Of a DNA stretch of 64,000 nucleotides, positions 1 through 64,000 are shown in pieces. The notes beneath the pieces are model-generated. The model searched no databases. It had not been told where the DNA came from and was given only the letters and a program-made list of their open reading frames with translations. Within the stretch, counting starts at the first letter, position 1. Every line of letters starts with the position of its first letter. Source of the DNA: Candidatus Rokuibacteriota bacterium (GTDB taxonomy: Bacteria; Methylomirabilota; Methylomirabilia; Rokubacteriales; CSP1-6). The position numbers and the translations under genes were made by a program. Location of the stretch: NCBI GenBank assembly GCA_003220535.1, contig QHSU01000087.1, forward strand, positions 3,273-67,272. Reading direction: 5' to 3'.

Positions 1-109
1 GAGCTCGCCCGCCGCTGGCGCCGATGAGAAACGCGCCGACCAGGACGACCGCGGCCCAGAAGAGGATCTGTCCCGAGCGCCCGAAGAACCACACCTGCCA
101 TCGCCGCAT
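1..109 (-). CDS. hypothetical membrane protein, N-terminal fragment (continues past the left edge)
   Basis: ATG at 109-107 opens a minus-strand frame MRRWQVWFFGRSGQILFWAAVVLVGAFLIGASGG... running to base 1. It has one hydrophobic helix and G/C-rich third positions. Too short for the ORF track; no family recognised. Confidence 0.3.
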   Translation of the reverse strand, partial: MRRWQVWFFGRSGQILFWAAVVLVGAFLIGASGGRA

Positions 110-159
110 CGTGTGCTCCCTGCCCCGCCGACGGGGCTCGTCTCCCGTGTGCCCCGCGC

Positions 160-546
160 CTACTGGCGCTGGACTCGCCGTGCGAGCCAGCGCCAGGTCG
201 GATCCTCCGGTCGCTCCAGGGCCAGCTGGTCCAGCACCGCGTACGCAGCGCTCGTCGCCTCGGTGAGCCAGCGTGCGGTCTCGCCCCCGTGCCCTCGCAC
301 CGCCTCCAGCGCCGAGCGGCAGACGATCTCGGCCAGCTCGTCCGGGGCGTCCAACTCACGCACCACGCGGCAGGCGGCGCGTACCGCCGCCTCGACCGCA
401 TCGCTGACTTCTCGCGCGCCGAGCGGACCGCGCTCGATTCGCATGACCACCATCTCGCGCACCGTGATGTGGACGCCGCGCGTTGGCACGCCCGCCCGCA
501 AGAGCCCCGCGAGCTCCGACGCCACCGCCTCCTCGAAGGGCCTCAC
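160..546 (-). CDS. hypothetical protein (128 aa), coupled to clpB
   Basis: The GTG start overlaps the clpB TGA stop (GTGA at 543-546). Third-position G/C bias is strong along the frame. No motif recognised. Confidence 0.45.
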
Positions 547-3146
547 GGCCCGGGCTCCACGCGCAGCCCGTCGCCGCCGGCGTCCACGCGCACGGTCCCG
601 CCGTCGCGGAGCTTCCCGGCAACGATCAGTCGCGCGACCGGCGTCTCGACCTCCCGCTGAATGGCGCGCTTCAACGGGCGCGCGCCGAAGACGGGGTCGT
701 AGCCGACCTTGGCCAGGTAGCTCTTCGCCGCGTCGGTGACCTCGATTGTGATCCGCCGGTCCGCCAGGCGCCGCCGCAGCCCCTCGAGCTGGATGTCCAC
801 GATCTTCGCGAGCTCCGCTTCCGTCAGGGCGCGGAAGACGACGACCTCGTCGACGCGGTTCAGGAACTCCGGCCGGAAGTGGCGCCGGAGCGCCTCCAGC
901 ACTTGCTCGCGCATCCGCTGGTAGGTCCGCTCGTCGGCGCCGCGCATCTCGAGGATGAGCTGGCTGCCGATGTTCGACGTCATGATGATCACGGTGTTCC
1001 TGAAGTTGACCGTGCGGCCGTGGCCGTCGGTCAATCGCCCGTCGTCCAGTACTTGCAGCAGCACGTTGAAGACGTCGGGATGGGCCTTCTCGATCTCATC
1101 CAGCAGGACGACCGAATATGGCTTGCGTCGCACCGCCTCGGTGAGTTGTCCGCCCTCCTCGTAGCCGATGTATCCGGGTGGGGCGCCGATGAGTCGCGCA
1201 ACGGTGTGCTTTTCCATGTATTCGGACATGTCCAGGCGGATCATGTTGTCTTCGTTGTCGAAGAGCGTCGCGGCCAGCGCTCGCGCCAGTTCGGTCTTCC
1301 CCACGCCGGTGGGCCCGAGGAACAGGAAGGAGCCGATCGGACGCTTGGGGTCCTTGATGCCGGCGCGGGCTCGCACCACGGCGTCCGCGACCGCGCGCAC
1401 GGCCTCGTCCTGGCCCACCACGCGGCGATGCAGCTCATCGGGAAGGCGCAGGAGCTTCTGCATCTCGCCTTCCATCAGCTTCGACACCGGGATGCCTGTC
1501 CACCGGGAGACGACCTCGGCGATGTCCTCCTCATCGACCTCTTCCTTGACGAGCCGGCGGCCGCTGGTGCTCTGGGCCTGGGCCTCGAGCTGCTTCAGCT
1601 CGCGCTCGAGCGCGGCGAGCGTCCCGTACTGGAGCTCGGCCGCCCGCGAGAGGTCGCCGACGCGCATCACCTTTTCGATCTCGACCTTCGTCTCCTCGAT
1701 ACGCTTGCGGAGCTGCCGCGGGCGCTCGATGCTCGCCTTCTCGGCCTCCCACTGGGTGCGCAGGGTCTGGCCCTTCGCCTGCAGGTCGGTCAGCTCTTTC
1801 TCGAGCTTCTCCAGCCGATCGCGGGAGGCCGGGTCGGTCTCTTTCCGCAGGGCCTCGCGCTCGATCTCGAGCTGCAAGACGCGACGGCTGATCTCGTCAA
1901 GCTCCGCCGGCATCGAGTCGATCTCGGTTCGAAGCCGCGCCGCCGCCTCGTCGACGAGGTCGATGGCCTTGTCCGGCAGGAACCGGTCCGAGATGTAGCG
2001 GTGAGAGAGCACCGCGGCCGCCACCAGCGCCGCGTCTTTGATCCGGACGCCGTGATGGACCTCGTAGCGCTCCTTGAGCCCGCGGAGGATCGAGATCGTG
2101 TCCTCGACCGTGGGCTCGTCGACCATGACGGGCTGGAACCGCCGCTCCAGCGCCGCGTCCTTCTCGATGTGCTTCTTGTACTCGTCGAGGGTCGTCGCGC
2201 CGATGCAGTGGAGCTCGCCGCGCGCCAGCAGAGGCTTGAGCAGATTGCTGGCGTCCAGGGCGCCCTCGGCAGCCCCCGCGCCCACCACGGTGTGCAGCTC
2301 GTCGATGAACAGGATGATCTCGCCCTGCGCGTCGGTCACCGCCTTGAGCACCGCCTTGAGCCGCTCCTCGAACTCGCCGCGGTACTTGGCGCCGGCAATC
2401 AGCGCGCCCATGTCGAGCGCCACGATGCGCTTCTTCTTCAGGCCCTCCGGCACGTCGCCCCGCACGATCCGCTGCGCCAGGCCCTCCACGATCGCGGTTT
2501 TGCCCACGCCTGGGGGGCCGATCAGCACCGGGTTGTTCTTGGTGCGGCGCGAGAGGATCTGGATCACGCGGCGGATCTCCTCGTCGCGGCCGATGACCGG
2601 GTCGAGCTTGCCCTGCTGGGCGAGCGCCGTGAGATCACGCCCGTATTTCTCGAGCGCCTCGTAGGTGCCCTCGGGCGTCGGGCTCGTCACGCGCTGGCCA
2701 CCCCGGACGGCGGCCGCCGCCTCGAGAAGCTTTTCGCGCGTCAGGCCAGCGGCGCGGAGCGCCTCGGCCACCGTGCCGTCCTTGAGGTCGGCGAGGGCCA
2801 GCAGCAAGTGCTCGACGCTCACGTACTCGTCCTTCATGCGCTGCGCCTCGGTCTCGGCGCCGTTCAGGAGCTCGTTCACGCGCGGCGCGATGTACACCTG
2901 GCCCGCGGGCGCGCCCGGCCCCGAGACGCGTGGCAGGCGTTCGAGCGCCTGCTGGAGCCGTTGCACGAGCGACTGCGGGTTCCCCCCCGCCTTCTCGACG
3001 ATGCGCGGCGCGACGCCGCCGTCCTGGCTGAGCAGCGCCACGGCGAGGTGCTCGACGTCGATCTGAGCATGGCCCCGGCGCTGGGCCAGCGCTTGCGCTC
3101 CCCGGATCACATCCTGCGCCTTCTCGGTCAGTCGGTTCAGGTCCAT
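543..3146 (-). CDS. clpB: ATP-dependent chaperone/disaggregase ClpB
   Basis: 867 aa. It has a Clp N-domain ([11 protein letters not shown]...), two AAA+ modules with Walker A GPPGVGKT and GPTGVGKT, and a long coiled-coil middle domain. An AAGGAG Shine-Dalgarno (SD) sits about 7 nt upstream of the ATG. Confidence 0.95.
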
Positions 3147-3490
3147 GGCCGTCGCTCCTTGGTGGCGCTGTCACGTTCCATGCGCTCGAGCTGGTCGACG
3201 AGGTCCACGATGATGGCGGCCCCGGTGAGGTTCACGCCGAGATCGCGGTGCAGGCGTAGCATCCGTCGGAGTCGGGCCGCCGTCCCCGCCGAGAATACCG
3301 GGGCCGTGAGGCCATGCTCGTTCGCCCTGAGCGCCGTCGGCTCCACGAGTCCGAGGCCGACCAGGCGCGCGAGCGTCGTGGGGCTGACCCCGGCCGCGGC
3401 GGCGAGGGCCTCGCTCGAAAGGAATTCCTCGGCTCGCTGCGAGGGCCCGACGATCGCAGCGTGCAGTGGTGTCCGGGGCGCGGTGCGCAC
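3137..3490 (-). CDS. cbpM: MerR-type chaperone modulator (CbpM/HspR-like)
   Basis: 117 aa, directly downstream of the CbpA-type J-protein. It has an HTH-like segment ([28 protein letters not shown]) and a C-terminal [16 protein letters not shown]...[10 protein letters not shown] pattern, as I remember for E. coli CbpM. Its end overlaps the clpB start by 10 nt. Confidence 0.65.
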
Positions 3491-3496
3491 GATCGC

Positions 3497-4417
3497 TCAG
3501 CCTCCCGCCGGCCGATCGGCCGGGACCGAGGCGCGCTGCTTCAACGTCTCGTACGCCTCCCGCTCGGCCGAGCTCGGGCGCTCGGGGATGACGATCCGCG
3601 CGACCGCGTAGAGGTCGCCACGCGTTCCATCCGCGCGCGGCAACCCGCGGCCGCGCAGACGCAGGCGCCGCCCACCCTGGGTGCCGGCCGGCACCGTGAG
3701 CGTCACCGGGCCATCGGGTGTCTCGATCCTCACCTCGCCTCCGAGCACCGCCTGCCACGGCCAGAGCGTCAGATCCATCTCCAGATCGTCGCCGGCTACT
3801 CGATACCGCGGATGCGGGATCAGGCGCAAGCGGAGGTAGACATCGCCCGGCGGGCCGCCGTTCACACCCTGGCCCCCCTGGCCCGCCAGGCGCAAGACGG
3901 TACCTTCGCGCGCCCCGCGTGGAATCTCCACGTCGAGACTCCGGCCGCCGTTCAACGTGATCCGGCGTCGGGCGCTGTGGAGCAGCTCTTCCAGCGTCAC
4001 CGGCAGCTCGGCCTCGATGTCGTTCCCCGGGATCGTGACCCGCACACTGCCGCGCCCGGCGCGTCCGGTGGACCGCCCGAAGAGCGAGGCGAAGAAATCG
4101 CTGACATCGCCGAAGTCCTCCCACTCCGCGGATCCGGCGGGACCTCGCTCGGCGCCGGGCGGCGGCGTGAAGTCCATCCCGCTCTTCCAGTTCGCGCCGA
4201 GGGCATCGTACTTTCCACGTTTGTCGGGATCGCTGAGGACCTCGTAGGCCTCGTTGATCTCCTTGAACCGCTCGGCGGCCCGCGTTCGCTCGGCGGCGGG
4301 CTGGAGGTCGGGATGGTGTTTGCGCGCGAGCTGGCGATACGCCCGCTTGATCTCGTCAGCCGTCGCCGTGCGCGGCACGCCCAGCACCTCGTAGTAGTCA
4401 CGGAACTTCACCGCCAC
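3497..4417 (-). CDS. cbpA: DnaJ-class co-chaperone without zinc finger (curved-DNA-binding protein CbpA type)
   Basis: 306 aa. The J-domain carries HPD (DYYEVLGV...[12 protein letters not shown]). There is no CxxCxGxG repeat region. Two C-terminal substrate-binding domains are present. Confidence 0.9.
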
Positions 4418-4824
4418 GAGGCGGCCGCCTTCCGAGGTGTCGCGACGACGACCTGGGCGGGACGGAGCAGCTCGTCCCCGAGTCGCCAGCCGCTGCGGAC
4501 CTCGCGCACGACGGTTCCCGGCCCGACGTCGTTCGACGGGACGGTGGCGACCGCCTCGTGTAATCTCGGATCGAACGGCCGCCCGACGCTCTCGATCGGC
4601 TCGGCTCCGGCCTCGCGCAGGGCGGCGATGAACTGCCGGTGCGTCGCGGCCATGCCTTCGTAGAAGTCCGGGTCGGTCGACCCGGCGGCGAGGGCCCGCT
4701 CGAACGAGTCCAGCACCGGCTCCGCCTCGTCGAGGGCATGACGCTGGCGCTCGACGTCGTCCTCGACGGCTCGCCGGCCGGCGTCGGCCTCGGGTCCGTG
4801 CATCCCATCATCCGTCCGCCGCAT
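4408..4824 (-). CDS. grpE: nucleotide exchange factor GrpE, unusually short (138 aa)
   Basis: C-terminal GrpE motifs are present ([30 protein letters not shown]). The N-terminal long-helix region with the AEFxNxRKR-type motif is absent. A GAGGA SD lies 3 nt upstream of the ATG. Confidence 0.7.
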
Positions 4825-4863
4825 ACGTCCTCAGCGTGTAGACTCTCATGGCCTCGGTCGCCC

Positions 4864-5331
4864 TCAGGGCTTCTGGTCGTCGACGTTCTTGAATTCGGCG
4901 TCCACGACGTCGCCGTCCTTCGGCGCCGCCGATCCCTGTTGGCCGTTGCCGGGGCCGCTCCTGGTCTCACGATACATCGCCTCCGCCAGCTTCTGGGACG
5001 CGCGCGTCAGGCTCTCCTGCGCGCGCCTGATGCCTTCGATGTCGTCTCCCTTCAAAGCCTCCCGGGCGTCGGCGAGCGCCTGCTCGATCGCGGTGCGCTC
5101 GGCGTCGGTGATCTTCGCTCCGTGCTCGGCTAGCGTGCGCTCGGTCGAATACACGAGTGAGTCGGCCTGGTTGCGCAGCTCGATCTCCTGGCGGCGTCGA
5201 GCGTCCTCGCTCGCGTTCGCCTCCGCTTCCCTCACCATCCGCTCGACTTCCTGCTTGCTCAGGCCCGACGAGGCGGGGATAGCTAGGCCATCAGTCCCTT
5301 GTCGCTTGTCACGAACAGCCGCATGTCTCAC
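4864..5331 (-). pseudogene. dnaK: dnaK 3' remnant (substrate-binding lid and C-terminal tail only)
   Basis: The frame reads ...AVRDKRQGTDGLAIPASSGLSKQEVERMVREAEANASEDARRRQEIELRNQADSLVYSTERTL...DVVDAEFKNVDDQKP, matching only the last ~160 residues of DnaK. An in-frame TGA lies 12 codons upstream. No room remains for the ATPase domain, because the next gene starts 295 bp away on the other strand. Confidence 0.75.
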
Positions 5332-5626
5332 GCCGCCACGAGGTGGTCTCTCGGCGCGGCGACGTCACTAGAGAGCTCTACAGAGAGGGCTCTACAGAGT
5401 TGACTCAGGCTTGGCCTTGGGGGGTCGTTCCGGAAATCAAGTGAATACCTGAAACCGGGGACGGAAAGACCCTGACGCCGTCGAGATGGCGGGCGACTCC
5501 GATTTTCCCGCCGAGCTTCGCCCAGTCGTGGGAGGGACCCGCCGGCGCCTCGTGTTGCTCAAGCGCAAGCCGGCGTCCCCGCGCTTCACTCCCGTCGTGG
5601 CGCGATCGGGATCATACTGACGGGCA

Positions 5627-7234
5627 GTGTCGGATCTGCGTCAGCTCGAGACCGTCATTGTGCTGCTCGTCGCGGTGCTTGCTCTCGTCACAGTCGCCCG
5701 CCGCGTGCTGATCCCCTATCCCATCTTTCTCGTGGTCGGCGGGCTCGCCGTCGGTGTCGTGCCGAGCGTCCCGATCGTGCGCCTCGATCCGGATCTGGTG
5801 TTCGTGATCTTTCTGCCGCCCATCCTGTGGGCGGCCGCGTACTTCACGTCGCTGCGGGACTTTCGGGCCAACCTCCGGCCGATCACGCTGCTCGCGGTGG
5901 GCCTGGTGCTGGCCACAACGATCGCGGTCGCCGCTGTGGCGCGCGTCCTGATACCTGGCATGAGCTGGCCGGTGGCGCTCGCCCTCGGGGCCATCGTGTC
6001 CCCGCCGGACGCAGTCGCCGCCACCGCCATCGCCCGGCGGCTCGGTATCCCCTATCGGATCGTCACCGTCCTCGAGGGCGAGAGCCTCATCAACGATGCC
6101 GCGGCGCTGGTGCTGTACCGCACGGCGGTCGCCGCCGCGGGCACCGGAGCTCTCGTGGCCACGCAGGCCCTCTGGCAGTTCGCCCTGGCTTCAGCGGGCG
6201 GTGTCCTCATCGGCCTGATCGTGGGCATGGGAGCCAGCCGGGCGCTCCGTCTCACGGACGACAGCCTGGCCCAGACCGCCATCACGCTTCTGGCGCCCTA
6301 TGCCGCCTGGGTCATCGCCGAGCGAGCGCACACCTCGGCCGTGCTCGCCTGTGTGGTCGGCGGCCTCTATGTCCGTCAGGGCTTCAGCGCGCTGGTGGCT
6401 CCGGCCACGCGAATTCAGTCGCGAGCCGTCTGGGATCTGCTCGTCTTTCTCCTGAACGGGGTCATCTTCATTCTGATCGGCCTCCAGCTCGGCGCGATCC
6501 GCGAGACAGGTCTCCCGGGGAATCTCGGCACGATCATGTGGCGGGGCGCCCTGATCAGTGCCGCCGCCATCGGCGTCCGCCTCGTCTGGGTGCCGCTCGC
6601 CGTCGGGATCCCGCGGCTCGTCAGTCCCTCGCTACGACGGCGAGACCCCATGCCTTCCTGGCGTCAGGTGCTACTGGTCGCATGGATCGGGATGCGCGGC
6701 ATCGTCTCGCTGGCCGCCGCCCTCGCCTTGCCGGTGACGACGGCGTCGGGCGCGCCGTTTCCGTTCCGCGACGACATCATCCTGCTCACCTTCGCGGTGA
6801 TCTTGTCGACGCTCGTCCTGCAGGGGCTGAGCCTCACGCCGCTGGTCCGCGCCTTGAACCTGGACGAGGACCGCACGCTCGAGCTGGAGGAAGCGCGCGC
6901 CCGGGAGGAGGCGGCCCAGGCCGTCCTGGCCCGGCTCGATCAGCTCGCGACCGCCTCATGGCCGCTTCCCGCGGACGTCGACCGTCTTCGTGCGATCTAC
7001 ACCCAGAAGGTGAGGCGGGCTTCGCCGCTCGACGTGGGCGACAGTGAGGCCGCGGCCCGGGCCCAGGCGGCCTTTCGCCGGCTCCGCCAGGCGACGCTCA
7101 TCGAGGAGCGCCGCACCCTGATCGCACTCCGCGATCAGGGCGCCATCAGCGACGAGATCCTCCACCGGCTCGAGCAAGAGCTCGATGTCGAAGCGATGCG
7201 AATCGGGCTCGGGGAGGCGCGCCTCGACGACTGA
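5627..7234 (+). CDS. Na+/H+ antiporter, CPA1 (NhaP-type) family
   Basis: 535 aa with a GTG start. The first ~400 aa are multi-spanning hydrophobic with exchanger-like segments (LLVAWIGMRGIVSLAAALALP). A charged C-terminal cytoplasmic domain follows. Confidence 0.85.
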   Translation: MSDLRQLETVIVLLVAVLALVTVARRVLIPYPIFLVVGGLAVGVVPSVPIVRLDPDLVFVIFLPPILWAAAYFTSLRDFRANLRPITLLAVGLVLATTIAVAAVARVLIPGMSWPVALALGAIVSPPDAVAATAIARRLGIPYRIVTVLEGESLINDAAALVLYRTAVAAAGTGALVATQALWQFALASAGGVLIGLIVGMGASRALRLTDDSLAQTAITLLAPYAAWVIAERAHTSAVLACVVGGLYVRQGFSALVAPATRIQSRAVWDLLVFLLNGVIFILIGLQLGAIRETGLPGNLGTIMWRGALISAAAIGVRLVWVPLAVGIPRLVSPSLRRRDPMPSWRQVLLVAWIGMRGIVSLAAALALPVTTASGAPFPFRDDIILLTFAVILSTLVLQGLSLTPLVRALNLDEDRTLELEEARAREEAAQAVLARLDQLATASWPLPADVDRLRAIYTQKVRRASPLDVGDSEAAARAQAAFRRLRQATLIEERRTLIALRDQGAISDEILHRLEQELDVEAMRIGLGEARLDD

Positions 7235-7302
7235 TCGGGGGACGCCCTGAGTCCGGGTGCGCCAGCGGCGCCGTCAGGCCGCTGAGTGCCTGATGCGGTG
7301 GC

Positions 7303-7956
7303 TCAGATCTTTTCGCCGAGCTTCGCCCAGTCGTCGAGGAACTTCTTGAGCCCGATGTCGGTCAGCGGATGCTTCATGAGCTGCTCGAGCACCGCGAACG
7401 GCATCGTCGCGACGTGGGCGCCCGCCTTCGCGGCGTCCACGACGTGGAGCGGATTGCGGATCGACGCGGCGAGCACCTGCGTCTTGTAGCCCTGGACGCG
7501 GTAGATCTCGCAGATGTCGCGGATGAGGTCCATGCCGACGTGGGCGATGTCGTCGAGACGCCCGAGGAACGGGCTGATGTAGACGGCGCCGGCCTTCGCC
7601 GACAGGAGCGCCTGGGTCGCCGAGAAGCAGAGCGTCTGGTTGACGCGGATGCCCTTGCCGGAGAGATACTTCACCGCCTTGAGGCCGTCCTTGGTGAGCG
7701 GGCACTTCACGACGGCGTTCGGCGCGACATGGGACAGCTCCTCGCCCTCCTTGACCATCCCCTCGAAGTCCGTGGCGACCACCTCGAGGCTCACGTCGCC
7801 GGGGACGATCGCGCAGATCTCCTCGACGAGCGGCCGGAACGGACGCTTCTCTCTGGCGATCAGCGAGGGATTGGTGGTCACGCCGTCCACGACACCGATC
7901 GCCACCCCTTCCTTGATCTCGCCGATGTTCGCCGTGTCGAGAAAGATCTTCATCAC
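7303..7956 (-). CDS. short-type transaldolase / fructose-6-phosphate aldolase family protein
   Basis: 217 aa. MKIFLDTANIGEIKE...GVTTNPSLI is the characteristic N-terminus of the ~215-aa Tal/Fsa subfamily. A GAGGAGG SD is upstream. Confidence 0.9.
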   Translation of the reverse strand: MMKIFLDTANIGEIKEGVAIGVVDGVTTNPSLIAREKRPFRPLVEEICAIVPGDVSLEVVATDFEGMVKEGEELSHVAPNAVVKCPLTKDGLKAVKYLSGKGIRVNQTLCFSATQALLSAKAGAVYISPFLGRLDDIAHVGMDLIRDICEIYRVQGYKTQVLAASIRNPLHVVDAAKAGAHVATMPFAVLEQLMKHPLTDIGLKKFLDDWAKLGEKI

Positions 7957-7999
7957 GCCCTCCTCAATGATCTATCGCCAATCGATAGCCGGGCTTGGG

Positions 8000-8371
8000 T
8001 CATTGTCGCTCGACCCTCACGCGCGTTCCCGCGCTGAGCTTCTTGAAGACGCGGGCGTCGCCGATGACCTTGCCCACGACGTTCACGGGGCTCGCCGGAC
8101 GGATCTCGTCGCCACGGCTCATCGGCGTGGGGCCGAAGAAGATGCAGAAGGCGCGGCCCGGCGGCCAGTAACCGAGATCGCCAGCGTCGACGACCTCGCG
8201 TGGCGACTCGAGCGCCGCCGTCACGCCGATCCCGAAATACACCTCGTCGCCCCACGTCTCTCCCGGCGCCTCGAACGGCAGCGCCTCCCAGATCGCGTGC
8301 GCCGTCTTGGAGTCGTTGAGGCGCGCTGTCGCCGACACCGATCCCGCGGTGATCCGGATGGCGCGATCCAT
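8000..8371 (-). CDS. cyclophilin-like fold protein (DUF3830-like)
   Basis: 123 aa. IRITAG...ARLNDSKTA..IWEALP...TWGDEVYF...GDLGYWPPGRAFCIFFGPTP matches my memory of the small cyclophilin-like family. Function unknown. Confidence 0.6.
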   Translation of the reverse strand: MDRAIRITAGSVSATARLNDSKTAHAIWEALPFEAPGETWGDEVYFGIGVTAALESPREVVDAGDLGYWPPGRAFCIFFGPTPMSRGDEIRPASPVNVVGKVIGDARVFKKLSAGTRVRVERQ

Positions 8372-8485
8372 AATCTATAGCCGCGCCTCGGCCGGCGGGG
8401 CCCCAGCCCGCGACGGCCTGCGGCGCGCACTACCAAACCCAGGTTAGGCCGCCGCTCGGACGCGTGTCAAGAACTGCGCCCGGCC

Positions 8486-9328
8486 TCACAGGCTTCGCCG
8501 GTAGTCGGCGAGCGCGGCTTCGAGGGCCGCGCGATCGGCGACCGCCGACCACCCCTCGCCTTCGACCGCGAGCGAGCCGGCGCAGGCGGCGGCGGCCGCG
8601 GCCTCCCACGGGTCGCCGTCGCGCTGATACTGGATGAGGAAGGTCGCCGCGAAGACGTCGCCGGCGCCGGTCGGGTCGACCTCCCGGGCCGGTCGCGGGT
8701 GAATCTCGTAGCGCTCGCCGTTGACGAAGAGCAGCGCCCCGTCGCGGTCGGCCGTGAGGACGCCGACGGGCATGCGCTGGAACCACTCGGCCACCACGCC
8801 CTCCTGACCCCGGATGTCCTCACGGCTCAGGAACAGCGCCTGGACCGATTGCAGGAGACGCTCGGGCGATTGCCAGGCGCGAGGCACGACGAGCCCATCG
8901 GAGGTCGCGTGGCGCAGCCATCCCTGCGCCGCCGCGCCCACGGCGCCGTCGGTGAACAGGGTCGCGATCATCGGGTCGACCTCGTCGAGCACGGGGGCCA
9001 GTAAGGTCAGCGGGGCCGCCCGCCAGTCGTCCGGCACGTCGGCCATGGTCAGTGGGCCGGCGACGGCGCGGACGTGGGACACGCGCCCGCCGGGGTCCAG
9101 CCGGTGCTCGAACCGGCTCGTGTCGGCGGCCGGGACCGTGACGACCTCGATCTTCGGCGGAATCAGGTCGAGCGGAAAGTCGTCGCCGTGGCTCGTGAGG
9201 AGCCCGACCGAGAGCCCGAGCCGGTGCGCCGTCACCGTGGCGAAGAGGGCCGCCCCGCCCGGGCGCGTGGCTTCGCCGATGCGGTCGAGGGTCACGTGTC
9301 CGATGGCGACGAAGTCAGGCGCGCTCAC
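8486..9328 (-). CDS. PfkB-family carbohydrate/nucleoside kinase
   Basis: 280 aa. It has the N-terminal FVAIGHVTLD motif and the C-terminal DPTGAGDVFAATF ribokinase-family signature. Confidence 0.8.
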   Translation of the reverse strand: MSAPDFVAIGHVTLDRIGEATRPGGAALFATVTAHRLGLSVGLLTSHGDDFPLDLIPPKIEVVTVPAADTSRFEHRLDPGGRVSHVRAVAGPLTMADVPDDWRAAPLTLLAPVLDEVDPMIATLFTDGAVGAAAQGWLRHATSDGLVVPRAWQSPERLLQSVQALFLSREDIRGQEGVVAEWFQRMPVGVLTADRDGALLFVNGERYEIHPRPAREVDPTGAGDVFAATFLIQYQRDGDPWEAAAAAACAGSLAVEGEGWSAVADRAALEAALADYRRSL

Positions 9329-9335
9329 GCCAGGG

Positions 9336-10484
9336 CTAGAGGTGGAGCTCCTTGGCGATGATCTCCTTCATGATCTCGCTGGTGCCGCCGCCGATCGTGA
9401 AGAGCCGGACGTCGCGCGCGAAGCGCTCGATCGCGTACTCGCGCATGTACCCGTAGCCGCCGTGCAGCTGCACGCAGTCGTAGGCGACGCGGTTGGCCAT
9501 CTCGGCGGTGAAGAGCTTGACCATGGACACCTCGCGCACCGCCTCGCCGCCGTCCGCGTAGTGCTGGCACGCCGCATAGGTGAGCCGCCGCCCGGCCTCG
9601 ATGAGCGTGGCGAGGTCGGCGAGCTTGTGGCGCACGATCTGCTTCTCCGAGAGCGGCCCGCCGAACGCGTGGCGCTCGCGGACGTAGGCGATGGTGTCCT
9701 CGAGCGCGCGCTCGGACATGGCGACCGCGTGCAGACCGGCCACCAGGCGCTCGCGCTGGAAGACGCGCATGACCTCGTAGAACCCGACGCCTTCGCGGCC
9801 GAGCAGGTTCTCGGCGGGCACGCGCGCGTCCTGGAAGGTGAGCTCGGCGGTGTCCGAGGCGAGCATGCCCGTTTTCTCGAGCGTGCGGCTCACGCTGAAC
9901 CCCGGCGTCTCGCGCTCGACCAGGAACATCGAGATGCCCTGGTGGCGGCGGGTCGCCTCTCTGGCCTCGACCCGGGCGGCGACGAAGTAGAGGTCCGCCA
10001 GGGCGCCGTTCGTGATGAACATCTTCGAGCCGTTCAGGACGTAGTGGGTGCCGTCGCGGGTGGCCCGCGTGCTGATCGCCGCGACGTCGCTGCCGCCGCC
10101 GGGCTCGGTCACCGCGACCGCGCAGAGCTTCTCGCCGCGGCAGATCGCAGGCAGGTATTTCTCCTTCAGCGCCTCGCGGCCCGTCCAGTAGAGGTGGGGC
10201 GAGGCCATGTCCGTGTGGACGCCGACGGCCATCGCGAACGAGCCCGAGCGCGACCGCGCGCACTCCTCGTGCAGGACCGCCGTCGTGAACAGGTCGGCGC
10301 CGGCGCCGCCGTACTTCTCGTCGTACTCGACGCCCAGGAAGCCGAGCTCGCCCATGCGCGGCCAGATGGTCTTCGGGATGCGGCCGGCGGCCTCCCACGC
10401 CTCGACGTGCGGCATCACCTCCCGCTCGACGAAGGCGCGCACCGTCGCGCGGAACATGTCGTGATGCTCGGCGAAGACTTTCAT
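9336..10484 (-). CDS. acyl-CoA dehydrogenase
   Basis: 382 aa. ACAD hallmarks are present: VTEPGGGSD, FITNG, and C-terminal IGGGTSEIMKEIIAKE. Confidence 0.9.
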   Translation of the reverse strand: MKVFAEHHDMFRATVRAFVEREVMPHVEAWEAAGRIPKTIWPRMGELGFLGVEYDEKYGGAGADLFTTAVLHEECARSRSGSFAMAVGVHTDMASPHLYWTGREALKEKYLPAICRGEKLCAVAVTEPGGGSDVAAISTRATRDGTHYVLNGSKMFITNGALADLYFVAARVEAREATRRHQGISMFLVERETPGFSVSRTLEKTGMLASDTAELTFQDARVPAENLLGREGVGFYEVMRVFQRERLVAGLHAVAMSERALEDTIAYVRERHAFGGPLSEKQIVRHKLADLATLIEAGRRLTYAACQHYADGGEAVREVSMVKLFTAEMANRVAYDCVQLHGGYGYMREYAIERFARDVRLFTIGGGTSEIMKEIIAKELHL

Positions 10485-10517
10485 TCGGCGTCTTTCGTAA
10501 CGAGCGGAGCAGATCGC

Positions 10518-12041
10518 CTAAGCGGGCTCGGCGCCCCACCTGGCCTTGACCGCCTCGCGGTCCACTGTCCCATCGGCGGTGCGCGGCAGCGCGTCGGTGA
10601 ACGCCACCGCGTGCGGGCGCTTGAAGCGCGCGATCTTCGAGGCGACGAAGTCGCCGACCTGCTGGGCGGTGTATCGGTCGGCCGGCCGGACTTCCACGAC
10701 GGCCTTGATGGCTTCGCCCCACTTGACGTCGGGCACTCCGTAGGCGCACACGGCGCTGACGCCGTCCATCTGGACGATGACGGACTCGACCTCGGCGGGA
10801 TACACGTTCTCGCCGCCGGGCTTGATCAGCTCCTTCTCCGGCTTGCGCCGGACGTAGTAGAGCCAGCCCTCGTCGTCGAAGCGGCCGACGTCGCCGGTGT
10901 GGTGCCAGCCGTTGCGCAGGGTGTGGGCGGTCACGTCCGGCTGGCCGAAGTAGCCCTGGAACACCACCGGCCCACGCACCAGGATCTCGCCGGGCGTGCC
11001 GACGGGCACGTCGCGATCGTAGTCGTCGACCAGCCGCACCCGACACAGGGGGATGGGCTTGCCGGCGGCTCCGGGCCTGTCCCGCACGCGCTGGATGCTG
11101 ACGAACCCGCTGGTCTCGGACTGACCGAAGCCCGTCCAGAACTGGGCCTGGGTCTCTGCGTGCAGGCGCTGAATGGTCGGGGGCGCGTCGAGGCCCGAGA
11201 CGTGCGTGAGGCTCGGCAGCTTGCTGCCGAGCTTGTGTGCCGCGTCCAGCAAGTTGGCCAGCACCGGTGGAAAGTCCGAGACGTGCGTGATGCGATGGGT
11301 GTCGATCAGCCGCACCGCTTCCTCCGCGTCGAAACGGGCCACGACGACGCTGGCCCCACCCGCATGCATGTGCGCCACGAGATTGCCCAGCGCCGTGATG
11401 TGGAACAAGGGCAGTGCCAGGAGGTACCGGTCCGCCGCCGTGAAGCCGAGGGCCGCGACGACGACGAGCGACGCGGTGAGGACGTTCGCGTGCGTGAGCA
11501 CGGCGCCCCGCGGGATCACGTCGACCGCCGCCGTGGAGATCACCGCGAGGGGATCGTCGCTCGACACGTCCGCGGCCGCCGGCGGCACGCCTTCGCGGTA
11601 CAGGCTGGACAGGGCCCGGAAGCCCGACGCCGGCGCATCTCCGAACTGGTACCAGTGCGTGATGGCGTGCCGCGTGCGGGGCCACTCCCCCACCACGGGC
11701 AGGGTCGAGGCGTCCGCCACCATCATCGTGGGCGCCGCCCGCTCGACGACTCGCTCGACTTCCTGAGCCATGAGCCGCCAGTTGATGGGATACGCGACGA
11801 TGCCCTGGCGCGCGCACGCCCCGTAGAGGTCGACGTAGGTCACGTCGTTCTGGGCGAGAATGCAGATGCGATCGCCTTTGGCGAGGCCCAGGCTCGCCAG
11901 CCCGGCCGCCAGCGCGTCGGCTCGCTCGAGAAGCTGGCGGAAGGACCACTGCCGCGGTCCCTGGATCAGCGCGGGCGCGTCGCGAGAGAGCGCCGCGCCG
12001 CGCGCCAGCATGTCGTAGACCGTGAAGGACTGGGCGCCCAT
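10518..12041 (-). CDS. AMP-dependent synthetase/ligase (acyl-CoA synthetase, divergent P-loop)
   Basis: 507 aa. It has GWHHTGDVG...IKPGGENVYPAEVE adenylate-forming motifs. The usual TSGTTGxPKG is degenerate here (ISTAAVDVIPRGAVLTH). Confidence 0.85.
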   Translation of the reverse strand: MGAQSFTVYDMLARGAALSRDAPALIQGPRQWSFRQLLERADALAAGLASLGLAKGDRICILAQNDVTYVDLYGACARQGIVAYPINWRLMAQEVERVVERAAPTMMVADASTLPVVGEWPRTRHAITHWYQFGDAPASGFRALSSLYREGVPPAAADVSSDDPLAVISTAAVDVIPRGAVLTHANVLTASLVVVAALGFTAADRYLLALPLFHITALGNLVAHMHAGGASVVVARFDAEEAVRLIDTHRITHVSDFPPVLANLLDAAHKLGSKLPSLTHVSGLDAPPTIQRLHAETQAQFWTGFGQSETSGFVSIQRVRDRPGAAGKPIPLCRVRLVDDYDRDVPVGTPGEILVRGPVVFQGYFGQPDVTAHTLRNGWHHTGDVGRFDDEGWLYYVRRKPEKELIKPGGENVYPAEVESVIVQMDGVSAVCAYGVPDVKWGEAIKAVVEVRPADRYTAQQVGDFVASKIARFKRPHAVAFTDALPRTADGTVDREAVKARWGAEPA

Positions 12042-12045
12042 CCGC

Positions 12046-12501
12046 CTACTGGCCCACGATGTCGGCCTTCATGGGGCCGAGGGCGCCGAGCAGCTCGCTC
12101 TTCTCCTGGGCGCCCACCTTGTTCTTGTCCATCGCCTTGACGAGGTTTTCGACGGTCGCGTTCCACTCGGCCTCGGTGATCTTCATGCCCTGGTGCGTGG
12201 TCTTCATGTCGCGGCCGAGGTAGGAGCATGGCCCGCCGGTCGCGTCGCAGATCTGGTCCGAGAGATTCGACTTCAGCTTCTCGATCTCGGGTCCCTTCAT
12301 GTCCTTGAACCTCGTGTTGACCCGGCCGTCGCCGGCCATGTTGGTGACGAAGTCGGCGACGACGATCGCGATGCCCTCGCGCCCGCCCAGGCGCTGGTAG
12401 AGGGTCGGCGGCGCGTCGCCCATCGTCGCGCACGCGGCGAGGTTCAGCATTACGATGAGCAGCACGAGCCCCAGTCCGATGCCGCCGCGGGTCACTCGCA
12501 T
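12046..12501 (-). CDS. group-1 truncated hemoglobin-like protein with lipoprotein signal peptide
   Basis: 151 aa. The N-terminus MRVTRGGIGLGLVLLIVMLNLAAC has a lipobox (LAAC). The globin part has LYQRLGG..., GGPCSYLGRDMKTTHQGMKI (GGP...Y.G..M...H trHb signature with proximal His). Confidence 0.7.
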   Translation of the reverse strand: MRVTRGGIGLGLVLLIVMLNLAACATMGDAPPTLYQRLGGREGIAIVVADFVTNMAGDGRVNTRFKDMKGPEIEKLKSNLSDQICDATGGPCSYLGRDMKTTHQGMKITEAEWNATVENLVKAMDKNKVGAQEKSELLGALGPMKADIVGQ

Positions 12502-12515
12502 AGCGTTCGCCCCTC

Positions 12516-13310
12516 TCAGGAGAGCCAGCGTTTGCGACGCTTGTAGTGTTTGACGTCCCGGTACGACCGGCGGGCGCCCACTTCGGTGAGGCCGAGGTAG
12601 AACTCCTTGATGTCCGCATTTTCCGTGAGCGCCGCCGCGGTGCCGTCGAGCACGATCCGTCCGTTCTCCATCACGTAGCCGTGCTCGGCGATGGTCAGAG
12701 CTAGCGCGGCGTTCTGCTCGACCAGCAGGACGGTCAACTTTTCTTGCCGGTTCAGCTGCTGCACGATCCCGAAGATCTCTTCGACCAGCATCGGCGCCAG
12801 TCCGAGCGACGGCTCGTCGAGCAGCATGACGTGCGGGTCCGCCATCAGCGCGCGACCGATCACGAGCATCTGCTGCTCGCCGCCGGAGAGATAGCCCGCC
12901 TGGACGGAGCGCCGCTCCTTGAGTCTGGGGAAGTACCCGTACACGCGCTCGATCCCGGCCGCCACGCGCTGCCGGTCCTTCTGGATGTGCGCCCCCGCGA
13001 TCAAGTTCTCTTCGGTGGTCAGGTGCTCGAAGACCCGCCGGCCCTCGAACACCTGCACGATGCCGCGCCGGACCACCGCGTGCGGCGGCAACCGATCGAT
13101 CCGCTCGGTCTTGAACTCGATGGAGCCCTTCGTCACGTCACCGCGCTCGGACCGCAACAGGCCCGAGACGGCCTTCAGCGTCGTCGTCTTGCCGGCACCG
13201 TTGGCGCCGAGCAACGTCGTGATCCCGCCCTCGCGGACGCTGAGCGACACGCCCTTGAGGACGAGGATCACGCCGTCGTAGATGACCTCGACGTTGTTGA
13301 GAGTCAGCAT
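12516..13310 (-). CDS. Liv-type ABC importer ATPase (LivF-like) with basic C-terminal tail, module A
   Basis: 264 aa. It has Walker A GANGAGKTT, signature LSGGEQQML and Walker B MLLDEPS. It ends SYRDVKHYKRRKRWLS. Confidence 0.9.
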   Translation of the reverse strand: MLTLNNVEVIYDGVILVLKGVSLSVREGGITTLLGANGAGKTTTLKAVSGLLRSERGDVTKGSIEFKTERIDRLPPHAVVRRGIVQVFEGRRVFEHLTTEENLIAGAHIQKDRQRVAAGIERVYGYFPRLKERRSVQAGYLSGGEQQMLVIGRALMADPHVMLLDEPSLGLAPMLVEEIFGIVQQLNRQEKLTVLLVEQNAALALTIAEHGYVMENGRIVLDGTAAALTENADIKEFYLGLTEVGARRSYRDVKHYKRRKRWLS

Positions 13311-13319
13311 GTGGGTCCG

Positions 13320-14573
13320 CTACTTCTTCGCGCCCGACTCCTTGATGTGCTTGGCCACCACATCCTGGTAGGCGGCGAACCAGTCGGTGACCTTCTCGAA
13401 CTTCCCGCCCTTCACCTGCCAGATCTGCACGAGCCCGCCCCCTTCGTGGTCGGTCGGGGTGACCTTGAGCGGCGGGACCAATCCGCCCAGGGTGAAGTTC
13501 GAGATCTTCTCGAAGCCCGCCTTCGTGTCGACACCGGTGATCTTGCCGTCCGGCTTGGCCTTCAGCGCGTTGCGGATGGCCTCGACGTGCAGGGCGGCGA
13601 CGAGCACGCCCCGGTTGTAGAAGACGGTCGAGGCCATTTCTTTGGGCGCCTCCTTGCCCTGCTTCTTGTACATCTCGCGAATCTCGTTCAGCACGGGATA
13701 GTCGGTGCCGACCCCGGCGAACTGCATCGCGTAGTAGCCCTCGGCGACGCCGAAGCCGCCGGCGCCATCGATGTTGGCCTCGGCCGCGCCCCACACGAAC
13801 GACACGACCTTGCGGAGCGGGTAGCCGACCCGCTTGAACTCCTTGATCGATACCGACGGCGCCCCGCCGAACAGGTGGGCGAGCACGAAATCCGCGCGGA
13901 AGCGCTGCGCGATATCCAGCACCTGGGCGCCCATCTCGACGCCGGGGGGCGGAACCGCGAAGGTCTTGAGCTGGAATCCTTCCTTCGTCGCGAGGTCTTC
14001 GATGACCTCGATCGGCTCGCGGCCGGCCGGGTTGTCGTAGAAGATGTAGGCGATCTTCTTGCCCTTGAGAGTGCCGCCGAGCTGCTTCTTCACGAAGTCC
14101 ACCGCGGCCGCGCCCTGCGACCAGTACGTGGCGGCGATCGGAAAGATGTAGGGGTAGCGGATGCCGTCGGCGGCCGCCGCGCTGCCGAAGCCGGGCGAGG
14201 TGCCGGGGATCCGATCCTCGGTGAGCTTCGCCGCGAGCGCGTAGATCTGCGGCGTGCCGTAGATGGCCATGGTCACGGCGCCGTCCTTCTTGTGCCGCTC
14301 GTAAGACTCGACGGCCGGCGGCACCTTGTACTCGTGGTCGATCTCGAGGGCCTTGATCTTGTGGCCCTCGACGCCGCCCTTGGAGTTCACGAGAGCGATG
14401 TAGTCGTGGAAGGCCGGGCAATAGACCGTGCCCACGATCTGGGTCGGTCCGGTACGGTCACACTGCACGCCAATCACGATTTCGCTCTTCGACTGAGCAT
14501 AAGACGGACTCGCCATCAGCAGGCTGCCCGCCGCCACGATCAACGCTATCGCGATGGCCAGAAACTGTCTCAT
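13320..14573 (-). CDS. Liv-type ABC substrate-binding protein, module A
   Basis: Trimmed from the 817-aa track ORF to ATG 14573 (MRQFLAIAIALIVAAGSLLMASPSYAQ signal peptide). 417 aa with a type-1 periplasmic binding fold. Paralogous to 20714-22027. Confidence 0.85.
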   Translation of the reverse strand: MRQFLAIAIALIVAAGSLLMASPSYAQSKSEIVIGVQCDRTGPTQIVGTVYCPAFHDYIALVNSKGGVEGHKIKALEIDHEYKVPPAVESYERHKKDGAVTMAIYGTPQIYALAAKLTEDRIPGTSPGFGSAAAADGIRYPYIFPIAATYWSQGAAAVDFVKKQLGGTLKGKKIAYIFYDNPAGREPIEVIEDLATKEGFQLKTFAVPPPGVEMGAQVLDIAQRFRADFVLAHLFGGAPSVSIKEFKRVGYPLRKVVSFVWGAAEANIDGAGGFGVAEGYYAMQFAGVGTDYPVLNEIREMYKKQGKEAPKEMASTVFYNRGVLVAALHVEAIRNALKAKPDGKITGVDTKAGFEKISNFTLGGLVPPLKVTPTDHEGGGLVQIWQVKGGKFEKVTDWFAAYQDVVAKHIKESGAKK

Positions 14574-14596
14574 GTGCACTCTCCTTGCTCGCGCAC

Positions 14597-15664
14597 TCAG
14601 TACGCGAACGGCCAGACTCTGAAATAGCTTCGGATGTTCCGCCAGAGACGGTTCAGCCCCTCGGGCTCCACGATCAGAAAGAAGATGATGAGGGCGCCAA
14701 ACATCATGAGGCGGAGGTTGGGAATGAGGTTGAGCACGGTCTGCTGAGTGAAGAAGACCCCGCCGAAGGCCTCCATGGCGTAGCGGATGACGATGGGCAG
14801 CAGGGTGACGAAAATGGCCCCGAAGATCGAGCCCAGCACGGAGCCGAGCCCGCCGATGATGATCATGGCCAGGTAGTCGATGGACACGCCGATCTGGAAC
14901 TGCTCGTAGTTGGCGATGCCCAGGAAGTACGTGTACAGCACCCCGGTGCCCCCGGCGTAGAACGACGAGATGGCGAAAGCCAGGAGCTTGTAGCGGAAGA
15001 TGTTGATGCCGATGATCTCGGCGGCGATGTCGTGGTCGCGGATCGCGATGAACGCGCGTCCCACCCGGGTGCGCATCAGGTTCATCGTCCCCACGATCGC
15101 CAGGACGACGAAGATGAGGAGGAAGTAGTACATGTGACGCTGGGTGTCGAGGACCATCGGGCCCAGGCGCGGCCGCGCCACCTCGATCGACGCCTGCACG
15201 CCGCCACTGATGAACGTCACATGGTTGATCGTCCATTCGATGATGAGCTGACCGGCCAGCGTGGCGATGGCGAGGTAGAGGCCCTTGATGCGCAGGGACG
15301 GGATGCCGACGATGGCGCCGATCAGCGCCGCCATGAGCCCGCCCGCGAGGAGATTCACGGGCCACGGCGAGCCCAGGCGGTTGGCGAGGTTCGCAGCCGT
15401 GTAGGCGCCGACCGACATGAAGGCTCCGTGGCCGATCGACACCTGCCCCGTATAGCCTACGAGGATGTTGAGGCCGAGGGCGCCGATGACGGCGATCCAC
15501 ACGAGGCTCGCGACCGACAGGAAGTACTCGTGAAGGGTGAGCGGGATGACGACGAGGAACAGCACTGCCAGCGCCGCCACCGTCCAGCGCGCGATCGGCA
15601 GCGGATAGAACGCCATGTCCGCCGCATACGTCGTCTTCAGCACCCCGCATTCTCGATGAATCAC
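14597..15664 (-). CDS. Liv-type ABC permease (LivM-like), module A
   Basis: Start set to GTG 15664 (VIHRECGVLKTTYAADMAFYP). Conservation with the paralog 22050-23126 (VIYREAGQFKETYASDQAIFP) begins there, and a GGAGA SD lies 5 nt upstream. Upstream track-ORF codons are translated repeat sequence. Confidence 0.8.
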   Translation of the reverse strand: MIHRECGVLKTTYAADMAFYPLPIARWTVAALAVLFLVVIPLTLHEYFLSVASLVWIAVIGALGLNILVGYTGQVSIGHGAFMSVGAYTAANLANRLGSPWPVNLLAGGLMAALIGAIVGIPSLRIKGLYLAIATLAGQLIIEWTINHVTFISGGVQASIEVARPRLGPMVLDTQRHMYYFLLIFVVLAIVGTMNLMRTRVGRAFIAIRDHDIAAEIIGINIFRYKLLAFAISSFYAGGTGVLYTYFLGIANYEQFQIGVSIDYLAMIIIGGLGSVLGSIFGAIFVTLLPIVIRYAMEAFGGVFFTQQTVLNLIPNLRLMMFGALIIFFLIVEPEGLNRLWRNIRSYFRVWPFAY

Positions 15665-15681
15665 ACCTGTCTCCACGCGTC

Positions 15682-15841
15682 GAGCCCGCAGGGGCGCTGC
15701 GGGGTGGGGGGCAGCGCGACCACGCCGCACGCGTGCGCAGATCCCGTTGCGGCTGGGCTCCATCCGGGCGCACTCGCTCCGCCGCTCGCTCGGAGGGAAC
15801 GGGTCCCGCTACCCCCCACCCCGCAGCGCCCCCACGGGCTC
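15682..15841. repeat. palindromic intercistronic element, copy 1 (core inverted relative to copies 2, 3, 5, 6)
   Basis: Arms at 15682-15721 and 15802-15841 are nearly perfectly complementary. The core carries the family blocks GACCCGTTCCC / CCGGATGGAGCCCAGCC / GCGCACGCGTGCGGCGTGGTC on the minus strand. Confidence 0.85.
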
Positions 15842-15904
15842 CACTCGTGCAACGCAGACTTACGACGTAGGACGGATGCTGTGACCGGTTCTAAGCGAGT
15901 CAAG

Positions 15905-16070
15905 GGAGGGCGGGGGGCAGAGCGGCGGGGCGTGGGGAGGGGTGCTGGGACCCGTTGCCTCCATGCACGCGGCGGACGCGATGCGCCCGGATGGAGCCCA
16001 GCCACAGCGGGTTCTGCGCACGCGTGCGGCGTGGTCCCCACACCCCGGCTCGGCGCGCACGCGGCCCCAC
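15905..16070. repeat. palindromic intercistronic element, copy 2 (arms partly eroded)
   Basis: The core at 15949-16035 has all three conserved blocks on the plus strand. The inner arm GGGGTGCTGGGACC pairs with GGTCCCCACACCCC, but the outer arms carry an insertion. Boundaries are approximate. Confidence 0.75.
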
Positions 16071-16114
16071 GCATGAGCGGTGATGCGGTCAGTTCCATGC
16101 ACGCGACGCGAGGG

Positions 16115-16278
16115 CTCGGGGCATGGGGGTGGCGCGGGGTGAGGGGTGCGGGGACCCGTTCCCTCCATGCGCTCGGCGGGCGTGCCGCGCCCGGATGGAG
16201 CCCAGCCGCAATGGGATCCGCGCACGCGTGCAGCGTGGTCCCCACACCCCTCACCCCGCGCCACCCCCGTGCCCCGAG
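16115..16278. repeat. palindromic intercistronic element, copy 3
   Basis: The 42-nt arms at 16115-16156 and 16237-16278 are complementary at 40/42 positions. The core has all three blocks on the plus strand. The element ends 14 nt from the livH-like stop. Confidence 0.9.
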
Positions 16279-16292
16279 TCCGGTGCGTGCGG

Positions 16293-17189
16293 TCATACGC
16301 GCTCGATGATGCGTTTACCGAAGATACCGTAGGGGCGAATCATGAGGGCGAGGATCATGAGGACGTAGGGCGCGAAGTCCTTGGTGCCGCCGCCGACATA
16401 GGGGTCGACGTAGCCGGCGGCGATGTTCTCGACGATACCGACGATGAGGCCGCCGATGATCGCGCCCGGAATGGAGTCGAGCCCACCCAGGATGACCACC
16501 GGGAACACCTTGAAGCCGACCAGCGCCAGGTTCACGTCGACGCCGAGCAGGTTGCCCCACAGGATGCCGCCCAGCGCCGACACGACGCCGGTCATCGCCC
16601 ACGCCACGCCGAAGTAACGCTCGACGTCGATGCCCATGGCCATGGCGACTTGCTGGTTGTCGGCCACCGCGCGCATGGCGATGCCCTTGCGCGACTTCAA
16701 GAAGAACCATCCAAAGCCCGCCAGGAAGGCCAGGCTCACCCCGGCGCCGAGGAGCTGGATGGGCGGGATGAAGAGCGGCCCCAGCATGAAGGGCTCGTCG
16801 CGGATGGGCAGCGGCAAGGGCTTGGTCCCGGAGAAGATGGTGAACGGCCCGACGCCGCGCAGGATCGACGCCAGCCCGATGGTCGCCATGACCACGGCGA
16901 TCACGGGCCGGCCGATGAGCCGGCGCAGCATGACGCGCTCGAGCACGAAGCCGAACGCGATCAGGCTCGCCAGCGCGAGCGTGACGGCGATCCACAGCGG
17001 CGCTCCCCAGACCATGAGGGCGCCCGCCGCCACGAAGCCCGCGATCATGACGAACTCGCCCTGGGCGAAGTTGATGGCATCGGTCGCCTTGTAGACGAGC
17101 ACGAAGCCGAGCGCGATCAGCGAATACATCAAGCCGATCAGCACGCCGTTCGACATCAGGAGGAAGAAGAAGCTGAGGTCCTCAGACAC
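16293..17189 (-). CDS. Liv-type ABC permease (LivH-like), module A
   Basis: 298 aa, multi-pass hydrophobic, with a LivH-like N-terminus (LIGLMYSLIALGFVLVYKATDAINFAQGEF). Confidence 0.9.
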   Translation of the reverse strand: MSEDLSFFFLLMSNGVLIGLMYSLIALGFVLVYKATDAINFAQGEFVMIAGFVAAGALMVWGAPLWIAVTLALASLIAFGFVLERVMLRRLIGRPVIAVVMATIGLASILRGVGPFTIFSGTKPLPLPIRDEPFMLGPLFIPPIQLLGAGVSLAFLAGFGWFFLKSRKGIAMRAVADNQQVAMAMGIDVERYFGVAWAMTGVVSALGGILWGNLLGVDVNLALVGFKVFPVVILGGLDSIPGAIIGGLIVGIVENIAAGYVDPYVGGGTKDFAPYVLMILALMIRPYGIFGKRIIERV

Positions 17190-19101
17190 GCGCGGTCATC
17201 TCCGGCCCGACGTCCTCGACGCGCACGCGCGACTTGAGGGTGGCCGTGCGGCCGTCCTCGTAGGTGATGCTCGCCTCCAGCTCCACCGTGTGACCGCCCG
17301 AGTAGAACGCGTCGATGACCGCAGCGTACTTCTCGGACACGAACCGCCGCCGCACCTTGCGCGTTCGCGTCATCTCGGCGTCGTCGGCCTCCAGGTCCTT
17401 GGTGAGAAGCAGAAACCGGCGGATCTGCGTGGCCGCCGGCAGCGTCTCGTTGCCCTTGCGGATCTCCTCGCGGATCAGCCCGCAGACCTCGGGCTTCTGG
17501 CTCAGGTCCATATAGCTCGTGTACGGAATTCCGCGCCGCTCCGCCCAGTTCCCCACCGTGTTGAGGTCGATGGCGACCATCGCGGTGACGAAGTCGCGCT
17601 CGTGGCCGAAGGCCACCGCCTCGCGGACGTAGGGGCTGAACTTCAGCTTGTTCTCGATGAACTGCGGCGCGAACGGCGTGCCGTCCCGGAGCGCGCCGAC
17701 GTCCTTGGCGCGGTCGATGATGACGAGGTGGCCGCGCGGGTCCATGAAGCCCGCGTCGCCGGTGCGGAACCAGCCGTCGGGATCGATGACCTCGCGCGTC
17801 GCCTCCTCGTTCTTGAGGTAGCCCTTGAAGATGACGGGACCCCGTACCAGCACCTCGCCGCGATCGGCGATCTTGACTTCGATGCCCGGGCACGGGCGCC
17901 CGGCGGTCGTCGGATTGGCCTCGGCGCTCGGCTGCAGCGACACCAGGCCCGTCGTCTCCGTGGAGCCATACACCTGCTTGAGGTTGACGCCGATCGACCG
18001 GAAGAATCGAAACGTGTCCGGGCCGAGCGGCGCGCCGCCCGTCAGCGCCCAGCGGGCGCGGCGCAGGCCGAGCTGATCGCGGATCGGCGTGTAGACGAGG
18101 ACGTTGCCGAGCATGCGCGCCAGCCGCAGGCCGAGCGGGATTGGCTTACCGTCGGCGCGCAGGATCTCGGCGCGCTCGGCGACGGCGCGGAAGCGCTCGA
18201 AGACCCATCGCTTGAGGGCCGGCGCGTCGGCAGCCTTCACCTGCACCGCCGTCAGCATGTTCTCCCAGATGCGCGGCGGCGCCAGCACGGTCGTCGGCCC
18301 CAGCTCGCGCAGGTCGCGCTGGACCGTCTCCGGGCTCTCCGGGCAGTTGGCGCAGAACCCCACCACGAGGCTGAGGAACAGCGTATAGGCGGCGTCGCCC
18401 GCCCACGCCATCGGCAGATACGCGAGGGCGTCGTCCTCCGGGCGGATGTCGTCGGCCTTGCGGAACGCCTCCGCGATGCCGATCGCGTTGGCGTGGGTGA
18501 GCATGACGCCCTTCGGGTTGCCGGTGGTGCCCGAGGTGTAGCAGATGATGGCGACGTCCTCGGGCTTCCCCTTCTCGATCTCGGCCTCGAAGTACGTGGA
18601 GTGCCGGGTCGCGAACGAACGCCCGAGCTCCTGGACGTCCTGGTAAGAGCGGAGCCAGTCGTGCTTGTAGCGCAGCAGGCCGCGCGGGTCGTCGTAGACG
18701 ACGAGGCGCAGCGCCGGGAGCTGGTCGCGGAGGCCCAGCACCTTGTCCACCTGCTCCTGATCCTCGGCGACGATCACCGCGCACTCGGCATGATTCCAGA
18801 CGAAGGCGAGCTCCTTGGCGATCGAGTCCTGGTAGACCGGCACCGGCACCCCGCCCAGGCACTGCGCGGCAACCTGGGCCCAGTAGAGCCGCGGGCGGTT
18901 GTCACCGATGACCGACAGCCGCTCGCCGCGCTTGAAGCCGAGTGCAGCGAGCCCCAGGGCGAACTCGCGGACCTGGTCGTGGTACTGGCCCCACGTCCAG
19001 GTCTGCCAGATGCCGCGGTCCTTCTCACGAATCGCCGGCCGGTCGCGCAGGTCGCGGGCGTTCCTCTGCAGCAGTCTCGCGAGCGTCGTCGCCTCAGCCA
19101 C
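17182..19101 (-). CDS. long-chain-type AMP-dependent acyl-CoA synthetase embedded in ABC module A
   Basis: It has ICYTSGTTGNPKGVMLTH and GWFRTGDAG motifs. The start is trimmed to GTG 19101 (VAEATTLARLLQRNARDL), which aligns with the paralog's N-terminus and overlaps the livG-like stop by 8 nt. About 639 aa. Confidence 0.85.
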   Translation of the reverse strand: MAEATTLARLLQRNARDLRDRPAIREKDRGIWQTWTWGQYHDQVREFALGLAALGFKRGERLSVIGDNRPRLYWAQVAAQCLGGVPVPVYQDSIAKELAFVWNHAECAVIVAEDQEQVDKVLGLRDQLPALRLVVYDDPRGLLRYKHDWLRSYQDVQELGRSFATRHSTYFEAEIEKGKPEDVAIICYTSGTTGNPKGVMLTHANAIGIAEAFRKADDIRPEDDALAYLPMAWAGDAAYTLFLSLVVGFCANCPESPETVQRDLRELGPTTVLAPPRIWENMLTAVQVKAADAPALKRWVFERFRAVAERAEILRADGKPIPLGLRLARMLGNVLVYTPIRDQLGLRRARWALTGGAPLGPDTFRFFRSIGVNLKQVYGSTETTGLVSLQPSAEANPTTAGRPCPGIEVKIADRGEVLVRGPVIFKGYLKNEEATREVIDPDGWFRTGDAGFMDPRGHLVIIDRAKDVGALRDGTPFAPQFIENKLKFSPYVREAVAFGHERDFVTAMVAIDLNTVGNWAERRGIPYTSYMDLSQKPEVCGLIREEIRKGNETLPAATQIRRFLLLTKDLEADDAEMTRTRKVRRRFVSEKYAAVIDAFYSGGHTVELEASITYEDGRTATLKSRVRVEDVGPEMTARV

Positions 19102-19897
19102 GGGATCCTCCAGCGCCGATGGTCTTGGTCTCGCCGAGATATGCCTTGATGACGCGCGGGTTCGCCCGCACATCGTCGGGCGCGCCCTCGGCGATCTTCT
19201 GGCCCATGTCGAGCACCGCGATACGGTCGGAGATGTCCATGACCACGCCCATGTCGTGCTCGATCAGGATCACGGTGACGCCCCACTCCTCGTTGACGTC
19301 GAGGATGAAGCGCGCCATGTCCTCTTTTTCCTCGTGGTTGCACCCGCCCATCGGCTCGTCGAGGAGCAGGACCTTCGGGTCGAGCGCCAGCGCCCGTCCG
19401 AGCTCGACGCGCTTCTGCAGGCCGTAAGCCAGGGACCCGGTCGGGCGCCGGCGCAGGTCCTGGATGCTCAGGAAGTCGATGATGTCCTCGACGCGCTTGC
19501 GGTGCGCAACCTCCTCCTTCTGCGCGAACCCCCAGTAGGCGAAGGCCCCCAGCACGCCGGTCTTCATGTGCACGTGCCGGCCGAGCATGAGGTTGTCGAG
19601 CACGGTCATGCCCCGGAACAAGGCGATGTTCTGGAACGTGCGCGCGATGCCGAGCTCGGCGACCCGGCTCGGCGCCAGGTCGGTGATGTCGCGCCCCTCG
19701 AGCGTGATGCGGCCGCTGTCCGGATGGTAGAAGCCGCTGATCATGTTGAGCACGGTCGTCTTGCCGGCGCCGTTGGGGCCGATGACCGACAGGATCTCGC
19801 CCTTCTGGGCTTCCAGGGACACCCGCGTCACGGCCTGCACGCCGCCGAACGCCTTGGACACTTCGCGGATCTCGAGCAGCGCGCTCACGACAGCCAC
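19094..19897 (-). CDS. Liv-type ABC importer ATPase (LivG-like), module A
   Basis: 267 aa. It has GPNGAGKTT, LAYGLQKRVELGRAL and LLLDEPMGG. An alternative GTG at 19888 would give a GTGA overlap with the upstream stop. Confidence 0.9.
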   Translation of the reverse strand: MAVVSALLEIREVSKAFGGVQAVTRVSLEAQKGEILSVIGPNGAGKTTVLNMISGFYHPDSGRITLEGRDITDLAPSRVAELGIARTFQNIALFRGMTVLDNLMLGRHVHMKTGVLGAFAYWGFAQKEEVAHRKRVEDIIDFLSIQDLRRRPTGSLAYGLQKRVELGRALALDPKVLLLDEPMGGCNHEEKEDMARFILDVNEEWGVTVILIEHDMGVVMDISDRIAVLDMGQKIAEGAPDDVRANPRVIKAYLGETKTIGAGGSRG

Positions 19898-20703
19898 CGC
19901 TTCCGCCGTCGGTAGTGCTTGACGTCGCGATAGCTCTTCCGCTGGCCCACGCCGGTCAGACCCAGATAGAACTCCTTGATATCCTCGTTCTCGCTGATCG
20001 TCCTGGCATCGCCGTCCAGCACGATCCGGCCATTCTCCATAACATAGCCGTGCTGGGCAACCTGTAATGCCATGGTCGCGTTTTGCTCGGCGAGGAGCAC
20101 CGCCACCCGCTCCTCGCGGTTGAGCCGCCCGACGATGTCGAAGATCTCCTTCACGAGCATGGGCGCCAGCCCCATGGACGGCTCGTCGAGGAGCATCAGC
20201 GTCGGTCGGGCCATGAGCGCGCGGCCGATGGCCACCATCTGCTGCTCGCCGCCCGAGATGTACCCCGCCTTGAAGCCGCGGCGCTCGGTCAATCGCGGAA
20301 AGTAGTGGTAGACGACGTCGAGATCCTTCTTCGTCGACTGCCCGTTGCGCCGTGTGTAGGCCCCGGTCAATAGATTTTCCTCGACCGTCAGGTGCTCGAA
20401 CACGTGCCGCCCCTCCATCACCTGGACGATCCCGTGCTTGACGACCTCGGAGGGGTTCTGCCGGTGGATCGCCCGCCCCTGGAACTCGATCGCGCCCTTC
20501 GTCACCTCGCCGCGCTCGGTCCGGAGGAGCCCCGAGATCGCCTTGAGGGTCGTGCTCTTGCCGGCGCCGTTGGCCCCGAGGAGGGCGACGATGCCCCCCT
20601 CGGGGACCGTGAGCGACACGCCCTTCAACACGAGGATCACGTGGTCGTAGATGACCTCGATGTTGCTGACCGCCAGGAGCGGTCGCGGTGTGGCGTCGGC
20701 CAC
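19885..20703 (-). CDS. Liv-type ABC importer ATPase (LivF-like) with basic C-terminal tail, module B
   Basis: 272 aa. It has GANGAGKST and ISGGEQQMV. It ends SYRDVKHYRRRKRWLS, like its module A paralog. Confidence 0.9.
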   Translation of the reverse strand: MADATPRPLLAVSNIEVIYDHVILVLKGVSLTVPEGGIVALLGANGAGKSTTLKAISGLLRTERGEVTKGAIEFQGRAIHRQNPSEVVKHGIVQVMEGRHVFEHLTVEENLLTGAYTRRNGQSTKKDLDVVYHYFPRLTERRGFKAGYISGGEQQMVAIGRALMARPTLMLLDEPSMGLAPMLVKEIFDIVGRLNREERVAVLLAEQNATMALQVAQHGYVMENGRIVLDGDARTISENEDIKEFYLGLTGVGQRKSYRDVKHYRRRKRWLS

Positions 20704-20713
20704 CGGCGCGCCC

Positions 20714-22027
20714 TCACTTCTCCTTCGAGCAGTCGCGCATCGTGTAGCTGAGCTTCTTGCCCTCCTCGACGGCCGCCGCCTCGATCTTCGGCCGGACGAC
20801 GTCGCGCATCGGCGCGATCCAGTCGGAGACGACGTTCCACTTCTTGCCGTCCCACTGCTGGATGAGCACGGGGCCGCTCCCCTCGTGATCCTCGCACGTC
20901 ACCTTCACCGCGTGCGTGAAGCCCTTCATGCCGACCTGGTCGAGGCGCTGGTCGGTGAGGTTGAGGTTCTCGAAGCCCCAGCGGACCTGTTCGCCGGTGA
21001 GCGGTTTGTTGCCGAACTTCGCCATCGCGGTGCGGATGGCCTCGGCCGAGAACATCGCGTTGACGACGCCGCGGTTGTAGAGCGGCGCACCCATCTCTTC
21101 TTTCTTTCCGGTGCCCTTTCCCTTGTCGTAGACGTGCTTGAGGATCTCCGCGTGCGCCTTGAAGTTGGTACCTGGCGCGTGGAACGTCGCGCCCTTGTAG
21201 CCTTTCGCCCCCTCGCCGGCCGGGACGACGTCGGAGTCGTTGGCCGACCACCAGTTGCCGATGAGACGGTCCATCTTGAAGCCGACGGACGCCGCTTCCT
21301 TGATCGCGACCTGGTTCATGACGCCCCAGCCCGACATGAAGATCCAGTCCGGATTCAGCCGTCGCACCTGGAGCCACGTCGCCTTCTGCTCCTGCCCGGG
21401 ATGGTCCACCGCGAGCAGTGTCAGCTCGAACTGGTACTTCCTCGCGAGCTCCTCGAGCGTCGGGTTCGCCTCCTTCCCGTAGGCGCTGTTGTGGAAGATG
21501 TGGGCGATCTTCTTGCCCTTCAGCTTCTCGACGCCGCCCTCCTGCTGACCGATGTAGCGAATGACGGCCGACGCCTGGCTCCAGTAGTTCGTCGGGAAGT
21601 TGAACACCCACGGGAACCACCGGCCGTCGGAGGCGGCGCTCATGCCATACCCCATCGAGAAGACCACCACCTTGTCGACAGAAGCCTTGGGGATCAGCGA
21701 GTAGGTGATCGCGGTGCTGTAGGGATTCACGAGCACGGGACTCTTCCCTTTGAGGCGTTCGTAGCACTCGACGCCCTGCTTGTTGTCGTACTGCGTCTCG
21801 CACTCTTCCCACGCGACCTTGACGCCGTTGATCCCGCCGTCGCGCTCGTTCAAGAGCGTGAAGTAGTCGACGAAGCCGTCGGCGATCGGAATACCGCTCG
21901 GCGCATACGGACCGGTCCGGTAGACGAGCAGTGGGATGAACATCTCCTTCGGTTGGGCGACGACCAGCATCGGCGCCGTGATCACCAGCGCCGCCAGCAT
22001 CGCGATCGAGACGATCCGTACCCTCAT
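20714..22027 (-). CDS. Liv-type ABC substrate-binding protein, module B
   Basis: 437 aa. Signal peptide MRVRIVSIAMLAALVITAPMLVVAQ, followed by a type-1 periplasmic binding fold. Confidence 0.85.
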   Translation of the reverse strand: MRVRIVSIAMLAALVITAPMLVVAQPKEMFIPLLVYRTGPYAPSGIPIADGFVDYFTLLNERDGGINGVKVAWEECETQYDNKQGVECYERLKGKSPVLVNPYSTAITYSLIPKASVDKVVVFSMGYGMSAASDGRWFPWVFNFPTNYWSQASAVIRYIGQQEGGVEKLKGKKIAHIFHNSAYGKEANPTLEELARKYQFELTLLAVDHPGQEQKATWLQVRRLNPDWIFMSGWGVMNQVAIKEAASVGFKMDRLIGNWWSANDSDVVPAGEGAKGYKGATFHAPGTNFKAHAEILKHVYDKGKGTGKKEEMGAPLYNRGVVNAMFSAEAIRTAMAKFGNKPLTGEQVRWGFENLNLTDQRLDQVGMKGFTHAVKVTCEDHEGSGPVLIQQWDGKKWNVVSDWIAPMRDVVRPKIEAAAVEEGKKLSYTMRDCSKEK

Positions 22028-22049
22028 GACGCTCTCCTTTCACTCACGC

Positions 22050-23126
22050 TCAATGGGGGAATGGCCAGAGCCGCAGCTTCTCCTTCGTGATCTGCCAGAG
22101 CCGGGCCAGGCCGCGCGGCTCGACGATCAGGAAGAAGATGATCAGTCCGCCGAAGACCATCAGCTCGATCTGCTTCTGGAGCGCGACGGGCAGTCGGAGT
22201 CCGACCGCATGCGGCGCGTTACTCAAGACGATCGGGACCAGCACGATGAACGCGGCGCCGAGGAAGGACCCCACGATGCTGCCCAGGCCGCCGATGATCA
22301 CCATGAACAGGACGAGGAACGAGATGCTGATGTCGAACGCCAGCGTCTCGGCGCTGCCGAGATAGAGGAACACCAGCTCGGCTCCGGCCACCCCGCAGTA
22401 GAACGAGCTGATGGCGAACGCGAGCAGCTTCGTCCGCAACGGACGCACGCCGATGATCTCGGCGGCGATGTCGCGGTCGCGGATCGCCATCCAGGACCGG
22501 CCAACGCGACCGCGCACCAGGTTCTTGGCGACGAGGGCGAACACGGCGACCAGGCCCAGCGCGGTGAGGTACCGCGCCGACGGGGTCGAGTTCGGGCCGG
22601 TGATGAGGGCGCCGAAGAGCGTCCGGTCCGGGGCGGTGATGGTGCCCGACGAAGCGTAGTTGGTGAACCACGCGACCTTGTTGAAGAGCCAGAGGAGGAA
22701 GAACTGCGACGCGAGGGTGGCGACGGCGAGGTAGAAGCCCTTGATCCGGAGGCTCGGGATGCCGAACAGCAGTCCGACGGCTGCCGCGACGACGCCCGAG
22801 AGCAGGAAGACGACGATGACGTTGAGCTGCGGGAACGCCGTCGCCAGCTTGAACGCCGCGTAGGCGCCGACGGCCATGAAGCCGCCGGTGCCGAGCGAGA
22901 GCTGCCCGGCGTACCCGGTCAGCAGATTGAGGCCGATGGCCGCGAGCGCGTAGATCAGGAACGGGATCAGGACCGCCTGGAGCCAGTACTCGCTGGCGAC
23001 GAGAGGCGGCACGACGAAGGCCGCCACCGCTGCCGCCAGGACGACGACGCGATCCTGAACGATCGGGAAGATCGCCTGGTCGCTGGCGTACGTCTCTTTG
23101 AACTGTCCGGCTTCGCGATAAATCAC
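22050..23126 (-). CDS. Liv-type ABC permease (LivM-like), module B
   Basis: The start is set to GTG 23126 by conservation with 14597-15664. The track ORF upstream of it is translated repeat. About 358 aa. Confidence 0.8.
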   Translation of the reverse strand: MIYREAGQFKETYASDQAIFPIVQDRVVVLAAAVAAFVVPPLVASEYWLQAVLIPFLIYALAAIGLNLLTGYAGQLSLGTGGFMAVGAYAAFKLATAFPQLNVIVVFLLSGVVAAAVGLLFGIPSLRIKGFYLAVATLASQFFLLWLFNKVAWFTNYASSGTITAPDRTLFGALITGPNSTPSARYLTALGLVAVFALVAKNLVRGRVGRSWMAIRDRDIAAEIIGVRPLRTKLLAFAISSFYCGVAGAELVFLYLGSAETLAFDISISFLVLFMVIIGGLGSIVGSFLGAAFIVLVPIVLSNAPHAVGLRLPVALQKQIELMVFGGLIIFFLIVEPRGLARLWQITKEKLRLWPFPH

Positions 23127-23131
23127 TTGGC

Positions 23132-23310
23132 GGTGCCCCACAGGGCCAGGCGGGCGGGGTGCGGGCGGGGTCGCTCGGACCACGCCGCACGCGCGCGCTG
23201 CTCCGGGGCGGCTGGGCTCCATCCGGCGGCGCCACGCCCGTCGCCGCGTTGAGGGAACGGGTCCGTTCGACCCCGCCCGCACGCCACCCGCCCGGCCCAG
23301 TGGGGTGTCC
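23132..23310. repeat. palindromic intercistronic element, copy 4 (core inverted; same subfamily as copy 6)
   Basis: The arms at 23132-23181 and 23260-23310 are largely complementary. The core blocks read on the minus strand (variant GCGCGCGCGTGCGGCGTGGTC). The left end lies 5 nt from the livM-like start codon. Confidence 0.85.
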
Positions 23311-23346
23311 TTGGTCTGCGGCATGGATTCACGATTTGCATAGGCG

Positions 23347-24285
23347 TCACACGCGCTCGATGATTTTTTCGCCGAAGAGGCCTTGGGGTCTCACCAGCAG
23401 GAAGGCCAACGCGAGGACGTAAGCGAACCAGTTCTCGATGGCGCCGCCGACGAGCGGCCCCCAGTAGACTTCGCCCAGCTTCTCGCCGATACCGATGATG
23501 AGCCCGCCCACGATGGCGCCCGGCACGGACTCGAAGCCGCCCAGGATGAGCACGGGCAAGGCCTTGAGGGCGATCAGCGACAGGCTGAACTGGACGCCGC
23601 TCTTGGCGCCCCACATCAAGCCGGCCACGATGGCGACCACTCCCGCGATCGACCACACGACGACCCAGATCGTCTTGAGCGGGATGCCGATGGAGAGCGC
23701 CGCCTCGTGGTCGTCGGCGACCGCGCGCAGAGCCCGCCCGATCCGGGTCTTCTGGAAGAACAGCGCCAGCAACGTCACCAGGACCGCGGCCGTCACCGCC
23801 GCCGTCAGCTCGAGCTCGTTGATCTGCACGCCGCGCACGATGAACGATCGATCGGGAATCCCGATGTCGAGCTTCTTGACGTTGGCGCCCCACAGCATCT
23901 CGCCGAAGCCTTCGAGGAAAAAGTTCAGGCCGATCGTGGCCATGAACAGGATGATGTGCTCCTGGTTGACCAGCGGGCGCAGCACGAGCCGCTCGATCGC
24001 GAAGGCCAGCGCCACCATGACCACGGTCGTCACGGCGAGGGCGAGGACGACGGGCACGCGGCGCTCGAGCAGCCCGACCAAGGTGAGGGCCGCGAACAGC
24101 ACCATCACGCCCTGGGCGAAGTTGAACACGCCCGAGGCCTTGAAGATGAGGACGAACCCGAGCGCCACCAGCGAGTACATGAGCCCCGCAAAGAGCCCGC
24201 CGATCAGCACCTCCACCAGAAACGCCGGCGATCCCGCCATGTCCTTGAACGGCGCGACGAACACGGCTTGCAATACGTCCAGCAT
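23347..24285 (-). CDS. Liv-type ABC permease (LivH-like), module B
   Basis: 312 aa, multi-pass, with LFAGLMYSLVALGFVLIFKASGVFNFAQG. Confidence 0.9.
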   Translation of the reverse strand: MLDVLQAVFVAPFKDMAGSPAFLVEVLIGGLFAGLMYSLVALGFVLIFKASGVFNFAQGVMVLFAALTLVGLLERRVPVVLALAVTTVVMVALAFAIERLVLRPLVNQEHIILFMATIGLNFFLEGFGEMLWGANVKKLDIGIPDRSFIVRGVQINELELTAAVTAAVLVTLLALFFQKTRIGRALRAVADDHEAALSIGIPLKTIWVVVWSIAGVVAIVAGLMWGAKSGVQFSLSLIALKALPVLILGGFESVPGAIVGGLIIGIGEKLGEVYWGPLVGGAIENWFAYVLALAFLLVRPQGLFGEKIIERV

Positions 24286-24304
24286 CAGACTTGACCGCTT
24301 TCGA

Positions 24305-24367
24305 GCGCCGGCTTTGCCGGCGCAATCCTCTTCTGGGGGAGGCTCGGAGGGGGCCGTCGAGGCCCCC
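24305..24367 (-). other. two perfect GC hairpins in the livG-livH spacer of module B
   Basis: The hairpins are GCGCCGGC-TTT-GCCGGCGC (24305-24323) and GGGGGCC-GTCGA-GGCCCCC (24349-24367). No U-tract follows on the transcribed strand. Confidence 0.5.
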
Positions 24368-24375
24368 TTCGAGGG

Positions 24376-25164
24376 TCACTCATGCGCGACGCCCAGGTAC
24401 GCGTCCAGGACGGCCCGGTCCATCCGAACTTCGGCGGGCCGGCCGTCGGCGATCTTGCGCCCGTAGTCGAGAACCACCACCCGGTCGGAGATGTCCATGA
24501 CCACGCCCATGTCGTGCTCGATCAGCGCGATGGTCGTGCCGAACTCCTGGTTGACGTCGAGGATGAAGCGGCACATGTCCTCCTTCTCCTCGACGTTCAT
24601 TCCCGCCATCGGCTCGTCGAGCAGCAGGAGCGTGGGCTCGGCGGCGAGCGCCCGGGCGAGCTCGACGCGCTTCTGCAACCCGTAGGGCAGACGGCCGGCC
24701 TGCGTCTTGCGGATCGCCTGGATCTCGAGGAAGTCGATGATCCGCTCCACGAAGGCCCGGTGCTCGAGCTCCTGGCGCTTGGCCGGCCCCCAGTAGAGCG
24801 CTTCCAGCAGGAAGCTGCCGCGCATCTTCAAGAGGCGTCCGGTCATGATGTTGTCGAGCACGCTCATGCCGCGGAACAGGGCGACGTTCTGGAACGTGCG
24901 GGCGATCCCGAGCGCGGCGACGTCGGGGGGCGAGAGATGCGTCCGGTCCTTGCCGGCGAACGCGATCCGGCCCTGGTAGGGATGGTAGAAACCGCTGATC
25001 GCGTTGAGCAGCGTCGTCTTGCCGGCGCCGTTCGGGCCGATGATGGCCACGATCTCTCCGCGCGCGACACGGAGGCTCACCTGATTGACCGCGATGAGGG
25101 CGCCGAACCGCACGCTCACGCCGTCGACCTCGAGCAGCGGCCCCGAGGGCCCCGGCCGGCTCAC
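24376..25164 (-). CDS. Liv-type ABC importer ATPase (LivG-like), module B
   Basis: 262 aa. It has GPNGAGKTT, LPYGLQKRVELARAL and LLLDEPMAG. The GTG start overlaps the ligase TGA stop (GTGA). Confidence 0.9.
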   Translation of the reverse strand: MSRPGPSGPLLEVDGVSVRFGALIAVNQVSLRVARGEIVAIIGPNGAGKTTLLNAISGFYHPYQGRIAFAGKDRTHLSPPDVAALGIARTFQNVALFRGMSVLDNIMTGRLLKMRGSFLLEALYWGPAKRQELEHRAFVERIIDFLEIQAIRKTQAGRLPYGLQKRVELARALAAEPTLLLLDEPMAGMNVEEKEDMCRFILDVNQEFGTTIALIEHDMGVVMDISDRVVVLDYGRKIADGRPAEVRMDRAVLDAYLGVAHE

Positions 25165-27128
25165 GGGGCCGCCTGCGCGGAGGAGACGTCGTGGATTCTC
25201 ACGTCCGCGCGCATCATGCCGGAGCGGCCGTCCTCGTAGGTCACCTTCGCCTCGACCTGGACACGGTCCCGCCCGGAATAGAGCGCCTCGATGAGCGGCG
25301 CGTACTTCTGCGCGATGTACCCGCGACGCACCTTTCGGGTCCGCGTGATCTCCTCGTCGTCCGGATCCAGCTCCTTGTGCAGGATCAGGAATCGCCGGAT
25401 CTGCGCCCCGCGCAGGACCTCGTCCTCGGCGAGGCTTCGGTTCACGCGCTCCACTTCACCCTGGATCAGCGCGTAGACCTCCGCCTTCTGGGCCAGGTCG
25501 GTGTAGCTCGTGTATGCAATGTTCCGGCGCTCCGCCCAGTTCCCGACGGCCGTGAGATCGATGTTGATGAACGCCGTCACGCACGGCCGCCCCTGACCGA
25601 TGCAGACGGCCTCGCGGACGTAGGGCGAGAACTTGAGCTTGTTCTCGAGAAACTTGGGGGCGAACATCGTCCCGTCGGCCAGGTGGCTCACGTCCTTTGC
25701 CCGGTCGATGATCTTCAGGTGGCCGTCCCCGTCGAGGAAGCCGGCGTCGCCCGAGCGGATCCAGCCGTCCTCGAGCGTCTGGCGCGTGGCGTCGGGGTTC
25801 TTGGCATAGCCCTGAAAGACGCCCGGACTGCGAAAGAGCACTTCTCCTTCGTTCGAGATGCGGATCTCGACGCCGGTGATCGGCGTCCCCACGGTGTCGA
25901 GCCGGACGTCACCGTCCCGCTGGATGGTGACGAACACGCTGGCCTCGGTCATGCCGTAGAGCTGCTTGACGTTGACGCCCAGCCCGCGGAAGAAGAGGAA
26001 GATCTCTGGGCCGATCGCCTCGCCGGCCGTGTACGCGCGGCGCACGCGCGACAGGCCGAGATTGTCCTTCAGCGGACCGTACACGAGGAGGCTCCCCAAT
26101 GGATAGAGGAGCCGCTGCCAGAGGGGAATCGCTTGCCGGCCGAGCCGCTTGCGCTCGATGTCCTGCGCCAGGCGCAGGAAGAAATGGACGATCGCGCGCT
26201 TGGGCCGCGCGGCGTCCTCGACCCGGACCATGACTCCGGTCAGGATGCTCTCCCAGATACGGGGCGGGCCGAAGAAGTAGGTCGGGGCGATCTCCTTCAG
26301 GTCGGCGAGGACGGTCGCCGCGCTCTCCGGGCAGTTGATCGCGAACCCCACAACGATCGCCTGCGCGTAGGAAAAGATGTGGTCGCCGACCCACGCCATC
26401 GGCAGGTACGAGAGCACGTCCTCGTCCTCGCGGAGCCCCTCGAAGAGGGCCGCGTTGCGCGCCGTCGCGATCAGGTTCCGGTGCGAGAGCATGGCGCCCT
26501 TCGGCGTCCCCGTCGTGCCCGACGTGTAACAGATGATGGCGATGTCGTCCGCGGTGCCCCTGGCGACCTCGTCGTCGAAGTACGTCGGGTGGCCTACCTC
26601 GAACTTCCTTCCGAGTTCGCGCAGCTCGGCCAGGCTCACCAGACCCGGCTCGCCGTAGGCGCGCATGCCGCGCGGATCGTCGTACACGACGTGCTGGAGG
26701 TACGGGCAGCGGGCCCGCACGCCGAGGAGCTTGTCCACCTGCTCCTGGTCCTCGACGACGGCGAACCGGGCCTCGGCGTGATCGATGATGTACTCCATCT
26801 CTTTCTCGATGGAGTCCTGGTAGATCGGCACGGGAATGCCGCCCAGAGCCTGAACGGCCATCACCGCCCAGTAGAGCTGGGGCCGGTTGTCTCCGACGAT
26901 CGCGACCCGCTCGCCGCGCGCGAAGCCGAGCGACCCGAGGCCGATTGCGATGAGGCGGGCCTCCTCGAAGTACTGGGACCACGTGGACGCCTGCCAGATC
27001 CCGAGGTCTTTTTCCCGGATCGCGACCTTGTTCCCGAGGCGGCGCGCGTTGAGTCGAACGAGCTTCGGAAACGTGTCGAGCTGAGGGTCGAGTGCCAGAG
27101 CGTCGTTGCTCTTCGCGACAGCCTCCAA
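25161..27128 (-). CDS. long-chain-type AMP-dependent acyl-CoA synthetase, first gene of module B
   Basis: 655 aa with a TTG start preceded by GGAGG. It has ICYTSGTTGTPKGAMLSH and GWIRSGDAG. Paralog of 17182-19101. Confidence 0.9.
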   Translation of the reverse strand: MEAVAKSNDALALDPQLDTFPKLVRLNARRLGNKVAIREKDLGIWQASTWSQYFEEARLIAIGLGSLGFARGERVAIVGDNRPQLYWAVMAVQALGGIPVPIYQDSIEKEMEYIIDHAEARFAVVEDQEQVDKLLGVRARCPYLQHVVYDDPRGMRAYGEPGLVSLAELRELGRKFEVGHPTYFDDEVARGTADDIAIICYTSGTTGTPKGAMLSHRNLIATARNAALFEGLREDEDVLSYLPMAWVGDHIFSYAQAIVVGFAINCPESAATVLADLKEIAPTYFFGPPRIWESILTGVMVRVEDAARPKRAIVHFFLRLAQDIERKRLGRQAIPLWQRLLYPLGSLLVYGPLKDNLGLSRVRRAYTAGEAIGPEIFLFFRGLGVNVKQLYGMTEASVFVTIQRDGDVRLDTVGTPITGVEIRISNEGEVLFRSPGVFQGYAKNPDATRQTLEDGWIRSGDAGFLDGDGHLKIIDRAKDVSHLADGTMFAPKFLENKLKFSPYVREAVCIGQGRPCVTAFINIDLTAVGNWAERRNIAYTSYTDLAQKAEVYALIQGEVERVNRSLAEDEVLRGAQIRRFLILHKELDPDDEEITRTRKVRRGYIAQKYAPLIEALYSGRDRVQVEAKVTYEDGRSGMMRADVRIHDVSSAQAAP

Positions 27129-27256
27129 ATCGCCTCCGCGACGGTCGGTCGTACTCGCCCCTCACGACATGGGCAGGGCCGAACGGAGCCGGGGCCGTAT
27201 CTGTCTCAGGCTACCTTCAGTTGAAGCCGGGTTCATGGCCTCGATACGGTGGCGAG

Positions 27257-27285
27257 AGTCTAGCTAACTGCTCGGGTCGTGTCAA
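27257..27285 (-). promoter_or_regulatory. candidate sigma70-type promoter for the 27.1-to-8.5 kb minus-strand gene run
   Basis: The minus strand reads TTGACA (27285-27280), a 17-nt spacer, then TAGACT (27262-27257). It lies in a locally AT-richer gap about 120 nt upstream of the ligase start. Confidence 0.45.
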
Positions 27286-27355
27286 GAAATTGTGCCGGAA
27301 TAACACGAACTTACGACACGTCGTCTCTCCCTGAGGAACGTAGAGGTGCGCCGAG

Positions 27356-28750
27356 CTACTTCGCCGGGCCCTCGATCAGGGGCAGGCAGAAATAGAGGAC
27401 GAAGGCCGCGCAGGCGAGGTAGACCATCCAGTGGAGCTCGCGGCCCCGGCCGCGGAGAAGCTTGATCGCAGCGTAGGTGACGAACCCGGCTCCGATCCCA
27501 TTGGTGATCGACCAGGTGAACGGCATCACCAGCATCGTCATGAAGGCGGGAATGGCCTCTTCGTAGTCGTCCCACGGGATCTCGCGCGCGATCCCCATCA
27601 TGAAGAACCCGACGATGATCAGGGCCGGCGCCGTCGCCTGGGCCGGGATGACGCTGGCCAGCGGCGAAAAGAACATCGCGGCCAGGAAGAGCACGCCCGT
27701 CACCACGGAGGCGAGGCCGGTCCGGGCGCCGTCGGCCACGCCGGCGGCGGATTCGATGTAAGTCGTGTTGCTGCTGCTGTTCGCGAGGCCGCCGAACATG
27801 GCCCCGAGGGAGTCGACCAGCAGCACACGATTGGCGCGCGGCAGCCGGCCCTGAGCGTCGAGGAAGCCGCCACGGCCCCCCACGCCGATGATCGTGCCCA
27901 TCGTGTCGAAGAAGTCGCTCAGCATGATCGAGAAGGTCACGAGGACGGCGGTAACGATCCCGAGCGTCGCGAAGAACCCGAAATCGAGGTGGCCGAACGT
28001 CGAGAAGTCGGGCGCCTGAACGATCGCCGGCGGGACCCGGGCCGCACCGGGTGTCGCGAAGCCCTGGCCGCCGGCGACGAGCTCGTTGAGCAGGACGGCG
28101 ATCACGGTCGTCCCCAGGATGCCGATGAGCAGGGCGCCGCGCGTCCGGCGCGCCATGAGCCAGGCGGTGAGGAAGAATCCGATCAGGAAGATCACGATCG
28201 GCAGGCCGCGGAACGTCCCGAGCCCGACCGGCAAGGGGCCCGCCGCGGGCTTCACGACCAGACCCGAGGTGAAGAAGCCGATGAAGGCGATGAAGAGGCC
28301 GATGCCGACACTGATCGCGCGCTTGAGCCCGATCGGGACGGCGTTCATGATCGCTCCCCGGAAGCGCGTCAGCACGAGCAGCGTGATGGCCAGCCCCTCG
28401 AGGAACACGACCGTCATCGCCTGCGGCCACGTGAGCCCGCGGCCGGCGACCAGCTCGAAGGCGACGACCGCGTTGAGGCCCATCCCGGCCGCGAGCGCAA
28501 ACGGGTAGTTGCTGACGAGCCCCATCGCGATCGAAAGAAGGCCCGCGGAGAGACACGTAACGGTGAGCGTCGCGCCGAACGGCAACCCCTTGCCGGCGAG
28601 TCCCGGCACGCCCGTGAACCCGAGGATGATCGGATTCACGAAGATGATGTAGGCCATCACCATGAATGTCGTGAGCCCCGCGCGGACCTCGGTCGCGAGA
28701 TCCGTCGAGCGTTCCCTGAAACCGAAGTAGCGGGAGAGGAGCCCGGCCAT
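27356..28750 (-). CDS. NCS2-family purine permease (adenine/guanine/hypoxanthine, AzgA/PbuG-like)
   Basis: 464 aa. RSTDLATEVRAGLTTFMVMAYIIFVNP is the typical N-terminus of this family. About 12-13 hydrophobic segments. Confidence 0.9.
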   Translation of the reverse strand: MAGLLSRYFGFRERSTDLATEVRAGLTTFMVMAYIIFVNPIILGFTGVPGLAGKGLPFGATLTVTCLSAGLLSIAMGLVSNYPFALAAGMGLNAVVAFELVAGRGLTWPQAMTVVFLEGLAITLLVLTRFRGAIMNAVPIGLKRAISVGIGLFIAFIGFFTSGLVVKPAAGPLPVGLGTFRGLPIVIFLIGFFLTAWLMARRTRGALLIGILGTTVIAVLLNELVAGGQGFATPGAARVPPAIVQAPDFSTFGHLDFGFFATLGIVTAVLVTFSIMLSDFFDTMGTIIGVGGRGGFLDAQGRLPRANRVLLVDSLGAMFGGLANSSSNTTYIESAAGVADGARTGLASVVTGVLFLAAMFFSPLASVIPAQATAPALIIVGFFMMGIAREIPWDDYEEAIPAFMTMLVMPFTWSITNGIGAGFVTYAAIKLLRGRGRELHWMVYLACAAFVLYFCLPLIEGPAK

Positions 28751-28997
28751 CTGCCGGGTGGGAGTCTACATCGAACGAAGAGCTATCGGTAGTCCCGTTG
28801 CGGATCGAACGCGGGTCCGAGGCTGACCTCCGGCGGATCCACCTGTTCGGCCGCGTCCTTGCCTTCCTGGAAGACACGCCGCAGCAGGTCGTCGACGCCC
28901 GCGATCGTGGGCTGGCGCAGCGCCGGGGGGTTCTCGCCGGTTGCCACCACCGAGGCGGGCACGAGCGCCAGGGCCAGGGCGAGGCGCGTCCCGGTCT

Positions 28998-29798
28998 TTA
29001 TCTTCGGAACTTCTTGAAGTCGACCGGGCGCTTCTCGACGAACGCGTTGCGACCCTCCATCGCCTCATCCGTCTGGTAATAAAGGCCGAGCGCCGTGTGA
29101 GCGAACTGCGCCACGCCGGCCCGCAGCTCGGAGTCGACGTTGAATGACTGCTTGGCGAGCGCCAGCGCGGTCGGGCTCTTGTCGAGGAGCTCGGCGCACC
29201 ACTTCTCCACCTCGGTGCGGAGGTCCTTGAGCGGCACCACCCGGTTGACGAGCCCCATCGCGAGCGCCTCTTGAGCCGAGTACTGGCGGCAGAGGTACCA
29301 GATCTCCCGCGCCTTCTTTTCGCCGACGACCCGCGCGAGGAACCCCGTGCCGTGGCCCGCGTCCACGCTGCCGACGCGGGGTCCGGTCTGGCCGAAGACC
29401 GCGTTCTCGGAGGCGATCGAGAGGTCACAGAGCACGTGCAGCACGTGGCCGCCGCCGATCGCGAAGCCGTTGACCATCGCGATGACGGGCTTCGGGATGT
29501 GGCGGATCGCGCTGTGCAGCGCCTCGACGTCCATCGGCCGCGTGGCTCCGGTGCCTTCGGCGCCGGGGGCGTAGCCGCCCTGGCCCCGCTCTTTCTGGTC
29601 GCCGCCGGAGCAGAACGCCTTGTCTCCGGCGCCCGTGAGCACGACGACACCGACGGACCGATCCCAGCGCGCGTCCAGGAACGCGTCGGTCAGCTCCGCC
29701 ACCGTCGCCGTGCGGAAGGCGTTGCGCACCTCGGGCCGGTTGATCGTGATCCAGGCGACGCTGTCCTTCTTCTCGTAGAGGATGTCCGTATACGCCAT
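28998..29798 (-). CDS. MenB/BadI-family crotonase (dihydroxynaphthoyl-CoA synthase / 2-ketocyclohexanecarboxyl-CoA hydrolase type)
   Basis: 266 aa. It has [38 protein letters not shown] and [23 protein letters not shown] cannot separate MenB from BadI by eye. Confidence 0.8.
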
Positions 29799-29813
29799 GG
29801 GGCCTCCGACCGG

Positions 29814-30791
29814 CTAGAGCGCTTTTCGCAGCAGGTTGCCCAGCTCGCCGATGACACCGCGACGGAAGGTCAGGACGCAGACGACGAAGATCGCCCCCTG
29901 AACGACGGTGACCCACGCGCCGAGCTGCGCCAGATAGTTCTCGAGCGTCACCACGATGAACGCGCCGACCACCGGCCCGAACACCGTGCCGAGGCCGCCC
30001 AGCAGCGTCATGAGCACCACCTCGCCCGACATCGTCCAATGGACGTCGGTGAGGGACGCGAGCTGGAAGACGAGTGCCTTCGTCGCCCCGGCGAGGCCTG
30101 CGAACGTGGCCGAGAGCACGAACGCGAGCAGCTTGTACTGCTCGGCCCGGTAGCCGAGCGAGATCGCCCGGGGCTCGTTCTCCCGGATGGCCTTCAGGAC
30201 CTGGCCGAACGGCGAGTGGATCGCGCGGTAGATCAGGAGGAACCCGACGAGAAAGATCGCCAGCACGACGAAGTAGAGCGTCAGCGTCTCTCTGAGGTCG
30301 AGCACCCCCAGGAGCGTGCCCCGCGGCACCGACTGGATGCCGTCCTCGCCGCCGGTGAAAGAGGCCTGCAGGCTGAAGAAGTAGACCATCTGCGCGAAGG
30401 CGAGCGTGATGTTCGCGAAGTAGATGCCCTTGCTCCGGATCGCGAGCGCGCCGATGACGACTCCGAGCGCGGCCGCGACCGCGGTCCCGAAGCTGATCGC
30501 CAGCTCCGGCGGAAACCCCCAGATCTTCGCGGAGTGCGCCGCGCCATAGCCGGCCGCGCCCAGAAAGACGGCGTGGCCGAACGAGAGGAGCCCGACGTAG
30601 CCGATGAGGAGGTTGAACGCGCAGGCGAACAAGGCGAAGCAGAGCGCCTTCATGAGGAAGACCGGGTACACGAAGAACGGCGCCGCCACGAGCGCGGCCG
30701 TCATCACCACGAAGGCGACGAGCTGGTGGATCGACACCCCCGTCATCGCGGGGACAGCCGAGCCCACGTACTCGTTCGCCGTCGCCGTCAC
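29814..30791 (-). CDS. Liv-type ABC permease (LivM-like), module C
   Basis: Trimmed from the 557-aa track ORF. GTG 30791 overlaps the livH-like TGA (GTGA). The alternative start is ATG 30746 (MTGVSIHQ...). Confidence 0.8.
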   Translation of the reverse strand: MTATANEYVGSAVPAMTGVSIHQLVAFVVMTAALVAAPFFVYPVFLMKALCFALFACAFNLLIGYVGLLSFGHAVFLGAAGYGAAHSAKIWGFPPELAISFGTAVAAALGVVIGALAIRSKGIYFANITLAFAQMVYFFSLQASFTGGEDGIQSVPRGTLLGVLDLRETLTLYFVVLAIFLVGFLLIYRAIHSPFGQVLKAIRENEPRAISLGYRAEQYKLLAFVLSATFAGLAGATKALVFQLASLTDVHWTMSGEVVLMTLLGGLGTVFGPVVGAFIVVTLENYLAQLGAWVTVVQGAIFVVCVLTFRRGVIGELGNLLRKAL

Positions 30792-31672
30792 GTGGTCCGC
30801 CCGAAGAGGCCCGCGGGCCTCACCAGCAGTACGAGCGCCATGATGACGAAGATCACCGTGTTGGACGCCTCGGGATAGAAGACCTTGGTGAAGCCCTCGA
30901 CTACGCCGAGGGCGAAGCCCGTGACGATCGAGCCCATGATCGAGCCGAGGCCGCCGATCACGACCACCGCGAAGACGACGATGATGAGGTCGGCGCCCAT
31001 GAGCGGGTTCACCTGGTAGATCGGCGCCGCCAGCACGCCCGCCAGCGCCGCGAGGCCGACGCCGAACCCGTAGGTCAGCGTGATCATCCGGGGCACGTTG
31101 ATCCCGAACGCCTGGACGAGCGCCGGGTTCTCGGTCGCGGCGCGCAGGTACGACCCCAGGCGCGTCCGCTCGATCACGTACCAGGTCGTGAGGCAAACCA
31201 CGAGCGAGAAGACGATGACCCAGGCGCGGTAGTTCGGCAGGAACATGAAGCCGAGATTCCGGCCGCCGGCGAGCTCTCGCGGCATCGCATAGGGCAGCCC
31301 GGAAGAGCCGTACTCGTGGCGGAACAGACCCTGGATGATCAGCGCGAAGCCGAACGTCAGCAGGAGGCCGTAGAGGTGATCGAGCTGGTAGAGGCGCTTG
31401 AGCATCGTGCGCTCGAGCACGATGCCGGTGATCCCCACGACGATCGGGGCCAGGAGGAGCGCCCACCAGTAGCCGAGCCCCGCCCACTGCAAGAGGAAGT
31501 ACGCCACGAACGCGCCCATCATGTACTGCGCGCCGTGCGTGAAGTTGATGATGTTGAGCAGTCCGAAGATGACCGAGAGCCCCAGACTCAACAGGGCGTA
31601 GAACGCGCCGTTGATCAGTCCGATCAGCAGCTGCCCGAACAACGCCTGTGTCGGCACCCCGAAGATCGTCAC
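30788..31672 (-). CDS. Liv-type ABC permease (LivH-like), module C
   Basis: 294 aa with a GTG start. It has LLIGLINGAFYALLSLGLSVIFGLLNIINFTHGA. Confidence 0.9.
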   Translation of the reverse strand: MTIFGVPTQALFGQLLIGLINGAFYALLSLGLSVIFGLLNIINFTHGAQYMMGAFVAYFLLQWAGLGYWWALLLAPIVVGITGIVLERTMLKRLYQLDHLYGLLLTFGFALIIQGLFRHEYGSSGLPYAMPRELAGGRNLGFMFLPNYRAWVIVFSLVVCLTTWYVIERTRLGSYLRAATENPALVQAFGINVPRMITLTYGFGVGLAALAGVLAAPIYQVNPLMGADLIIVVFAVVVIGGLGSIMGSIVTGFALGVVEGFTKVFYPEASNTVIFVIMALVLLVRPAGLFGRTT

Positions 31673-31718
31673 GATGGCCTACGCTGCGACGGCCGTGGCT
31701 GGATCAAGGTGGGGAGGG

Positions 31719-31910
31719 GTAGACACAGAGTCGTTGTGACAGGGCTGGGGGCGGAGTGCGAGAGGGGTGCGCCGACCCGTTCCCTTCATGCGAACGCCGT
31801 GCGCGACGCTTCCAGATGGAGCCCAGACGCGAAGGGCCATGCGCACGCGTGCCGCGTGGTCGGCGCACCCCTCTCGCACTCCGCCCCCAGCCCGGCCGCA
31901 ACGTGTCTAC
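31719..31910. repeat. palindromic intercistronic element, copy 5
   Basis: The 36-nt arms at 31742-31777 and 31858-31893 are complementary at 36/36 positions. An outer GTAGACAC/GTGTCTAC pair (31719-31726 / 31903-31910) overlaps the stop codon of the binding-protein gene. Core blocks are on the plus strand (variant CCAGATGGAGCCCAGAC). Confidence 0.9.
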
Positions 31911-33121
31911 TTCTTCACCAACTCGCAGCCGCCCTGATCGAGCGGCCGGAATGCCTGCTCGGCCGGGATGGTCGCTCGGATCTTGTAGTAGTCCCACGGG
32001 TACTTCGACTCGGCCGGCTTCTTCACCTCAACCAGATATGCCGGATGGATCTTGCGGCCATCGATGCGGACCGTCCCCTTGCCGAAGAGCGGGTCGTCGG
32101 TCGGCAGCTCCTTCATCTTGGCGATGACCTTGGCGCCCTCGTCGCTCTTGAGCGCTTCGACGGCCTTCAGGTAGTGCAACGTCCCGGCGTAGACGCCGGC
32201 GTGGATCATCGTGGGATGGATCCCACGGTTTCGCTCGGCGAAACGTTTGGCGAACGCGCGCGTTTTCTCGTTCAGGTCCCAGTAGAAGGTCTCGGTGAAG
32301 GTCAGTCCCTGAGCCTTCTCGAGGCCGAGCGCGTGCACGTCGGTCAGGAAGACCAGGAGTCCCGCGAAGGTCTGGCCGCCCTTCACGATACCGAACTCGG
32401 CGCCCTGCTTGATGGCGTTGGTGGTGTCGCCGCCGGCGTTGGCCAGGCCGATGATCTTGGCCTTGGAGGCCTGCGCCTGGAGCAGGAACGACGAGAAGTC
32501 CTGCGTGTTGAGCGGATGGCGGACCTTGCCCAGCACCTTGCCGCCGTTCCGGAGGACGACCGCCTCGACGTCGCGCTCGAGGGCGTGGCCGAACGCGTAG
32601 TCGGCGGTGATGAAGAACCAGGTGTCGCCGCCGGTCTTCACGACCGCGTTGCCGGTGCCGTTGGCGAGCGCCCACGTGTCGTACGTCCAGTGGATCGTGT
32701 TGGGCGAGCACGCCTTGCCGGTGAGGTCGGACGTCGCGGCGGAGGAGACGATGAACGCCTTGCCCTTGTCGCGGGTGATCTGGTTGACGGCCAGCGCGAC
32801 GCCCGAGTTGGGCACGTCGAGGATGAGGTCGACCTTCTCGGCGTCGTACCACTGGCGGGCAATCTGTGAGCCGACGTCGGCCTTGTTCTGGTGATCGGCG
32901 AACACGATCTCGACCTTCAGTCCCCTGGCGGCGGCGCCGGAGTCCTCGACGGCCATCCGCGCCGCGACGACCGAGCCCTGACCGGCCAGGTCGGCGTAGA
33001 GGCTCGACTGGTCGTTGAGGACTCCGATCTTGACGACGCCGTCGGAGATCTGCGCCTGCGCCGGACCCACGGCCAGGCTGAGCGCGACGATGAGGAATGT
33101 CAGGACGCGTACGATGATCAT
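31907..33121 (-). CDS. Liv-type ABC substrate-binding protein, module C
   Basis: 404 aa. Signal peptide MIIVRVLTFLIVALSLAVGPAQA, followed by a type-1 periplasmic binding fold (VKIGVLNDQSSLYADLAGQG). Confidence 0.85.
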   Translation of the reverse strand: MIIVRVLTFLIVALSLAVGPAQAQISDGVVKIGVLNDQSSLYADLAGQGSVVAARMAVEDSGAAARGLKVEIVFADHQNKADVGSQIARQWYDAEKVDLILDVPNSGVALAVNQITRDKGKAFIVSSAATSDLTGKACSPNTIHWTYDTWALANGTGNAVVKTGGDTWFFITADYAFGHALERDVEAVVLRNGGKVLGKVRHPLNTQDFSSFLLQAQASKAKIIGLANAGGDTTNAIKQGAEFGIVKGGQTFAGLLVFLTDVHALGLEKAQGLTFTETFYWDLNEKTRAFAKRFAERNRGIHPTMIHAGVYAGTLHYLKAVEALKSDEGAKVIAKMKELPTDDPLFGKGTVRIDGRKIHPAYLVEVKKPAESKYPWDYYKIRATIPAEQAFRPLDQGGCELVKK

Positions 33122-33169
33122 GCTCTCGGCTCCTTCGTCTATCGGCGCGCGGTGGCGGCCGTCCCGGGA

Positions 33170-33866
<697 letters not shown>

Positions 33867-33874
<8 letters not shown>

Positions 33875-34622
33875 GGCCCGATCCCATGTAGGCCTGGATC
33901 ACGTCCGGGTCCCGCGCCACGCTGCGGTAGTCGCCCTCCGCCAGCACCTCGCCGCGCGCCAGGACCGTGATGGTGTCCGAGAGATTCTCGACCACGCTGA
34001 GGTTGTGCTCGACCATCAGGACCGTGCGGTTCGCGGCGACGCGCTTGATCAGGGCCGAGATGCGCTCCACGTCCTCGTGCGCCATGCCGGCGGTCGGCTC
34101 GTCGAGCAGCATCATCTCGGGGTCGAGCGCCAGCGTGGTCGCGATCTCCAGGGCGCGCTTGCGGCCGTACGGCAGCTCGACCGCGGGCGTGCGCCCGAAC
34201 GGCGCCAGGCCCACCGCCTCGATCAGCTCGAGGGCGCGGCCGTTCAGGCCGGCGAGCACGCGCTCCGGCCGCCAGAAGTCGAACGAGGCGCCGCGCTTGC
34301 GCTGCAGCGCGACCCGCACGTTCTCCAGCACCGAGAGGTGGGGGAACACGGCCGAGATCTGGAACGAGCGCACGAGGCCCAGCCGGGCGATGTCGGCGGG
34401 CCGCGACCCCGTGATCTCGCGACCGTTGAAGCGGATGCGCCCGCGCGTCGGCGTGAGGAAATGGGTCAACAAATTAAAGCAGGTCGTTTTTCCGGCGCCG
34501 TTGGGGCCGATGAGCGCGTGGATCGTCCCGCGGCGCACGCGCAGCCGCACGTCCTTCACCGCCACGAACCCGCGAAATTCCTTTGTGAGCCCGTCGGTCT
34601 CGAGGATGACGTCGCCCGCCAT
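33867..34622 (-). CDS. Liv-type ABC importer ATPase (LivG-like), module C
   Basis: 251 aa. It has GPNGAGKTT, LPYGRKRALEIATTL and MLLDEPTAG. Confidence 0.9.
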
Positions 34623-34623
34623 C

Positions 34624-35421
34624 TCAGGCCCGCGGGCCGGGCGGCGGATAGAAGCGCGCCTCCCGCTGCTCGTGCCAGGCGCGGTTGGCCTCGTCCATCT
34701 CCCACGACGTCACGCACTCGGTTTGCGCGTTCAGCACCTCCTCGAAGAGCGCGCGCGGGTCGTGGTGGAACGACTCGTGAAGGAGACGCTTGGTGTGGGC
34801 GATCGCGATCGGCGCTGCGCCACGCGCCTTGGCGATGACGGCCGCGAGCGTCTGGTCGAGCTCGGCCGGCGCGCACACCCAGTTGACGAGTCCGATCGCG
34901 CGCGCCTCGGCCGGACTCACGTGATCGTTCAGGAGCGCCAGCTCCTTGGCGCGGCCCACGCCGACGACGCGCGCCAGCCGCAGGACCGCGCCGTCGGGGA
35001 CGAGGCCGTGGCGCGTCGCGCCGAGACCGAGAATGGCATCGTCGGCGGCCACGCGGAGATCGCAGGCGAGCGCCAGCTGCAAGCCGCCGCCGATCGAGTA
35101 GCCGTGCAGGACGGCGACGGTGATCTTCGGCATGTCTTCCAGGCGGTCGAGGGCGCGGTTCCAGTGCCGGTAGAACGCCGCGCCGATCGATCCCGCGGCG
35201 AGCGCGGTCCGGTCCATCCCCGAGCAGAACGCGCGACCGGCCCCCCGGACGACTACTTGCGCGATGCGCGCGTCGCCGGCGGCGGTCTCGGCGTGGTCGG
35301 CGAGGGCGGCGGCGAGCTCGGTGGACAGCGCGTTGAGGACCGTCGGCCGGTTCAGCGTGATCCAGCCGATGCCGTCCTTCGCCTCGTAGGTGACGGGCGA
35401 GAGTTTGTCGACCTCGCTCAC
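34624..35421 (-). CDS. enoyl-CoA hydratase/isomerase family protein
   Basis: 265 aa with a GTG start. Crotonase motifs are present: WITLNRPTVLNAL, RAFCSGMD, LHGYSIGGG. Confidence 0.85.
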   Translation of the reverse strand: MSEVDKLSPVTYEAKDGIGWITLNRPTVLNALSTELAAALADHAETAAGDARIAQVVVRGAGRAFCSGMDRTALAAGSIGAAFYRHWNRALDRLEDMPKITVAVLHGYSIGGGLQLALACDLRVAADDAILGLGATRHGLVPDGAVLRLARVVGVGRAKELALLNDHVSPAEARAIGLVNWVCAPAELDQTLAAVIAKARGAAPIAIAHTKRLLHESFHHDPRALFEEVLNAQTECVTSWEMDEANRAWHEQREARFYPPPGPRA

Positions 35422-35538
35422 GAAGTTGTACGATCACCGCGTGTCGTGTGAAAGTCAAGGCCGCCCCGTCGGGCCCGTGAAGGCAGTGCGCAGCCGCATC
35501 GCGCGGCGCGAGGCGCGTCTACCAAGGAGGCCACGTCC

Positions 35539-36510
35539 ATGTCCGTGATCACGCGTCGCCGATTCGTCGCTGCGGCCCTCGCGGCGACGACGATTCCCGT
35601 CCCGGCGCGCTCCGCCCGCGCGCAGACCGCGGTCAAGATCGGGACCGCGGTGCTCGGCGACTACTCGATGGCGGGACCGGTGATCGTCGCCCTCGAGCAG
35701 GGCTTTTTCAAGTCCGAGGGGCTCGCCGCCGAGTTCGTGCCGTTTCGCGGCGGCCCCGATCTCCTCAAGGCGGTGATGGCCGGCGAGTGTCTCGTGGGGA
35801 TCTCCGGCAGCACCGACATCCTCGTCTTCCGTGAGGCCGGCTCGCCGATCAAGATGATCGCGACCCACACCGAGGGGAATCATTTCACGCTGAACGTGGC
35901 GCCGGACGTCCAGCGGATCGTCGACCTCCGCGGCAAGGCGATCGGCGTCACCCGTGTGGGCGCGACCACATGGGTCTTCGCGCGCATGCTCGCCAAGAAG
36001 GAGGGCTGGGATCCCGACAAGGACATCCAGGTCGTCGGCCTCGGCGGCCTCGACGCCCAGCTCGCCGCCCTGGCGCGCAAGGAGATCGCCGCCTACGTCT
36101 GGGGCGACGGCGGCGCGGTGACCGAGCTCCAGGGCAAGTCCAAGGTGCTCCTGCGCCTGGATTCGGTGACGCCGAAGTGGATCAGCCAGATCCAGTACGC
36201 GTCGGAGGACGCGATCCACAAGCAGGCGGACGCGATCCGCAAGAGCCAGCGGGCGCTCTTCCGCGGGATCAAGCTCATGCGCGACAATCCGAAGGCGGCG
36301 GCGGAGCTCGTGGCGAAGAAGCTCGGCTGGACGCCGGAAGCGGTGCTCGGGGCCCATAAGATCTCGGGCCCGCTGCTACCCGTCGACGGGCGCATCAACG
36401 TGGAGGCGTTCGCGGTGATGCAGGACACGCTCCTCGAGCACGGCCTCATCAAGAAGAAGCTCCCGCTCGACGAGTACTACACGCGGGAGTTCACGCCCGT
36501 GAAGTTGTAG
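35539..36510 (+). CDS. NMT1/THI5-like (NitT/TauT-type) ABC substrate-binding protein with Tat-like signal
   Basis: 323 aa. It starts MSVITRRRFVAAALAATTIPVPARSARA. The VKIGTAVLGDYSMAGPVIVALEQGFFKSEGL pattern is typical of aliphatic-sulfonate/nitrate-type binding proteins. An AAGGAGG SD is upstream. Confidence 0.7.
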   Translation: MSVITRRRFVAAALAATTIPVPARSARAQTAVKIGTAVLGDYSMAGPVIVALEQGFFKSEGLAAEFVPFRGGPDLLKAVMAGECLVGISGSTDILVFREAGSPIKMIATHTEGNHFTLNVAPDVQRIVDLRGKAIGVTRVGATTWVFARMLAKKEGWDPDKDIQVVGLGGLDAQLAALARKEIAAYVWGDGGAVTELQGKSKVLLRLDSVTPKWISQIQYASEDAIHKQADAIRKSQRALFRGIKLMRDNPKAAAELVAKKLGWTPEAVLGAHKISGPLLPVDGRINVEAFAVMQDTLLEHGLIKKKLPLDEYYTREFTPVKL

Positions 36511-36540
36511 CGAGGGCCGTGAGTCCGGCTTGGACCGCAG

Positions 36541-37938
36541 GTGGCCTGCTGCAGAAGCGCGTGGCACCGGTTGGCCAGCCGGGGCAGGCTTGAGAGCGCG
36601 TTCGCGGTGATTCGCGCCTGGCTGATCGCGCTGCTGCTCGCGGCGGCGCCTGGAATCGCCGACGGTCAGGTCTTTCTGGCCTCGCGGTCGAACCCCGAGT
36701 TCACGCTTGGCCCGCTCTTCGTTCGGGCGACCGTGACGCCCGAGCTCGGCGCCGTGACCCTGGACGTCCTCTGGAGCCTCGTGATCCCGCCGACGACGAG
36801 CGGCGGCGCCATCGCCCAGGACCTCTTTCTGCTCTGGCCGAACTCGGTCGACGGAGATTCCACGGCCGGACCGCCCGATCCGGCGCTGGCCGCCTACGTC
36901 AAGACGCGCGGGTTCACGCCGATCATGGAAGGGCGCCTGCCGCTCTTCGCCCAGAGCCTCTACCGGATCGGCGAGGAGCTGCCGCCGGAGCCCATCCGCG
37001 GCGGCGCGCCCTTCGTGACGTTCGTCCGTCAAAGCGGCCCGCTCGGCCTCACAGCGCCCGTGACCTACGTGCGGATCCCCTGGACCCCGCTGCTCGCCAA
37101 CCGGACCTTTCTCATGAACCTGCGCATGGAGCTGACGGACCTCGTCAAGCAGCGGAAGGCCACGTGGATCGAGGACGCGTTCTGGGGCCCGCAGCACTCG
37201 ATCTCGGTGACCTTCAACGACGTGCGGCCGCGCGCCCTGTTCCCGGTGTACTTCGAGCATCGAGACCGCGTCGTCCGCCTCGCCGACGATCCCTCGCAGC
37301 TCATCGTCAACTTCCGCGACGCCGAGCACCTCAAGATCTACGAGATCTTTCCCCGCACGGCGGGCCGCCGGCGCAGCGAAACGCTCGAGTCGACCGAGGA
37401 GATCTCGCTCTTCCTCGACAGCTCGGAAGGCATCAGCCCCCAGGTCTTGACGGCGCAGTTCGGCTACTTCCGGGGCATGCGGTCCTGGGCGCCGGTCCTG
37501 ATCCCGATCGTCTTCTTCATGCTCGGCAACCTGGCGATGCCCCTCTTCATGATGATCGCCCGGCGGGCTGGCGCGATGCTCGCGAGTCGGTTTCAGGTGG
37601 GACCGGGCGGCGCCACACGGCAGACGGGGGTCGTGCTCGCGCGCGACACGCTCGCGCGCATCGTGCCGGGGTCGACGACGTACCAGGAAGTCCTGCGGCT
37701 CGGCGGGCCGGACGCCGAGGAACACGAGCAGCTCACCGCCGCGCCCGGCCGACGCACGCTCGTCTATCGCGGACGCCGGGTCGTGCCTCAGGGCCGCCGC
37801 GGCCTCGGCTGGCTGGCGACCGTGAGTAGCTGGTCCGTCGAGCACCACGAGGTCGAGATCACGCTCGAGCGCGACGTCGTCACCGACGTGCAGGCGCGCG
37901 TGCGCCGCTCGCCGATCGCGCCGGCCGAGGCGGGCTGA
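36541..37938 (+). CDS. hypothetical membrane-anchored protein (no family recognised)
   Basis: 465 aa from GTG 36541, with an alternative GTG at 36607. It has an N-terminal signal/anchor (IRAWLIALLLAAAPGIADG), an extracytoplasmic region of ~320 aa, one TM helix (WAPVLIPIVFFMLGNLAMPLFMMIA) and a C-terminal domain of ~110 aa. Confidence 0.5.
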   Translation: MACCRSAWHRLASRGRLESAFAVIRAWLIALLLAAAPGIADGQVFLASRSNPEFTLGPLFVRATVTPELGAVTLDVLWSLVIPPTTSGGAIAQDLFLLWPNSVDGDSTAGPPDPALAAYVKTRGFTPIMEGRLPLFAQSLYRIGEELPPEPIRGGAPFVTFVRQSGPLGLTAPVTYVRIPWTPLLANRTFLMNLRMELTDLVKQRKATWIEDAFWGPQHSISVTFNDVRPRALFPVYFEHRDRVVRLADDPSQLIVNFRDAEHLKIYEIFPRTAGRRRSETLESTEEISLFLDSSEGISPQVLTAQFGYFRGMRSWAPVLIPIVFFMLGNLAMPLFMMIARRAGAMLASRFQVGPGGATRQTGVVLARDTLARIVPGSTTYQEVLRLGGPDAEEHEQLTAAPGRRTLVYRGRRVVPQGRRGLGWLATVSSWSVEHHEVEITLERDVVTDVQARVRRSPIAPAEAG

Positions 37939-37963
37939 GCGTTCGGGGCGAGTCGCCGGGGCC

Positions 37964-37993
37964 TTGACACGCATCGCAAATCCACCCCATATA
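37964..37993 (+). promoter_or_regulatory. candidate promoter upstream of the Dpp-like operon
   Basis: TTGACA (37964-37969), an 18-nt spacer, then CATATA (37988-37993; TATAGA two nt further). The -10 element is weak. Confidence 0.3.
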
Positions 37994-38041
37994 GACCCCC
38001 ACCGACGTCTCAACCCCACGCACCGCCGAGGGAGGCGTGAC

Positions 38042-39586
38042 ATGGCAGAGATGACCCGACGTGACGTGCTCAAGGTCGCGGCAGCCGGCGCCGTCGCCGC
38101 GCTTCCGGGATTGCCACACAAAGCGCAGGCACAGACGACCCAGAAGCGCGAGCTCGTGGTCGCTCAGGGCGGCGACATCGCATTCTTCGATCCGCACATG
38201 AGCACGTCGTCGAACGACATCCGTATCTCCTTCAACCTCTACGACAACCTCACGAGCCGGCGCCCGGACGGCAAGCTCGCGCCCGGCCTCGCGACGGAGT
38301 GGAAGCTCCAGGGCCAGACGACGTGGGCGTTCAAGCTCCGCTCGGGGGTCAAATGGCACAACGGTGATACCTTCTCCTCGGCCGACGTCAAGTTCAGCAT
38401 CGACCGCTCGCTGGATACAGGCCTGAAGGGCAACCGCGTGAACACCGTCTTGACGACGGTCGATCGGGTCGAGACTCCGGACCCGGGCACCGTCCTCGTC
38501 CACACCAAGAAACCCGATCCGCTGCTGCCGGCGCGCCTGGGCTTCTACGGCGGACAGGTGATCCCGAGGAAATACGTAGAGGCGGTCGGCCCCGACACCT
38601 TCAACCAGAAGCCGATCGGCACCGGGCCGGTGCGCTTCGTGTCGTGGACGAAAGACGACAAGATCGTGCTCGAGGCCAACCCGGACTACTGGGGCGGCCG
38701 GGTCGACTTCGATCGCCTCGTGGTGCGGGCGTTGCCCGAGATGGCGCCCCGGGTGGCCGCCCTGCTCAAGGGCGAGGTCGATCTGATCACCCAGGTCCCG
38801 CCCGATCAGGGCGAGCGCATCAAGGCCAACGCCTCGACCGCGGTGAGTGGCGCGCTCTACGGTGGCCTCTACGTCCTCGCCGTGAACTCCAAGCGGCCGC
38901 CGCTCGACAATCCGCTCGTCAAGCAGGCGCTTTCCCTGGCCGTCGACCGGGGGGCGATCGTGAAGGAGCTGTGGCGCGGGCGCGGCATCGTCCCGAACTC
39001 GATGATCGCCAAGGGCGACAACCACTTCGATGCCTCCTTGCCCCCGCTCGCCTTCAATCCGGGCGAAGCGAAGGACCGCCTCAAAAAGGCCGGTTACAAG
39101 GGCGAGGAGATCATCCTGGAGACCACCGCCGGCTACCTGGCGGGCGACAAGCCCATGGCCGAAGCGGTTCAGGCCATGTGGCGGGACATCGGCGTCAATG
39201 CAAAGGTCGAGGTCTTCGAATATTCAGTGCGCGCGCAGAGGATCCGCGACAAGAGCTTCAAGGGGCTGTGGTGGTCCGACCCGACGTCGACCTTGCGCGA
39301 CCCGGACGGCATGATGTGGCGGCTCCTGGGCCCCGGCGGGTCGCAGGACTATTGGCGGCATCCGGAGTTCGACGAGCTGGGCAACGCCGCCCGCTTCTCG
39401 GTCGACGAGAAGTTCCGCGCCGACGCGTACCAGAAGATGACCAGGATCTTCCTCGAGCACTTCCCCTGGATTCCCGTGATCCAGCCGTACGAGGATTACG
39501 GCCTTCAGAAATACGTGGAGTGGACACCCGATCCGCTCCAGCAGCTCGAGATCCGGCGCTTCAACTTCAAGTTCCGCCGCGCGTAG
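38042..39586 (+). CDS. family-5 (DppA/OppA-like) ABC substrate-binding protein with Tat-like signal
   Basis: Start trimmed to ATG 38042 (MAEMTRRDVLKVAAAGAVAALPGLPHKAQA) with a GGGAGG SD. It shows peptide/nickel binding-protein architecture. Confidence 0.85.
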   Translation: MAEMTRRDVLKVAAAGAVAALPGLPHKAQAQTTQKRELVVAQGGDIAFFDPHMSTSSNDIRISFNLYDNLTSRRPDGKLAPGLATEWKLQGQTTWAFKLRSGVKWHNGDTFSSADVKFSIDRSLDTGLKGNRVNTVLTTVDRVETPDPGTVLVHTKKPDPLLPARLGFYGGQVIPRKYVEAVGPDTFNQKPIGTGPVRFVSWTKDDKIVLEANPDYWGGRVDFDRLVVRALPEMAPRVAALLKGEVDLITQVPPDQGERIKANASTAVSGALYGGLYVLAVNSKRPPLDNPLVKQALSLAVDRGAIVKELWRGRGIVPNSMIAKGDNHFDASLPPLAFNPGEAKDRLKKAGYKGEEIILETTAGYLAGDKPMAEAVQAMWRDIGVNAKVEVFEYSVRAQRIRDKSFKGLWWSDPTSTLRDPDGMMWRLLGPGGSQDYWRHPEFDELGNAARFSVDEKFRADAYQKMTRIFLEHFPWIPVIQPYEDYGLQKYVEWTPDPLQQLEIRRFNFKFRRA

Positions 39587-39594
39587 GCGACTTG

Positions 39595-39625
39595 CCGGGG
39601 CGGAGCCCGACGGGCTCCGCCCCGG
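39595..39625 (+). promoter_or_regulatory. 31-nt perfect palindrome (15-bp stem) between the binding-protein and permease cistrons
   Basis: The sequence is CCGGGGCGGAGCCCG-A-CGGGCTCCGCCCCGG. It starts 9 nt after the SBP stop and ends 5 nt before the permease ATG. No U-tract. Confidence 0.6.
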
Positions 39626-39630
39626 TGCCC

Positions 39631-40557
39631 ATGCGCGGGCTCCTTCCGTTCCTCGCCTCCCGGCTCTTCCGTGCGGCAGTCGCGCTCTGGCTCGTTTCCA
39701 CCGTCGTCTTCATCGTCATGCGGCTGTCTGGCGATCCCGTCCCGCTCTTGCTGCCCCCCGACGCGCCGCGCAGCGAGATCTTCCGCGTGCGCGCCGAGCT
39801 CGGCCTCGATCGCCCTCTGCCCGTACAGTACGTCGTCTTCCTCGGGCACGTGCTCCGCGGAGACTTCGGCCATTCGATCCACTTCCGCCAGCCCGCCTTC
39901 CGCGTAGTGCTCGGCTACCTGCCGGCGACCTTCGAGCTCGGCCTGACGGCGTTCGCCCTCGCGCTGCTCGTCGCCGTGCCCATCGGCGTGGTCTCCGCGG
40001 TGCGGCGCAATACCCCCATCGACCACGCGGCCATGGGGCTGGCGCTCGTCGGCCAGTCGGCGCCGACGTTCTTCATCGGGATCCTCCTGATCCTGATCGT
40101 GTCGTTGAATCTCGGGCTCCTGCCGACCTCGGGCCGAGAGAGCTGGCGCCACCTGGTACTGCCCGCGCTGACGCTCGGCGCCTTTGCCATGGCCTCGATC
40201 GCCCGGCTCACCCGGTCGGCGGTGCTCGAGGTGCTCCGCGCCGACTACATCCGGACCGCCCGCGCCAAGGGCGTCTCGGAGGCGCTGGTCGTCACCAAGC
40301 ACACGCTCAAAAACGCGGCCGTCCCGATCGTCACCATCACCGGGCTGCAGTTCGGCACGCTGCTCGGCGGCGCCGTGGTGACGGAGACGGTGTTCGCGTG
40401 GCCGGGCATCGGCCGGCTCGCGATCCAGTCGATCTATAACCGCGATTATCCCATCGTGCAGTGCACCGTGTTCCTCTCGGCGGTGCTCTTCATCGTCATC
40501 AACTTCTGTGTCGACCTGGTCTATGGCCTCCTCGATCCCCGCGTCCGCGCGAGCTGA
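39631..40557 (+). CDS. Dpp/Opp-type ABC permease (DppB-like)
   Basis: Trimmed to ATG 39631 (MRGLLPFLASRLFRAAVALWLVSTVVFIVMRLSGDP); 308 aa. It has the EAA-type loop YIRTARAKGVSE. Confidence 0.9.
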   Translation: MRGLLPFLASRLFRAAVALWLVSTVVFIVMRLSGDPVPLLLPPDAPRSEIFRVRAELGLDRPLPVQYVVFLGHVLRGDFGHSIHFRQPAFRVVLGYLPATFELGLTAFALALLVAVPIGVVSAVRRNTPIDHAAMGLALVGQSAPTFFIGILLILIVSLNLGLLPTSGRESWRHLVLPALTLGAFAMASIARLTRSAVLEVLRADYIRTARAKGVSEALVVTKHTLKNAAVPIVTITGLQFGTLLGGAVVTETVFAWPGIGRLAIQSIYNRDYPIVQCTVFLSAVLFIVINFCVDLVYGLLDPRVRAS

Positions 40558-41431
40558 CCTGGCGCCGGTCGGGGCGCCGGCGCTCCACGCGAGCCGCGCG
40601 CGCCGGACCCGCTCGATGGCGCTCGGCGGGGGTGTGTTCGTCGTGGTGCTGATCGTGACGGCGCTGGCGGCGCCGGCGATCGCGCCGTACGATCCGATTC
40701 GCCAGTCGCTGCGGGCACGACTGGCGGCGCCCACGCTCGCCGCCGCCGACGGCAAGGCGCACCTGCTCGGCACCGACCACCTCGGGCGCGATGTTCTCTC
40801 TCGCACGATTTACGGGGCGCGGGTTTCGTTGCTGGTCGGCTTCGCGGCGGTGGTGGTCGGGGGACTCGTCGGCGCCACGCTCGGCCTCCTGGCCGGCTTC
40901 CGCGGCGGCTGGGCCGACAGCGTGATCATGACGCTCGCCGATGCCCAGCTCGCGTTCCCGTTCATCCTGCTCGCGATCGGGATCATCGCCGTGCTCGGGC
41001 CGAGCTTCTCCACCCTGATCGTCGTCATCGGGCTCTCCGGCTGGGTCACCTATGCCCGCGTGCTCCGGTCGCAGGTGCTGGTCCTGCGCTCATACGAGTT
41101 CGTCGACGCGATCCACGCCCTCGGCGGCTCGGTGGCGCGGGTCATCGCCCGCCACATCCTTCCCAACGTGCTCTCGTCGCTGGTCGTCATCGCGACGCTC
41201 GAGCTGGCCCGCGCGATCGTGCTCGAGGCGACGCTGTCGTTCCTCGGCCTCGGGGTTCAGCCGCCGACGCCGTCCTGGGGCGGGATGGTCCACGAGGGGC
41301 GGGAGTATCTCGATTCGGCGTGGTGGATCTCGACCGCGCCCGGGATCGTGCTCATGCTGACGTCGATCATCGTGAGCCGTACGGGGGATTGGCTCCGCGA
41401 TCTGCTCGATCCGACCCTGCGGGGGGAATAG
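40508..41431 (+). CDS. Dpp/Opp-type ABC permease (DppC-like); start uncertain
   Basis: It has ...LAAPAIAPYDP... and HLLGTDHLGRDVLSR motifs. In-frame starts are available only at 40508/40523 (35-50 nt overlap with dppB-like) or 40616. Confidence 0.8.
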   Translation: MSTWSMASSIPASARADLAPVGAPALHASRARRTRSMALGGGVFVVVLIVTALAAPAIAPYDPIRQSLRARLAAPTLAAADGKAHLLGTDHLGRDVLSRTIYGARVSLLVGFAAVVVGGLVGATLGLLAGFRGGWADSVIMTLADAQLAFPFILLAIGIIAVLGPSFSTLIVVIGLSGWVTYARVLRSQVLVLRSYEFVDAIHALGGSVARVIARHILPNVLSSLVVIATLELARAIVLEATLSFLGLGVQPPTPSWGGMVHEGREYLDSAWWISTAPGIVLMLTSIIVSRTGDWLRDLLDPTLRGE

Positions 41432-41514
41432 CGCGCGGAGTCGCGGGGCGCGGGTCTTCGTGTGTGTGCCGAGCGGGCCGGGTCCGTTCGATATCGAGAT
41501 GGCTTGGGTCGCGA

Positions 41515-41537
41515 TCGCGTGCGCCTTGCGCACGCGA
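41515..41537. terminator. GC hairpin between convergent genes (possible bidirectional terminator)
   Basis: TCGCGTGCGC-CTT-GCGCACGCGA forms a 10-bp perfect stem. No clear U-tract on either strand. Confidence 0.3.
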
Positions 41538-41582
41538 CGGCCCGGAGCGCCGCTGGCGGGCCGGACGTCGTCTCCGACGGGG

Positions 41583-41789
41583 CTAGGCGGAGGCTTCGGC
41601 GACCGGGATGCGCGCGAGGACGCAGAACGGGATCGTCACGGTCTCGGCGCACGCCAGGCAGTAGAAGTCGAGCTCGAGCCCCGCGCGCTGCCCGTGGAAC
41701 GAGAGCCGCTGACCGCACCGGGAGTGGTGGAGCCCGCCGTCCAGCGCCATGTACACGGTCACGATTTCTGCCGCGACGTCCGACTTCAT
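41583..41789 (-). CDS. small Cys/His-containing hypothetical protein (68 aa)
   Basis: ATG 41789 is preceded by AGGAGG at 8 nt. The protein is MKSDVAAEIVTVYMALDGGLHHSRCGQRLSFHGQRAGLELDFYCLACAETVTIPFCVLARIPVAEASA. Third-position G/C bias is strong. No family recognised. Confidence 0.5.
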   Translation of the reverse strand: MKSDVAAEIVTVYMALDGGLHHSRCGQRLSFHGQRAGLELDFYCLACAETVTIPFCVLARIPVAEASA

Positions 41790-41857
41790 CGCCGTTTCCT
41801 CCTGCGTCCGGGAGAGAGCAATCCGCATTCCAGGAACGGCCGCGCGCCAACCCCTCG

Positions 41858-41881
41858 ATAAATAAAAGCGCCCGGTGGCGC
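41858..41881 (-). terminator. intrinsic terminator ending the 53.0-to-41.9 kb minus-strand gene run
   Basis: The minus-strand RNA reads GGCGCC-ACC-GGGCGC followed by UUUUAUUUAU, 59 nt after the last permease stop. It is the only clear stem plus U-tract I found in the window. Confidence 0.6.
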
Positions 41882-41939
41882 CAGGGCCCGGGTGCGCAAG
41901 AACTGGACGGCGAGCTGGGAAACCCTGGACCGGCCCTGA

Positions 41940-42677
41940 TCAGCCGCGCCAGTGCGAGAGCCCGTCGTTGAGGCGATCGAGGGCCAGGACGATCGCGATC
42001 GACGCGGCCGACACGAGGCCGGTCGCCGCGAACAGCTCGGGAGCCTGGAAGCCGTTGGCGAAGGAGCCCAGGATGTGGCCCATCCCGCGGACCCCGGCGA
42101 ACATCTCGACCACGAGGACCCCCAGCAAGCAGAAGACGATCCCGAGCCGCATCCCCGCGAGCACCGAGGGGACGATGGCCGGGAGCAGCACCTTCCAATA
42201 GAGCTGCCACGTTGTCGCGCCGAGCGACCGCGCCACGGTCACGAGCGTGCGGTCCACGTCGCGGACGGCGCCCATCACGAGCACCATGACCGGGAAGAGG
42301 CCGTGGAGCGCCCCGTAGAAGATCGCTGGAGACGTGCCGTAGCCGAGCAGGAGGACGATCCACGGCAGCACCAGGATCTTCGGGATGCCGTAGAGCGCGA
42401 CCACGTATGGGGACAGCACCTCACGCAGGAGGCGCACCGAGCCGATGGCGACGCCGGCCGAGACGCCGAGCCCGACCGACAGCACGTAGGCGACGGCCGT
42501 CTTGCCGAGCGTGTCGGCCAGACCCGCGAGGGCGGGCCCGCCGGTCCGGAGGAGCGCCCGGGCGACGGCGCTGGGCGCCGGGACGAAGAGCGCGTCCACC
42601 CACCCCGCCCGCGCGGCGGTCTCCCACGCCGTGAGCCCCCCGACGAAGGTCACGAGCTGGAGGACGCGGACGGTCAC
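41940..42677 (-). CDS. NitT/TauT-family ABC permease
   Basis: 245 aa, six hydrophobic segments, SsuC/TauC-like layout. Confidence 0.85.
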   Translation of the reverse strand: MTVRVLQLVTFVGGLTAWETAARAGWVDALFVPAPSAVARALLRTGGPALAGLADTLGKTAVAYVLSVGLGVSAGVAIGSVRLLREVLSPYVVALYGIPKILVLPWIVLLLGYGTSPAIFYGALHGLFPVMVLVMGAVRDVDRTLVTVARSLGATTWQLYWKVLLPAIVPSVLAGMRLGIVFCLLGVLVVEMFAGVRGMGHILGSFANGFQAPELFAATGLVSAASIAIVLALDRLNDGLSHWRG

Positions 42678-42753
42678 TGTAGCGTGGCCCGTGAGGCCGG
42701 CTTGGATCGAGGGTGGCCTGAGATAGATGCGACCCGGCTCCGCATCGCCGCGT

Positions 42754-43500
42754 CTATTCCGTCCAGGCCCGCGCCCGGCGTTCGAGGAGGCTCGCGAGGA
42801 CGTCGGAGCCGACGACCAGGACCAGCGTCACGAGCACGAGGGCCACGTAATCACCCATCCTCAAGAGGCCGTAGGCGTGGTTGATGAGGGCGCCCATGCC
42901 GGCCTTCGAGCCGAGGATCTCGCCGACGATGACGCCGATCACGCAGAGCGCAAGCCCGGTCCGCAGCCCCCCGACGAGTGTGAAGAGCATCGACGGCAGC
43001 ATGACCCGGACGAAGACCGCCACCGCGCCCGCACCGTACGCGCGCGCGACGACGACGAGCTGCGGGTTCACCTGGCGGATCCCGGCGAGCACCGCCAGCG
43101 TGATCGGGAAGAAGCCCAGCAGGAAGCCGAAGGCGATCTTGGAGGCCGCGTCGAGACCGAAGAACAGCATCAGGGAGGGATACCAGACGACCGCCGGAAC
43201 CGCGTAGAGCGCCGCGATCATGGGGCCCCAGGCGCGCCCGAGGACCCGGTGCATGCCGAGCATGAAGCCGCAGCCCAGTCCGGCTCCGACCGCGAGCGCG
43301 TACGCCGCCCCGATCTCGCGCACGGTCAGCAGAAGGCTCGCCGACAGCTCGGGATAGGAACGGAGCAGCAGGAGATCGCGCAACGCCGGGATCACCGCCG
43401 AGGGTGGGACGGCGAGCAGTGGGTTCGCCGCGCGCCCCGCGACCTCCCAGACCGCCAGGAGGGCGGCGAGGAGCCCGAGGCGCACGAGCGCGACCTTCAC
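42754..43500 (-). CDS. NitT/TauT-family ABC permease
   Basis: Trimmed from the 460-aa track ORF to GTG 43500, which overlaps the ATPase TGA (GTGA). About 248 aa. Confidence 0.85.
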   Translation of the reverse strand: MKVALVRLGLLAALLAVWEVAGRAANPLLAVPPSAVIPALRDLLLLRSYPELSASLLLTVREIGAAYALAVGAGLGCGFMLGMHRVLGRAWGPMIAALYAVPAVVWYPSLMLFFGLDAASKIAFGFLLGFFPITLAVLAGIRQVNPQLVVVARAYGAGAVAVFVRVMLPSMLFTLVGGLRTGLALCVIGVIVGEILGSKAGMGALINHAYGLLRMGDYVALVLVTLVLVVGSDVLASLLERRARAWTE

Positions 43501-44279
43501 TTCATCGCCCTCAAGGACTCTTCGCGGATCTCGCTCCAGAGCTTCGCGCGGAGCGCCACCATCTCGGCCGACTCCATCGACCGCGGGTAGTCCACCGCCA
43601 GCTCCAGCACCGACTTGATCCGTCCCGGGCGCGCCGTCATGACGGCGACACGGGTCGAGAGGAAGAGCGCCTCGTGCAGGCTGTGCGTCACGAAGATGAC
43701 GGTCTTGCGCGTGCGTCGCCAGATATCGAGGAGCCACTCGCCCATCAGGACGCGCGTCTGCTCGTCGAGCGCGCCGAAGGGCTCGTCCATCAGGAGGATC
43801 TTCGCGTCGAGCGCCAGCGCGCGCCCGATCGCCACGCGCTGCTTCATTCCGCCCGACAGCTCCCGCGGATACTTCTCGGCGAAGCCGGAGAGCCCGAGCG
43901 GGCCGAGCAGCTCGCTGGCCGTCCGGCGACGGCGCTCCGCCGGCACGCCCTGGAGCTCGAGGCCGAACGCGACGTTTTCCAGCGCGGTCCGCCACGGAAA
44001 GAGCCCCGCCTCCTGGAACACGGTCGCCGCGCGCCGCGGGTCCGGCCCCGTGACCGGCCCGCCGTCGACCGTCAGGCGGCCCTGGTCGGGCGTCACGAGC
44101 CCGCCGAGCATGCCGAGCAGCGTGGACTTGCCGCATCCCGACGGGCCGATGAGCGTGCAGAACTCACCTTCACCGACCGAGAGCGAGACGTCGTGCAGCG
44201 CCTCCACCGGGCCCGAGCTCGTGAGATAGCGCTTGGTGATGCCCTCGATGGCGATCAACTCACCTGATCGGGCGTTCAC
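43497..44279 (-). CDS. NitT/TauT-family ABC ATPase
   Basis: 260 aa. It has [24 protein letters not shown] and [11 protein letters not shown]. The GTG start overlaps the upstream ACAD stop (GTGA). Confidence 0.9.
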
Positions 44280-45421
44280 GTGAGCTGGAGGATCTCCCGG
44301 GCGATGACCATGCGCTGGATCTCGGACGTCCCTTCACCGATCTCGGTCAGCTTCGCGTCGCGGAAGATGCGCTCGACCGGGAACTCCGTGATGTACCCGG
44401 CGCCACCGTGGAGCTGCACCGCCTTGGTCGCCGCCTTCATCGCCGTCTCGGAGGCGAAGAGCTTCGCCATCGCCGCCGCGTGCATCGCCGGCCGGCCCCG
44501 ATCTTTCAGGTACGCCGCACGTAACGTGAGCAGGCGTGCCACTTCGACCTCGGTGGCGACGTCGGCGATCATGCCCTGCAGCCCGTTGAACTCGGCGAGC
44601 GTGCGGCCGAACGCGGTGCGGTACCGCATGTACGCGACCGCCTGGTCGACCGCCGCCTGAGCGATTCCCACGCCCATCGCCGCCATCGCGATGCGTCCGC
44701 CCTCCAGCACGTTCATGGCCTGCACGAACCCGGTGCCCCGCTCGCCGATCACGTTGGCCGTGGGCACCCGGGCATCCTCGAAGATCAACTCGGCGGTGTC
44801 CGAGGCGTGCAGGCCGAGCTTGCGGTAGGGCTTCCCGCTGCTGAAGCCGGCCATGCCCTTCTCGAGGATGAAAGCCGAGATGCCCCTGGACTTCCGGTCC
44901 GGGTCGGTGCGGGCCATGACGACCACGGTGGAGGCGACCGACGCGTTGGTGATGAAGGCCTTGCTCCCGTTCAGGACCCACTCGCCGCCCCGGAGCTCGG
45001 CGCGCGTGGCGAGCGCGGCGGCGTCCGAGCCCGAGCCCGGCTCGGTGAGACCCCAGGCGCCCAGCACCTGGCCGCCGGCGAGCGACGGCAGGTATCGCCG
45101 CTTCTGCTCCGGCGACGCGAAGCTCGCGATGTGGTTGGCGCAGAGCGAGTTGTGCGCCCACATCGTGATGCCGACCGACGCGTCGCCGCGGCACAGCTCC
45201 TCGACGATGAGCGCGTAGGACACGTAGTCGAGCCCGGCGCCACCGAGCTCTTCGGGCACGAGGACGCCGAGGAAGCCGAGCGGCCCCAGCTTCGTCACGA
45301 TCTCGTGGGGAAACTCGTGGCGCTCGTCGTACGGGGCGATCTTGTCGCCGAGCTCGGCCCGGGCGAACTCGCGGGCGACGTCGCGGACCTGCTGCTGCTC
45401 GGAGGTCAGGTCGAAGTCCAC
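44276..45421 (-). CDS. acyl-CoA dehydrogenase (short/branched-chain type)
   Basis: 381 aa. It has [14 protein letters not shown] and [20 protein letters not shown]. Confidence 0.9.
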
Positions 45422-45425
45422 GCGC

Positions 45426-45584
45426 CTAGCCTCGGGGGCCGCGTCGCGCGCCGCTCTTCTTCAGGTGCTTGAACATCTCGATCTGACGCAGGCGCTTCTC
45501 GGCTTCCGCCTTGGTGCCGTACGTGCCCAACCGCCGACCGGACTCCGACAGCACCACGTATTTCCCGCCGACCTTCTTGATCAT
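45426..45584 (-). CDS. unannotated small basic protein (52 aa)
   Basis: Below the ORF-track cut-off. ATG 45584 has a GAGGTG SD 7 nt upstream. The protein is [52 protein letters not shown]. The stop lies 4 nt before the next ATG, and third positions are G/C-rich. Confidence 0.5.
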
Positions 45585-45613
45585 CGAGAGTCACCTCACT
45601 TCGGGGCGCTGGT

Positions 45614-46018
45614 TCAGACCGCCGCGCGGATGTGCTCGCGGACGAAGCGGACGATGTCCTGGGTCGAGGTGCCGGGCGTGAAGAGCTCCTTGACCCCCAT
45701 CGCCTTGAGGGCGGCGACGTCCTCGGGCGGGATGATCCCGCCTCCGAAGACCGCGATGTCGCCCGCGCCCTGCTCGCCGAGCAGCTCGAGGACCCGCTGG
45801 AAGAGGTAGTTGTGGGCACCGGAGAGGACGGAGAGCCCGATGGCGTCGGCATCCTCCTGGATCGCGGTGGCGACGATCTGCTCGGGCGTCTGGTGGAGAC
45901 CGGTGTAGATCACCTCGAAGCCCGCGTCGCGCAGCGCCCGCGCGACGATCTTCGCCCCGCGGTCGTGGCCGTCGAGCCCCGGTTTGGCGACGACGACGCG
46001 GATCGAGCGTTCGGCCAT
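45614..46018 (-). CDS. icmB: B12-binding small subunit of an acyl-CoA mutase (IcmB-like)
   Basis: 134 aa. It has the [23 protein letters not shown] motif (DxHxxG cobalamin ligand motif) and a flavodoxin-like fold. The ATG overlaps the HIT gene stop by one nucleotide (TGATG). Confidence 0.8.
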
Positions 46019-46440
46019 CAGGCGCCTCCTCCGAGCGCGGCGCGCAGCTTCTCGCCGACCTTCATGATCCGGTCGCGGTCACCGGGCACGAGCTTCCAGT
46101 CGAACCCCTTGCCGTCGTTGGTCCAGCGCGGGATCAGATGCAGGTGGAAGTGGGGCACCGACTGGAAGGCCGCCGGGCCGTTGGCCTGCAGTATGTTCAG
46201 GCCGTCGGGCTGGAGCGCCTTCCGCTGCGCCGTGGCGATACGCTTGGCGGTCGTGATCGCCGCCTGCAGGTCCGCCGGCTCGGCGTCGAAGATCGTCGCG
46301 GCGTGCGTCTTGGTGAGCACCAGGCAGTGGCCGGAGTTGAGCGGGTTGATGTCCATGATGCAGAGCGTCCGCTCGTCCTCGTAGAGCTTCAGCGAGGGGA
46401 TCTGGCCGTCGCGGATCTTGCAGAAGACGCAGTCGTTCAT
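46018..46440 (-). CDS. HIT-family hydrolase
   Basis: 140 aa. It has CVFCKI and the histidine triad HFHLHLIP. Confidence 0.85.
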
Positions 46441-46448
46441 CGGGGCGC

Positions 46449-47516
46449 CTAGACCGGAACCGTCCAGCCGCGGGTGTCCGGCGCCGTCCCGTACTGGATC
46501 CCGACGATCGCGTCGTAGAGCTTCTGGGTCAGCGGGCCGATCCTGCCTCGGTTGATCACGATCCGCTCGTTTTTGTACGCGAGCTCGCCGACGGGCGAGA
46601 TGACCGCGGCGGTCCCCGTGCCCCAGACCTCGTCGAGCGTCCCCTGGCGCGCGGCCGCGGCGACCTCATCGATCGTCACCGGGCGCTCGCTGACCCGGAG
46701 CCCCCACTCACGCATCAGCGTCAGGGCCGAGTCGCGGGTGACCCCGGCCAGGATGGTTCCGCTGAGCGGCGGCGTGACGACCTCGTCGCCGATTTTCAGC
46801 ATGATGTTCATCGTGCCCACTTCGTCGATGTACTTGCGCTCCCGGCCGTCGAGCCACAGCACCTGGGTGAACCCCGCGTGCTTCGCCTCCTCGGCGGCGT
46901 AGAGGGACGCCGCGTAGTTGACGCCGGTCTTCACGCCGCCCACCCCGCCCTCGACGGCGCGGACGTACTTGTCGACGACGAGGATCTTCACGGGATTCAT
47001 CCCCTCGGGGTAGTACGCGCCGACGGGCGACAGAATCACGTAGTAGATGTAGGACTTCGCCGGCCGAACGCCGAGAAAGGCCTCGCTCGCGATGATGGTC
47101 GGTCTGACGTAGAGGGACGTCCCCACCGTCGCCGGCACCCAGTCTTTCTCGATCCCGACGAGCATCACGAGCGACTTCAGCGCGAGCTCGGGATCGAGCG
47201 GCGGGATGCACAGGCGTCGGGACGACTGGATCAGCCGCTCCACGTGCTTCTGGGGCCGGAAGAGCCGGACCTTGCCGTCCCGGCCGCGGAAGGCCTTGAG
47301 GCCGTCGAACACCGCCTGGGCGTAGTGGAGCACCGCCGCCGCCGGGTCCAGCGGGAACGGCCCGTACGGCTCGACCCGGGGATCGTACCAGCCCTTCTCT
47401 TCCTGGAAGTCCATGACGAACATGTGGTCGGTGAACACGGTCCCGAACGACAGCTCGCTGTCCTTGGGCTTGGGCTTCTTGGTCGTCGCACGGCTGATCC
47501 GGATCGGCTCACTCAT
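46449..47516 (-). CDS. ilvE: branched-chain amino acid aminotransferase
   Basis: 355 aa. FGTVFTDHMF...DPAAAVLHYAQAVFDGLKAFR is typical of the long IlvE subclass (fold type IV). Confidence 0.9.
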   Translation of the reverse strand: MSEPIRISRATTKKPKPKDSELSFGTVFTDHMFVMDFQEEKGWYDPRVEPYGPFPLDPAAAVLHYAQAVFDGLKAFRGRDGKVRLFRPQKHVERLIQSSRRLCIPPLDPELALKSLVMLVGIEKDWVPATVGTSLYVRPTIIASEAFLGVRPAKSYIYYVILSPVGAYYPEGMNPVKILVVDKYVRAVEGGVGGVKTGVNYAASLYAAEEAKHAGFTQVLWLDGRERKYIDEVGTMNIMLKIGDEVVTPPLSGTILAGVTRDSALTLMREWGLRVSERPVTIDEVAAAARQGTLDEVWGTGTAAVISPVGELAYKNERIVINRGRIGPLTQKLYDAIVGIQYGTAPDTRGWTVPV

Positions 47517-47600
47517 CTCATCATCCTCTCACTGGAAGGAGTCCTGCCTGCGGAACACGTGCCGCAGGGACACTGCCTAAGCACCACACTTCCCTTCGCG

Positions 47601-47724
47601 GCGGCCGATCAAAACGACCCAGATGCTAGGCGGCGACTGAGAGCCCGACCGAGGCGTATGCCGCATACGCCGCAGGGAGGGCCGAAGGAGCCAACGACGC
47701 AGATGGGTCGTTTTCATCGGCCGC
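47601..47724 (-). other. structured intergenic element directly after icmA-like
   Basis: The 25-nt arms at 47601-47625 and 47700-47724 are complementary at 22/25 positions. They enclose 74 nt, including a GGCGTATG-CCG-CATACGCC hairpin (47653-47671). The region is locally less GC-rich and shares nothing with the six-copy family. Confidence 0.5.
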
Positions 47725-47728
47725 CCCC

Positions 47729-49348
47729 CTAGAAGATGATCGGCTCGCGGTACAGGCCGAACACCTGACGGTACACGTCCGAGATCTCGCCCAGGCTCAC
47801 GTAGTCCTTCACCGCGTCGATGAGCACCGGCATCACGTTGCGCTGCTCGCGGCACGCCTCGGCCAGCTGTTTGAGCCGCCGCTCGACCTTCGTCGTGTTG
47901 CGCGCCGCCTTGACGCGCCGCACGCGCTCGACCTGCTCGCGCTCGACCGCCGCGTCGATCTTGAGGTAGTTGATCGGGCGCTCCTCCGCCATCACGTACT
48001 TGTTGACGCCGACGACCACTTTTTCCCCACGATCTTCCGCGAGCTGGTAGCGGTACGCGGCGTCCGCGATCTCCCGCTGCGGGTAACCCGCGTCGATCGC
48101 GCGGATCACGCCCCCCATCGCGTCGATCCTCCGGATGTACTCGAGCGCGGCCGCCTCCATCTGGTCCGTGAGCGTCTCCAGGTAGTACGCGCCGCCGAGC
48201 GGGTCGATCGTCAGGGCGGCCCCGGACTCCTCGGCGATGATCTGCTGGGTCCTGAGCGCGACCGTCACCGCCTCTTCGGTCGGCAGCGCCCACGTCTCGT
48301 CGTACGAATTGGTGTGGAGCGACTGCGCGCCGCCCAGCACCGCCGCGAGCGCCTGCAGCGCCACGCGCGCGATGTTGTTGAGGGGCTGCTGGGCGGTCGC
48401 CGAGACGCCGGCCGTCTGGGTATGCGTCCGGAGCCGCATCGACTCGGGCTTCTTGGCGCCGAAGCGCTCCTTGAGGAAGCGCGCCCAGAGGCGCCGCGCC
48501 GCCCGGAGCTTGGCGATCTCCTCGAAGAAATCGTTGTGGATGTCGAAGAAGAAAGAGAGCCGCGGCGCGAAGCTGTCGATGTCGAGCCCGCGGGCGCACG
48601 CGGCCTCGACGTACCCGAGCCCGTCGGCCAGCGTGAACGCGAGCTCCTGCACCGCCGTCGCGCCCGCCTCCCGGATGTGGTAGCCCGAGATCGAGACCGG
48701 ATTGAAGCGCGGAACGTGCTTGGCGGTGAATTCGATCATGTCGACGACGATCCGCACGGCGGGCTCGGGCGGACAAATCCACTCTTTCTGCGCGACGAAC
48801 TCCTTGAGCATGTCGTTCTGCATCGTGCCGCCGACGCGATCCCACGCGACGCCCTGCTTTTCGGCGACCGCCAGGTACATGGCGAGCGCGACCGACGCCG
48901 TGCAGTTGATCGTCATCGACGTGGTGACGTCGCCGAGCGGAATGTCGGCGAACAGCCGCTCGAAATCGTCGAGCGTCGAGATCGACACGCCTTCCTTGCC
49001 GACCTCGCCGCGCGCGCGGGGATGGTCCGCGTCGTAGCCCATCAACGCCGGCATGTCGAACGCCGTCGACAGCCCGGTCTGGCCCTGTTCCAGGAGGTAC
49101 TTGAAGCGGGCGTTGGTGTCCTCGGGCCGCCCGAAGCCGGCGAACATTCGCATCGTCCAGAGCCGGCCCCGGTACATCGTCGGATAGACGCCGCGGGTGA
49201 ACGGATACTCGCCCGGGCGGCCAAGCTTCTCGTCGGGCGACCAGTCGCGGAGGCTCTCGGGCGTGTAGAGCGGCTCGATCGGGATACCCGATAGGGTCTC
49301 GAAGCGCACCGGTCGCTCGGGCCGGCGCTCAGGCTCGGTCATGGCCAC
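47729..49348 (-). CDS. icmA: acyl-CoA mutase large (substrate-binding) subunit, isobutyryl-CoA-mutase-like
   Basis: 539 aa. It has [26 protein letters not shown] and [18 protein letters not shown]. Phe and Gln sit where methylmalonyl-CoA mutase has Tyr89 and Arg207. Confidence 0.8.
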
Positions 49349-50486
49349 CTCGCAAGAGGTCCCGCCCGATCACGAGTTTCTGGATCTGTGACGTTCCCTC
49401 GTAGAGTTGCGTGATCTTCGCGTCGCGGAACGCGCGCTCGACCTCGTACTCCTTGATGAACCCGTACCCGCCGTGGACCTGGATCGCATCCGTCGTCACC
49501 TTCATCGCCGTCTCGGCAGCGAAGAGCTTGGCCATCGCGGCGGCGGTCGCGTACGGGCGGCCGGCGTCCTTGAGGAAGGCCGCCCGCAAGGTCAGGAGCC
49601 GGGCGCCGTCGATCGCCACCGCCATGTCGGCCAGCATCCACTGGACCATTTGGTGCTCGCCGATCGGCACCCCGAACGCCTTCCGGTCCCGGGCGTACGC
49701 CACCGAGCGCTCGTACGCGCCCGCGGCGATCCCGAGCGCCTGGGCCGCGATCCCGATCCGCCCCGCGTCGATCGCCGACATGGCGATCTTGAAGCCTTGC
49801 CCTTCCTCGCCCAGGCGGTTGGCCCGCGGGACGCGGCAGTCGTCGAAGACCAGCTCGGCGGTGTCGGAGGCCCGGATGCCGAGCTTGTCCTCCGTCTTGG
49901 CCACCGTGAAGCCGCGCGTGCCCTTCTCGATGACGAAGGCCGAGATGCCGCGATGCCCCTTGGCGCGGTCGGTCTGGCAGAAGACCAGGGCGAAGGCGGC
50001 CTCGCGGCCGGTGGTGATGAAGCGCTTGCGACCGTTGACCACGTAGTCCTCGCCGTCGAGGACCGCGAGCGTCGCCTGGTTCGTCGCGTCCGAGCCGGCC
50101 TGGGGCTCCGTGAGTGCGAAGCATCCCTGGGCGTGGCCGGAGGCGACCGGTCGCAAGAACCGCTGGCACTGGGCATCGGTGCCGTACTGGGCCAGCGGGG
50201 CGCCGTAGAGCGAGTTGTTGACCGACATGATGACGGCGTGGCTCGCGCACGCCCTGGCGATTTCCTCGAGGGCCACGACGTACGACACGGTATCGGCGCC
50301 GCTCCCGCCCCACGCTTCGGGGATCGTGATCCCCATGAAGCCGAGCTCACCCATGCGCTTGACCGTCTCGTGCGGGAAGCGCGCCTCCCGATCGATCTCG
50401 GCGGCGATGGGCCTGATCTGAGAGTCGGCGAACTCCCGCGCCGTCGCCTGGATCATCTGCTGCTCGGGGGTGAGGTCGAGCCGCAT
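49329..50486 (-). CDS. acyl-CoA dehydrogenase
   Basis: Trimmed from the 657-aa track ORF to ATG 50486 ([13 protein letters not shown]...); 385 aa. The ATG overlaps the etfA TAA by one nucleotide. It has LTEPQAGSD and [17 protein letters not shown]. Confidence 0.9.
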
Positions 50487-51466
50487 TACTTCTCCAAGAG
50501 TTTCTTGAACTCTTTCGTGAGCTCGGGCACGACCTCGAAGAGGTCGGCGACGATCCCGAAGTCGGCGATCTTGAAGATCGGCGCCTCCGGGTCCTTGTTG
50601 ACGGCGACGATGACCTTCGAGGTCCGCATCCCGGCCAGGTGCTGGATCGCGCCCGAGACGCCGAAGCCGAGATAGAGCTTGGGTGAGATCGTTCGACCGG
50701 TCTGGCCGATCTGGAACCGGTGCGGCCGCCAGCCGGCGTCGACCGCGGCGCGCGAGGCGCCCACCGCGGCGCCGATGACCCGGCCCAGCTCTTCGAGAAT
50801 CACGTAGTTCTCCGGCCCCTTCATTCCGCGTCCGCCCGAGATGACGGTTTCCGCCTCGGTCAGCTCGGGAAGGCCGGTGGAGACTTCCTCGCGCCGCTCG
50901 ACGAACTTCATCTGAGCGCCGGGAGTCGCCACGGTCGGTCGCTCGACCGGCGCCGTTTTTCCCGGCTGGGAATCGGCGGGGCGAAACACGTTGGGTCGAA
51001 GCGTCGCGACCCACGGGGTCTTCGCCCACGTCACCTTCGAGAGCAGCTTGCCCGCGTAGACCGGGCGGGTCGCGACGAGCTTGTCGCCTTCCAGGGCGAA
51101 CCGGACCGAGTCGGCCGCGAGCCCGACGCCGAGCCGCGCGGCGAGCCGGGCCACGAACTCGCGCTGGCGGCTCGTGACGGGCGCGAAGATCGCCTGCGGG
51201 GCTTCCTTGGCGGCGAGCTCGGCGGCGGCGGCCACCCAGACCTCGCTGCGGTAGGGCGCGAACGCCGCGTTCTCGAGCAGCAGCACCCGCGCGGCCCCCC
51301 ATTCACCCAGCTGCTTCAGTCCCGCCTCGCTGGCCTTGTCGGTGAGCCAGACAGCCTCGACCCGCCCCGGGACCAGCCGCGACGCTTCACCGATGACTTC
51401 GGCCATGACTTTCTTCGGCGCGCCGTTTCGGTCGTCTTCGACGATGCACCAGAACGCGTTGGGCAT
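50486..51466 (-). CDS. etfA: electron transfer flavoprotein alpha subunit
   Basis: 326 aa with the C-terminal FAD-binding region ...QIGQTGRTISPKLYLGFGVSGAIQHLAGM... Confidence 0.9.
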   Translation of the reverse strand: MPNAFWCIVEDDRNGAPKKVMAEVIGEASRLVPGRVEAVWLTDKASEAGLKQLGEWGAARVLLLENAAFAPYRSEVWVAAAAELAAKEAPQAIFAPVTSRQREFVARLAARLGVGLAADSVRFALEGDKLVATRPVYAGKLLSKVTWAKTPWVATLRPNVFRPADSQPGKTAPVERPTVATPGAQMKFVERREEVSTGLPELTEAETVISGGRGMKGPENYVILEELGRVIGAAVGASRAAVDAGWRPHRFQIGQTGRTISPKLYLGFGVSGAIQHLAGMRTSKVIVAVNKDPEAPIFKIADFGIVADLFEVVPELTKEFKKLLEK

Positions 51467-51484
51467 GATGTCCTCTCGACTCCC

Positions 51485-52264
51485 CTAAATCGCTTTGGCG
51501 TCTTCGCGCAGAGCGCGGACGAGCTCCTTCACCGCCGTGGGCACGTCACCCTGGATGACGCGCCCCGGAGGACGCGGCGGCAGCGCCTCGAGCCCGACGA
51601 CCGAGAGCTGCGGCGGCTCGGACACCCACCCGATGTCGGCTGCCTTGACGTCTTTGATCTCCTTCTTCTTGGCGCCCATGATGCCCTTCAGCGTCGGGTA
51701 GCGGGGCTCGTTGAGCCCCTTTTGCGCGGCGAGGACCGCGGGCAGCGGGAGGTCGAAGACCTCGAGCCCGCCCTCGACCTGGCGGGCAGCGCGGACGGAC
51801 TTTCCGTCGGCGTCGATCGCTTCCTCCATGATCCAGTAGGCGCACGGCCAGCCGAGCAGCTCGGCCAGCTGCGCCGTCACGGCGCCCATGTCGTCGTCGA
51901 TCGCCTGCCGGCCGCAGAGCACGAGCTCGGGCCCCTCCTGCTTGACGACCGCGGCGAGCGCCTTCGCCGTCGCGAGCGTGTCGGCCGCTGCCCAGACGGC
52001 GTCGTTGAGGTGGATCGCGCGATCGCATCCCATCGCCAGGCACGAGCGGAGCGTCTCTTTCACCCGATCGGGGCCGAGCGACACCGCCACGACCTCACCC
52101 TGGCCGCGCTTCTCCTTGATACGCAGCGCCTCCTCGACGGCGAACTCGTCGTAGGGGGAGACGATCCACGTGATACCCGTGGTGTCGATGGTCTTTCCGT
52201 CGGCCGCGATCTTCACCTGGGTCGCCGTGTCGGGCACCTGCTTGACGGTGACGAGGATCTTCAT
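51485..52264 (-). CDS. etfB: electron transfer flavoprotein beta subunit
   Basis: Trimmed to ATG 52264 (MKILVTVKQVPD...) with a GAAGGAG SD; 259 aa. The ATG overlaps the gntR-type stop (ATGA). Confidence 0.9.
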   Translation of the reverse strand: MKILVTVKQVPDTATQVKIAADGKTIDTTGITWIVSPYDEFAVEEALRIKEKRGQGEVVAVSLGPDRVKETLRSCLAMGCDRAIHLNDAVWAAADTLATAKALAAVVKQEGPELVLCGRQAIDDDMGAVTAQLAELLGWPCAYWIMEEAIDADGKSVRAARQVEGGLEVFDLPLPAVLAAQKGLNEPRYPTLKGIMGAKKKEIKDVKAADIGWVSEPPQLSVVGLEALPPRPPGRVIQGDVPTAVKELVRALREDAKAI

Positions 52265-53019
52265 GACGTCGCTCCTTCGTAGTGGAGTTCGCGGGTGATT
52301 CGGAAGCGGTCGCCCGGGATGAAGACGCGATCGAAGACGACCGGCGCGCCGCCGGCGTCGTACGAGATGCGCTCGGACTCGAACGCCGGCTCGCCGGCGC
52401 GGCACCCGAGCTCGCGCGCCTCCCGACGGCCGAGCCGCACCGCCGAGACGGTCTCACGCGCGCGCGTGATGACGACGCCGAGCTTGAACTCGAGGACCTG
52501 GTGGAGCGGCGTCGATGCGAGATCGGCGCGCACCACCTCGTCGCCGAGCGGCAACGGCAGGAACGACCGCTGCAGGCTCATCGGGTGGTCGTCGACCAGC
52601 CGCAGCCGCTCGAGCACGAGCACGCGCCCCCGGGCCGGCAGCTTCAGCGCTTCCGCGACGCGCCGGTCGGCCACCGCGAAGGGCGTCCCCAGGAGCCGCG
52701 TCGCGACGTGCTCGCCCTTGGCGGTGAGGTCGCCGGCGAACCGGCGGAGCTGGAGGATGTCGTAGTCGATCGAGGGCGCGGCGACGAACGTCCCGAGCCC
52801 GTGACGGCGCGTGATGAGGTGCTCACGCTCGAGCAGCTCGAGCGCCTGGCGCAGCGTCATGAGCGTGACCCCGAAGCTCCTCGCGAGTTGGCGCTGGTTG
52901 TCGAGGCGCGCGCCGGGCGGCAGCTCGCCGTCCTGGATCCGCTCGCGTAGCGCTTCGGCGATGCGGTGGTAGCGCGGCACGCGACCGTTGAGCTTTCCGT
53001 TGGTCCCGACGCCGTTCAT
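52261..53019 (-). CDS. GntR-family transcriptional regulator (HutC/UTRA-type)
   Basis: 252 aa. It has an N-terminal winged HTH (YHRIAEALRERIQDGELPPGARLDNQRQLARSFGVTLMTLRQALELLEREHLI) and a C-terminal effector domain. Confidence 0.85.
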   Translation of the reverse strand: MNGVGTNGKLNGRVPRYHRIAEALRERIQDGELPPGARLDNQRQLARSFGVTLMTLRQALELLEREHLITRRHGLGTFVAAPSIDYDILQLRRFAGDLTAKGEHVATRLLGTPFAVADRRVAEALKLPARGRVLVLERLRLVDDHPMSLQRSFLPLPLGDEVVRADLASTPLHQVLEFKLGVVITRARETVSAVRLGRREARELGCRAGEPAFESERISYDAGGAPVVFDRVFIPGDRFRITRELHYEGATS

Positions 53020-53040
53020 AGAACCTCAGTGTTCTAGAAC
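53020..53040. promoter_or_regulatory. candidate GntR operator
   Basis: AGAAC-CTCAGT-GTTCTAGAAC contains the perfect 10-bp palindrome GTTCTAGAAC (53031-53040), 12-21 nt upstream of the regulator ATG. The patch is AT-richer and fits the generic GT-N-AC symmetry of GntR sites. Confidence 0.4.
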
Positions 53041-53168
53041 TCTCTCGCGCGACTCAGGTCGCGGAAGCGCCGTCCACGGGGAAGAAACAGCAACGTCGAA
53101 GGGAACTTGAGCGCGCCGCGACGCCTTATCCTATCACCTTCTGACGGCGGTGTCGTCCGAAGTCGCGC

Positions 53169-54254
53169 TCACGCGTCAGGTGAGAGCTCCCGCGTGAAGC
53201 GAACGAGCCGCTCGAGCTTGCCGCGGCCAGCGCCGGTGTCGATCGAGCGAGCCGCCAGCTCGACGCCCTCCTTCAAGTCACGTGCCTTGCTACCCGCGAC
53301 CAGCGCCGCGGCGGCGTTCATCAGCACGATGTCCCGCCTGGCGCCGACCTCTCCGCGGAGGATCGTGCGGATGATCTCGGCGTTCTGCTCGCGGTCGCCG
53401 CCGAGCAGCTCGGTGATCGCAGCACGCGGCAGGCCGAAGTCCTCGGGCCGCACGGTGAACGTCCGCACGACGCCCTCGCGGACCTCGGAGATGCGGCTCT
53501 CGCCGGTGTTCGAGATCTCGTCCAGGCCGTCGGCGCCGTGGACCACGAAGGCGCGATGCGTGCCGAGCTCGGCCAGGACCCGCGCGAGCGGCTCCGTGAG
53601 CGACGCCGCGGCGACGCCGATGACCTGGGCGTTGGCGCCTGCCGGGTTGGTGAGCGGGCCGAGCAGGTTGAAGACCGTGCGGATTCCGATCTCGCGCCGG
53701 GCCGTCATGACGTGCTTCATCGCTGTGTGCAGGAGCGGGGCGTAGAGAAAACCGATGCCGACCTCGGCGACGCAGCGCCCCACCTGTTCGGGGGTGATCT
53801 GGAGGTTGACCCCCAGGGCCTCGACGACGTCGGCCGAGCCGCAGAGCGAGGCGCCGCTCAGACCCGACATCGAGCGGTTGCCGTGCTTGGCGACCTTGAG
53901 CCCGGCGCCCGCCACCACGAACGCGGTCGCCGTCGAGACGTTGAACGTCCCGGAGGCGTCGCCGCCGGTGCCGCAAGTGTCGATGAGCATCTCGCGGTCG
54001 GTGCCGGTGAGCGCGGCCGTTTCCTCGCCACGCGTACGGACCCGCGCCACCTTGAGCCGCATCACCTGGGCGAAGCCGATCAGCTCCTCGACGGTCTCAC
54101 CCTTCATCCGCAGCGCGGTCAGGAAGGCGGAGATCTGCGCGTCGGTCGCCGTGCCCGACATGATCGCCTCCATCGCCGCGGCGGCCTCGATGCGCGTGAG
54201 ATCGCGCCGGTCGACGAGGACCCGGGTCGCTTCGGTGATGATCGGACTCGTCAT
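53169..54254 (-). CDS. trpD: anthranilate phosphoribosyltransferase
   Basis: Trimmed to ATG 54254 (MTSPIITEA...) with a GGAGGAGG SD; 361 aa. It has DTCGTGGD and KHGNR motifs. There is a short insertion before GSADVVEALG. Confidence 0.9.
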   Translation of the reverse strand: MTSPIITEATRVLVDRRDLTRIEAAAAMEAIMSGTATDAQISAFLTALRMKGETVEELIGFAQVMRLKVARVRTRGEETAALTGTDREMLIDTCGTGGDASGTFNVSTATAFVVAGAGLKVAKHGNRSMSGLSGASLCGSADVVEALGVNLQITPEQVGRCVAEVGIGFLYAPLLHTAMKHVMTARREIGIRTVFNLLGPLTNPAGANAQVIGVAAASLTEPLARVLAELGTHRAFVVHGADGLDEISNTGESRISEVREGVVRTFTVRPEDFGLPRAAITELLGGDREQNAEIIRTILRGEVGARRDIVLMNAAAALVAGSKARDLKEGVELAARSIDTGAGRGKLERLVRFTRELSPDA

Positions 54255-54436
54255 GCCGGACGCCTCCTCCCCTGCAGTCGAGCCTTCAGAGTATCGCACC
54301 TGAGCCCCAGGGGGAGGACCTGCCCATGGATGTCGATTGGAGGTCGAGCTAGTCGGCGCCGCACGGTCCGGGCTCGCTCGCCCGGCGCTCTCTGGGGCTG
54401 GCTGCATCGAGGTCGTGCGGACCTCGGTCGGACTGG

Positions 54437-54640
54437 CTATTTCGTGAGGATCAGCTTGTCCGACTTCGTGACGCGCAGACGGTATTCCTGACCGTGGTGC
54501 ACGATGACCACCTCGCGCTCGAGCTGAAAGAGCGCCGAGCTCTCGAGCCGGCGCGGGGGCGGGATGGCCGGCGCCGTCGACTCATCGCGCGCGGGCTGCA
54601 CCGGGCGCCTCGGTTCGCGGGACTCCCGAGATTCGGTCAA
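54437..54640 (-). CDS. hemP: hemin-uptake protein HemP-like small protein
   Basis: 67 aa with a TTG start and no clear SD. The C-terminus ...ALFQLEREVVIVHHGQEYRLRVTKSDKLILTK matches the HemP signature (...H.G..Y.LR.T..GKLILTK). Confidence 0.6.
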   Translation of the reverse strand: MTESRESREPRRPVQPARDESTAPAIPPPRRLESSALFQLEREVVIVHHGQEYRLRVTKSDKLILTK

Positions 54641-54724
54641 CCGTCTTCATGGTATTAGGAGGCCCTAATAAATAGCCCCCGAACGCTGCCGTTGTCAAGG
54701 GTCACCGGAGCAACGGGCTGTCGC

Positions 54725-55435
54725 TCAGAGACCAAGGTAGGCCTGCTTCACGTGGGGGCTCGCCAGGAGACTGGCGCGCGTCCCCTCGAGCACGATGCGT
54801 CCGTTCTCGAGCACGTAGCCCCGGTGCGAGAGCTGGAGCGCGCGGGGCACGTTCTGCTCGACGAGCAGAATCGTCGTGCCGCCGCCGTTGACCCGCTGGA
54901 GGGTCTCGAAGATGAGCTTCACCGCTACCGGCGCCAGCCCGAGGCTCGGCTCGTCGAGCAGCAGGAGCCGCGGGCGCGCCATGAGCCCGCGCCCGATCGC
55001 GCACATCTGCTGCTCGCCACCCGACAGCGTACCGGCGAGCTGGCGCTCACGCTCGCGCAGGCGGGGAAAGAGCGCGAAGACGAGCTCGAGCGCGTCGTCC
55101 CGCTGTCGGCGGGCGACGGCGCGGCCGCCGAGCTCCAGGTTGTCGCGCACCGTCATCGTGGGGAAGAGCTGGCGCCCCTCCGGCACGTGGGCGATGCCGC
55201 GCGCGACGATCTGGGCCGACCCGAGGCCGTCGAGCCGAACGCCCTCGAACTCGATGCGCCCGGCGCGGACGGGCAAGAGCCCGCTGATCGCCCGCAGCGT
55301 GGTCGTCTTGCCGGCCCCGTTCGCGCCGATCAGCGCCACCGCCTCGCCCCGCCGCACCTCGAGCGAGACGCCGGAGACCGCCGTCAGGTCGCCGTAGCCG
55401 GCCTCGAGCCCGTCAAGCCGGAGCAGCGCGGACAT
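54725..55435 (-). CDS. Liv-type ABC importer ATPase (LivF-like), module D
   Basis: 236 aa. It has GANGAGKTT, LSGGEQQMC and LLLDEPSLG. Confidence 0.9.
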   Translation of the reverse strand: MSALLRLDGLEAGYGDLTAVSGVSLEVRRGEAVALIGANGAGKTTTLRAISGLLPVRAGRIEFEGVRLDGLGSAQIVARGIAHVPEGRQLFPTMTVRDNLELGGRAVARRQRDDALELVFALFPRLRERERQLAGTLSGGEQQMCAIGRGLMARPRLLLLDEPSLGLAPVAVKLIFETLQRVNGGGTTILLVEQNVPRALQLSHRGYVLENGRIVLEGTRASLLASPHVKQAYLGL

Positions 55436-56147
55436 ATTCCTCGCCCAGGTAGGCCTCGATCACCTTCGGGTGGTTGGCGATCTCGGCCGGCACCCCCTCC
55501 GCGATCCGCTCGCCGAAGCTCAGCACGACGATCCGCTGGGAGAGCGCCATCACCGCCCGCATGTTGTGCTCGATCAGCAGGATCGAAACGCCCGAGGCGT
55601 GGATGCCACGGATCAGCTGGATGATCGTTTCGATCTCCGTCGGATTGAGCCCCGCCATCACCTCGTCGAGCAGGAGCAGGGCCGGCTCGGTGGCGAGCGC
55701 CCGCGCCAGCTCGAGGCGTTTGCGCTCGGCCAGGGTCAGGGCGCCGGCCGCCACGTCCTGCCGGGCGCCGAGCCCCACCCGTTCCACCACGTCGCGCGCA
55801 CGGTCGAGCGCCTCGGGCACGCGTGGGTGCAGGACGAGCGCACCCACCCTCACGTTCTCGAGGACGGTCATGCGCGGGAACGGCCGGACGATCTGAAACG
55901 TCCGCGCAAGCCCGAGCCGGCAGATCGCGTGCGGCGAGAGCCCCACGATCGAGCGGCCGCGAAAGTCGACGTCGCCCGCGTCCGGCGTGAGAAATCCCGA
56001 GAAGAGATTGAAGACCGTCGTCTTGCCGGCCCCATTCGGGCCGATGAGTCCGAGCATCTCGCCCGGATCGACCGTCAGGTCGAGCTCCGCGACAGCCAGG
56101 AGGCCGCCGAAGCGCTTGGAGAGCCCGCGGGCCACCAGGAGGCTCAT
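55413..56147 (-). CDS. Liv-type ABC importer ATPase (LivG-like), module D
   Basis: Trimmed to ATG 56147 (MSLLVARGLSKRFGG...); 244 aa. It has GPNGAGKTT and LLLDEVMAG. Confidence 0.9.
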   Translation of the reverse strand: MSLLVARGLSKRFGGLLAVAELDLTVDPGEMLGLIGPNGAGKTTVFNLFSGFLTPDAGDVDFRGRSIVGLSPHAICRLGLARTFQIVRPFPRMTVLENVRVGALVLHPRVPEALDRARDVVERVGLGARQDVAAGALTLAERKRLELARALATEPALLLLDEVMAGLNPTEIETIIQLIRGIHASGVSILLIEHNMRAVMALSQRIVVLSFGERIAEGVPAEIANHPKVIEAYLGEEYVRAAPA

Positions 56148-56151
56148 TCGC

Positions 56152-57102
56152 TCAGCGCCCACCGCGGCGCGCCAGGAGCCGTCGCAGGCGCGGATACGCA
56201 CCCTCGGGAAGGAACAGCACCACCGCGACCAGCAGCACGCCGTACGCGATCAGGTGCGCGCCGGGCAGCCCGCCCTGCCCGAGGTAGAGCCGCGAGAGCT
56301 CGCCGAGCGGCGTGAGGATGAAGGAGCCCAGGATGGGCCCAAGGAGCGTGCCCGCGCCGCCCACGATCGGGCGGATGATGATCTCGACCGAGAGCGGGAT
56401 ACCGAAGAGCGTGTTGGGCTGCAGGGAGAAGAGATAGAACGCGTAGAAGGTCCCGCCCAGACCCGTGAGGAAGGACGAGACGACCATCGCGAGCATCTTG
56501 TACTTGAAGGCGTTCACGCCGAGCGCCTCGGCCGCGGCCTCGTCCTCCCGGATCGCCGCCAGATAGACGCCGAAGCGGCGGCGCTCGATGGCCCAGGCGG
56601 TCGCCGTCGCCGCCAGCATGAGCGCCAGCGCGATGTAGTAGTAGGGGCGGCCGTCCTGGAACTGGAACTGTCGCGGGTCGCCGGTGAAGGTGATGTAGAG
56701 GCCGAGCGGGCCGCCGACGGCGTCGATGTTCGAGACCGCGATGCGGCACACCTCGGCGAACGCCACCGTGAGCAGCACGAAGTAGAAGCCGCGCAGACCG
56801 AAGCGGAAGCCGAGATAGCCGATGATCGCGCCGAGCAGCGCCGCCAGCAGGGCGCCGACGAACATGCCGGCCCACGGCGTGAGCCCCTTCTCGATCGACA
56901 GCATCGCCGCCGTGTAGCCGCCCACCCCGACGAAGGCGGCGTGGCCGAGCGACAGCTGGCCCGCGTAGCCCCCCACGATGTTCCACGCCTGCCCGAGGAA
57001 TCCGTAGAAGAAGATCAGGATGAAGATGGTGATCGCGTACGAGCTCAGCACCGCCGGTAGCGCCAGCAGCACCGCGAGCGCGGCGACGACCGCCCATCTC
57101 AC
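56152..57102 (-). CDS. Liv-type ABC permease (LivM-like), module D
   Basis: Trimmed from the 474-aa track ORF to GTG 57102, which overlaps the livH-like TGA (GTGA). About 316 aa. Confidence 0.8.
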   Translation of the reverse strand: MRWAVVAALAVLLALPAVLSSYAITIFILIFFYGFLGQAWNIVGGYAGQLSLGHAAFVGVGGYTAAMLSIEKGLTPWAGMFVGALLAALLGAIIGYLGFRFGLRGFYFVLLTVAFAEVCRIAVSNIDAVGGPLGLYITFTGDPRQFQFQDGRPYYYIALALMLAATATAWAIERRRFGVYLAAIREDEAAAEALGVNAFKYKMLAMVVSSFLTGLGGTFYAFYLFSLQPNTLFGIPLSVEIIIRPIVGGAGTLLGPILGSFILTPLGELSRLYLGQGGLPGAHLIAYGVLLVAVVLFLPEGAYPRLRRLLARRGGR

Positions 57103-57971
57103 GACGGTCGCTTGCCGAAGAGGCCCACCGGCCGGAACAGCAAGATCACGATCAGGAGCGAGAAGCTGAACAGCTCCTTGAGCGAGGGCTTGAGGAACAC
57201 GGCGCCGAGCGACTCGGCGAGCGACACCAGCAGGCCGCCGACGAACGCGCCGAGGAGGCTTCCCATGCCGCCGATGATCACGATGTTGAACGAGGTCACC
57301 GACAGGGACAGCCCGGTCGGTGGCTGGAACGGGAGGATCGAGGAGACCAGGGCGCCCGCGGCGCCCACGCAGGCCGCGCCGACGCCGAACGCCACCGCGT
57401 AGACGCGGCGCACGTCGGCGCCGATCACCAAGGCACCGTAGGTGTTGTCGGCGGCGGCGCGGATCGTCCGCCCGAGGTCGGTGCGGTAGAGGAACCCCCA
57501 GAGGGCTGTCGTGAGCGCGACCGCGACCACGAACGTCACGAGCCGAGCGACGTCCACGAAGACGGGCCCGAGCCACACGGTCGCGGCCGCGAGCGGCGAC
57601 CGCACCCGCGTGGGCTCGGGCCCGAACGCGACCAGGGCCACGTTCTCCAGCACGAGCGCGACCCCGAGCATCAGGAGAATCTGCATCTCGTGGGGCGCGT
57701 CGATGATCCGGTCGACGAGCGCGCGCTGCACGAGGAGCCCGAGCGCGAAGAGCACGGCCGCGCAGACGATGAAGCCCAGATAGGGATCGACACCCGCGCC
57801 CGTGGCGAGGAGGTACGCGAGGTACATGCCCCAGACCATCATGTCGCCGTGGGCGAAGTTCACCACGCGCATCACGCCGAAGATCAGGGTGAGGCCCACG
57901 GCCATCAGGCTGTACACGCCGCCGAACAGGACGCCGCTGACGATCCCCTGCAGAACCAGCGTCAGATCCAC
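57099..57971 (-). CDS. Liv-type ABC permease (LivH-like), module D
   Basis: 290 aa with a GTG start. It has VLQGIVSGVLFGGVYSLMAVGLTLIFGVMRVVNFAHGD. Confidence 0.9.
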   Translation of the reverse strand: MDLTLVLQGIVSGVLFGGVYSLMAVGLTLIFGVMRVVNFAHGDMMVWGMYLAYLLATGAGVDPYLGFIVCAAVLFALGLLVQRALVDRIIDAPHEMQILLMLGVALVLENVALVAFGPEPTRVRSPLAAATVWLGPVFVDVARLVTFVVAVALTTALWGFLYRTDLGRTIRAAADNTYGALVIGADVRRVYAVAFGVGAACVGAAGALVSSILPFQPPTGLSLSVTSFNIVIIGGMGSLLGAFVGGLLVSLAESLGAVFLKPSLKELFSFSLLIVILLFRPVGLFGKRPS

Positions 57972-57980
57972 GCCGACCCC

Positions 57981-58185
57981 GACTCAGGGCCGCAAGGGCG
58001 GGTCCAGTGGGGCGGGCGCGGTGCCGGGCGGGGTCGTCGAGACCCGTTCCCGCAACGCGGCGACGGGCGCACCGCGCCCGGATGGAGCCCAGCCGCCAAG
58101 GGTCTGCGAACGCGTGCGGCGTGGTCGAGCGACCCCGCCCGGCACCGCGCCCGCCCCACTGGACCCGCCCTCGCCGCCCTCGGTC
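57981..58185. repeat. palindromic intercistronic element, copy 6 (longest arms)
   Basis: The arm blocks at 57995-58036 and 58130-58171 are complementary at 42/42 positions, with imperfect extensions to 57981 and 58185. Core blocks are on the plus strand. The element fills the binding-protein-to-livH spacer to within 3 nt of the stop and 9 nt of the start. Confidence 0.9.
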
Positions 58186-58188
58186 GTC

Positions 58189-59457
58189 CTAAGCCTTGGG
58201 CCGCGGGAAGACGAATTTCTGCAGCGCGGCCTCGCGGGGCCAGACGGCGACGGGCTTCTGGCCCAGGATCTGGATCATCGTCGGGATCGCGTTGGCGTTG
58301 TCGCCGAGCTCGTTGAAGACGATCGGACCGCCGTACTGCATGAGGCCGCCGGCGTAGTTCGTCTTCTTCATAGAGTCGGCGATCGCGTCGGGATCGACGA
58401 GGCTCGCGGCGCGCTCGAGGATGTCGGCGATGACGAACACGGCGTCGTAGGAATAGCCCGAGTTCGTGTCGAACGTCTTTCCGCCCGAGCGTCGCCGGAA
58501 CTCCTCGCCGACCGTGGTGGTCTTCGGGTTCTTGAAGTTCGGCCACGGCACGCTCGTCAGCACGTACTCGAGGTCCTGCTTGAGCTGGGCCAGCTGGCCC
58601 GCCTCGTAGAGGCCGGGACCGCCGGGGCCGACGATGCCCATCGTCTCGACCCGCTGCTTCGCGATCTCGGGAAGCAGCAGCAGCGCGGAGGCCGGGCGCG
58701 TGATCGGCGCGATCACGTCGGGCTTGGCCGCCTTCGCCCGCGACACCTCGGTGGCAAGGTCGGACGGCGGCTCCGGCCACGGAATGACCTCGACGATCTC
58801 CCACGACGGGTTGGCCGCCTTGTGGGCCGCCTGGAAGCCACGCGCCTGGTTCTGTCCGAAGAGGTCGTTGCAGTACATCAGCACGACCCGCTTCGGCGAC
58901 ACGTTGGCTTCCTTGAAGATCTCGATGAAGTACTGCACGGCCTTGCGGCCGAAGCTCGAGCCCGTCGGGAAGTTGCGGTAGACGTACTGCACCTTCTGCT
59001 CGCCGTCCCTGACCGACTTGGCGACGTTGGCCGTGATCGGATCGGCCGCGGCGATGTCGATGAGGAACGGGACGCGCTTCTGCTGGGCGACCGACACCAT
59101 TGCGCTCGTGGATCCCGAGTCGAACGACCCCAGCAGCATCTGGGCGCCCTGGTTGACGACGCGCTCGGCCTCGACGCGACCGTTCTCGGGCTTGGTCTGC
59201 GTGTCGCCGACGATCAGCTCGAGCTTGATCCCGCCCTTCGCCTTGATGCCTCCGGCCGCGTTGACCGCACCGACCGCCATCTGAGCGCCGAGTCGGCAAG
59301 CCTGCCCCGGCTCGGCGAGCGCGCCCGTCATCGGATGAATGGCGCCGATCTTGAACGTCTTCGGTTGCGCGCGGAGCGGGAGCGGAAATCCCACGACGGC
59401 GGCGCCACCGGCAGTCGTCTTGAGAAACGTGCGACGGGTCAGTCGGTGCGTCGTCAT
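58189..59457 (-). CDS. Liv-type ABC substrate-binding protein with Tat-like signal, module D
   Basis: Trimmed to ATG 59457 (MTTHRLTRRTFLKTTAGGAAVVGFPLPLRA) with a GAGGAGG SD; 422 aa. Confidence 0.85.
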   Translation of the reverse strand: MTTHRLTRRTFLKTTAGGAAVVGFPLPLRAQPKTFKIGAIHPMTGALAEPGQACRLGAQMAVGAVNAAGGIKAKGGIKLELIVGDTQTKPENGRVEAERVVNQGAQMLLGSFDSGSTSAMVSVAQQKRVPFLIDIAAADPITANVAKSVRDGEQKVQYVYRNFPTGSSFGRKAVQYFIEIFKEANVSPKRVVLMYCNDLFGQNQARGFQAAHKAANPSWEIVEVIPWPEPPSDLATEVSRAKAAKPDVIAPITRPASALLLLPEIAKQRVETMGIVGPGGPGLYEAGQLAQLKQDLEYVLTSVPWPNFKNPKTTTVGEEFRRRSGGKTFDTNSGYSYDAVFVIADILERAASLVDPDAIADSMKKTNYAGGLMQYGGPIVFNELGDNANAIPTMIQILGQKPVAVWPREAALQKFVFPRPKA

Positions 59458-59549
59458 CACGAGCCTCCTCGAAGTGGTCGGCGCATCACGAACGAGCGGG
59501 TGGCGCGCTCGGGGCCGTCGCCACGAAACAGCGCTGCGGCACCGGAGCC

Positions 59550-60698
59550 TCAGCCGCCCAGAAGCTCTTTGGCGATGATCATGCGCTGGATCTGGTTCGT
59601 GCCCTCGTAGATCTGCATGATCTTCGCGTCGCGCATGTACCGCTCCACCGGGAACTCCCGGGTGTAGCCGTACCCGCCGAAGATCTGGACCGCGTCCGTG
59701 GCGACCTTCATGGCGGCATCGCCCGCCCAGCACTTCGCCATCGACGCCTCGTAGGTGTTCCCCCGGATGCCCGCGTCGACCTGACGCGCGGCATGGTGGA
59801 CCATGAGACGCGCGGCGTGCACCTGCATGGCCATGTCCGCGAGCATGAACTGGATGCCCTGGAACGCGGCGATCGGCTGGCCGAATTGCTGCCGCTCCTT
59901 CGCGTACGCCGCGGCGGCGTCCAGCGCCGCCTGGCCGATGCCGACCGCCATCGCGCCGGTCATCGGCCGGGTCATGTCGAGGGTCCGCATCGCGATCTTG
60001 AACCCCTCGCCCTCATCGCCGAGCCGCTGCTCGATCGGCACGGCGCAATCCGTGAAGTGGAGCGCCACCGTGGGCGAGCAGCGGATGCCCATCTTCTTCT
60101 CCTTCTTGCCGACCGAGAAGCCGGGCATGCTCTTCTCGATGACGAACGCGGTGATGCCCCGGGCACGCTTGGCCGGGTCGACGGTCGCGAAGACGGTGAT
60201 GACGTCGGCGTGGTCGCCGTGCGAGCACCACTGCTTCGATCCGTTCAGGACGTAGTGGTCCCCCTTGCGCACCGCCGTGGTCCGGAGGCTCGCCGCGTCC
60301 GACCCGGAGCCGGGCTCCGAGAGCGAGTAGGCCGCCATGAACTCGCCGGTCGCGAGACGCGGCAGGTATTTCTTCTTCTGCTCCTCGGTGCCGGCCAGGA
60401 GGATCGGGAGCCCGCCCAACGGGTGCGCGCCGAAATTCGTGGTCGTCCCCGCGCACGCCCAGCCGAGCTCCTCGGCGACCAGCGCCAGCGCCAGGCAGCC
60501 CATGTTCGTGCCGCCGAACTCCTCTGGCACCCAGATGCCGAAGAGGCCGGAGTCGACGAGCGCCCGCATCGACTCGGTCGGATAGCTCTCGGCCTCGTCG
60601 TACTGCGCGGCATTCGGCGCGATCCGGTCGCGCGCGACTTTCCGCGCGAGATCGCGGATCATCCGCTGCTCCTCGGTGAGATAGAAGAGGTCGTTCAT
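59550..60698 (-). CDS. acyl-CoA dehydrogenase
   Basis: Trimmed to ATG 60698 ([14 protein letters not shown]...) with a GAGGGAGA SD; 382 aa. It has LSEPGSGSD and [17 protein letters not shown]. Confidence 0.9.
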
Positions 60699-60711
60699 AT
60701 CGGTGTCTCCC

Positions 60712-61890
60712 TCAGACGATCCGTCGCCGCTGGAGCTCCGCGAGCCGCTCGGGCGCCAGGCCGAGCGCTTCAATGTAGATCTTCTCATTGTGCTCGCCGA
60801 GACGGGGCGGAAAGCTGAGCGCGGGCGGGTCGCCGACCGGCGGGGCCGGCAGGACGAGCCGGAGGGCGGACCGCGGGTCGGTGACCTCCACGAGCCGGTC
60901 GGCGACGAGCGGATCGGCCACGACGTCGGCGAGCGTGTTGACGCGGGATACCGGGACGCCGGCGCGCCGAAGCGATTCGAGCGCCTCCTCGCTGCCGAGC
61001 TCGGCGAAGCAGGCCGCCAGCTCCTGATCGAGCCGCGCCACGTCGGCGATCCGGCCGGCGTTGGCGACGTACTCGGGCCGGCCGAGCCCCGCGAAGCGCG
61101 GCAGCGCCGTCAGCGCCGCCCACTGCTGGTCGTTCCCCACCGCCAGGAACACGTGGCCGTCGCGCGTCCGGTGCACGGCGACCGGGGCGAAGAACTGGTG
61201 CCGGTTGCCCTTCCGCGTGACGCGCTCGCCGAGGCTCGCGGAGAGCGCGATGGGCGCGACCATCCACGACACCGCGCTGCGCAGCATCGACACGTCGATG
61301 CGCGCGCCCTCGCCTGTCGTGGCTCGACGGTAGAGGGCCTTCACGACCTCGCTGTAGCCATGCTCCGCCGCCCCCAGGTCCACCATCGGCAGACCGAAGA
61401 CGAGGGGCGATCCCTCGGCGTGTCCCGTCAGCTCCATGAAGCCGGCGCGTGCCTGGAGCACGGGGTCATACGCCGCCTCGTCGTGATCCGCGCCGAACCC
61501 CGTGATGCCGAGCCAGATCAGCGCGGGCTTCGTGGCCCGGAGCCGCTCGGGCTCGATCCCGAGCCGGGCGTAGCTCCGTGGGCGCTGGTTGCAGGCGAAC
61601 ACGTCGACGCGGAGCTTCACGATCAGCTCGCGCAGGAGCGCCTGGCCGTCGGGATCGCCGAGGTTGAGCGTGATGGCTTCTTTGCCGCAGTTGTTCGGCA
61701 GGAAGTAGCTGCGCATCGCGGGCTCGCCGAGCACGTCCTTGCCGACGAACCGGTTGGGGTCCGGGCGCTCGGCGTTCTCGACGCGGATCACCCGGGCGCC
61801 GTCGCACGCGAGCCGGTAGGTGAGGAACGGGAGGGTCGTGGCCTGCTCGAGACTCAGCACCGTGACGCCCGCCAGGAGCCCGCGCGCCAT
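60712..61890 (-). CDS. class III CoA-transferase (CaiB/BaiF/Frc family)
   Basis: [34 protein letters not shown] is the typical N-terminus. The start is set to ATG 61890 (MARGLLAG...); the alternative ATG 61941 would overlap the upstream gene by 29 nt. Confidence 0.85.
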
Positions 61891-61912
61891 CAGCGGCTCC
61901 GTCGGGCCCCGC

Positions 61913-63196
61913 TCACCGCCGCGGCCGGCGATCGACGACACGCACGGCCTTGCCCTGAGGCCGCTCGATCTCGCCTTGCGCGCAGAGGCGGACGTCCGGG
62001 CTCAGCGCCAGCAGATCGTGCAGCTCGCGCCGGATCCGCGTCGCGACCGCCGGGTCGCAGGCGGGCCCGGCCTCGACGTGGATCGTCATGCGCTCGCCGC
62101 CGGCCTCCGAGTCGAGCACGATCTGGTACTCGTGGCTCACGCCGGCGTGCCGCAGGAGCGTCGTCTCGATCTGGCGCGGGTAGAAATTCACGCCCTTGAA
62201 GATCACCATATCGTCGACGCGTCCGCGAAGCCGGTCGAGCCGCAGCGCGGTGCGCCCGCAGTCGCACCGCGCGCGCGCGACGACGCGCGTCAGATCGTGG
62301 GTCCGATAGCGTACCAGCGGCAGGCCGGCGCGCGTCAGCGTCGAGATGACCAGCTCGCCCTCGGTGCCGTCCGGCACGACGGCGCCGGTCGACGGGTCGA
62401 CGATCTCGGGGTGATAGTGATCCTCCCAGACGTGAATGCCCGCGCGCGCGGCGCAGTCGATACCGAGCCCCGGCCCGCCGGTCTCGGTCATGCCAATGAT
62501 GTCGAACGTGCGGATGCGCAGCTCGTGCTCGATGCGCGCCCGCAGCTCGTCGGACCACATCTCCGAGCCGAAGATGCCGACGCGGAGCGACAGGGACGCG
62601 AGGTCGAAGCGCTCCTCGCGCGCCGCCTCGAGCAGGCGCAGCGGGTAAGTCGCGATCGCAGCGACGACGGTGGTCTTGAGGTCGCGCATGAGCCTCAACT
62701 GCAGGGTCGTCCGCCCGGCGCCCGTCGGGATGACCATCGCGCCGAGCTGCTCGGCGCCGTAGTGGAAGCCAAACCCGCCGGTGAAGAGGCCGAACGAGGG
62801 TGTGATCTGGATGACGTCGTCCCGGCCGACGCCGGCCGCGACGTAGCAGCGCGCCATGACCTCGCCCCACTGCGCCACGTCGGAGGCGGTGTAGGGATTC
62901 AGGATGGGGCTCCCCGTCGTGCCGCTCGACATCTGGACGCGGACGTACCCGGCCTCACGCGCGCACGCGAGCCCGTAGGGGTAGGCGTCCCGTAGCTCCT
63001 CCTTCGTGAGGAACGGCAGCTTTCGCCAATCGTCGAGTCGGACGACATCCTCGGGCTGGAGACCGCGAAGACGTCGCGCCCACGCCGGCTCGGCCAGAAC
63101 CCGACCGAGAGTCGCGCGCATCCGTTTGTGGACGAGGCGCTCGAGGAGCTCACGCTCGAGCGACTCGACCTCGGGCTGCCACATCGTCACGGCCAC
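61913..63196 (-). CDS. phenylacetate-CoA ligase (PaaK)-family adenylate-forming enzyme
   Basis: 427 aa. It has VQMSSGTTGSP, ...IIGMTETGGPG... and FKGVNFYPRQIE, typical of the PaaK / coenzyme F390 synthetase-like subfamily. Confidence 0.85.
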   Translation of the reverse strand: MAVTMWQPEVESLERELLERLVHKRMRATLGRVLAEPAWARRLRGLQPEDVVRLDDWRKLPFLTKEELRDAYPYGLACAREAGYVRVQMSSGTTGSPILNPYTASDVAQWGEVMARCYVAAGVGRDDVIQITPSFGLFTGGFGFHYGAEQLGAMVIPTGAGRTTLQLRLMRDLKTTVVAAIATYPLRLLEAAREERFDLASLSLRVGIFGSEMWSDELRARIEHELRIRTFDIIGMTETGGPGLGIDCAARAGIHVWEDHYHPEIVDPSTGAVVPDGTEGELVISTLTRAGLPLVRYRTHDLTRVVARARCDCGRTALRLDRLRGRVDDMVIFKGVNFYPRQIETTLLRHAGVSHEYQIVLDSEAGGERMTIHVEAGPACDPAVATRIRRELHDLLALSPDVRLCAQGEIERPQGKAVRVVDRRPRR

Positions 63197-63324
63197 CGAG
63201 TCTAACGTGCGGGTCGGAAGGCGGCAACGGGCCCGACCGCGCGTCGAGAGCGACCACTGCTCGATCGGCTGGTGCTTGGCCGGCTCTCCGAAGCGCCGGA
63301 GTCGCCAGAGACCATCGTCGGCGC

Positions 63325-64000
63325 TCAGCTCGGGGCGTGGCCAGCGCGGTCGAGGCCGAGGTAAGCGGTCTGGACGCGTGGATCCGCGGCCAGCGCCGCG
63401 CTCGATCCCGACGCGACCAGCCGACCAGTTTCGAGGACGTAGCCGCGCGACGCGAGCGCGAGCGCGCGTCGCGCATTCTGCTCGACCAGGAGCACGGCGA
63501 CGCCGCCGTCGTTGATCCGCCGGATCACGCGAAAGATCTCGCGCGACAGCATCGGCGCCAGACCGAGCGACGGCTCGTCGAGCAGCAGGAGCCGAGGGCG
63601 GCTCACGAGGGCGCGGCCGATGGCGAGCATCTGCTGCTCGCCGCCCGAGAGCGTCCCGGCGGGCTGGAGCCGCCGGTCGCGGAGCACCGGAAAGAGCTCG
63701 AAGGCGGCGTCCAGCCGCTCGCCGAGCTCGGACCGTCGCACGGTGTGGCCGCCGACGAGGAGATTCTCGAGGACCGTGAACTCCGGGAAGATCTCGCGCC
63801 CTTCGGGAACGTGACTGACGCCGGCGGCGACGATGGCGTCGGCCGGTGCCCGCGTGATGTCCCGGCCCTCGTAGCGGATCGCTCCCCGGGTCGGCCTGAC
63901 GAGTCCGGACACCGCGCGCAGCGCCGTCGACTTGCCCGCGCCGTTCGCGCCGAGCAGAGTGACGATCTCGCCAGGCCCGACCGTCAGCGTCACGCCCTCG
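63325..64000 (-). CDS. Liv-type ABC importer ATPase (LivF-like), partial (N-terminus beyond the right edge)
   Basis: It has GANGAGKST, LSGGEQQML and LLLDEPSLG. The track's first M is an internal GTG, and the frame stays open to base 64000. Confidence 0.85.
   Translation of the reverse strand, partial: EGVTLTVGPGEIVTLLGANGAGKSTALRAVSGLVRPTRGAIRYEGRDITRAPADAIVAAGVSHVPEGREIFPEFTVLENLLVGGHTVRRSELGERLDAAFELFPVLRDRRLQPAGTLSGGEQQMLAIGRALVSRPRLLLLDEPSLGLAPMLSREIFRVIRRINDGGVAVLLVEQNARRALALASRGYVLETGRLVASGSSAALAADPRVQTAYLGLDRAGHAPS

Follow-up and report, generated by a model that had tools for sequence, protein, structure and literature searches.

Among the closest described counterparts of the repeat reported here are the REP/BIME and REPIN sequences, high-copy, G+C-rich extragenic palindromes which occur in either orientation, in clusters and as inverted doublets, often at the 3' ends of genes or between the cistrons of operons. 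In the classical REP cases, malE-malF and hisJ-hisQ, the palindrome follows a binding-protein gene. REPs are palindromes of 20–40 nt with a conserved stem and a 5' GTAG-type tetranucleotide, and REPINs combine conserved arms with a spacer that varies. The hairpin of REPINs is kept by compensatory changes (PMC3116915). Bacterial MITEs (as defined in PMC3184786), such as Correia, ERIC, RUP, Nezha and Chunjie, are co-transcribed with neighboring genes as long hairpins, show presence/absence polymorphism, insert repeatedly into the same short spacers, and have family-wide terminal inverted repeats and target-site duplications. ERIC, which occurs in Enterobacteria and Vibrio, is conserved over its whole 127 bp.

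Quasipalindromes are reportedly corrected by template switching, a process attributed to work by Ripley in 1982 and by the Lovett laboratory. Templated correction has so far been documented mainly in Proteobacteria and yeast, in short inverted repeats whose spacers are short and whose arms measure from a few to about 20 bp. Template switching keeps inverted repeats of Proteobacteria perfect (PMC5941160). It makes the two arms of an inverted repeat alike and inverts the spacer (PMC8604942), and it is able to expand arms (PMC13100816). Invertons are phase-variable invertible promoters, short segments found in both orientations between conserved inverted repeats that a nearby site-specific recombinase recognises, and in intrinsic terminators a U-tract follows a short GC-rich stem.

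The repeat analyzed in this study shares with REP/BIME and REPIN sequences their copy number, composition and arrangement, and its hairpin is likewise preserved by compensatory changes. Its architecture is the reverse of that of REPINs, since an asymmetric center of 86–88 nt is conserved, whereas the arms of 30–70 nt are free to vary. Conservation of the center only, as opposed to the whole length, also sets it apart from ERIC as described.

Six copies, designated c1 to c6, were located in the window, which is the whole 64-kb stretch of Rokubacteria DNA that was analyzed. Three of them, the trio, lie between a livH-type and a livM-type permease gene. The features are as follows.

14597–15664, minus strand, livM-type permease gene downstream of the trio (Pfam BPD_transp_2, E = 6.7e-42)
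15674–15849, minus strand, copy c1, with arms 15674–15717 and 15806–15849 and core 15718–15805, in minus-strand reading
15865–16250, no strand assigned, tandem duplication with a 204-nt period, units 15865–16046 and 16069–16250, 77% identity
about 15930–16072, plus strand, copy c2, decayed, core 15949–16036
16112–16281, plus strand, copy c3, with arms 16112–16152 and 16241–16281 and core 16153–16240
16293–17189, minus strand, livH-type permease gene upstream of the trio (Pfam BPD_transp_2, E = 6e-30)
23136–23305, minus strand, copy c4, core 23178–23263, arms 87% complementary, between a second livH (23347–24375) and livM (22050–23126)
31732–31903, plus strand, copy c5, core 31774–31861
57980–58186, plus strand, copy c6, with arms of 61 and 60 nt that are 93% complementary and core 58041–58126

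These six copies stand at essentially the positions given in the original prediction, and all of them share three exact core blocks, for which about 0.5 matches are expected by chance. The block CCRGATGGAGCCCAG occurs six times without mismatch (0.54 expected; none of 100 shuffles reached six), and GCACGCGTGCNGCGTGGTC occurs six times with at most one mismatch (0.58 expected). The core is 86–88 nt long in the window copies. Five of the six form GC-rich hairpins of 41–61 bp; their arms, of 41–61 nt, are 84–93% complementary. The sixth, c2, is decayed and lacks the 90–100% pairing that had been claimed for each copy, retaining only 10 bp (15939–15948/16037–16046) and 8 bp (15930–15937/16065–16072) of arm pairing with an 18-nt bulge between them. 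Folding energies were -133 to -179 kcal/mol, with z = -7 to -12 against shuffles, apart from c2 (z = -2.4); the values were -141.7 kcal/mol and z = -7.9 for c1, whose arms are 88% complementary, and -153.6 kcal/mol and z = -11.5 for c3, whose arms are 93% complementary. Copy c5 sits 4 nt past the stop codon of a livK-type binding-protein gene (31907–33169), upstream of livH (30788–31678), and c6 occupies the entire spacer between livK (58189–60012) and livH (57099–57983).

The predicted 628-nt gap between livH and livM is exact, extending from the livH stop at 16293 to the livM GTG start at 15664. This start codon (15664–15662) is preceded by GGAG 6 nt upstream, and the N-terminus MIHRECGVLKT is kept in orthologs. 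The trio had been described as three tandem copies; c2 and c3 are indeed related by the 204-nt tandem duplication, which copied the c3 unit and about 45 nt upstream of it and so gave rise to c2, but the core of c1 is inverted relative to those of c2 and c3, so that the three are not arranged head to tail. The core-like fragment noticed near 16092 lies upstream of c3, within the duplicated unit; it is also present in the orthologous locus L065 and had no match in the profile search.

A scan for the exact pattern yielded at least 114 additional loci, every one of which belongs to one of 28 Rokubacteria/Methylomirabilota assemblies, and a profile search of 884 kb gave 139 matches, nearly all of full length. 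Each copy is non-coding, 110–210 bp in total, and consists of an asymmetric core of 86–88 bp flanked by inverted arms of 30–70 bp. Nothing in the 64-kb window reached the Rfam gathering score, which agrees with the repeat having been called an unassigned family, and an Rfam search by E-value returned only generic GC-hairpin miRNA-precursor matches (40 bits, against thresholds of 83–168 bits). No match was found in the plasmid search. One match in a viral contig (L195) was rejected as a chance match because it has neither the left block nor the arms. The literature search returned nothing on Rokubacteria repeats, and the core 13-mers led to unrelated papers alone (on S. aureus, a bovine herpesvirus, prostate cancer and ghrelin). 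Judged from these searches, the hairpin repeat is evidently a previously undescribed one, found only in Rokubacteria (phylum Methylomirabilota).

The copies are placed mostly where they would be transcribed. Sixty-six lie between tandem genes, 20 between convergent and 8 between divergent genes, and 4 inside ORFs; the median distance to the upstream stop codon is 30 nt. They occur singly, in clusters and in inverted doublets, in either orientation. In the window, each of the four livH genes, and likewise each of the four liv operons, has its copy, and the claim that copies flank livH and nothing else holds for the window only; elsewhere, only 8 of 107 copies adjoin a LivH-like gene and more than 200 Pfam families are represented among the flanking genes, which rules out a liv-specific association.

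Arm sequences differ widely between copies, with a median score of 11 out of 40 for non-orthologous arms and with ragged outer ends, and yet they remain complementary within a copy, as originally noted. Arm cells were paired in 84% of cases as compared with 67% in shuffles; 442 cells were double changes, as compared with 160 +/- 9 in shuffles, and none of 500 shuffles reached 442. The covariation score of the arms was 0.406, against 0.144 when shuffled and 0.08–0.17 in slid-partner controls. Among the paired positions of ortholog arms, 725 were conserved, 226 had double changes and 174 had single changes, where arms evolving independently at about 25% divergence would be expected to show roughly 18 single changes for each complementary double change. 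Hypermutability of the arms was rejected, since their identity between orthologs (70–88%) is about equal to that at 4-fold sites of the flanking genes (68–82%). Thus the arms change at about the synonymous, or neutral, rate but in concert, and what changes in one arm, by substitution or in length, changes in the other as well. Length changes are symmetrical too: both arms of L040 are about 12 nt shorter than those of its counterpart c6, which fits templated correction, and the arms of L103 have grown outward. The arms probably copy-correct each other and thereby keep their complementarity. These results bear out the earlier suggestion of selection or templated correction for the hairpin.

On balance, the repeat is probably a non-coding, REP/BIME/MITE-like DNA element whose arms are homogenised, and whose core is flipped, by template switching, and whose core serves as a recognition site for a protein. 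The elements would have entered intergenic spacers through insertion and local duplication, and they now lie mostly just past stop codons or within operons. Templated correction within each element, by quasipalindrome template switching during replication or by arm-to-arm gene conversion, would keep the arms matched, and the same templated process would invert the core between homologous arms at orthologous loci. Template switching predicts that the arms become homogenised (through double changes and indels that are symmetrical), that they lengthen and that the spacer inverts, and all three behaviors were seen; the repeat differs from the described cases in having arms of 40–60 bp, a spacer of 86 bp and a whole family of copies, and template switching leaves the conserved core unexplained. 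Selection on hairpin stability, as RNA or as DNA, could also yield compensatory substitutions, and templated correction by itself does not explain why the 5' arm is persistently rich in G on both strands.

This latter feature is one of several in favor of an alternative, namely that the RNA hairpin is selected as a REP-like cis-acting mRNA element (a barrier to 3'-exonucleases, a site for RNase III or a means of decoupling translation) which sets the relative expression of neighboring cistrons, the arms being kept complementary by selection for RNA stability. The 5' arm is G-rich and the 3' arm C-rich whichever strand is read, so that a copy in either orientation forms a hairpin of the same kind, and the RNA hairpins have extreme predicted stability; the positions within operons and shortly after stop codons, rarely between divergent genes, and the location of c5 and c6 after binding-protein genes, as in the classical REP cases, also agree with this alternative. 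G.U mismatches slightly exceed A.C mismatches on the mRNA strand (92:71), but the excess is not significant (p about 0.1), and by core strand the ratio of G.T to A.C is 141:131. Moreover, a symmetrical 12-nt change in arm length is hard to obtain by selection of point mutations, the 56 invariant core positions and the tolerated inversion of the core are left unexplained, and the element is missing from most orthologous liv operons. There are no terminator-like sites and no U-tract in 15500–16450, and the sequence following the 3' arms is G+C-rich, in contrast to that of intrinsic terminators. We consider it unlikely that the RNA hairpin is the selected function, though a REP-like role as mRNA stabiliser or decoupler, one of the original suggestions, is conceivable. 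For the repeat as a templated DNA element, any effect on mRNA processing or on the uncoupling of livH from livM would be a by-product.

The three core blocks, comprising 56 positions and including GATGGAGCCCAG and the palindrome GCACGCGTGC, are under purifying selection at each locus. The 56 conserved columns, of which 27 were fixed by the search pattern itself and 29 are unbiased, were 95–100% identical in orthologs (paralog baseline 0.95), and the 30 variable columns were 40–87% identical (paralog baseline 0.51). In L128, the palindrome GCACGCGTGC is altered symmetrically to GCGCGCGCGC.

A conserved "loop" on a variable, covarying stem resembles many RNA families, and the core blocks do not vary among at least 28 species, so that the core could be taken for a non-coding RNA with a structure of its own, be it a ribozyme, a riboswitch-like element or an RNA that binds protein, atop a long variable stem. 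However, in addition to the lack of an Rfam family match, mutual information within the core was weak and its best pairs were not consistently Watson-Crick, covariation being confined to the arms, and RNAalifold on 113 cores found almost no consensus structure on either strand. The core has no strand preference with respect to transcription (39 opposite and 27 in the same direction), it is inverted between homologous arms in the ortholog pairs L013/L056, L024/L102 and further pairs, and no promoter-like site was found in it with the promoter consensus. A structured-RNA role, which had been among the original suggestions, was not upheld by these results and appears quite improbable.

Because 56 positions are selected in the core without internal pairing or strand preference, we infer that the core is a putative sequence-specific recognition site for a trans-acting protein that reads DNA. 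Such a protein could be a DNA-binding factor of the host, or else the enzyme by which the family is mobilised or maintained. A more specific and rather speculative version is that the 56 positions are the docking site of a dedicated Rokubacteria protein, in a partnership like that of REP and RAYT but with the opposite architecture. If so, the protein would read a large asymmetric "loop" while the long arms would be sequence-free and self-correcting, and each of hundreds of copies would be individually maintained for a cellular benefit, which might lie in organising topology or the nucleoid at cruciform-prone sites or in RNA processing guided by the hairpin. In that case the core, by flipping slowly, would alter the polarity of this function from one locus to the next.

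Comparison of about 60 orthologous livH-livM junctions showed that in most of them the two genes are 0–10 nt apart or overlap as ATGA, and from this spacing the livH-livM trio is best read as an insertion into an ancestrally abutting junction. Most of these sites are empty; those filled are in the window, L065, L105 and L128, the last of which holds a core of the hairpin repeat. The ortholog L065 has counterparts of c1 and c3 but not of c2, that is, a single unit of the duplication. Unrelated palindromes occupy the junction in L190, L126, L121/L135 and L137. Orthologous copies of c5 were found in L058 and L015, and copies of the hairpin repeat persist over the long term by vertical descent at orthologous loci. 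In the window, insertions followed by tandem and inverted duplication would have turned the abutting junction into the 628-nt spacer, which, when transcribed, would form two or three very stable hairpins.

The size of the elements, their non-coding nature, intergenic dispersal, insertion polymorphism, folding into long hairpins, probable co-transcription with neighboring genes and repeated insertion into short spacers are those of a MITE, the innermost arm bases (GGGGTCGA...) are semi-conserved, and the arms of some paralogs are recognisably related, indicating that arm and core were once copied together. These features invite the alternatives that the repeat is an ordinary MITE whose arms are decayed terminal repeats, or that a small core inserts into pre-existing hairpins such as host terminators or REPs. 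The terminal sequences, however, are unconserved, with no conserved termini and no position-specific signal in the 15 nt outside the arms, and there was no target-site duplication of at least 5 nt above chance (the longest direct repeat at the boundaries averaged 5.12 nt, compared with 5.20 nt in mismatched controls, in a test which does not reach duplications of 2–4 nt). Decay of independent terminal repeats would break the complementarity that has in fact been kept. In 884 kb, about 1 long "empty" hairpin was counted, as compared with 101 that hold a core, and hence pre-existing hairpin targets are not evident. Apart from local duplicates, there were no pairs of near-identical arms between non-orthologous copies and hence no sign of recent transposition, and no parent insertion sequence with matching ends was found within 1.2 Mb of sequence. 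Both alternatives are very improbable, in keeping with the original view, which set the repeat apart from simple MITEs whose terminal repeats are fixed.

Among 190 flanking genes, no transposase or recombinase family recurs. Unlike REPs and REPINs, the repeat lacks the GTAG motif, since just 4 of 105 left flanks contain GTAG, and none of the genes seen beside the copies encodes a RAYT. Doublets beside a RAYT-like gene were ruled out, as the doublet of L029 lies between rex and mfd and that of L082 adjoins a luciferase-like monooxygenase. A composite transposon was also ruled out, since ordinary genes (encoding an amidohydrolase, a molybdopterin oxidoreductase, a nickel-insertion protein, a hydrolase and TenA) lie between the paired copies of L034, L008 and L072. 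No partner protein was found among the genes flanking the copies.

At least 3–4 independent inversions of the core occurred among about 12 ortholog groups, and the asymmetric junction beside the core travels with it on inversion. An inverton, in which a site-specific recombinase flips the core between the inverted arms and thus toggles expression of the neighboring genes, would produce both orientations between homologous arms at orthologous loci, but is hardly credible, as flips were seen only between genomes with flanks diverged by 10–15%, a slow evolutionary rate rather than phase variation, the arms are not conserved and so cannot be the recognition site of a recombinase, the neighboring genes examined are metabolic or repair genes with no recurring recombinase, the core has no promoter-like sequence, and template switching predicts the same inversions with no enzyme needed (PMC8604942). 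Template switching would account for the two orientations of the core at orthologous loci.

A name and a model for this repeat would help the annotation of the genomes of Rokubacteria, an abundant uncultured soil lineage, which it litters. With more than 100 paralogous and many orthologous copies, the family provides comparative evidence for templated correction shaping long inverted repeats in bacteria. A dispersed sequence of 56 positions, invariant across at least 28 species and bearing no RNA signature, points to a protein that recognises DNA. In the window, the elements appear to have broken an ancestrally abutting livH-livM junction. The repeat is currently translated into spurious ORFs.

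Six copies of the hairpin repeat in the window (c1 to c6) were found to share exact core blocks, as had been described. CCRGATGGAGCCCAG has six exact occurrences where 0.54 are expected, and none of 100 shuffles reached six; GCACGCGTGCNGCGTGGTC occurs six times at one mismatch or fewer, against 0.58 expected. Three copies lie in the gap between livH and livM.

Features of the livH-livM gap and positions of the element copies
14597-15664, minus strand: livM-type permease gene (Pfam BPD_transp_2), downstream of the gap, GTG start at 15664
15665-16292: livH-livM gap, 628 nt, between two minus-strand genes
within 15665-16292: three element copies (c1, c2 and c3)
16293-17189, minus strand: livH-type permease gene (Pfam BPD_transp_2), upstream of the gap
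23136-23305: further copy (c4)
31732-31903: further copy (c5)
57980-58186: further copy (c6)

The original description of 90-100% arm pairing within each copy was largely borne out for five copies, whose arms of 41-61 nt are 84-93% complementary and whose predicted folds reach -133 to -179 kcal/mol (z = -7 to -12), but not for the middle copy, c2, which is decayed and whose remaining pairing is 10 + 8 bp, interrupted by an 18-nt bulge (z = -2.4). Likewise, the gap does hold three copies, but they are not a head-to-tail array: c2 and c3 form a 204-nt tandem duplication with 77% identity, and the core of c1 is inverted relative to both. The earlier description of the element was largely right.

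An exact-pattern scan for the core, with one genome per species, yielded at least 114 stretches, and the matches listed all came from 28 Rokubacteria/Rokuibacteriota/Methylomirabilota MAG assemblies, including one mislabelled Binatia and one labelled 'uncultured bacterium'. The 884 kb of retrieved sequence contained 122 cores by pattern and 139 by profile, nearly all full length, with cores of 86-88 nt and arms of 30-70 nt in most cases (median 42 nt). Copies are intergenic and typically start about 30 nt past a stop codon; 66 lie between tandem genes, 20 between convergent and 8 between divergent genes, and 4 apparently within ORFs. Very few copies lack arms; one of these (L008:1925-2027) has a full-length core and essentially no complementarity past the innermost 8 nt. 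A canonical G-quadruplex motif (four runs, G3 or longer) was present in 41 of 113 5' arms and in none of the 3' arms of the same 113 copies (loci L001-L114 and the window). Because of the palindromic symmetry, a G-rich 5' arm is present on both DNA strands.

All four livH genes of the four liv operons in the window adjoin a copy, c1 to c4 between livH and livM and c5 and c6 between the binding-protein gene and livH; the chance of this is about 2e-4 by a hypergeometric estimate with about 55 window spacers. The proposal that copies flank a livH-type gene and nothing else holds in the window but fails outside it, where only 8 of 107 copies have a LivH-like neighbour and the 190 flanking genes represent more than 200 Pfam families. 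BPD_transp_2 is the commonest flanking family, with 13 genes, of which the window contributes six. The link with liv genes is a local feature, and liv-specificity is not supported.

The stretch 12516-25137 comprises two back-to-back liv-type operons, and an AMP-binding (acyl-CoA synthetase-like) gene at 17182-19173, in the first of them, overlaps the start of livH with its 3' end. Upstream of c6, the binding-protein gene (58189-60012) has an open frame of 607 aa, with a TAT signal at residues 191-209 and a Peripla_BP_6 domain from residue 220, so that its true start is probably about 190 codons into the frame.

A metagenome scan with the LivH protein as query gave 80 related loci; in most of them the interval from the livH stop to the livM start (MIHRECGVLKT...) is 0-10 nt, or the two overlap (ATGA). 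In element-free relatives (L129:1420-1430; L116, L118, L159 and L184) the two overlap or are 4 nt apart, suggesting translational coupling, which may have been broken in the window by insertion; in the window, livM carries a GGAG of its own, 6 nt upstream of the GTG. The comparison of orthologous operons thus revealed presence and absence, most junctions being without the element. Among the metagenome loci only L128 has the window-type core at this junction, and L065 and L105, from the genome scan, also carry it there. The metagenome locus with the closest LivH (L190, 92% identical to that of the window) has a 271-nt insert at the junction (L190:402-674) with arms of about 65 nt that enclose a core of about 76 nt, unrelated to the window-type core and not found elsewhere in the sequence data examined. 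Other palindrome families occupy the junction in L126, L121/L135 and L137, and therefore the junction accepts palindromic insertions repeatedly. L065 has counterparts of c1 and c3 and lacks c2, as would be expected if c2 arose later by tandem duplication; the trio goes back to an insertion followed by local amplification. No target-site duplication above chance was detected around the copies, and no motif was found in the flanks outside the arms.

Conservation reaches 85% or more in 56 core columns, and 30 columns are variable. Between orthologs, conserved columns are 95-100% identical and variable columns 40-87% (paralog baseline, 51%). The search pattern used fixed 27 of the 56 conserved columns; the other 29 include GACCCGTTCCC and the GCCCG, CCGC and AGCG flanks. 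In L128 the 10-bp core palindrome GCACGCGTGC is replaced by GCGCGCGCGC, a symmetrical change. The earlier leaning towards a structured RNA was not supported, as no consistent covariation was found inside the core and its orientation to flanking genes is 39:27 antisense:sense (p about 0.17). Together with the constraint and the absence of promoter-like or terminator-like sites in the element, these results suggest that the core is a sequence-specific site recognised on DNA. The element points to a putative recognition protein, and no recurring candidate partner gene was found among flanking or neighbouring genes.

The arms had been described as kept complementary within each copy, and this was upheld. 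Over the 27 arm pairs nearest the core in a 105-copy alignment, 84% of cells formed standard pairs (67% in shuffles), 442 cells showed double changes (160 +/- 9) and the covariation score was 0.406 (0.144); none of 500 shuffles reached the observed values. When partners were shifted by 1-3 columns as a control, the score was 0.08-0.17. Comparison of orthologous copies gave 725 unchanged arm pairs, 226 that had changed on both sides and still paired, and 174 that had changed on one side; if the arms evolved independently at the divergence seen (about 25%), roughly one complementary double change would be expected for every 18 single ones. Lengths change symmetrically as well: in c6 each arm exceeds its counterpart in the L040 ortholog by about 12 nt, and the L103 palindrome reaches further outward than its orthologs. 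G-richness of the 5' arm is greatest beside the core and has faded by about 40 nt, which fits an ancestral G-rich arm with later outward growth.

Hypermutability of the arms was ruled out, since the identity of window arms to those in L065, L058 and L040 (about 84-88%, 69% and 70%) is comparable to that at 4-fold sites of flanking genes (73-79%, 75-82% and 68-72%). Arm mismatches carried no strand signature, with G.T to A.C ratios of 141:131 by core strand and 92:71 by mRNA strand (p about 0.1).

Where the flanks of orthologous loci are 84-90% identical, a reverse-complemented core was seen between homologous arms that had stayed in place, directly in L013/L056 and L024/L102 and also in L059/L102, L013/L023 and L071/L112. 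About a dozen ortholog groups thus account for at least 3-4 independent inversions. The asymmetric core-adjacent junction (e.g. GAAGG at one end and CTCTC at the other) travels with the core, which places the exchange inside the arms. Template switching between the arms of inverted repeats has been reported to homogenise arms and invert the spacer (PMC8604942), to maintain perfect inverted repeats across Proteobacteria (PMC5941160) and to lengthen arms (PMC13100816). The same process would account for arm homogenisation and core flips here, and templated correction appears to explain the arm and core dynamics well. The element offers a clean case, from nature, of a palindrome evolving in concert.

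The element does not qualify as an inverton or, having no terminator-like sites, as an intrinsic terminator. By lifestyle, the closest kinds are REP/BIME/REPIN and bacterial MITEs such as ERIC and Correia (PMC3184786, PMC3116915). However, the conserved stem and GTAG motif of the former are absent, the conservation layout of REPINs is reversed (centre conserved, arms free), neither the conserved terminal repeats nor the target-site duplication of MITEs was detected, and there is no ERIC-type whole-length consensus. The proposal that the repeat matches no known family was sustained in Rfam, plasmid sequences and the searched literature; a single viral match was a chance match. The family is real and, against the searched literature, previously undescribed, and it belongs to the known class of interspersed intergenic palindromes; present evidence does not set it apart as a system of a new kind.

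Other families, in which long G-rich arms surround different cores, are also present at the Rokubacteria loci, and the window-type element is one member of this broader local repertoire. A different intergenic palindrome lies at 47596-47730 in the window, with arms of type GATCAAAACGACCCAGATGC...GCAGATGGGTCGTTTTCATC at 47600-47626 and 47699-47725 (89% complementary); its relatives are in L191, L132, L011, L121 and L135, at the livH-livM junction in the last two. A second family of like architecture (L028:3948-4066, L049:1-143, L108:1179-1304 and L088:4655-4718) has G-rich arms and a conserved core of about 65 nt, ...GGAGTGGGACCCC.TCGTC..CGCAGCTCGAAGAGCTGCGAATCG..CGGGTGACG, an imperfect palindrome centred on GAA. 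Hairpins built from CCCTCTCCC...GGGAGAGGG / GGGTGAGGG (L126:3388-3572 and L051:677-807) are another repeat, which occupies the livH-livM junction in one lineage.

Adjacent copies also form inverted doublets (L029:5655-6011, L065:3278-3618, L082:7476-7864, L105:4506-4856 and window 15674-16281), at independent loci that include rex-mfd, a luciferase-like gene and livH-livM, and the paired inverted copies make a higher-order palindrome. The GACCCGTT ends face each other in four of five doublets outside the window and in c1/c3, the exception being L043 (+,+). Facing ends are 127-175 nt apart (141, 127, 175 and 138 nt in L029, L065, L082 and L105). In L016, a 95%-identical ortholog of L029, one doublet member has decayed to a fragment.

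Follow-up and report, generated by a model that had tools for sequence, protein, structure and literature searches.

Copy 6, a long hairpin that separates the binding-protein gene from the livH gene in a liv operon, is an old insertion of a hairpin repeat of soil Rokubacteria that apparently has not been described before. The reading that we favor, and consider likely, combines three components: the arms of the repeat are mirrored by template switching, the fold of one single strand is under selection, and the insertion is old and has been passed on vertically.

The hairpin in the binding-protein/livH spacer

Copy 6 and its neighboring genes are arranged as follows in the window, the whole stretch of 64,000 nucleotides that was analyzed.

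57099-57971, minus strand: livH-type permease gene (BPD_transp_2), the downstream cistron; its GTG start lies 8 nt from copy 6
57980-58036, plus strand: 5' arm of copy 6, G-rich; perfect block at 57995-58036, outer 15 nt imperfect
58037-58040, plus strand: linker TCGA of copy 6, within the stretch of imperfect pairing that separates the long stem from the basal GACC/GGTC pairs
58041-58127, plus strand: core of copy 6, 87 nt, asymmetric and conserved (GACCCGTTCCC...GCCCGGATGGAGCCCAGCCGC...ACGCGTGCGGCGTGGTC); nhmmer match C109:61313-61399
58130-58186, plus strand: 3' arm of copy 6, C-rich; perfect block at 58130-58171
58189-59460, minus strand: gene for a Liv-type periplasmic binding protein (Peripla_BP_6, TAT signal), the upstream cistron; its stop lies 2 nt from copy 6

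Reverse-complemented, 58130-58171 is identical to 57995-58036, and the perfect run measures exactly 42 nt, confirming the pairing at 42 of 42 positions that an earlier note on this DNA had reported; the next pair inward is T/G. Imperfect extensions of the arms to about 60 nt had also been claimed, and the repeat finder indeed returned an inverted repeat of 57 nt (57980-58036 and 58130-58186) that is 93% complementary, with its arms 93 nt apart. The element fills the spacer, as the note had stated, leaving 2-3 nt to the stop codon TAG of the binding-protein gene (CTA on the plus strand, 58189-58191) and 8-9 nt to the GTG of livH (CAC on the plus strand, 57969-57971). The strings quoted in the note were located at 58021-58033 (GTGCCGGGCGGGG) and 58133-58145 (CCCCGCCCGGCAC) in copy 6, and at 23159-23170 (GTGCGGGCGGGG) and 23271-23282 (CCCCGCCCGCAC) in copy 4. 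The covariance model matches copy 6 at 58024-58142. Its core is sense on the plus strand and thus antisense to the liv operon.

Copy 6 places a very stable hairpin directly after the binding-protein gene. Folded as RNA, the plus strand reaches -179.8 kcal/mol (z = -12.0) and the minus strand -184.8 kcal/mol (z = -11.5), the z-scores being relative to dinucleotide shuffles, none of which (0 of 200) folded as well. A scan of 57800-58400 returned no terminator-like site and no T run follows either arm, and the assignment of copy 6 as an intrinsic (Rho-independent) terminator was rejected because the T/U tract is absent. A sigma-70-like promoter was likewise not found in copy 6 in a promoter scan.

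A family of repeats in Rokubacteriales

When the window was scanned for inverted repeats of at least 25 nt with arms at most 300 nt apart, 13 were found. The six longest, which are all of those of at least 45 nt, are copies of the hairpin repeat, and the remaining seven measure 25-36 nt. Besides copy 6, the copies in the window are the following.

15674-16281: copies 1-3, in tandem, cores on the minus, plus and plus strands; between livH-like and livM-like genes
23136-23305, core sense on the minus strand: copy 4; between livH-like and livM-like genes
31716-31919, plus strand: copy 5; flanked by a second gene for a binding protein and the livH that belongs to it

All six lie inside liv-type ABC operons, and their alignment reveals a conserved asymmetric center of about 87 nt, with arms on either side that vary from copy to copy. 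The earlier note had united copies 4 and 6 in a subfamily. They do have CAACGCGGCGACGGGCG and similar inner arms in common, but they are not mutual nearest relatives genome-wide: the closest relative of copy 6 is C147:149439 (88%), with copy 4 in third place (85%), and the closest relative of copy 4 is C94:20897 (87%). By these similarities the two would form a weak subfamily at best.

An nhmmer profile of the core detects 47 copies in the source genome, an assembly of 7.18 Mb with 68% G+C. Each repeat unit consists of the conserved asymmetric 87-nt core and copy-specific arms of 35-60 nt, for a total element size of about 170-210 nt; the 5' arm is G-rich and the 3' arm C-rich, whichever strand carries the repeat. 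Within the copies of this genome, the pairing of the arms comprises 1852 matches, 168 mismatches and 73 gapped nucleotides. Between copies, the arms are recognizably alike only over the inner 15 nt or so, and within the element variability is greatest at the outer ends of the arms. In the core itself, neither RNAalifold nor a mutual-information scan of 152 copies detected two-sided covariation, save for a doubtful 2-bp signal at columns 45-46 and 71-72, and for this reason a core fold is not claimed; the putative core helices display one-sided changes only.

A covariance-model search was positive in all 17 genomes of the genus, with 8-55 copies each, and several of these matches are located at contig ends. 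Across the order Rokubacteriales, 47 of 151 genomes and 18 of 53 genera were positive, all of them in family f1, and the same search of the 151 genomes did not find the element in other families of the order. The element is a dispersed, intergenic palindromic repeat whose range is limited to a single family-level clade of Rokubacteriales. The orthologous loci considered below come from soil and groundwater MAGs labeled Candidatus Rokubacteria, Rokuibacteriota or Methylomirabilota. Rfam 15 yielded zero matches across the whole window at gathering thresholds, the best match below threshold being CRISPR-DR20 (E = 0.15, 19.7 bits against a threshold of 42 bits), and the literature searched held no description of a Rokubacterial repeat of this kind.

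For the analysis of genomic context, genes were called with a codon-usage caller trained on ORFs with a GC3 > GC1 > GC2 signature. Only one of the 45 full-length copies, C133:50288 at a contig end, falls inside a called gene. The flanking genes are arranged in tandem for 25 copies, convergently for 14 and divergently for 4, so that divergent promoter regions hold 4 of 43 copies. With respect to tandem genes the core is antisense in 18 cases and sense in 7, and a fixed orientation relative to transcription was rejected on these counts. A rule of association with Liv transporters was rejected as well, given that a Liv-type gene neighbors only 9 of the 45 copies genome-wide and the other neighbors are diverse; we treat the association as an enrichment.

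An old insertion between two abutting genes

When the binding protein was used as a query, 48 loci were retrieved, and the spacer was read in the 43 whose locus includes livH. Across the genus, the livH orthologs have 86-91% amino-acid identity, and 13 species besides this one carry the core between the binding-protein gene and livH, always with the same relative orientation. The arms at this locus are species-specific, and each pair is 88-100% complementary. Where the binding-protein orthologs have at least 85% identity, the spacer measures 185-369 nt and includes the core, the one exception being a 53-nt remnant. At identities of 83% or below, 16 of 28 spacers span no more than 4-10 nt (TGACG and TAGCGCG are examples), and the other 12 comprise 17-218 nt without the core.

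As distant relatives have only a short spacer at this position, the insertion of copy 6 is an old one. The distribution of spacers shows that copy 6 entered a binding-protein/livH junction of once only 4-8 nt, and that it has since been inherited vertically, with constant orientation, in at least 14 species. A comparison of filled and empty sites made no clear direct repeat evident, and the first 14 nt or so past the stop codon resemble the empty-site spacer at 11 of 14 positions.

In L119 (found with livH), L159 and L163 the spacer holds a mini-hairpin. Its stem comprises about 31-35 bp, with pairing complete in L159, and its loop keeps only the termini of the core (GACCACG...ACGGGTC). The spacer of L139 contains a different, unrelated long hairpin.

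The locus can also be read as a junction hot spot in which the resident element was overwritten or re-inserted repeatedly, the arms differing because the donors differed. This would account for the arm types departing in part from the livH tree: by its arms (90-93%), L013 falls with L021 and L022, although L023 is closer to both by livH. It would also fit the occurrence of other hairpins at the same junction in other genera, namely the mini-hairpin of L119, L159 and L163 and the long hairpin of L139. The support values of the livH tree are low, however (0.3-0.9), the orientation is constant in 14 species, and 26 different loci behave alike. Moreover, apart from tandem or neighboring duplicates no two copies here share arms, and no donor is visible. 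On balance we regard repeated replacement as very unlikely, and vertical inheritance of a single old insertion remains our preferred account of the locus. Note that replacement of a whole element by another copy would also yield mirrored changes in its two arms.

The two arms change together

For the analysis of arm evolution, 153 copies with their flanks were compared all against all, which resulted in 26 orthologous groups. Such orthologous loci provide a stronger test of arm maintenance than the comparison of the paralogous copies 4 and 6. Changes in stem pairs were then counted over 46 minimum-spanning-tree comparisons at the 26 loci:

pairs unchanged: 1240
pairs changed on both sides and still Watson-Crick: 114
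pairs changed on both sides and broken: 7
single changes from Watson-Crick to wobble: 43
single changes from Watson-Crick to mismatch: 39

The 114 compensated double changes thus compare with 82 single changes, in a set whose orthologous copies are not fully independent samples and in which a further 539 pair positions are in a different register between orthologs and 177 unaligned, both left unclassified. At a divergence of about 11% per site, independent evolution of the arms would, by a rough estimate, yield only a handful of restored doubles. In line with this, a covariance-model alignment of 108 copies contains 376 double-change cells in the arm helix, as opposed to 101 ± 9 after shuffling; none of 500 shuffles reached the observed number, and sliding the partners gave 36-50. 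The arm helix is 95% paired, and in the structure as a whole 96% of the cells are paired versus 35-51% with slid partners. Both-sided variation occurs in 16 of the 20 arm pairs of this alignment.

Insertions and deletions follow the same pattern. Counting as mirrored those of the same length, in the same species and at the mirrored position, we found 26 matched pairs of 1-5 nt, including cases of 3, 4 and 5 nt, among about 60 indels per arm. The pair of single-nucleotide indels by which the earlier note had distinguished copies 4 and 6 is therefore real and an instance of a general behavior. In copy 6 the additional C and the additional G are common to the orthologs L021 and L022, and the spacing seen in copy 4 recurs in other copy 6 orthologs, such as L019, and in the family consensus; the paired indel of copy 6 is most simply read as derived in the copy 6 lineage. 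The two double changes that separate copy 6 from L021 are both of the transition type.

The divergence between orthologs is 0.195 in the arms, 0.188 in the flanks and 0.12 in the core, and as the flanks are largely coding, a rate in the arms equal to theirs is not to be equated with the neutral rate. Aligned in this way, the arms are shown to diverge as fast as the flanks and yet to remain about 95% complementary within each copy. The ratio of transitions to transversions is 0.65 in the flanks and 0.61 in the arms, and among the compensated doubles 45 are of the transition type and 69 include a transversion, again a ratio of 0.65.

That arm complementarity is actively kept is strongly supported by these alignments. 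The claim of maintenance made in the earlier note holds, with 114 compensated against 7 broken doubles at the orthologous loci. The note had named a lack of any excess of compensatory changes as the outcome that would speak against it, and the excess is pronounced, at 376 double-change cells versus 101 in the shuffled alignments.

Template switching as the probable source of paired changes

The note had gone further and taken the paired changes as direct evidence that the hairpin is selected. Here we part with it, as the mirrored indels and the flank-like spectrum and divergence of the arms fit templated copying. Template switching during replication of quasipalindromes is known to homogenize and to extend the arms of inverted repeats (PMC7202029, PMC8604942, PMC8794818), and it is a documented way to create and to repair stems (PMC8794818). 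In the mechanism that we propose, one arm would serve as the template for the other during replication or repair. Such template switching within the element, that is, quasipalindrome correction, would produce the mirrored changes mainly in one step, and two independent mutations would then be unnecessary. Since templated copying makes pairs in a single step and without selection, paired changes are not in themselves proof of selection. The combination of mirrored multi-base indels, a mutation spectrum like that of the flanks and arms that are not slowed leads us to infer that the mirrored changes stem mainly from template switching.

The classical alternative is compensatory evolution of a functional hairpin, either an RNA stem or a DNA cruciform, by two independent mutations of which the second is fixed by selection. 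This would be in keeping with the large excess of compensated changes, with the 43 of 82 single changes that convert a Watson-Crick pair to a wobble pair, as expected for intermediates, with both doubles between copy 6 and L021 being of the transition type, and with the one-strand excess of G·T mismatches described below, which implies that the quality of pairing matters. However, the 26 mirrored indels match in both length and direction, some being as long as 5 nt, and would be very unlikely to have arisen independently. In rRNA, 61% of the instantaneous compensatory changes are of the transition type (PMC8794818). In the arms of the repeat it is doubles with a transversion that make up 61%, at a transition/transversion ratio equal to that of the flanks, and as transversion doubles (69 of 114) cannot pass via a wobble pair they argue against a two-step route. 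Finally, stems that evolve in two steps should be slowed, whereas these arms evolve as fast as the flanks. We consider compensatory evolution an unlikely origin of the paired changes, and retain one-step copying between the arms as the better explanation.

Indiscriminate copying from arm to arm should erase the imperfectly paired zone next to the core, so that copying must either be patchy or be countered by selection that brings the zone back.

A strand-specific mismatch bias and the presumed selected form

The residual mismatches in the stems are not symmetric. Read on the core-sense strand and over both genome sets, there are 105 G·T versus 38 A·C mismatches. At a distance of 10-50 nt from the core, the source genome has 44 G·T and 16 A·C (p = 4e-4), and 35 and 15, respectively, after removal of two recurrent positions. 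The bias was replicated with 104 copies from 16 other genomes, where G·T exceeds A·C by 61 to 22 at 10-39 nt (p = 2e-5); in these copies the excess is absent beyond about 40 nt from the core.

Split by context, the ratios of G·T to A·C are 16:3 for tandem genes with the core in sense, 13:5 for tandem genes with the core in antisense and 11:5 for convergent genes. Since the sign does not change between sense and antisense contexts, transcription of the flanking genes was rejected as the cause, and when the mismatches are instead split relative to the flanking mRNA the bias vanishes (21:16). Replication-linked deamination is an unlikely cause as well, for the core-sense strand tends to be the one with more C than G, which predicts the opposite bias; the association of the core-sense strand with C over G is itself weak. 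Strand-symmetric mutation and a symmetric cruciform both predict a ratio of 1:1, and the G·T excess speaks against either. The bias follows the core, which in copy 6 runs antisense to the operon, and therefore it does not reflect stabilization of the operon mRNA.

A second peculiarity, which persists in many copies, is a short imperfect zone that sets the long stem apart from the basal GACC/GGTC (GGACC/GGTCC) pairs. Pairing of the stem falls to 65-83% at 7-9 nt from the core, and columns 16-19 and 112-114 are unpaired in 21-34 of 108 copies. It is the strand-specific G·T excess, the slower core and the persistence of this zone that point to selection, and its target appears to be the fold adopted by the core-sense strand when single-stranded, be it RNA or DNA.

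The opposing possibility is a selfish or junk palindrome devoid of function, in which template switching alone keeps the arms perfect and the element is merely hard to lose. The divergence and mutation spectrum of the arms, both like those of the flanks, would be as expected, as would the variable orientation of the core relative to its neighbors (18 antisense, 7 sense), the diversity of these neighbors, with Liv-type genes at 9 of 45 copies, and the failure to find an RNA family, promoter or terminator. Such an element is nevertheless improbable in our judgment. Its core would not be expected to evolve more slowly (0.12) than the arms and flanks (0.19), and symmetric mutation does not predict strand-asymmetric mismatches. 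An imperfect zone also persists beside the core between perfect stem segments. Long perfect palindromes are prone to deletion, and still the site has been kept in 14 species; divergent promoter regions, moreover, are avoided (4 of 43). Selection on a single-strand fold in addition to template switching thus remains our preferred reading.

As to the nature of the selected form, we can only speculate that it is the core-sense hairpin, either as a stable RNA or as a single-stranded DNA intermediate recognized by some protein. A more specific version, which we put forward tentatively and hold to be possible rather than probable, sees the element as a unit with a folded strand of fixed polarity, being either a widespread Rokubacterial non-coding RNA with a conserved 87-nt apical domain and a long, variable stem, or the substrate of an enzyme that acts on single-stranded DNA; in both versions template switching during replication would keep rewriting the two arms together. 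Sparse metatranscriptome contigs map to livH and to the binding-protein gene, none of them spanning copy 6, and one contig covers the 3' half of the core of another family member, which is insufficient to call a transcript. Within the operon, the element might speculatively also uncouple two cistrons that formerly abutted each other.

Relation to known repeats

The repeat resembles the REP, BIME and REPIN elements in being dispersed, non-coding and intergenic, with tens of copies per genome (PMC3116915, PMC3337134). Further likenesses to REPs and REPINs are the location, often just past gene ends and inside operons, the long hairpin formed by inverted halves, and the long vertical inheritance. 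The architecture differs, however: a REPIN has conserved arms, the REP sequences, around a variable spacer, whereas the Rokubacterial element has a conserved center and copy-specific arms, which at 35-60 nt are also longer than the 20-25 nt or so of a REPIN. The 5' GTAG motif of REPs occurs in only some arms of the element. A search for the RAYT/Y1 transposase (PF01797) gave no match in the source genome (G000), in the 16 other genomes of the genus or in the further element-bearing genomes searched, G018, G021 and G024; the same model matched 7 genomes that lack the element, and positive controls were matched in 6 reference genomes. The trait of an extragenic multi-copy hairpin is present, but with the RAYT absent and arms that are not a conserved REP, membership in the REP/REPIN-RAYT system was rejected. 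REPs are also present in malE-malF and hisJ-hisQ, between the genes for a binding protein and a permease, where they protect the upstream mRNA, and the position of copy 6 is equivalent to these.

With MITEs such as Correia/NEMIS, ERIC and RUP, the repeat has in common that it is small, non-coding and present in multiple copies with inverted termini, and that orthologous sites are filled in some lineages and empty in others. It differs in that its termini are the least conserved part and the search with PF01797 identified no parent insertion sequence, in that a target-site duplication is not clearly evident at copy 6, and in that most copies are at orthologous sites across species, with little recent movement. 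Membership among the MITEs was rejected because the termini are not conserved.

A third comparison is with the attC sites of integrons, which are recognized by their structure, are active as one folded strand and depend on certain unpaired stem bases for their function. Their conserved boxes are at the base of the stem and their center is variable, the reverse of the situation in the element, and copies of the element are dispersed rather than assembled in cassette arrays.

Quasipalindrome correction offers the closest parallel to the behavior of the arms, with homogenization in one step, mirrored multi-base substitutions and indels, and growth of the stem (PMC7202029; PMC8794818; PMC8604942). 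It is, however, a mutational process, which explains the pairing of the arms but not the conservation of the core, the strand-biased mismatches or the spread of the element.

Significance

Paired changes in a stem are standard evidence for a functional RNA structure. In this family they are mirrored wholesale, probably by copying from arm to arm, and this calls for caution in covariation-based RNA discovery: where inverted repeats are long, covariation is not necessarily a sign of selection. On the other hand, the G·T excess on one strand provides a test from sequence alone for a selected single-strand fold on top of such a mutational process. The family also bears on the question of how long perfect stems arise and persist (PMC8794818).

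For the organisms themselves, the element is a hitherto unannotated repeat in an abundant, uncultivated phylum of soil bacteria and a plausible cause of some of the contig breaks in their MAGs, and in transporter operons it has come between cistrons that used to abut. If the tentative reading as a unit with one folded strand were true, the family would constitute a natural system for one-step compensatory evolution of stems at dozens of orthologous loci.

The binding-protein/livH junction with and without the element

Comparison of filled and empty sites bears on how the stem of copy 6 may have been built. The first ~14 nt past the binding-protein stop at the filled site (GACGACCGAGGGCG, window 58187-58200) agree at 11 of 14 positions with the entire spacer of an empty site in another genome, GATTACCGAGCGCG (L120:1487-1503). 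In copy 6 this same post-stop segment forms the outer part of one arm, and its inverted copy adjoins the livH start. On this comparison of sequences, the stem may have grown outward, with flanking DNA being copied onto the opposite side.

The orthologous junction in another genus holds a mini-hairpin of 105 nt (L119:2365-2467, and also loci L163 and L159), with a stem of about 31-35 bp, completely paired in L159, and a loop of 20-30 nt that has kept nothing of the core except its two ends, GACCACG...ACGGGTC. The arms are still complementary in the absence of the core. The mini-hairpin may be a core-deleted derivative of the family element, or its precursor. In yet another lineage the junction carries a different long hairpin (L139:1259-1476) whose arms extend over ~77 nt according to the repeat scan, with a near-perfect inner stem of ~30 bp; the core profile did not recognize its centre. 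Hairpin elements may have a hot spot in the binding-protein/livH junction. At locus L133, a close binding-protein orthologue with 86% identity, the spacer (L133:2770-2822) is just 53 nt long and has short complementary ends, GCTCGCC...GGCGAG; this spacer appears to be what is left of an element that was deleted.

Putative helices, tandem arrangement and a matching metatranscriptome contig

Within the core, the covariance-model alignment of family copies contains putative short helices at columns 27/45, 28/44 and 66/78, with conserved U·G pairs when the core-sense strand is read. U·G outnumbers U-A at such pairs, for example by 87 to 18 and by 97 to 10, and reading the opposite strand would turn these conserved pairs into A·C mismatches, which fits the polarity found in the arms. 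No two-sided variation was present at any of these three column pairs, and for this reason the core helices remain putative.

Family copies also occur in tandem. Three of them are arranged head-to-tail with a period of ~182 nt on another contig of the same genome (C60:59843-60371), where the inner units are devoid of a proper second arm. Copies 1-3 of the window (15674-16281) form a second tandem cluster, with mixed core orientations. The window additionally contains an inverted repeat that is unrelated to the family, 89% complementary and with 72 nt between its arms:

47600-47725: unrelated 27-nt inverted repeat, between genes 46449-47516 and 47729-49348

A 198-nt contig from metatranscriptome run X24, with a depth of ~6, matches the 3' half of a family core (window 58081-58136), differing 8 times over 56 nt. 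Its start lies inside the core, and beyond the core it continues into an arm and flank unlike those of copy 6, and therefore stems from another copy or organism. It could represent a transcript or carried-over DNA.

Core orientation and GC skew

Among the 45 copies genome-wide, core orientation is correlated with local GC skew (±30 kb). In 32 of 44 copies the core-sense strand coincides with the C>G strand (Fisher p = 0.006); counted by neighbourhood, the split is 24 versus 8. The signal is fragile, as at |skew| >= 0.008 this holds for only 15 of 25 copies. If true, the correlation would suggest that core orientation is biased relative to replication.
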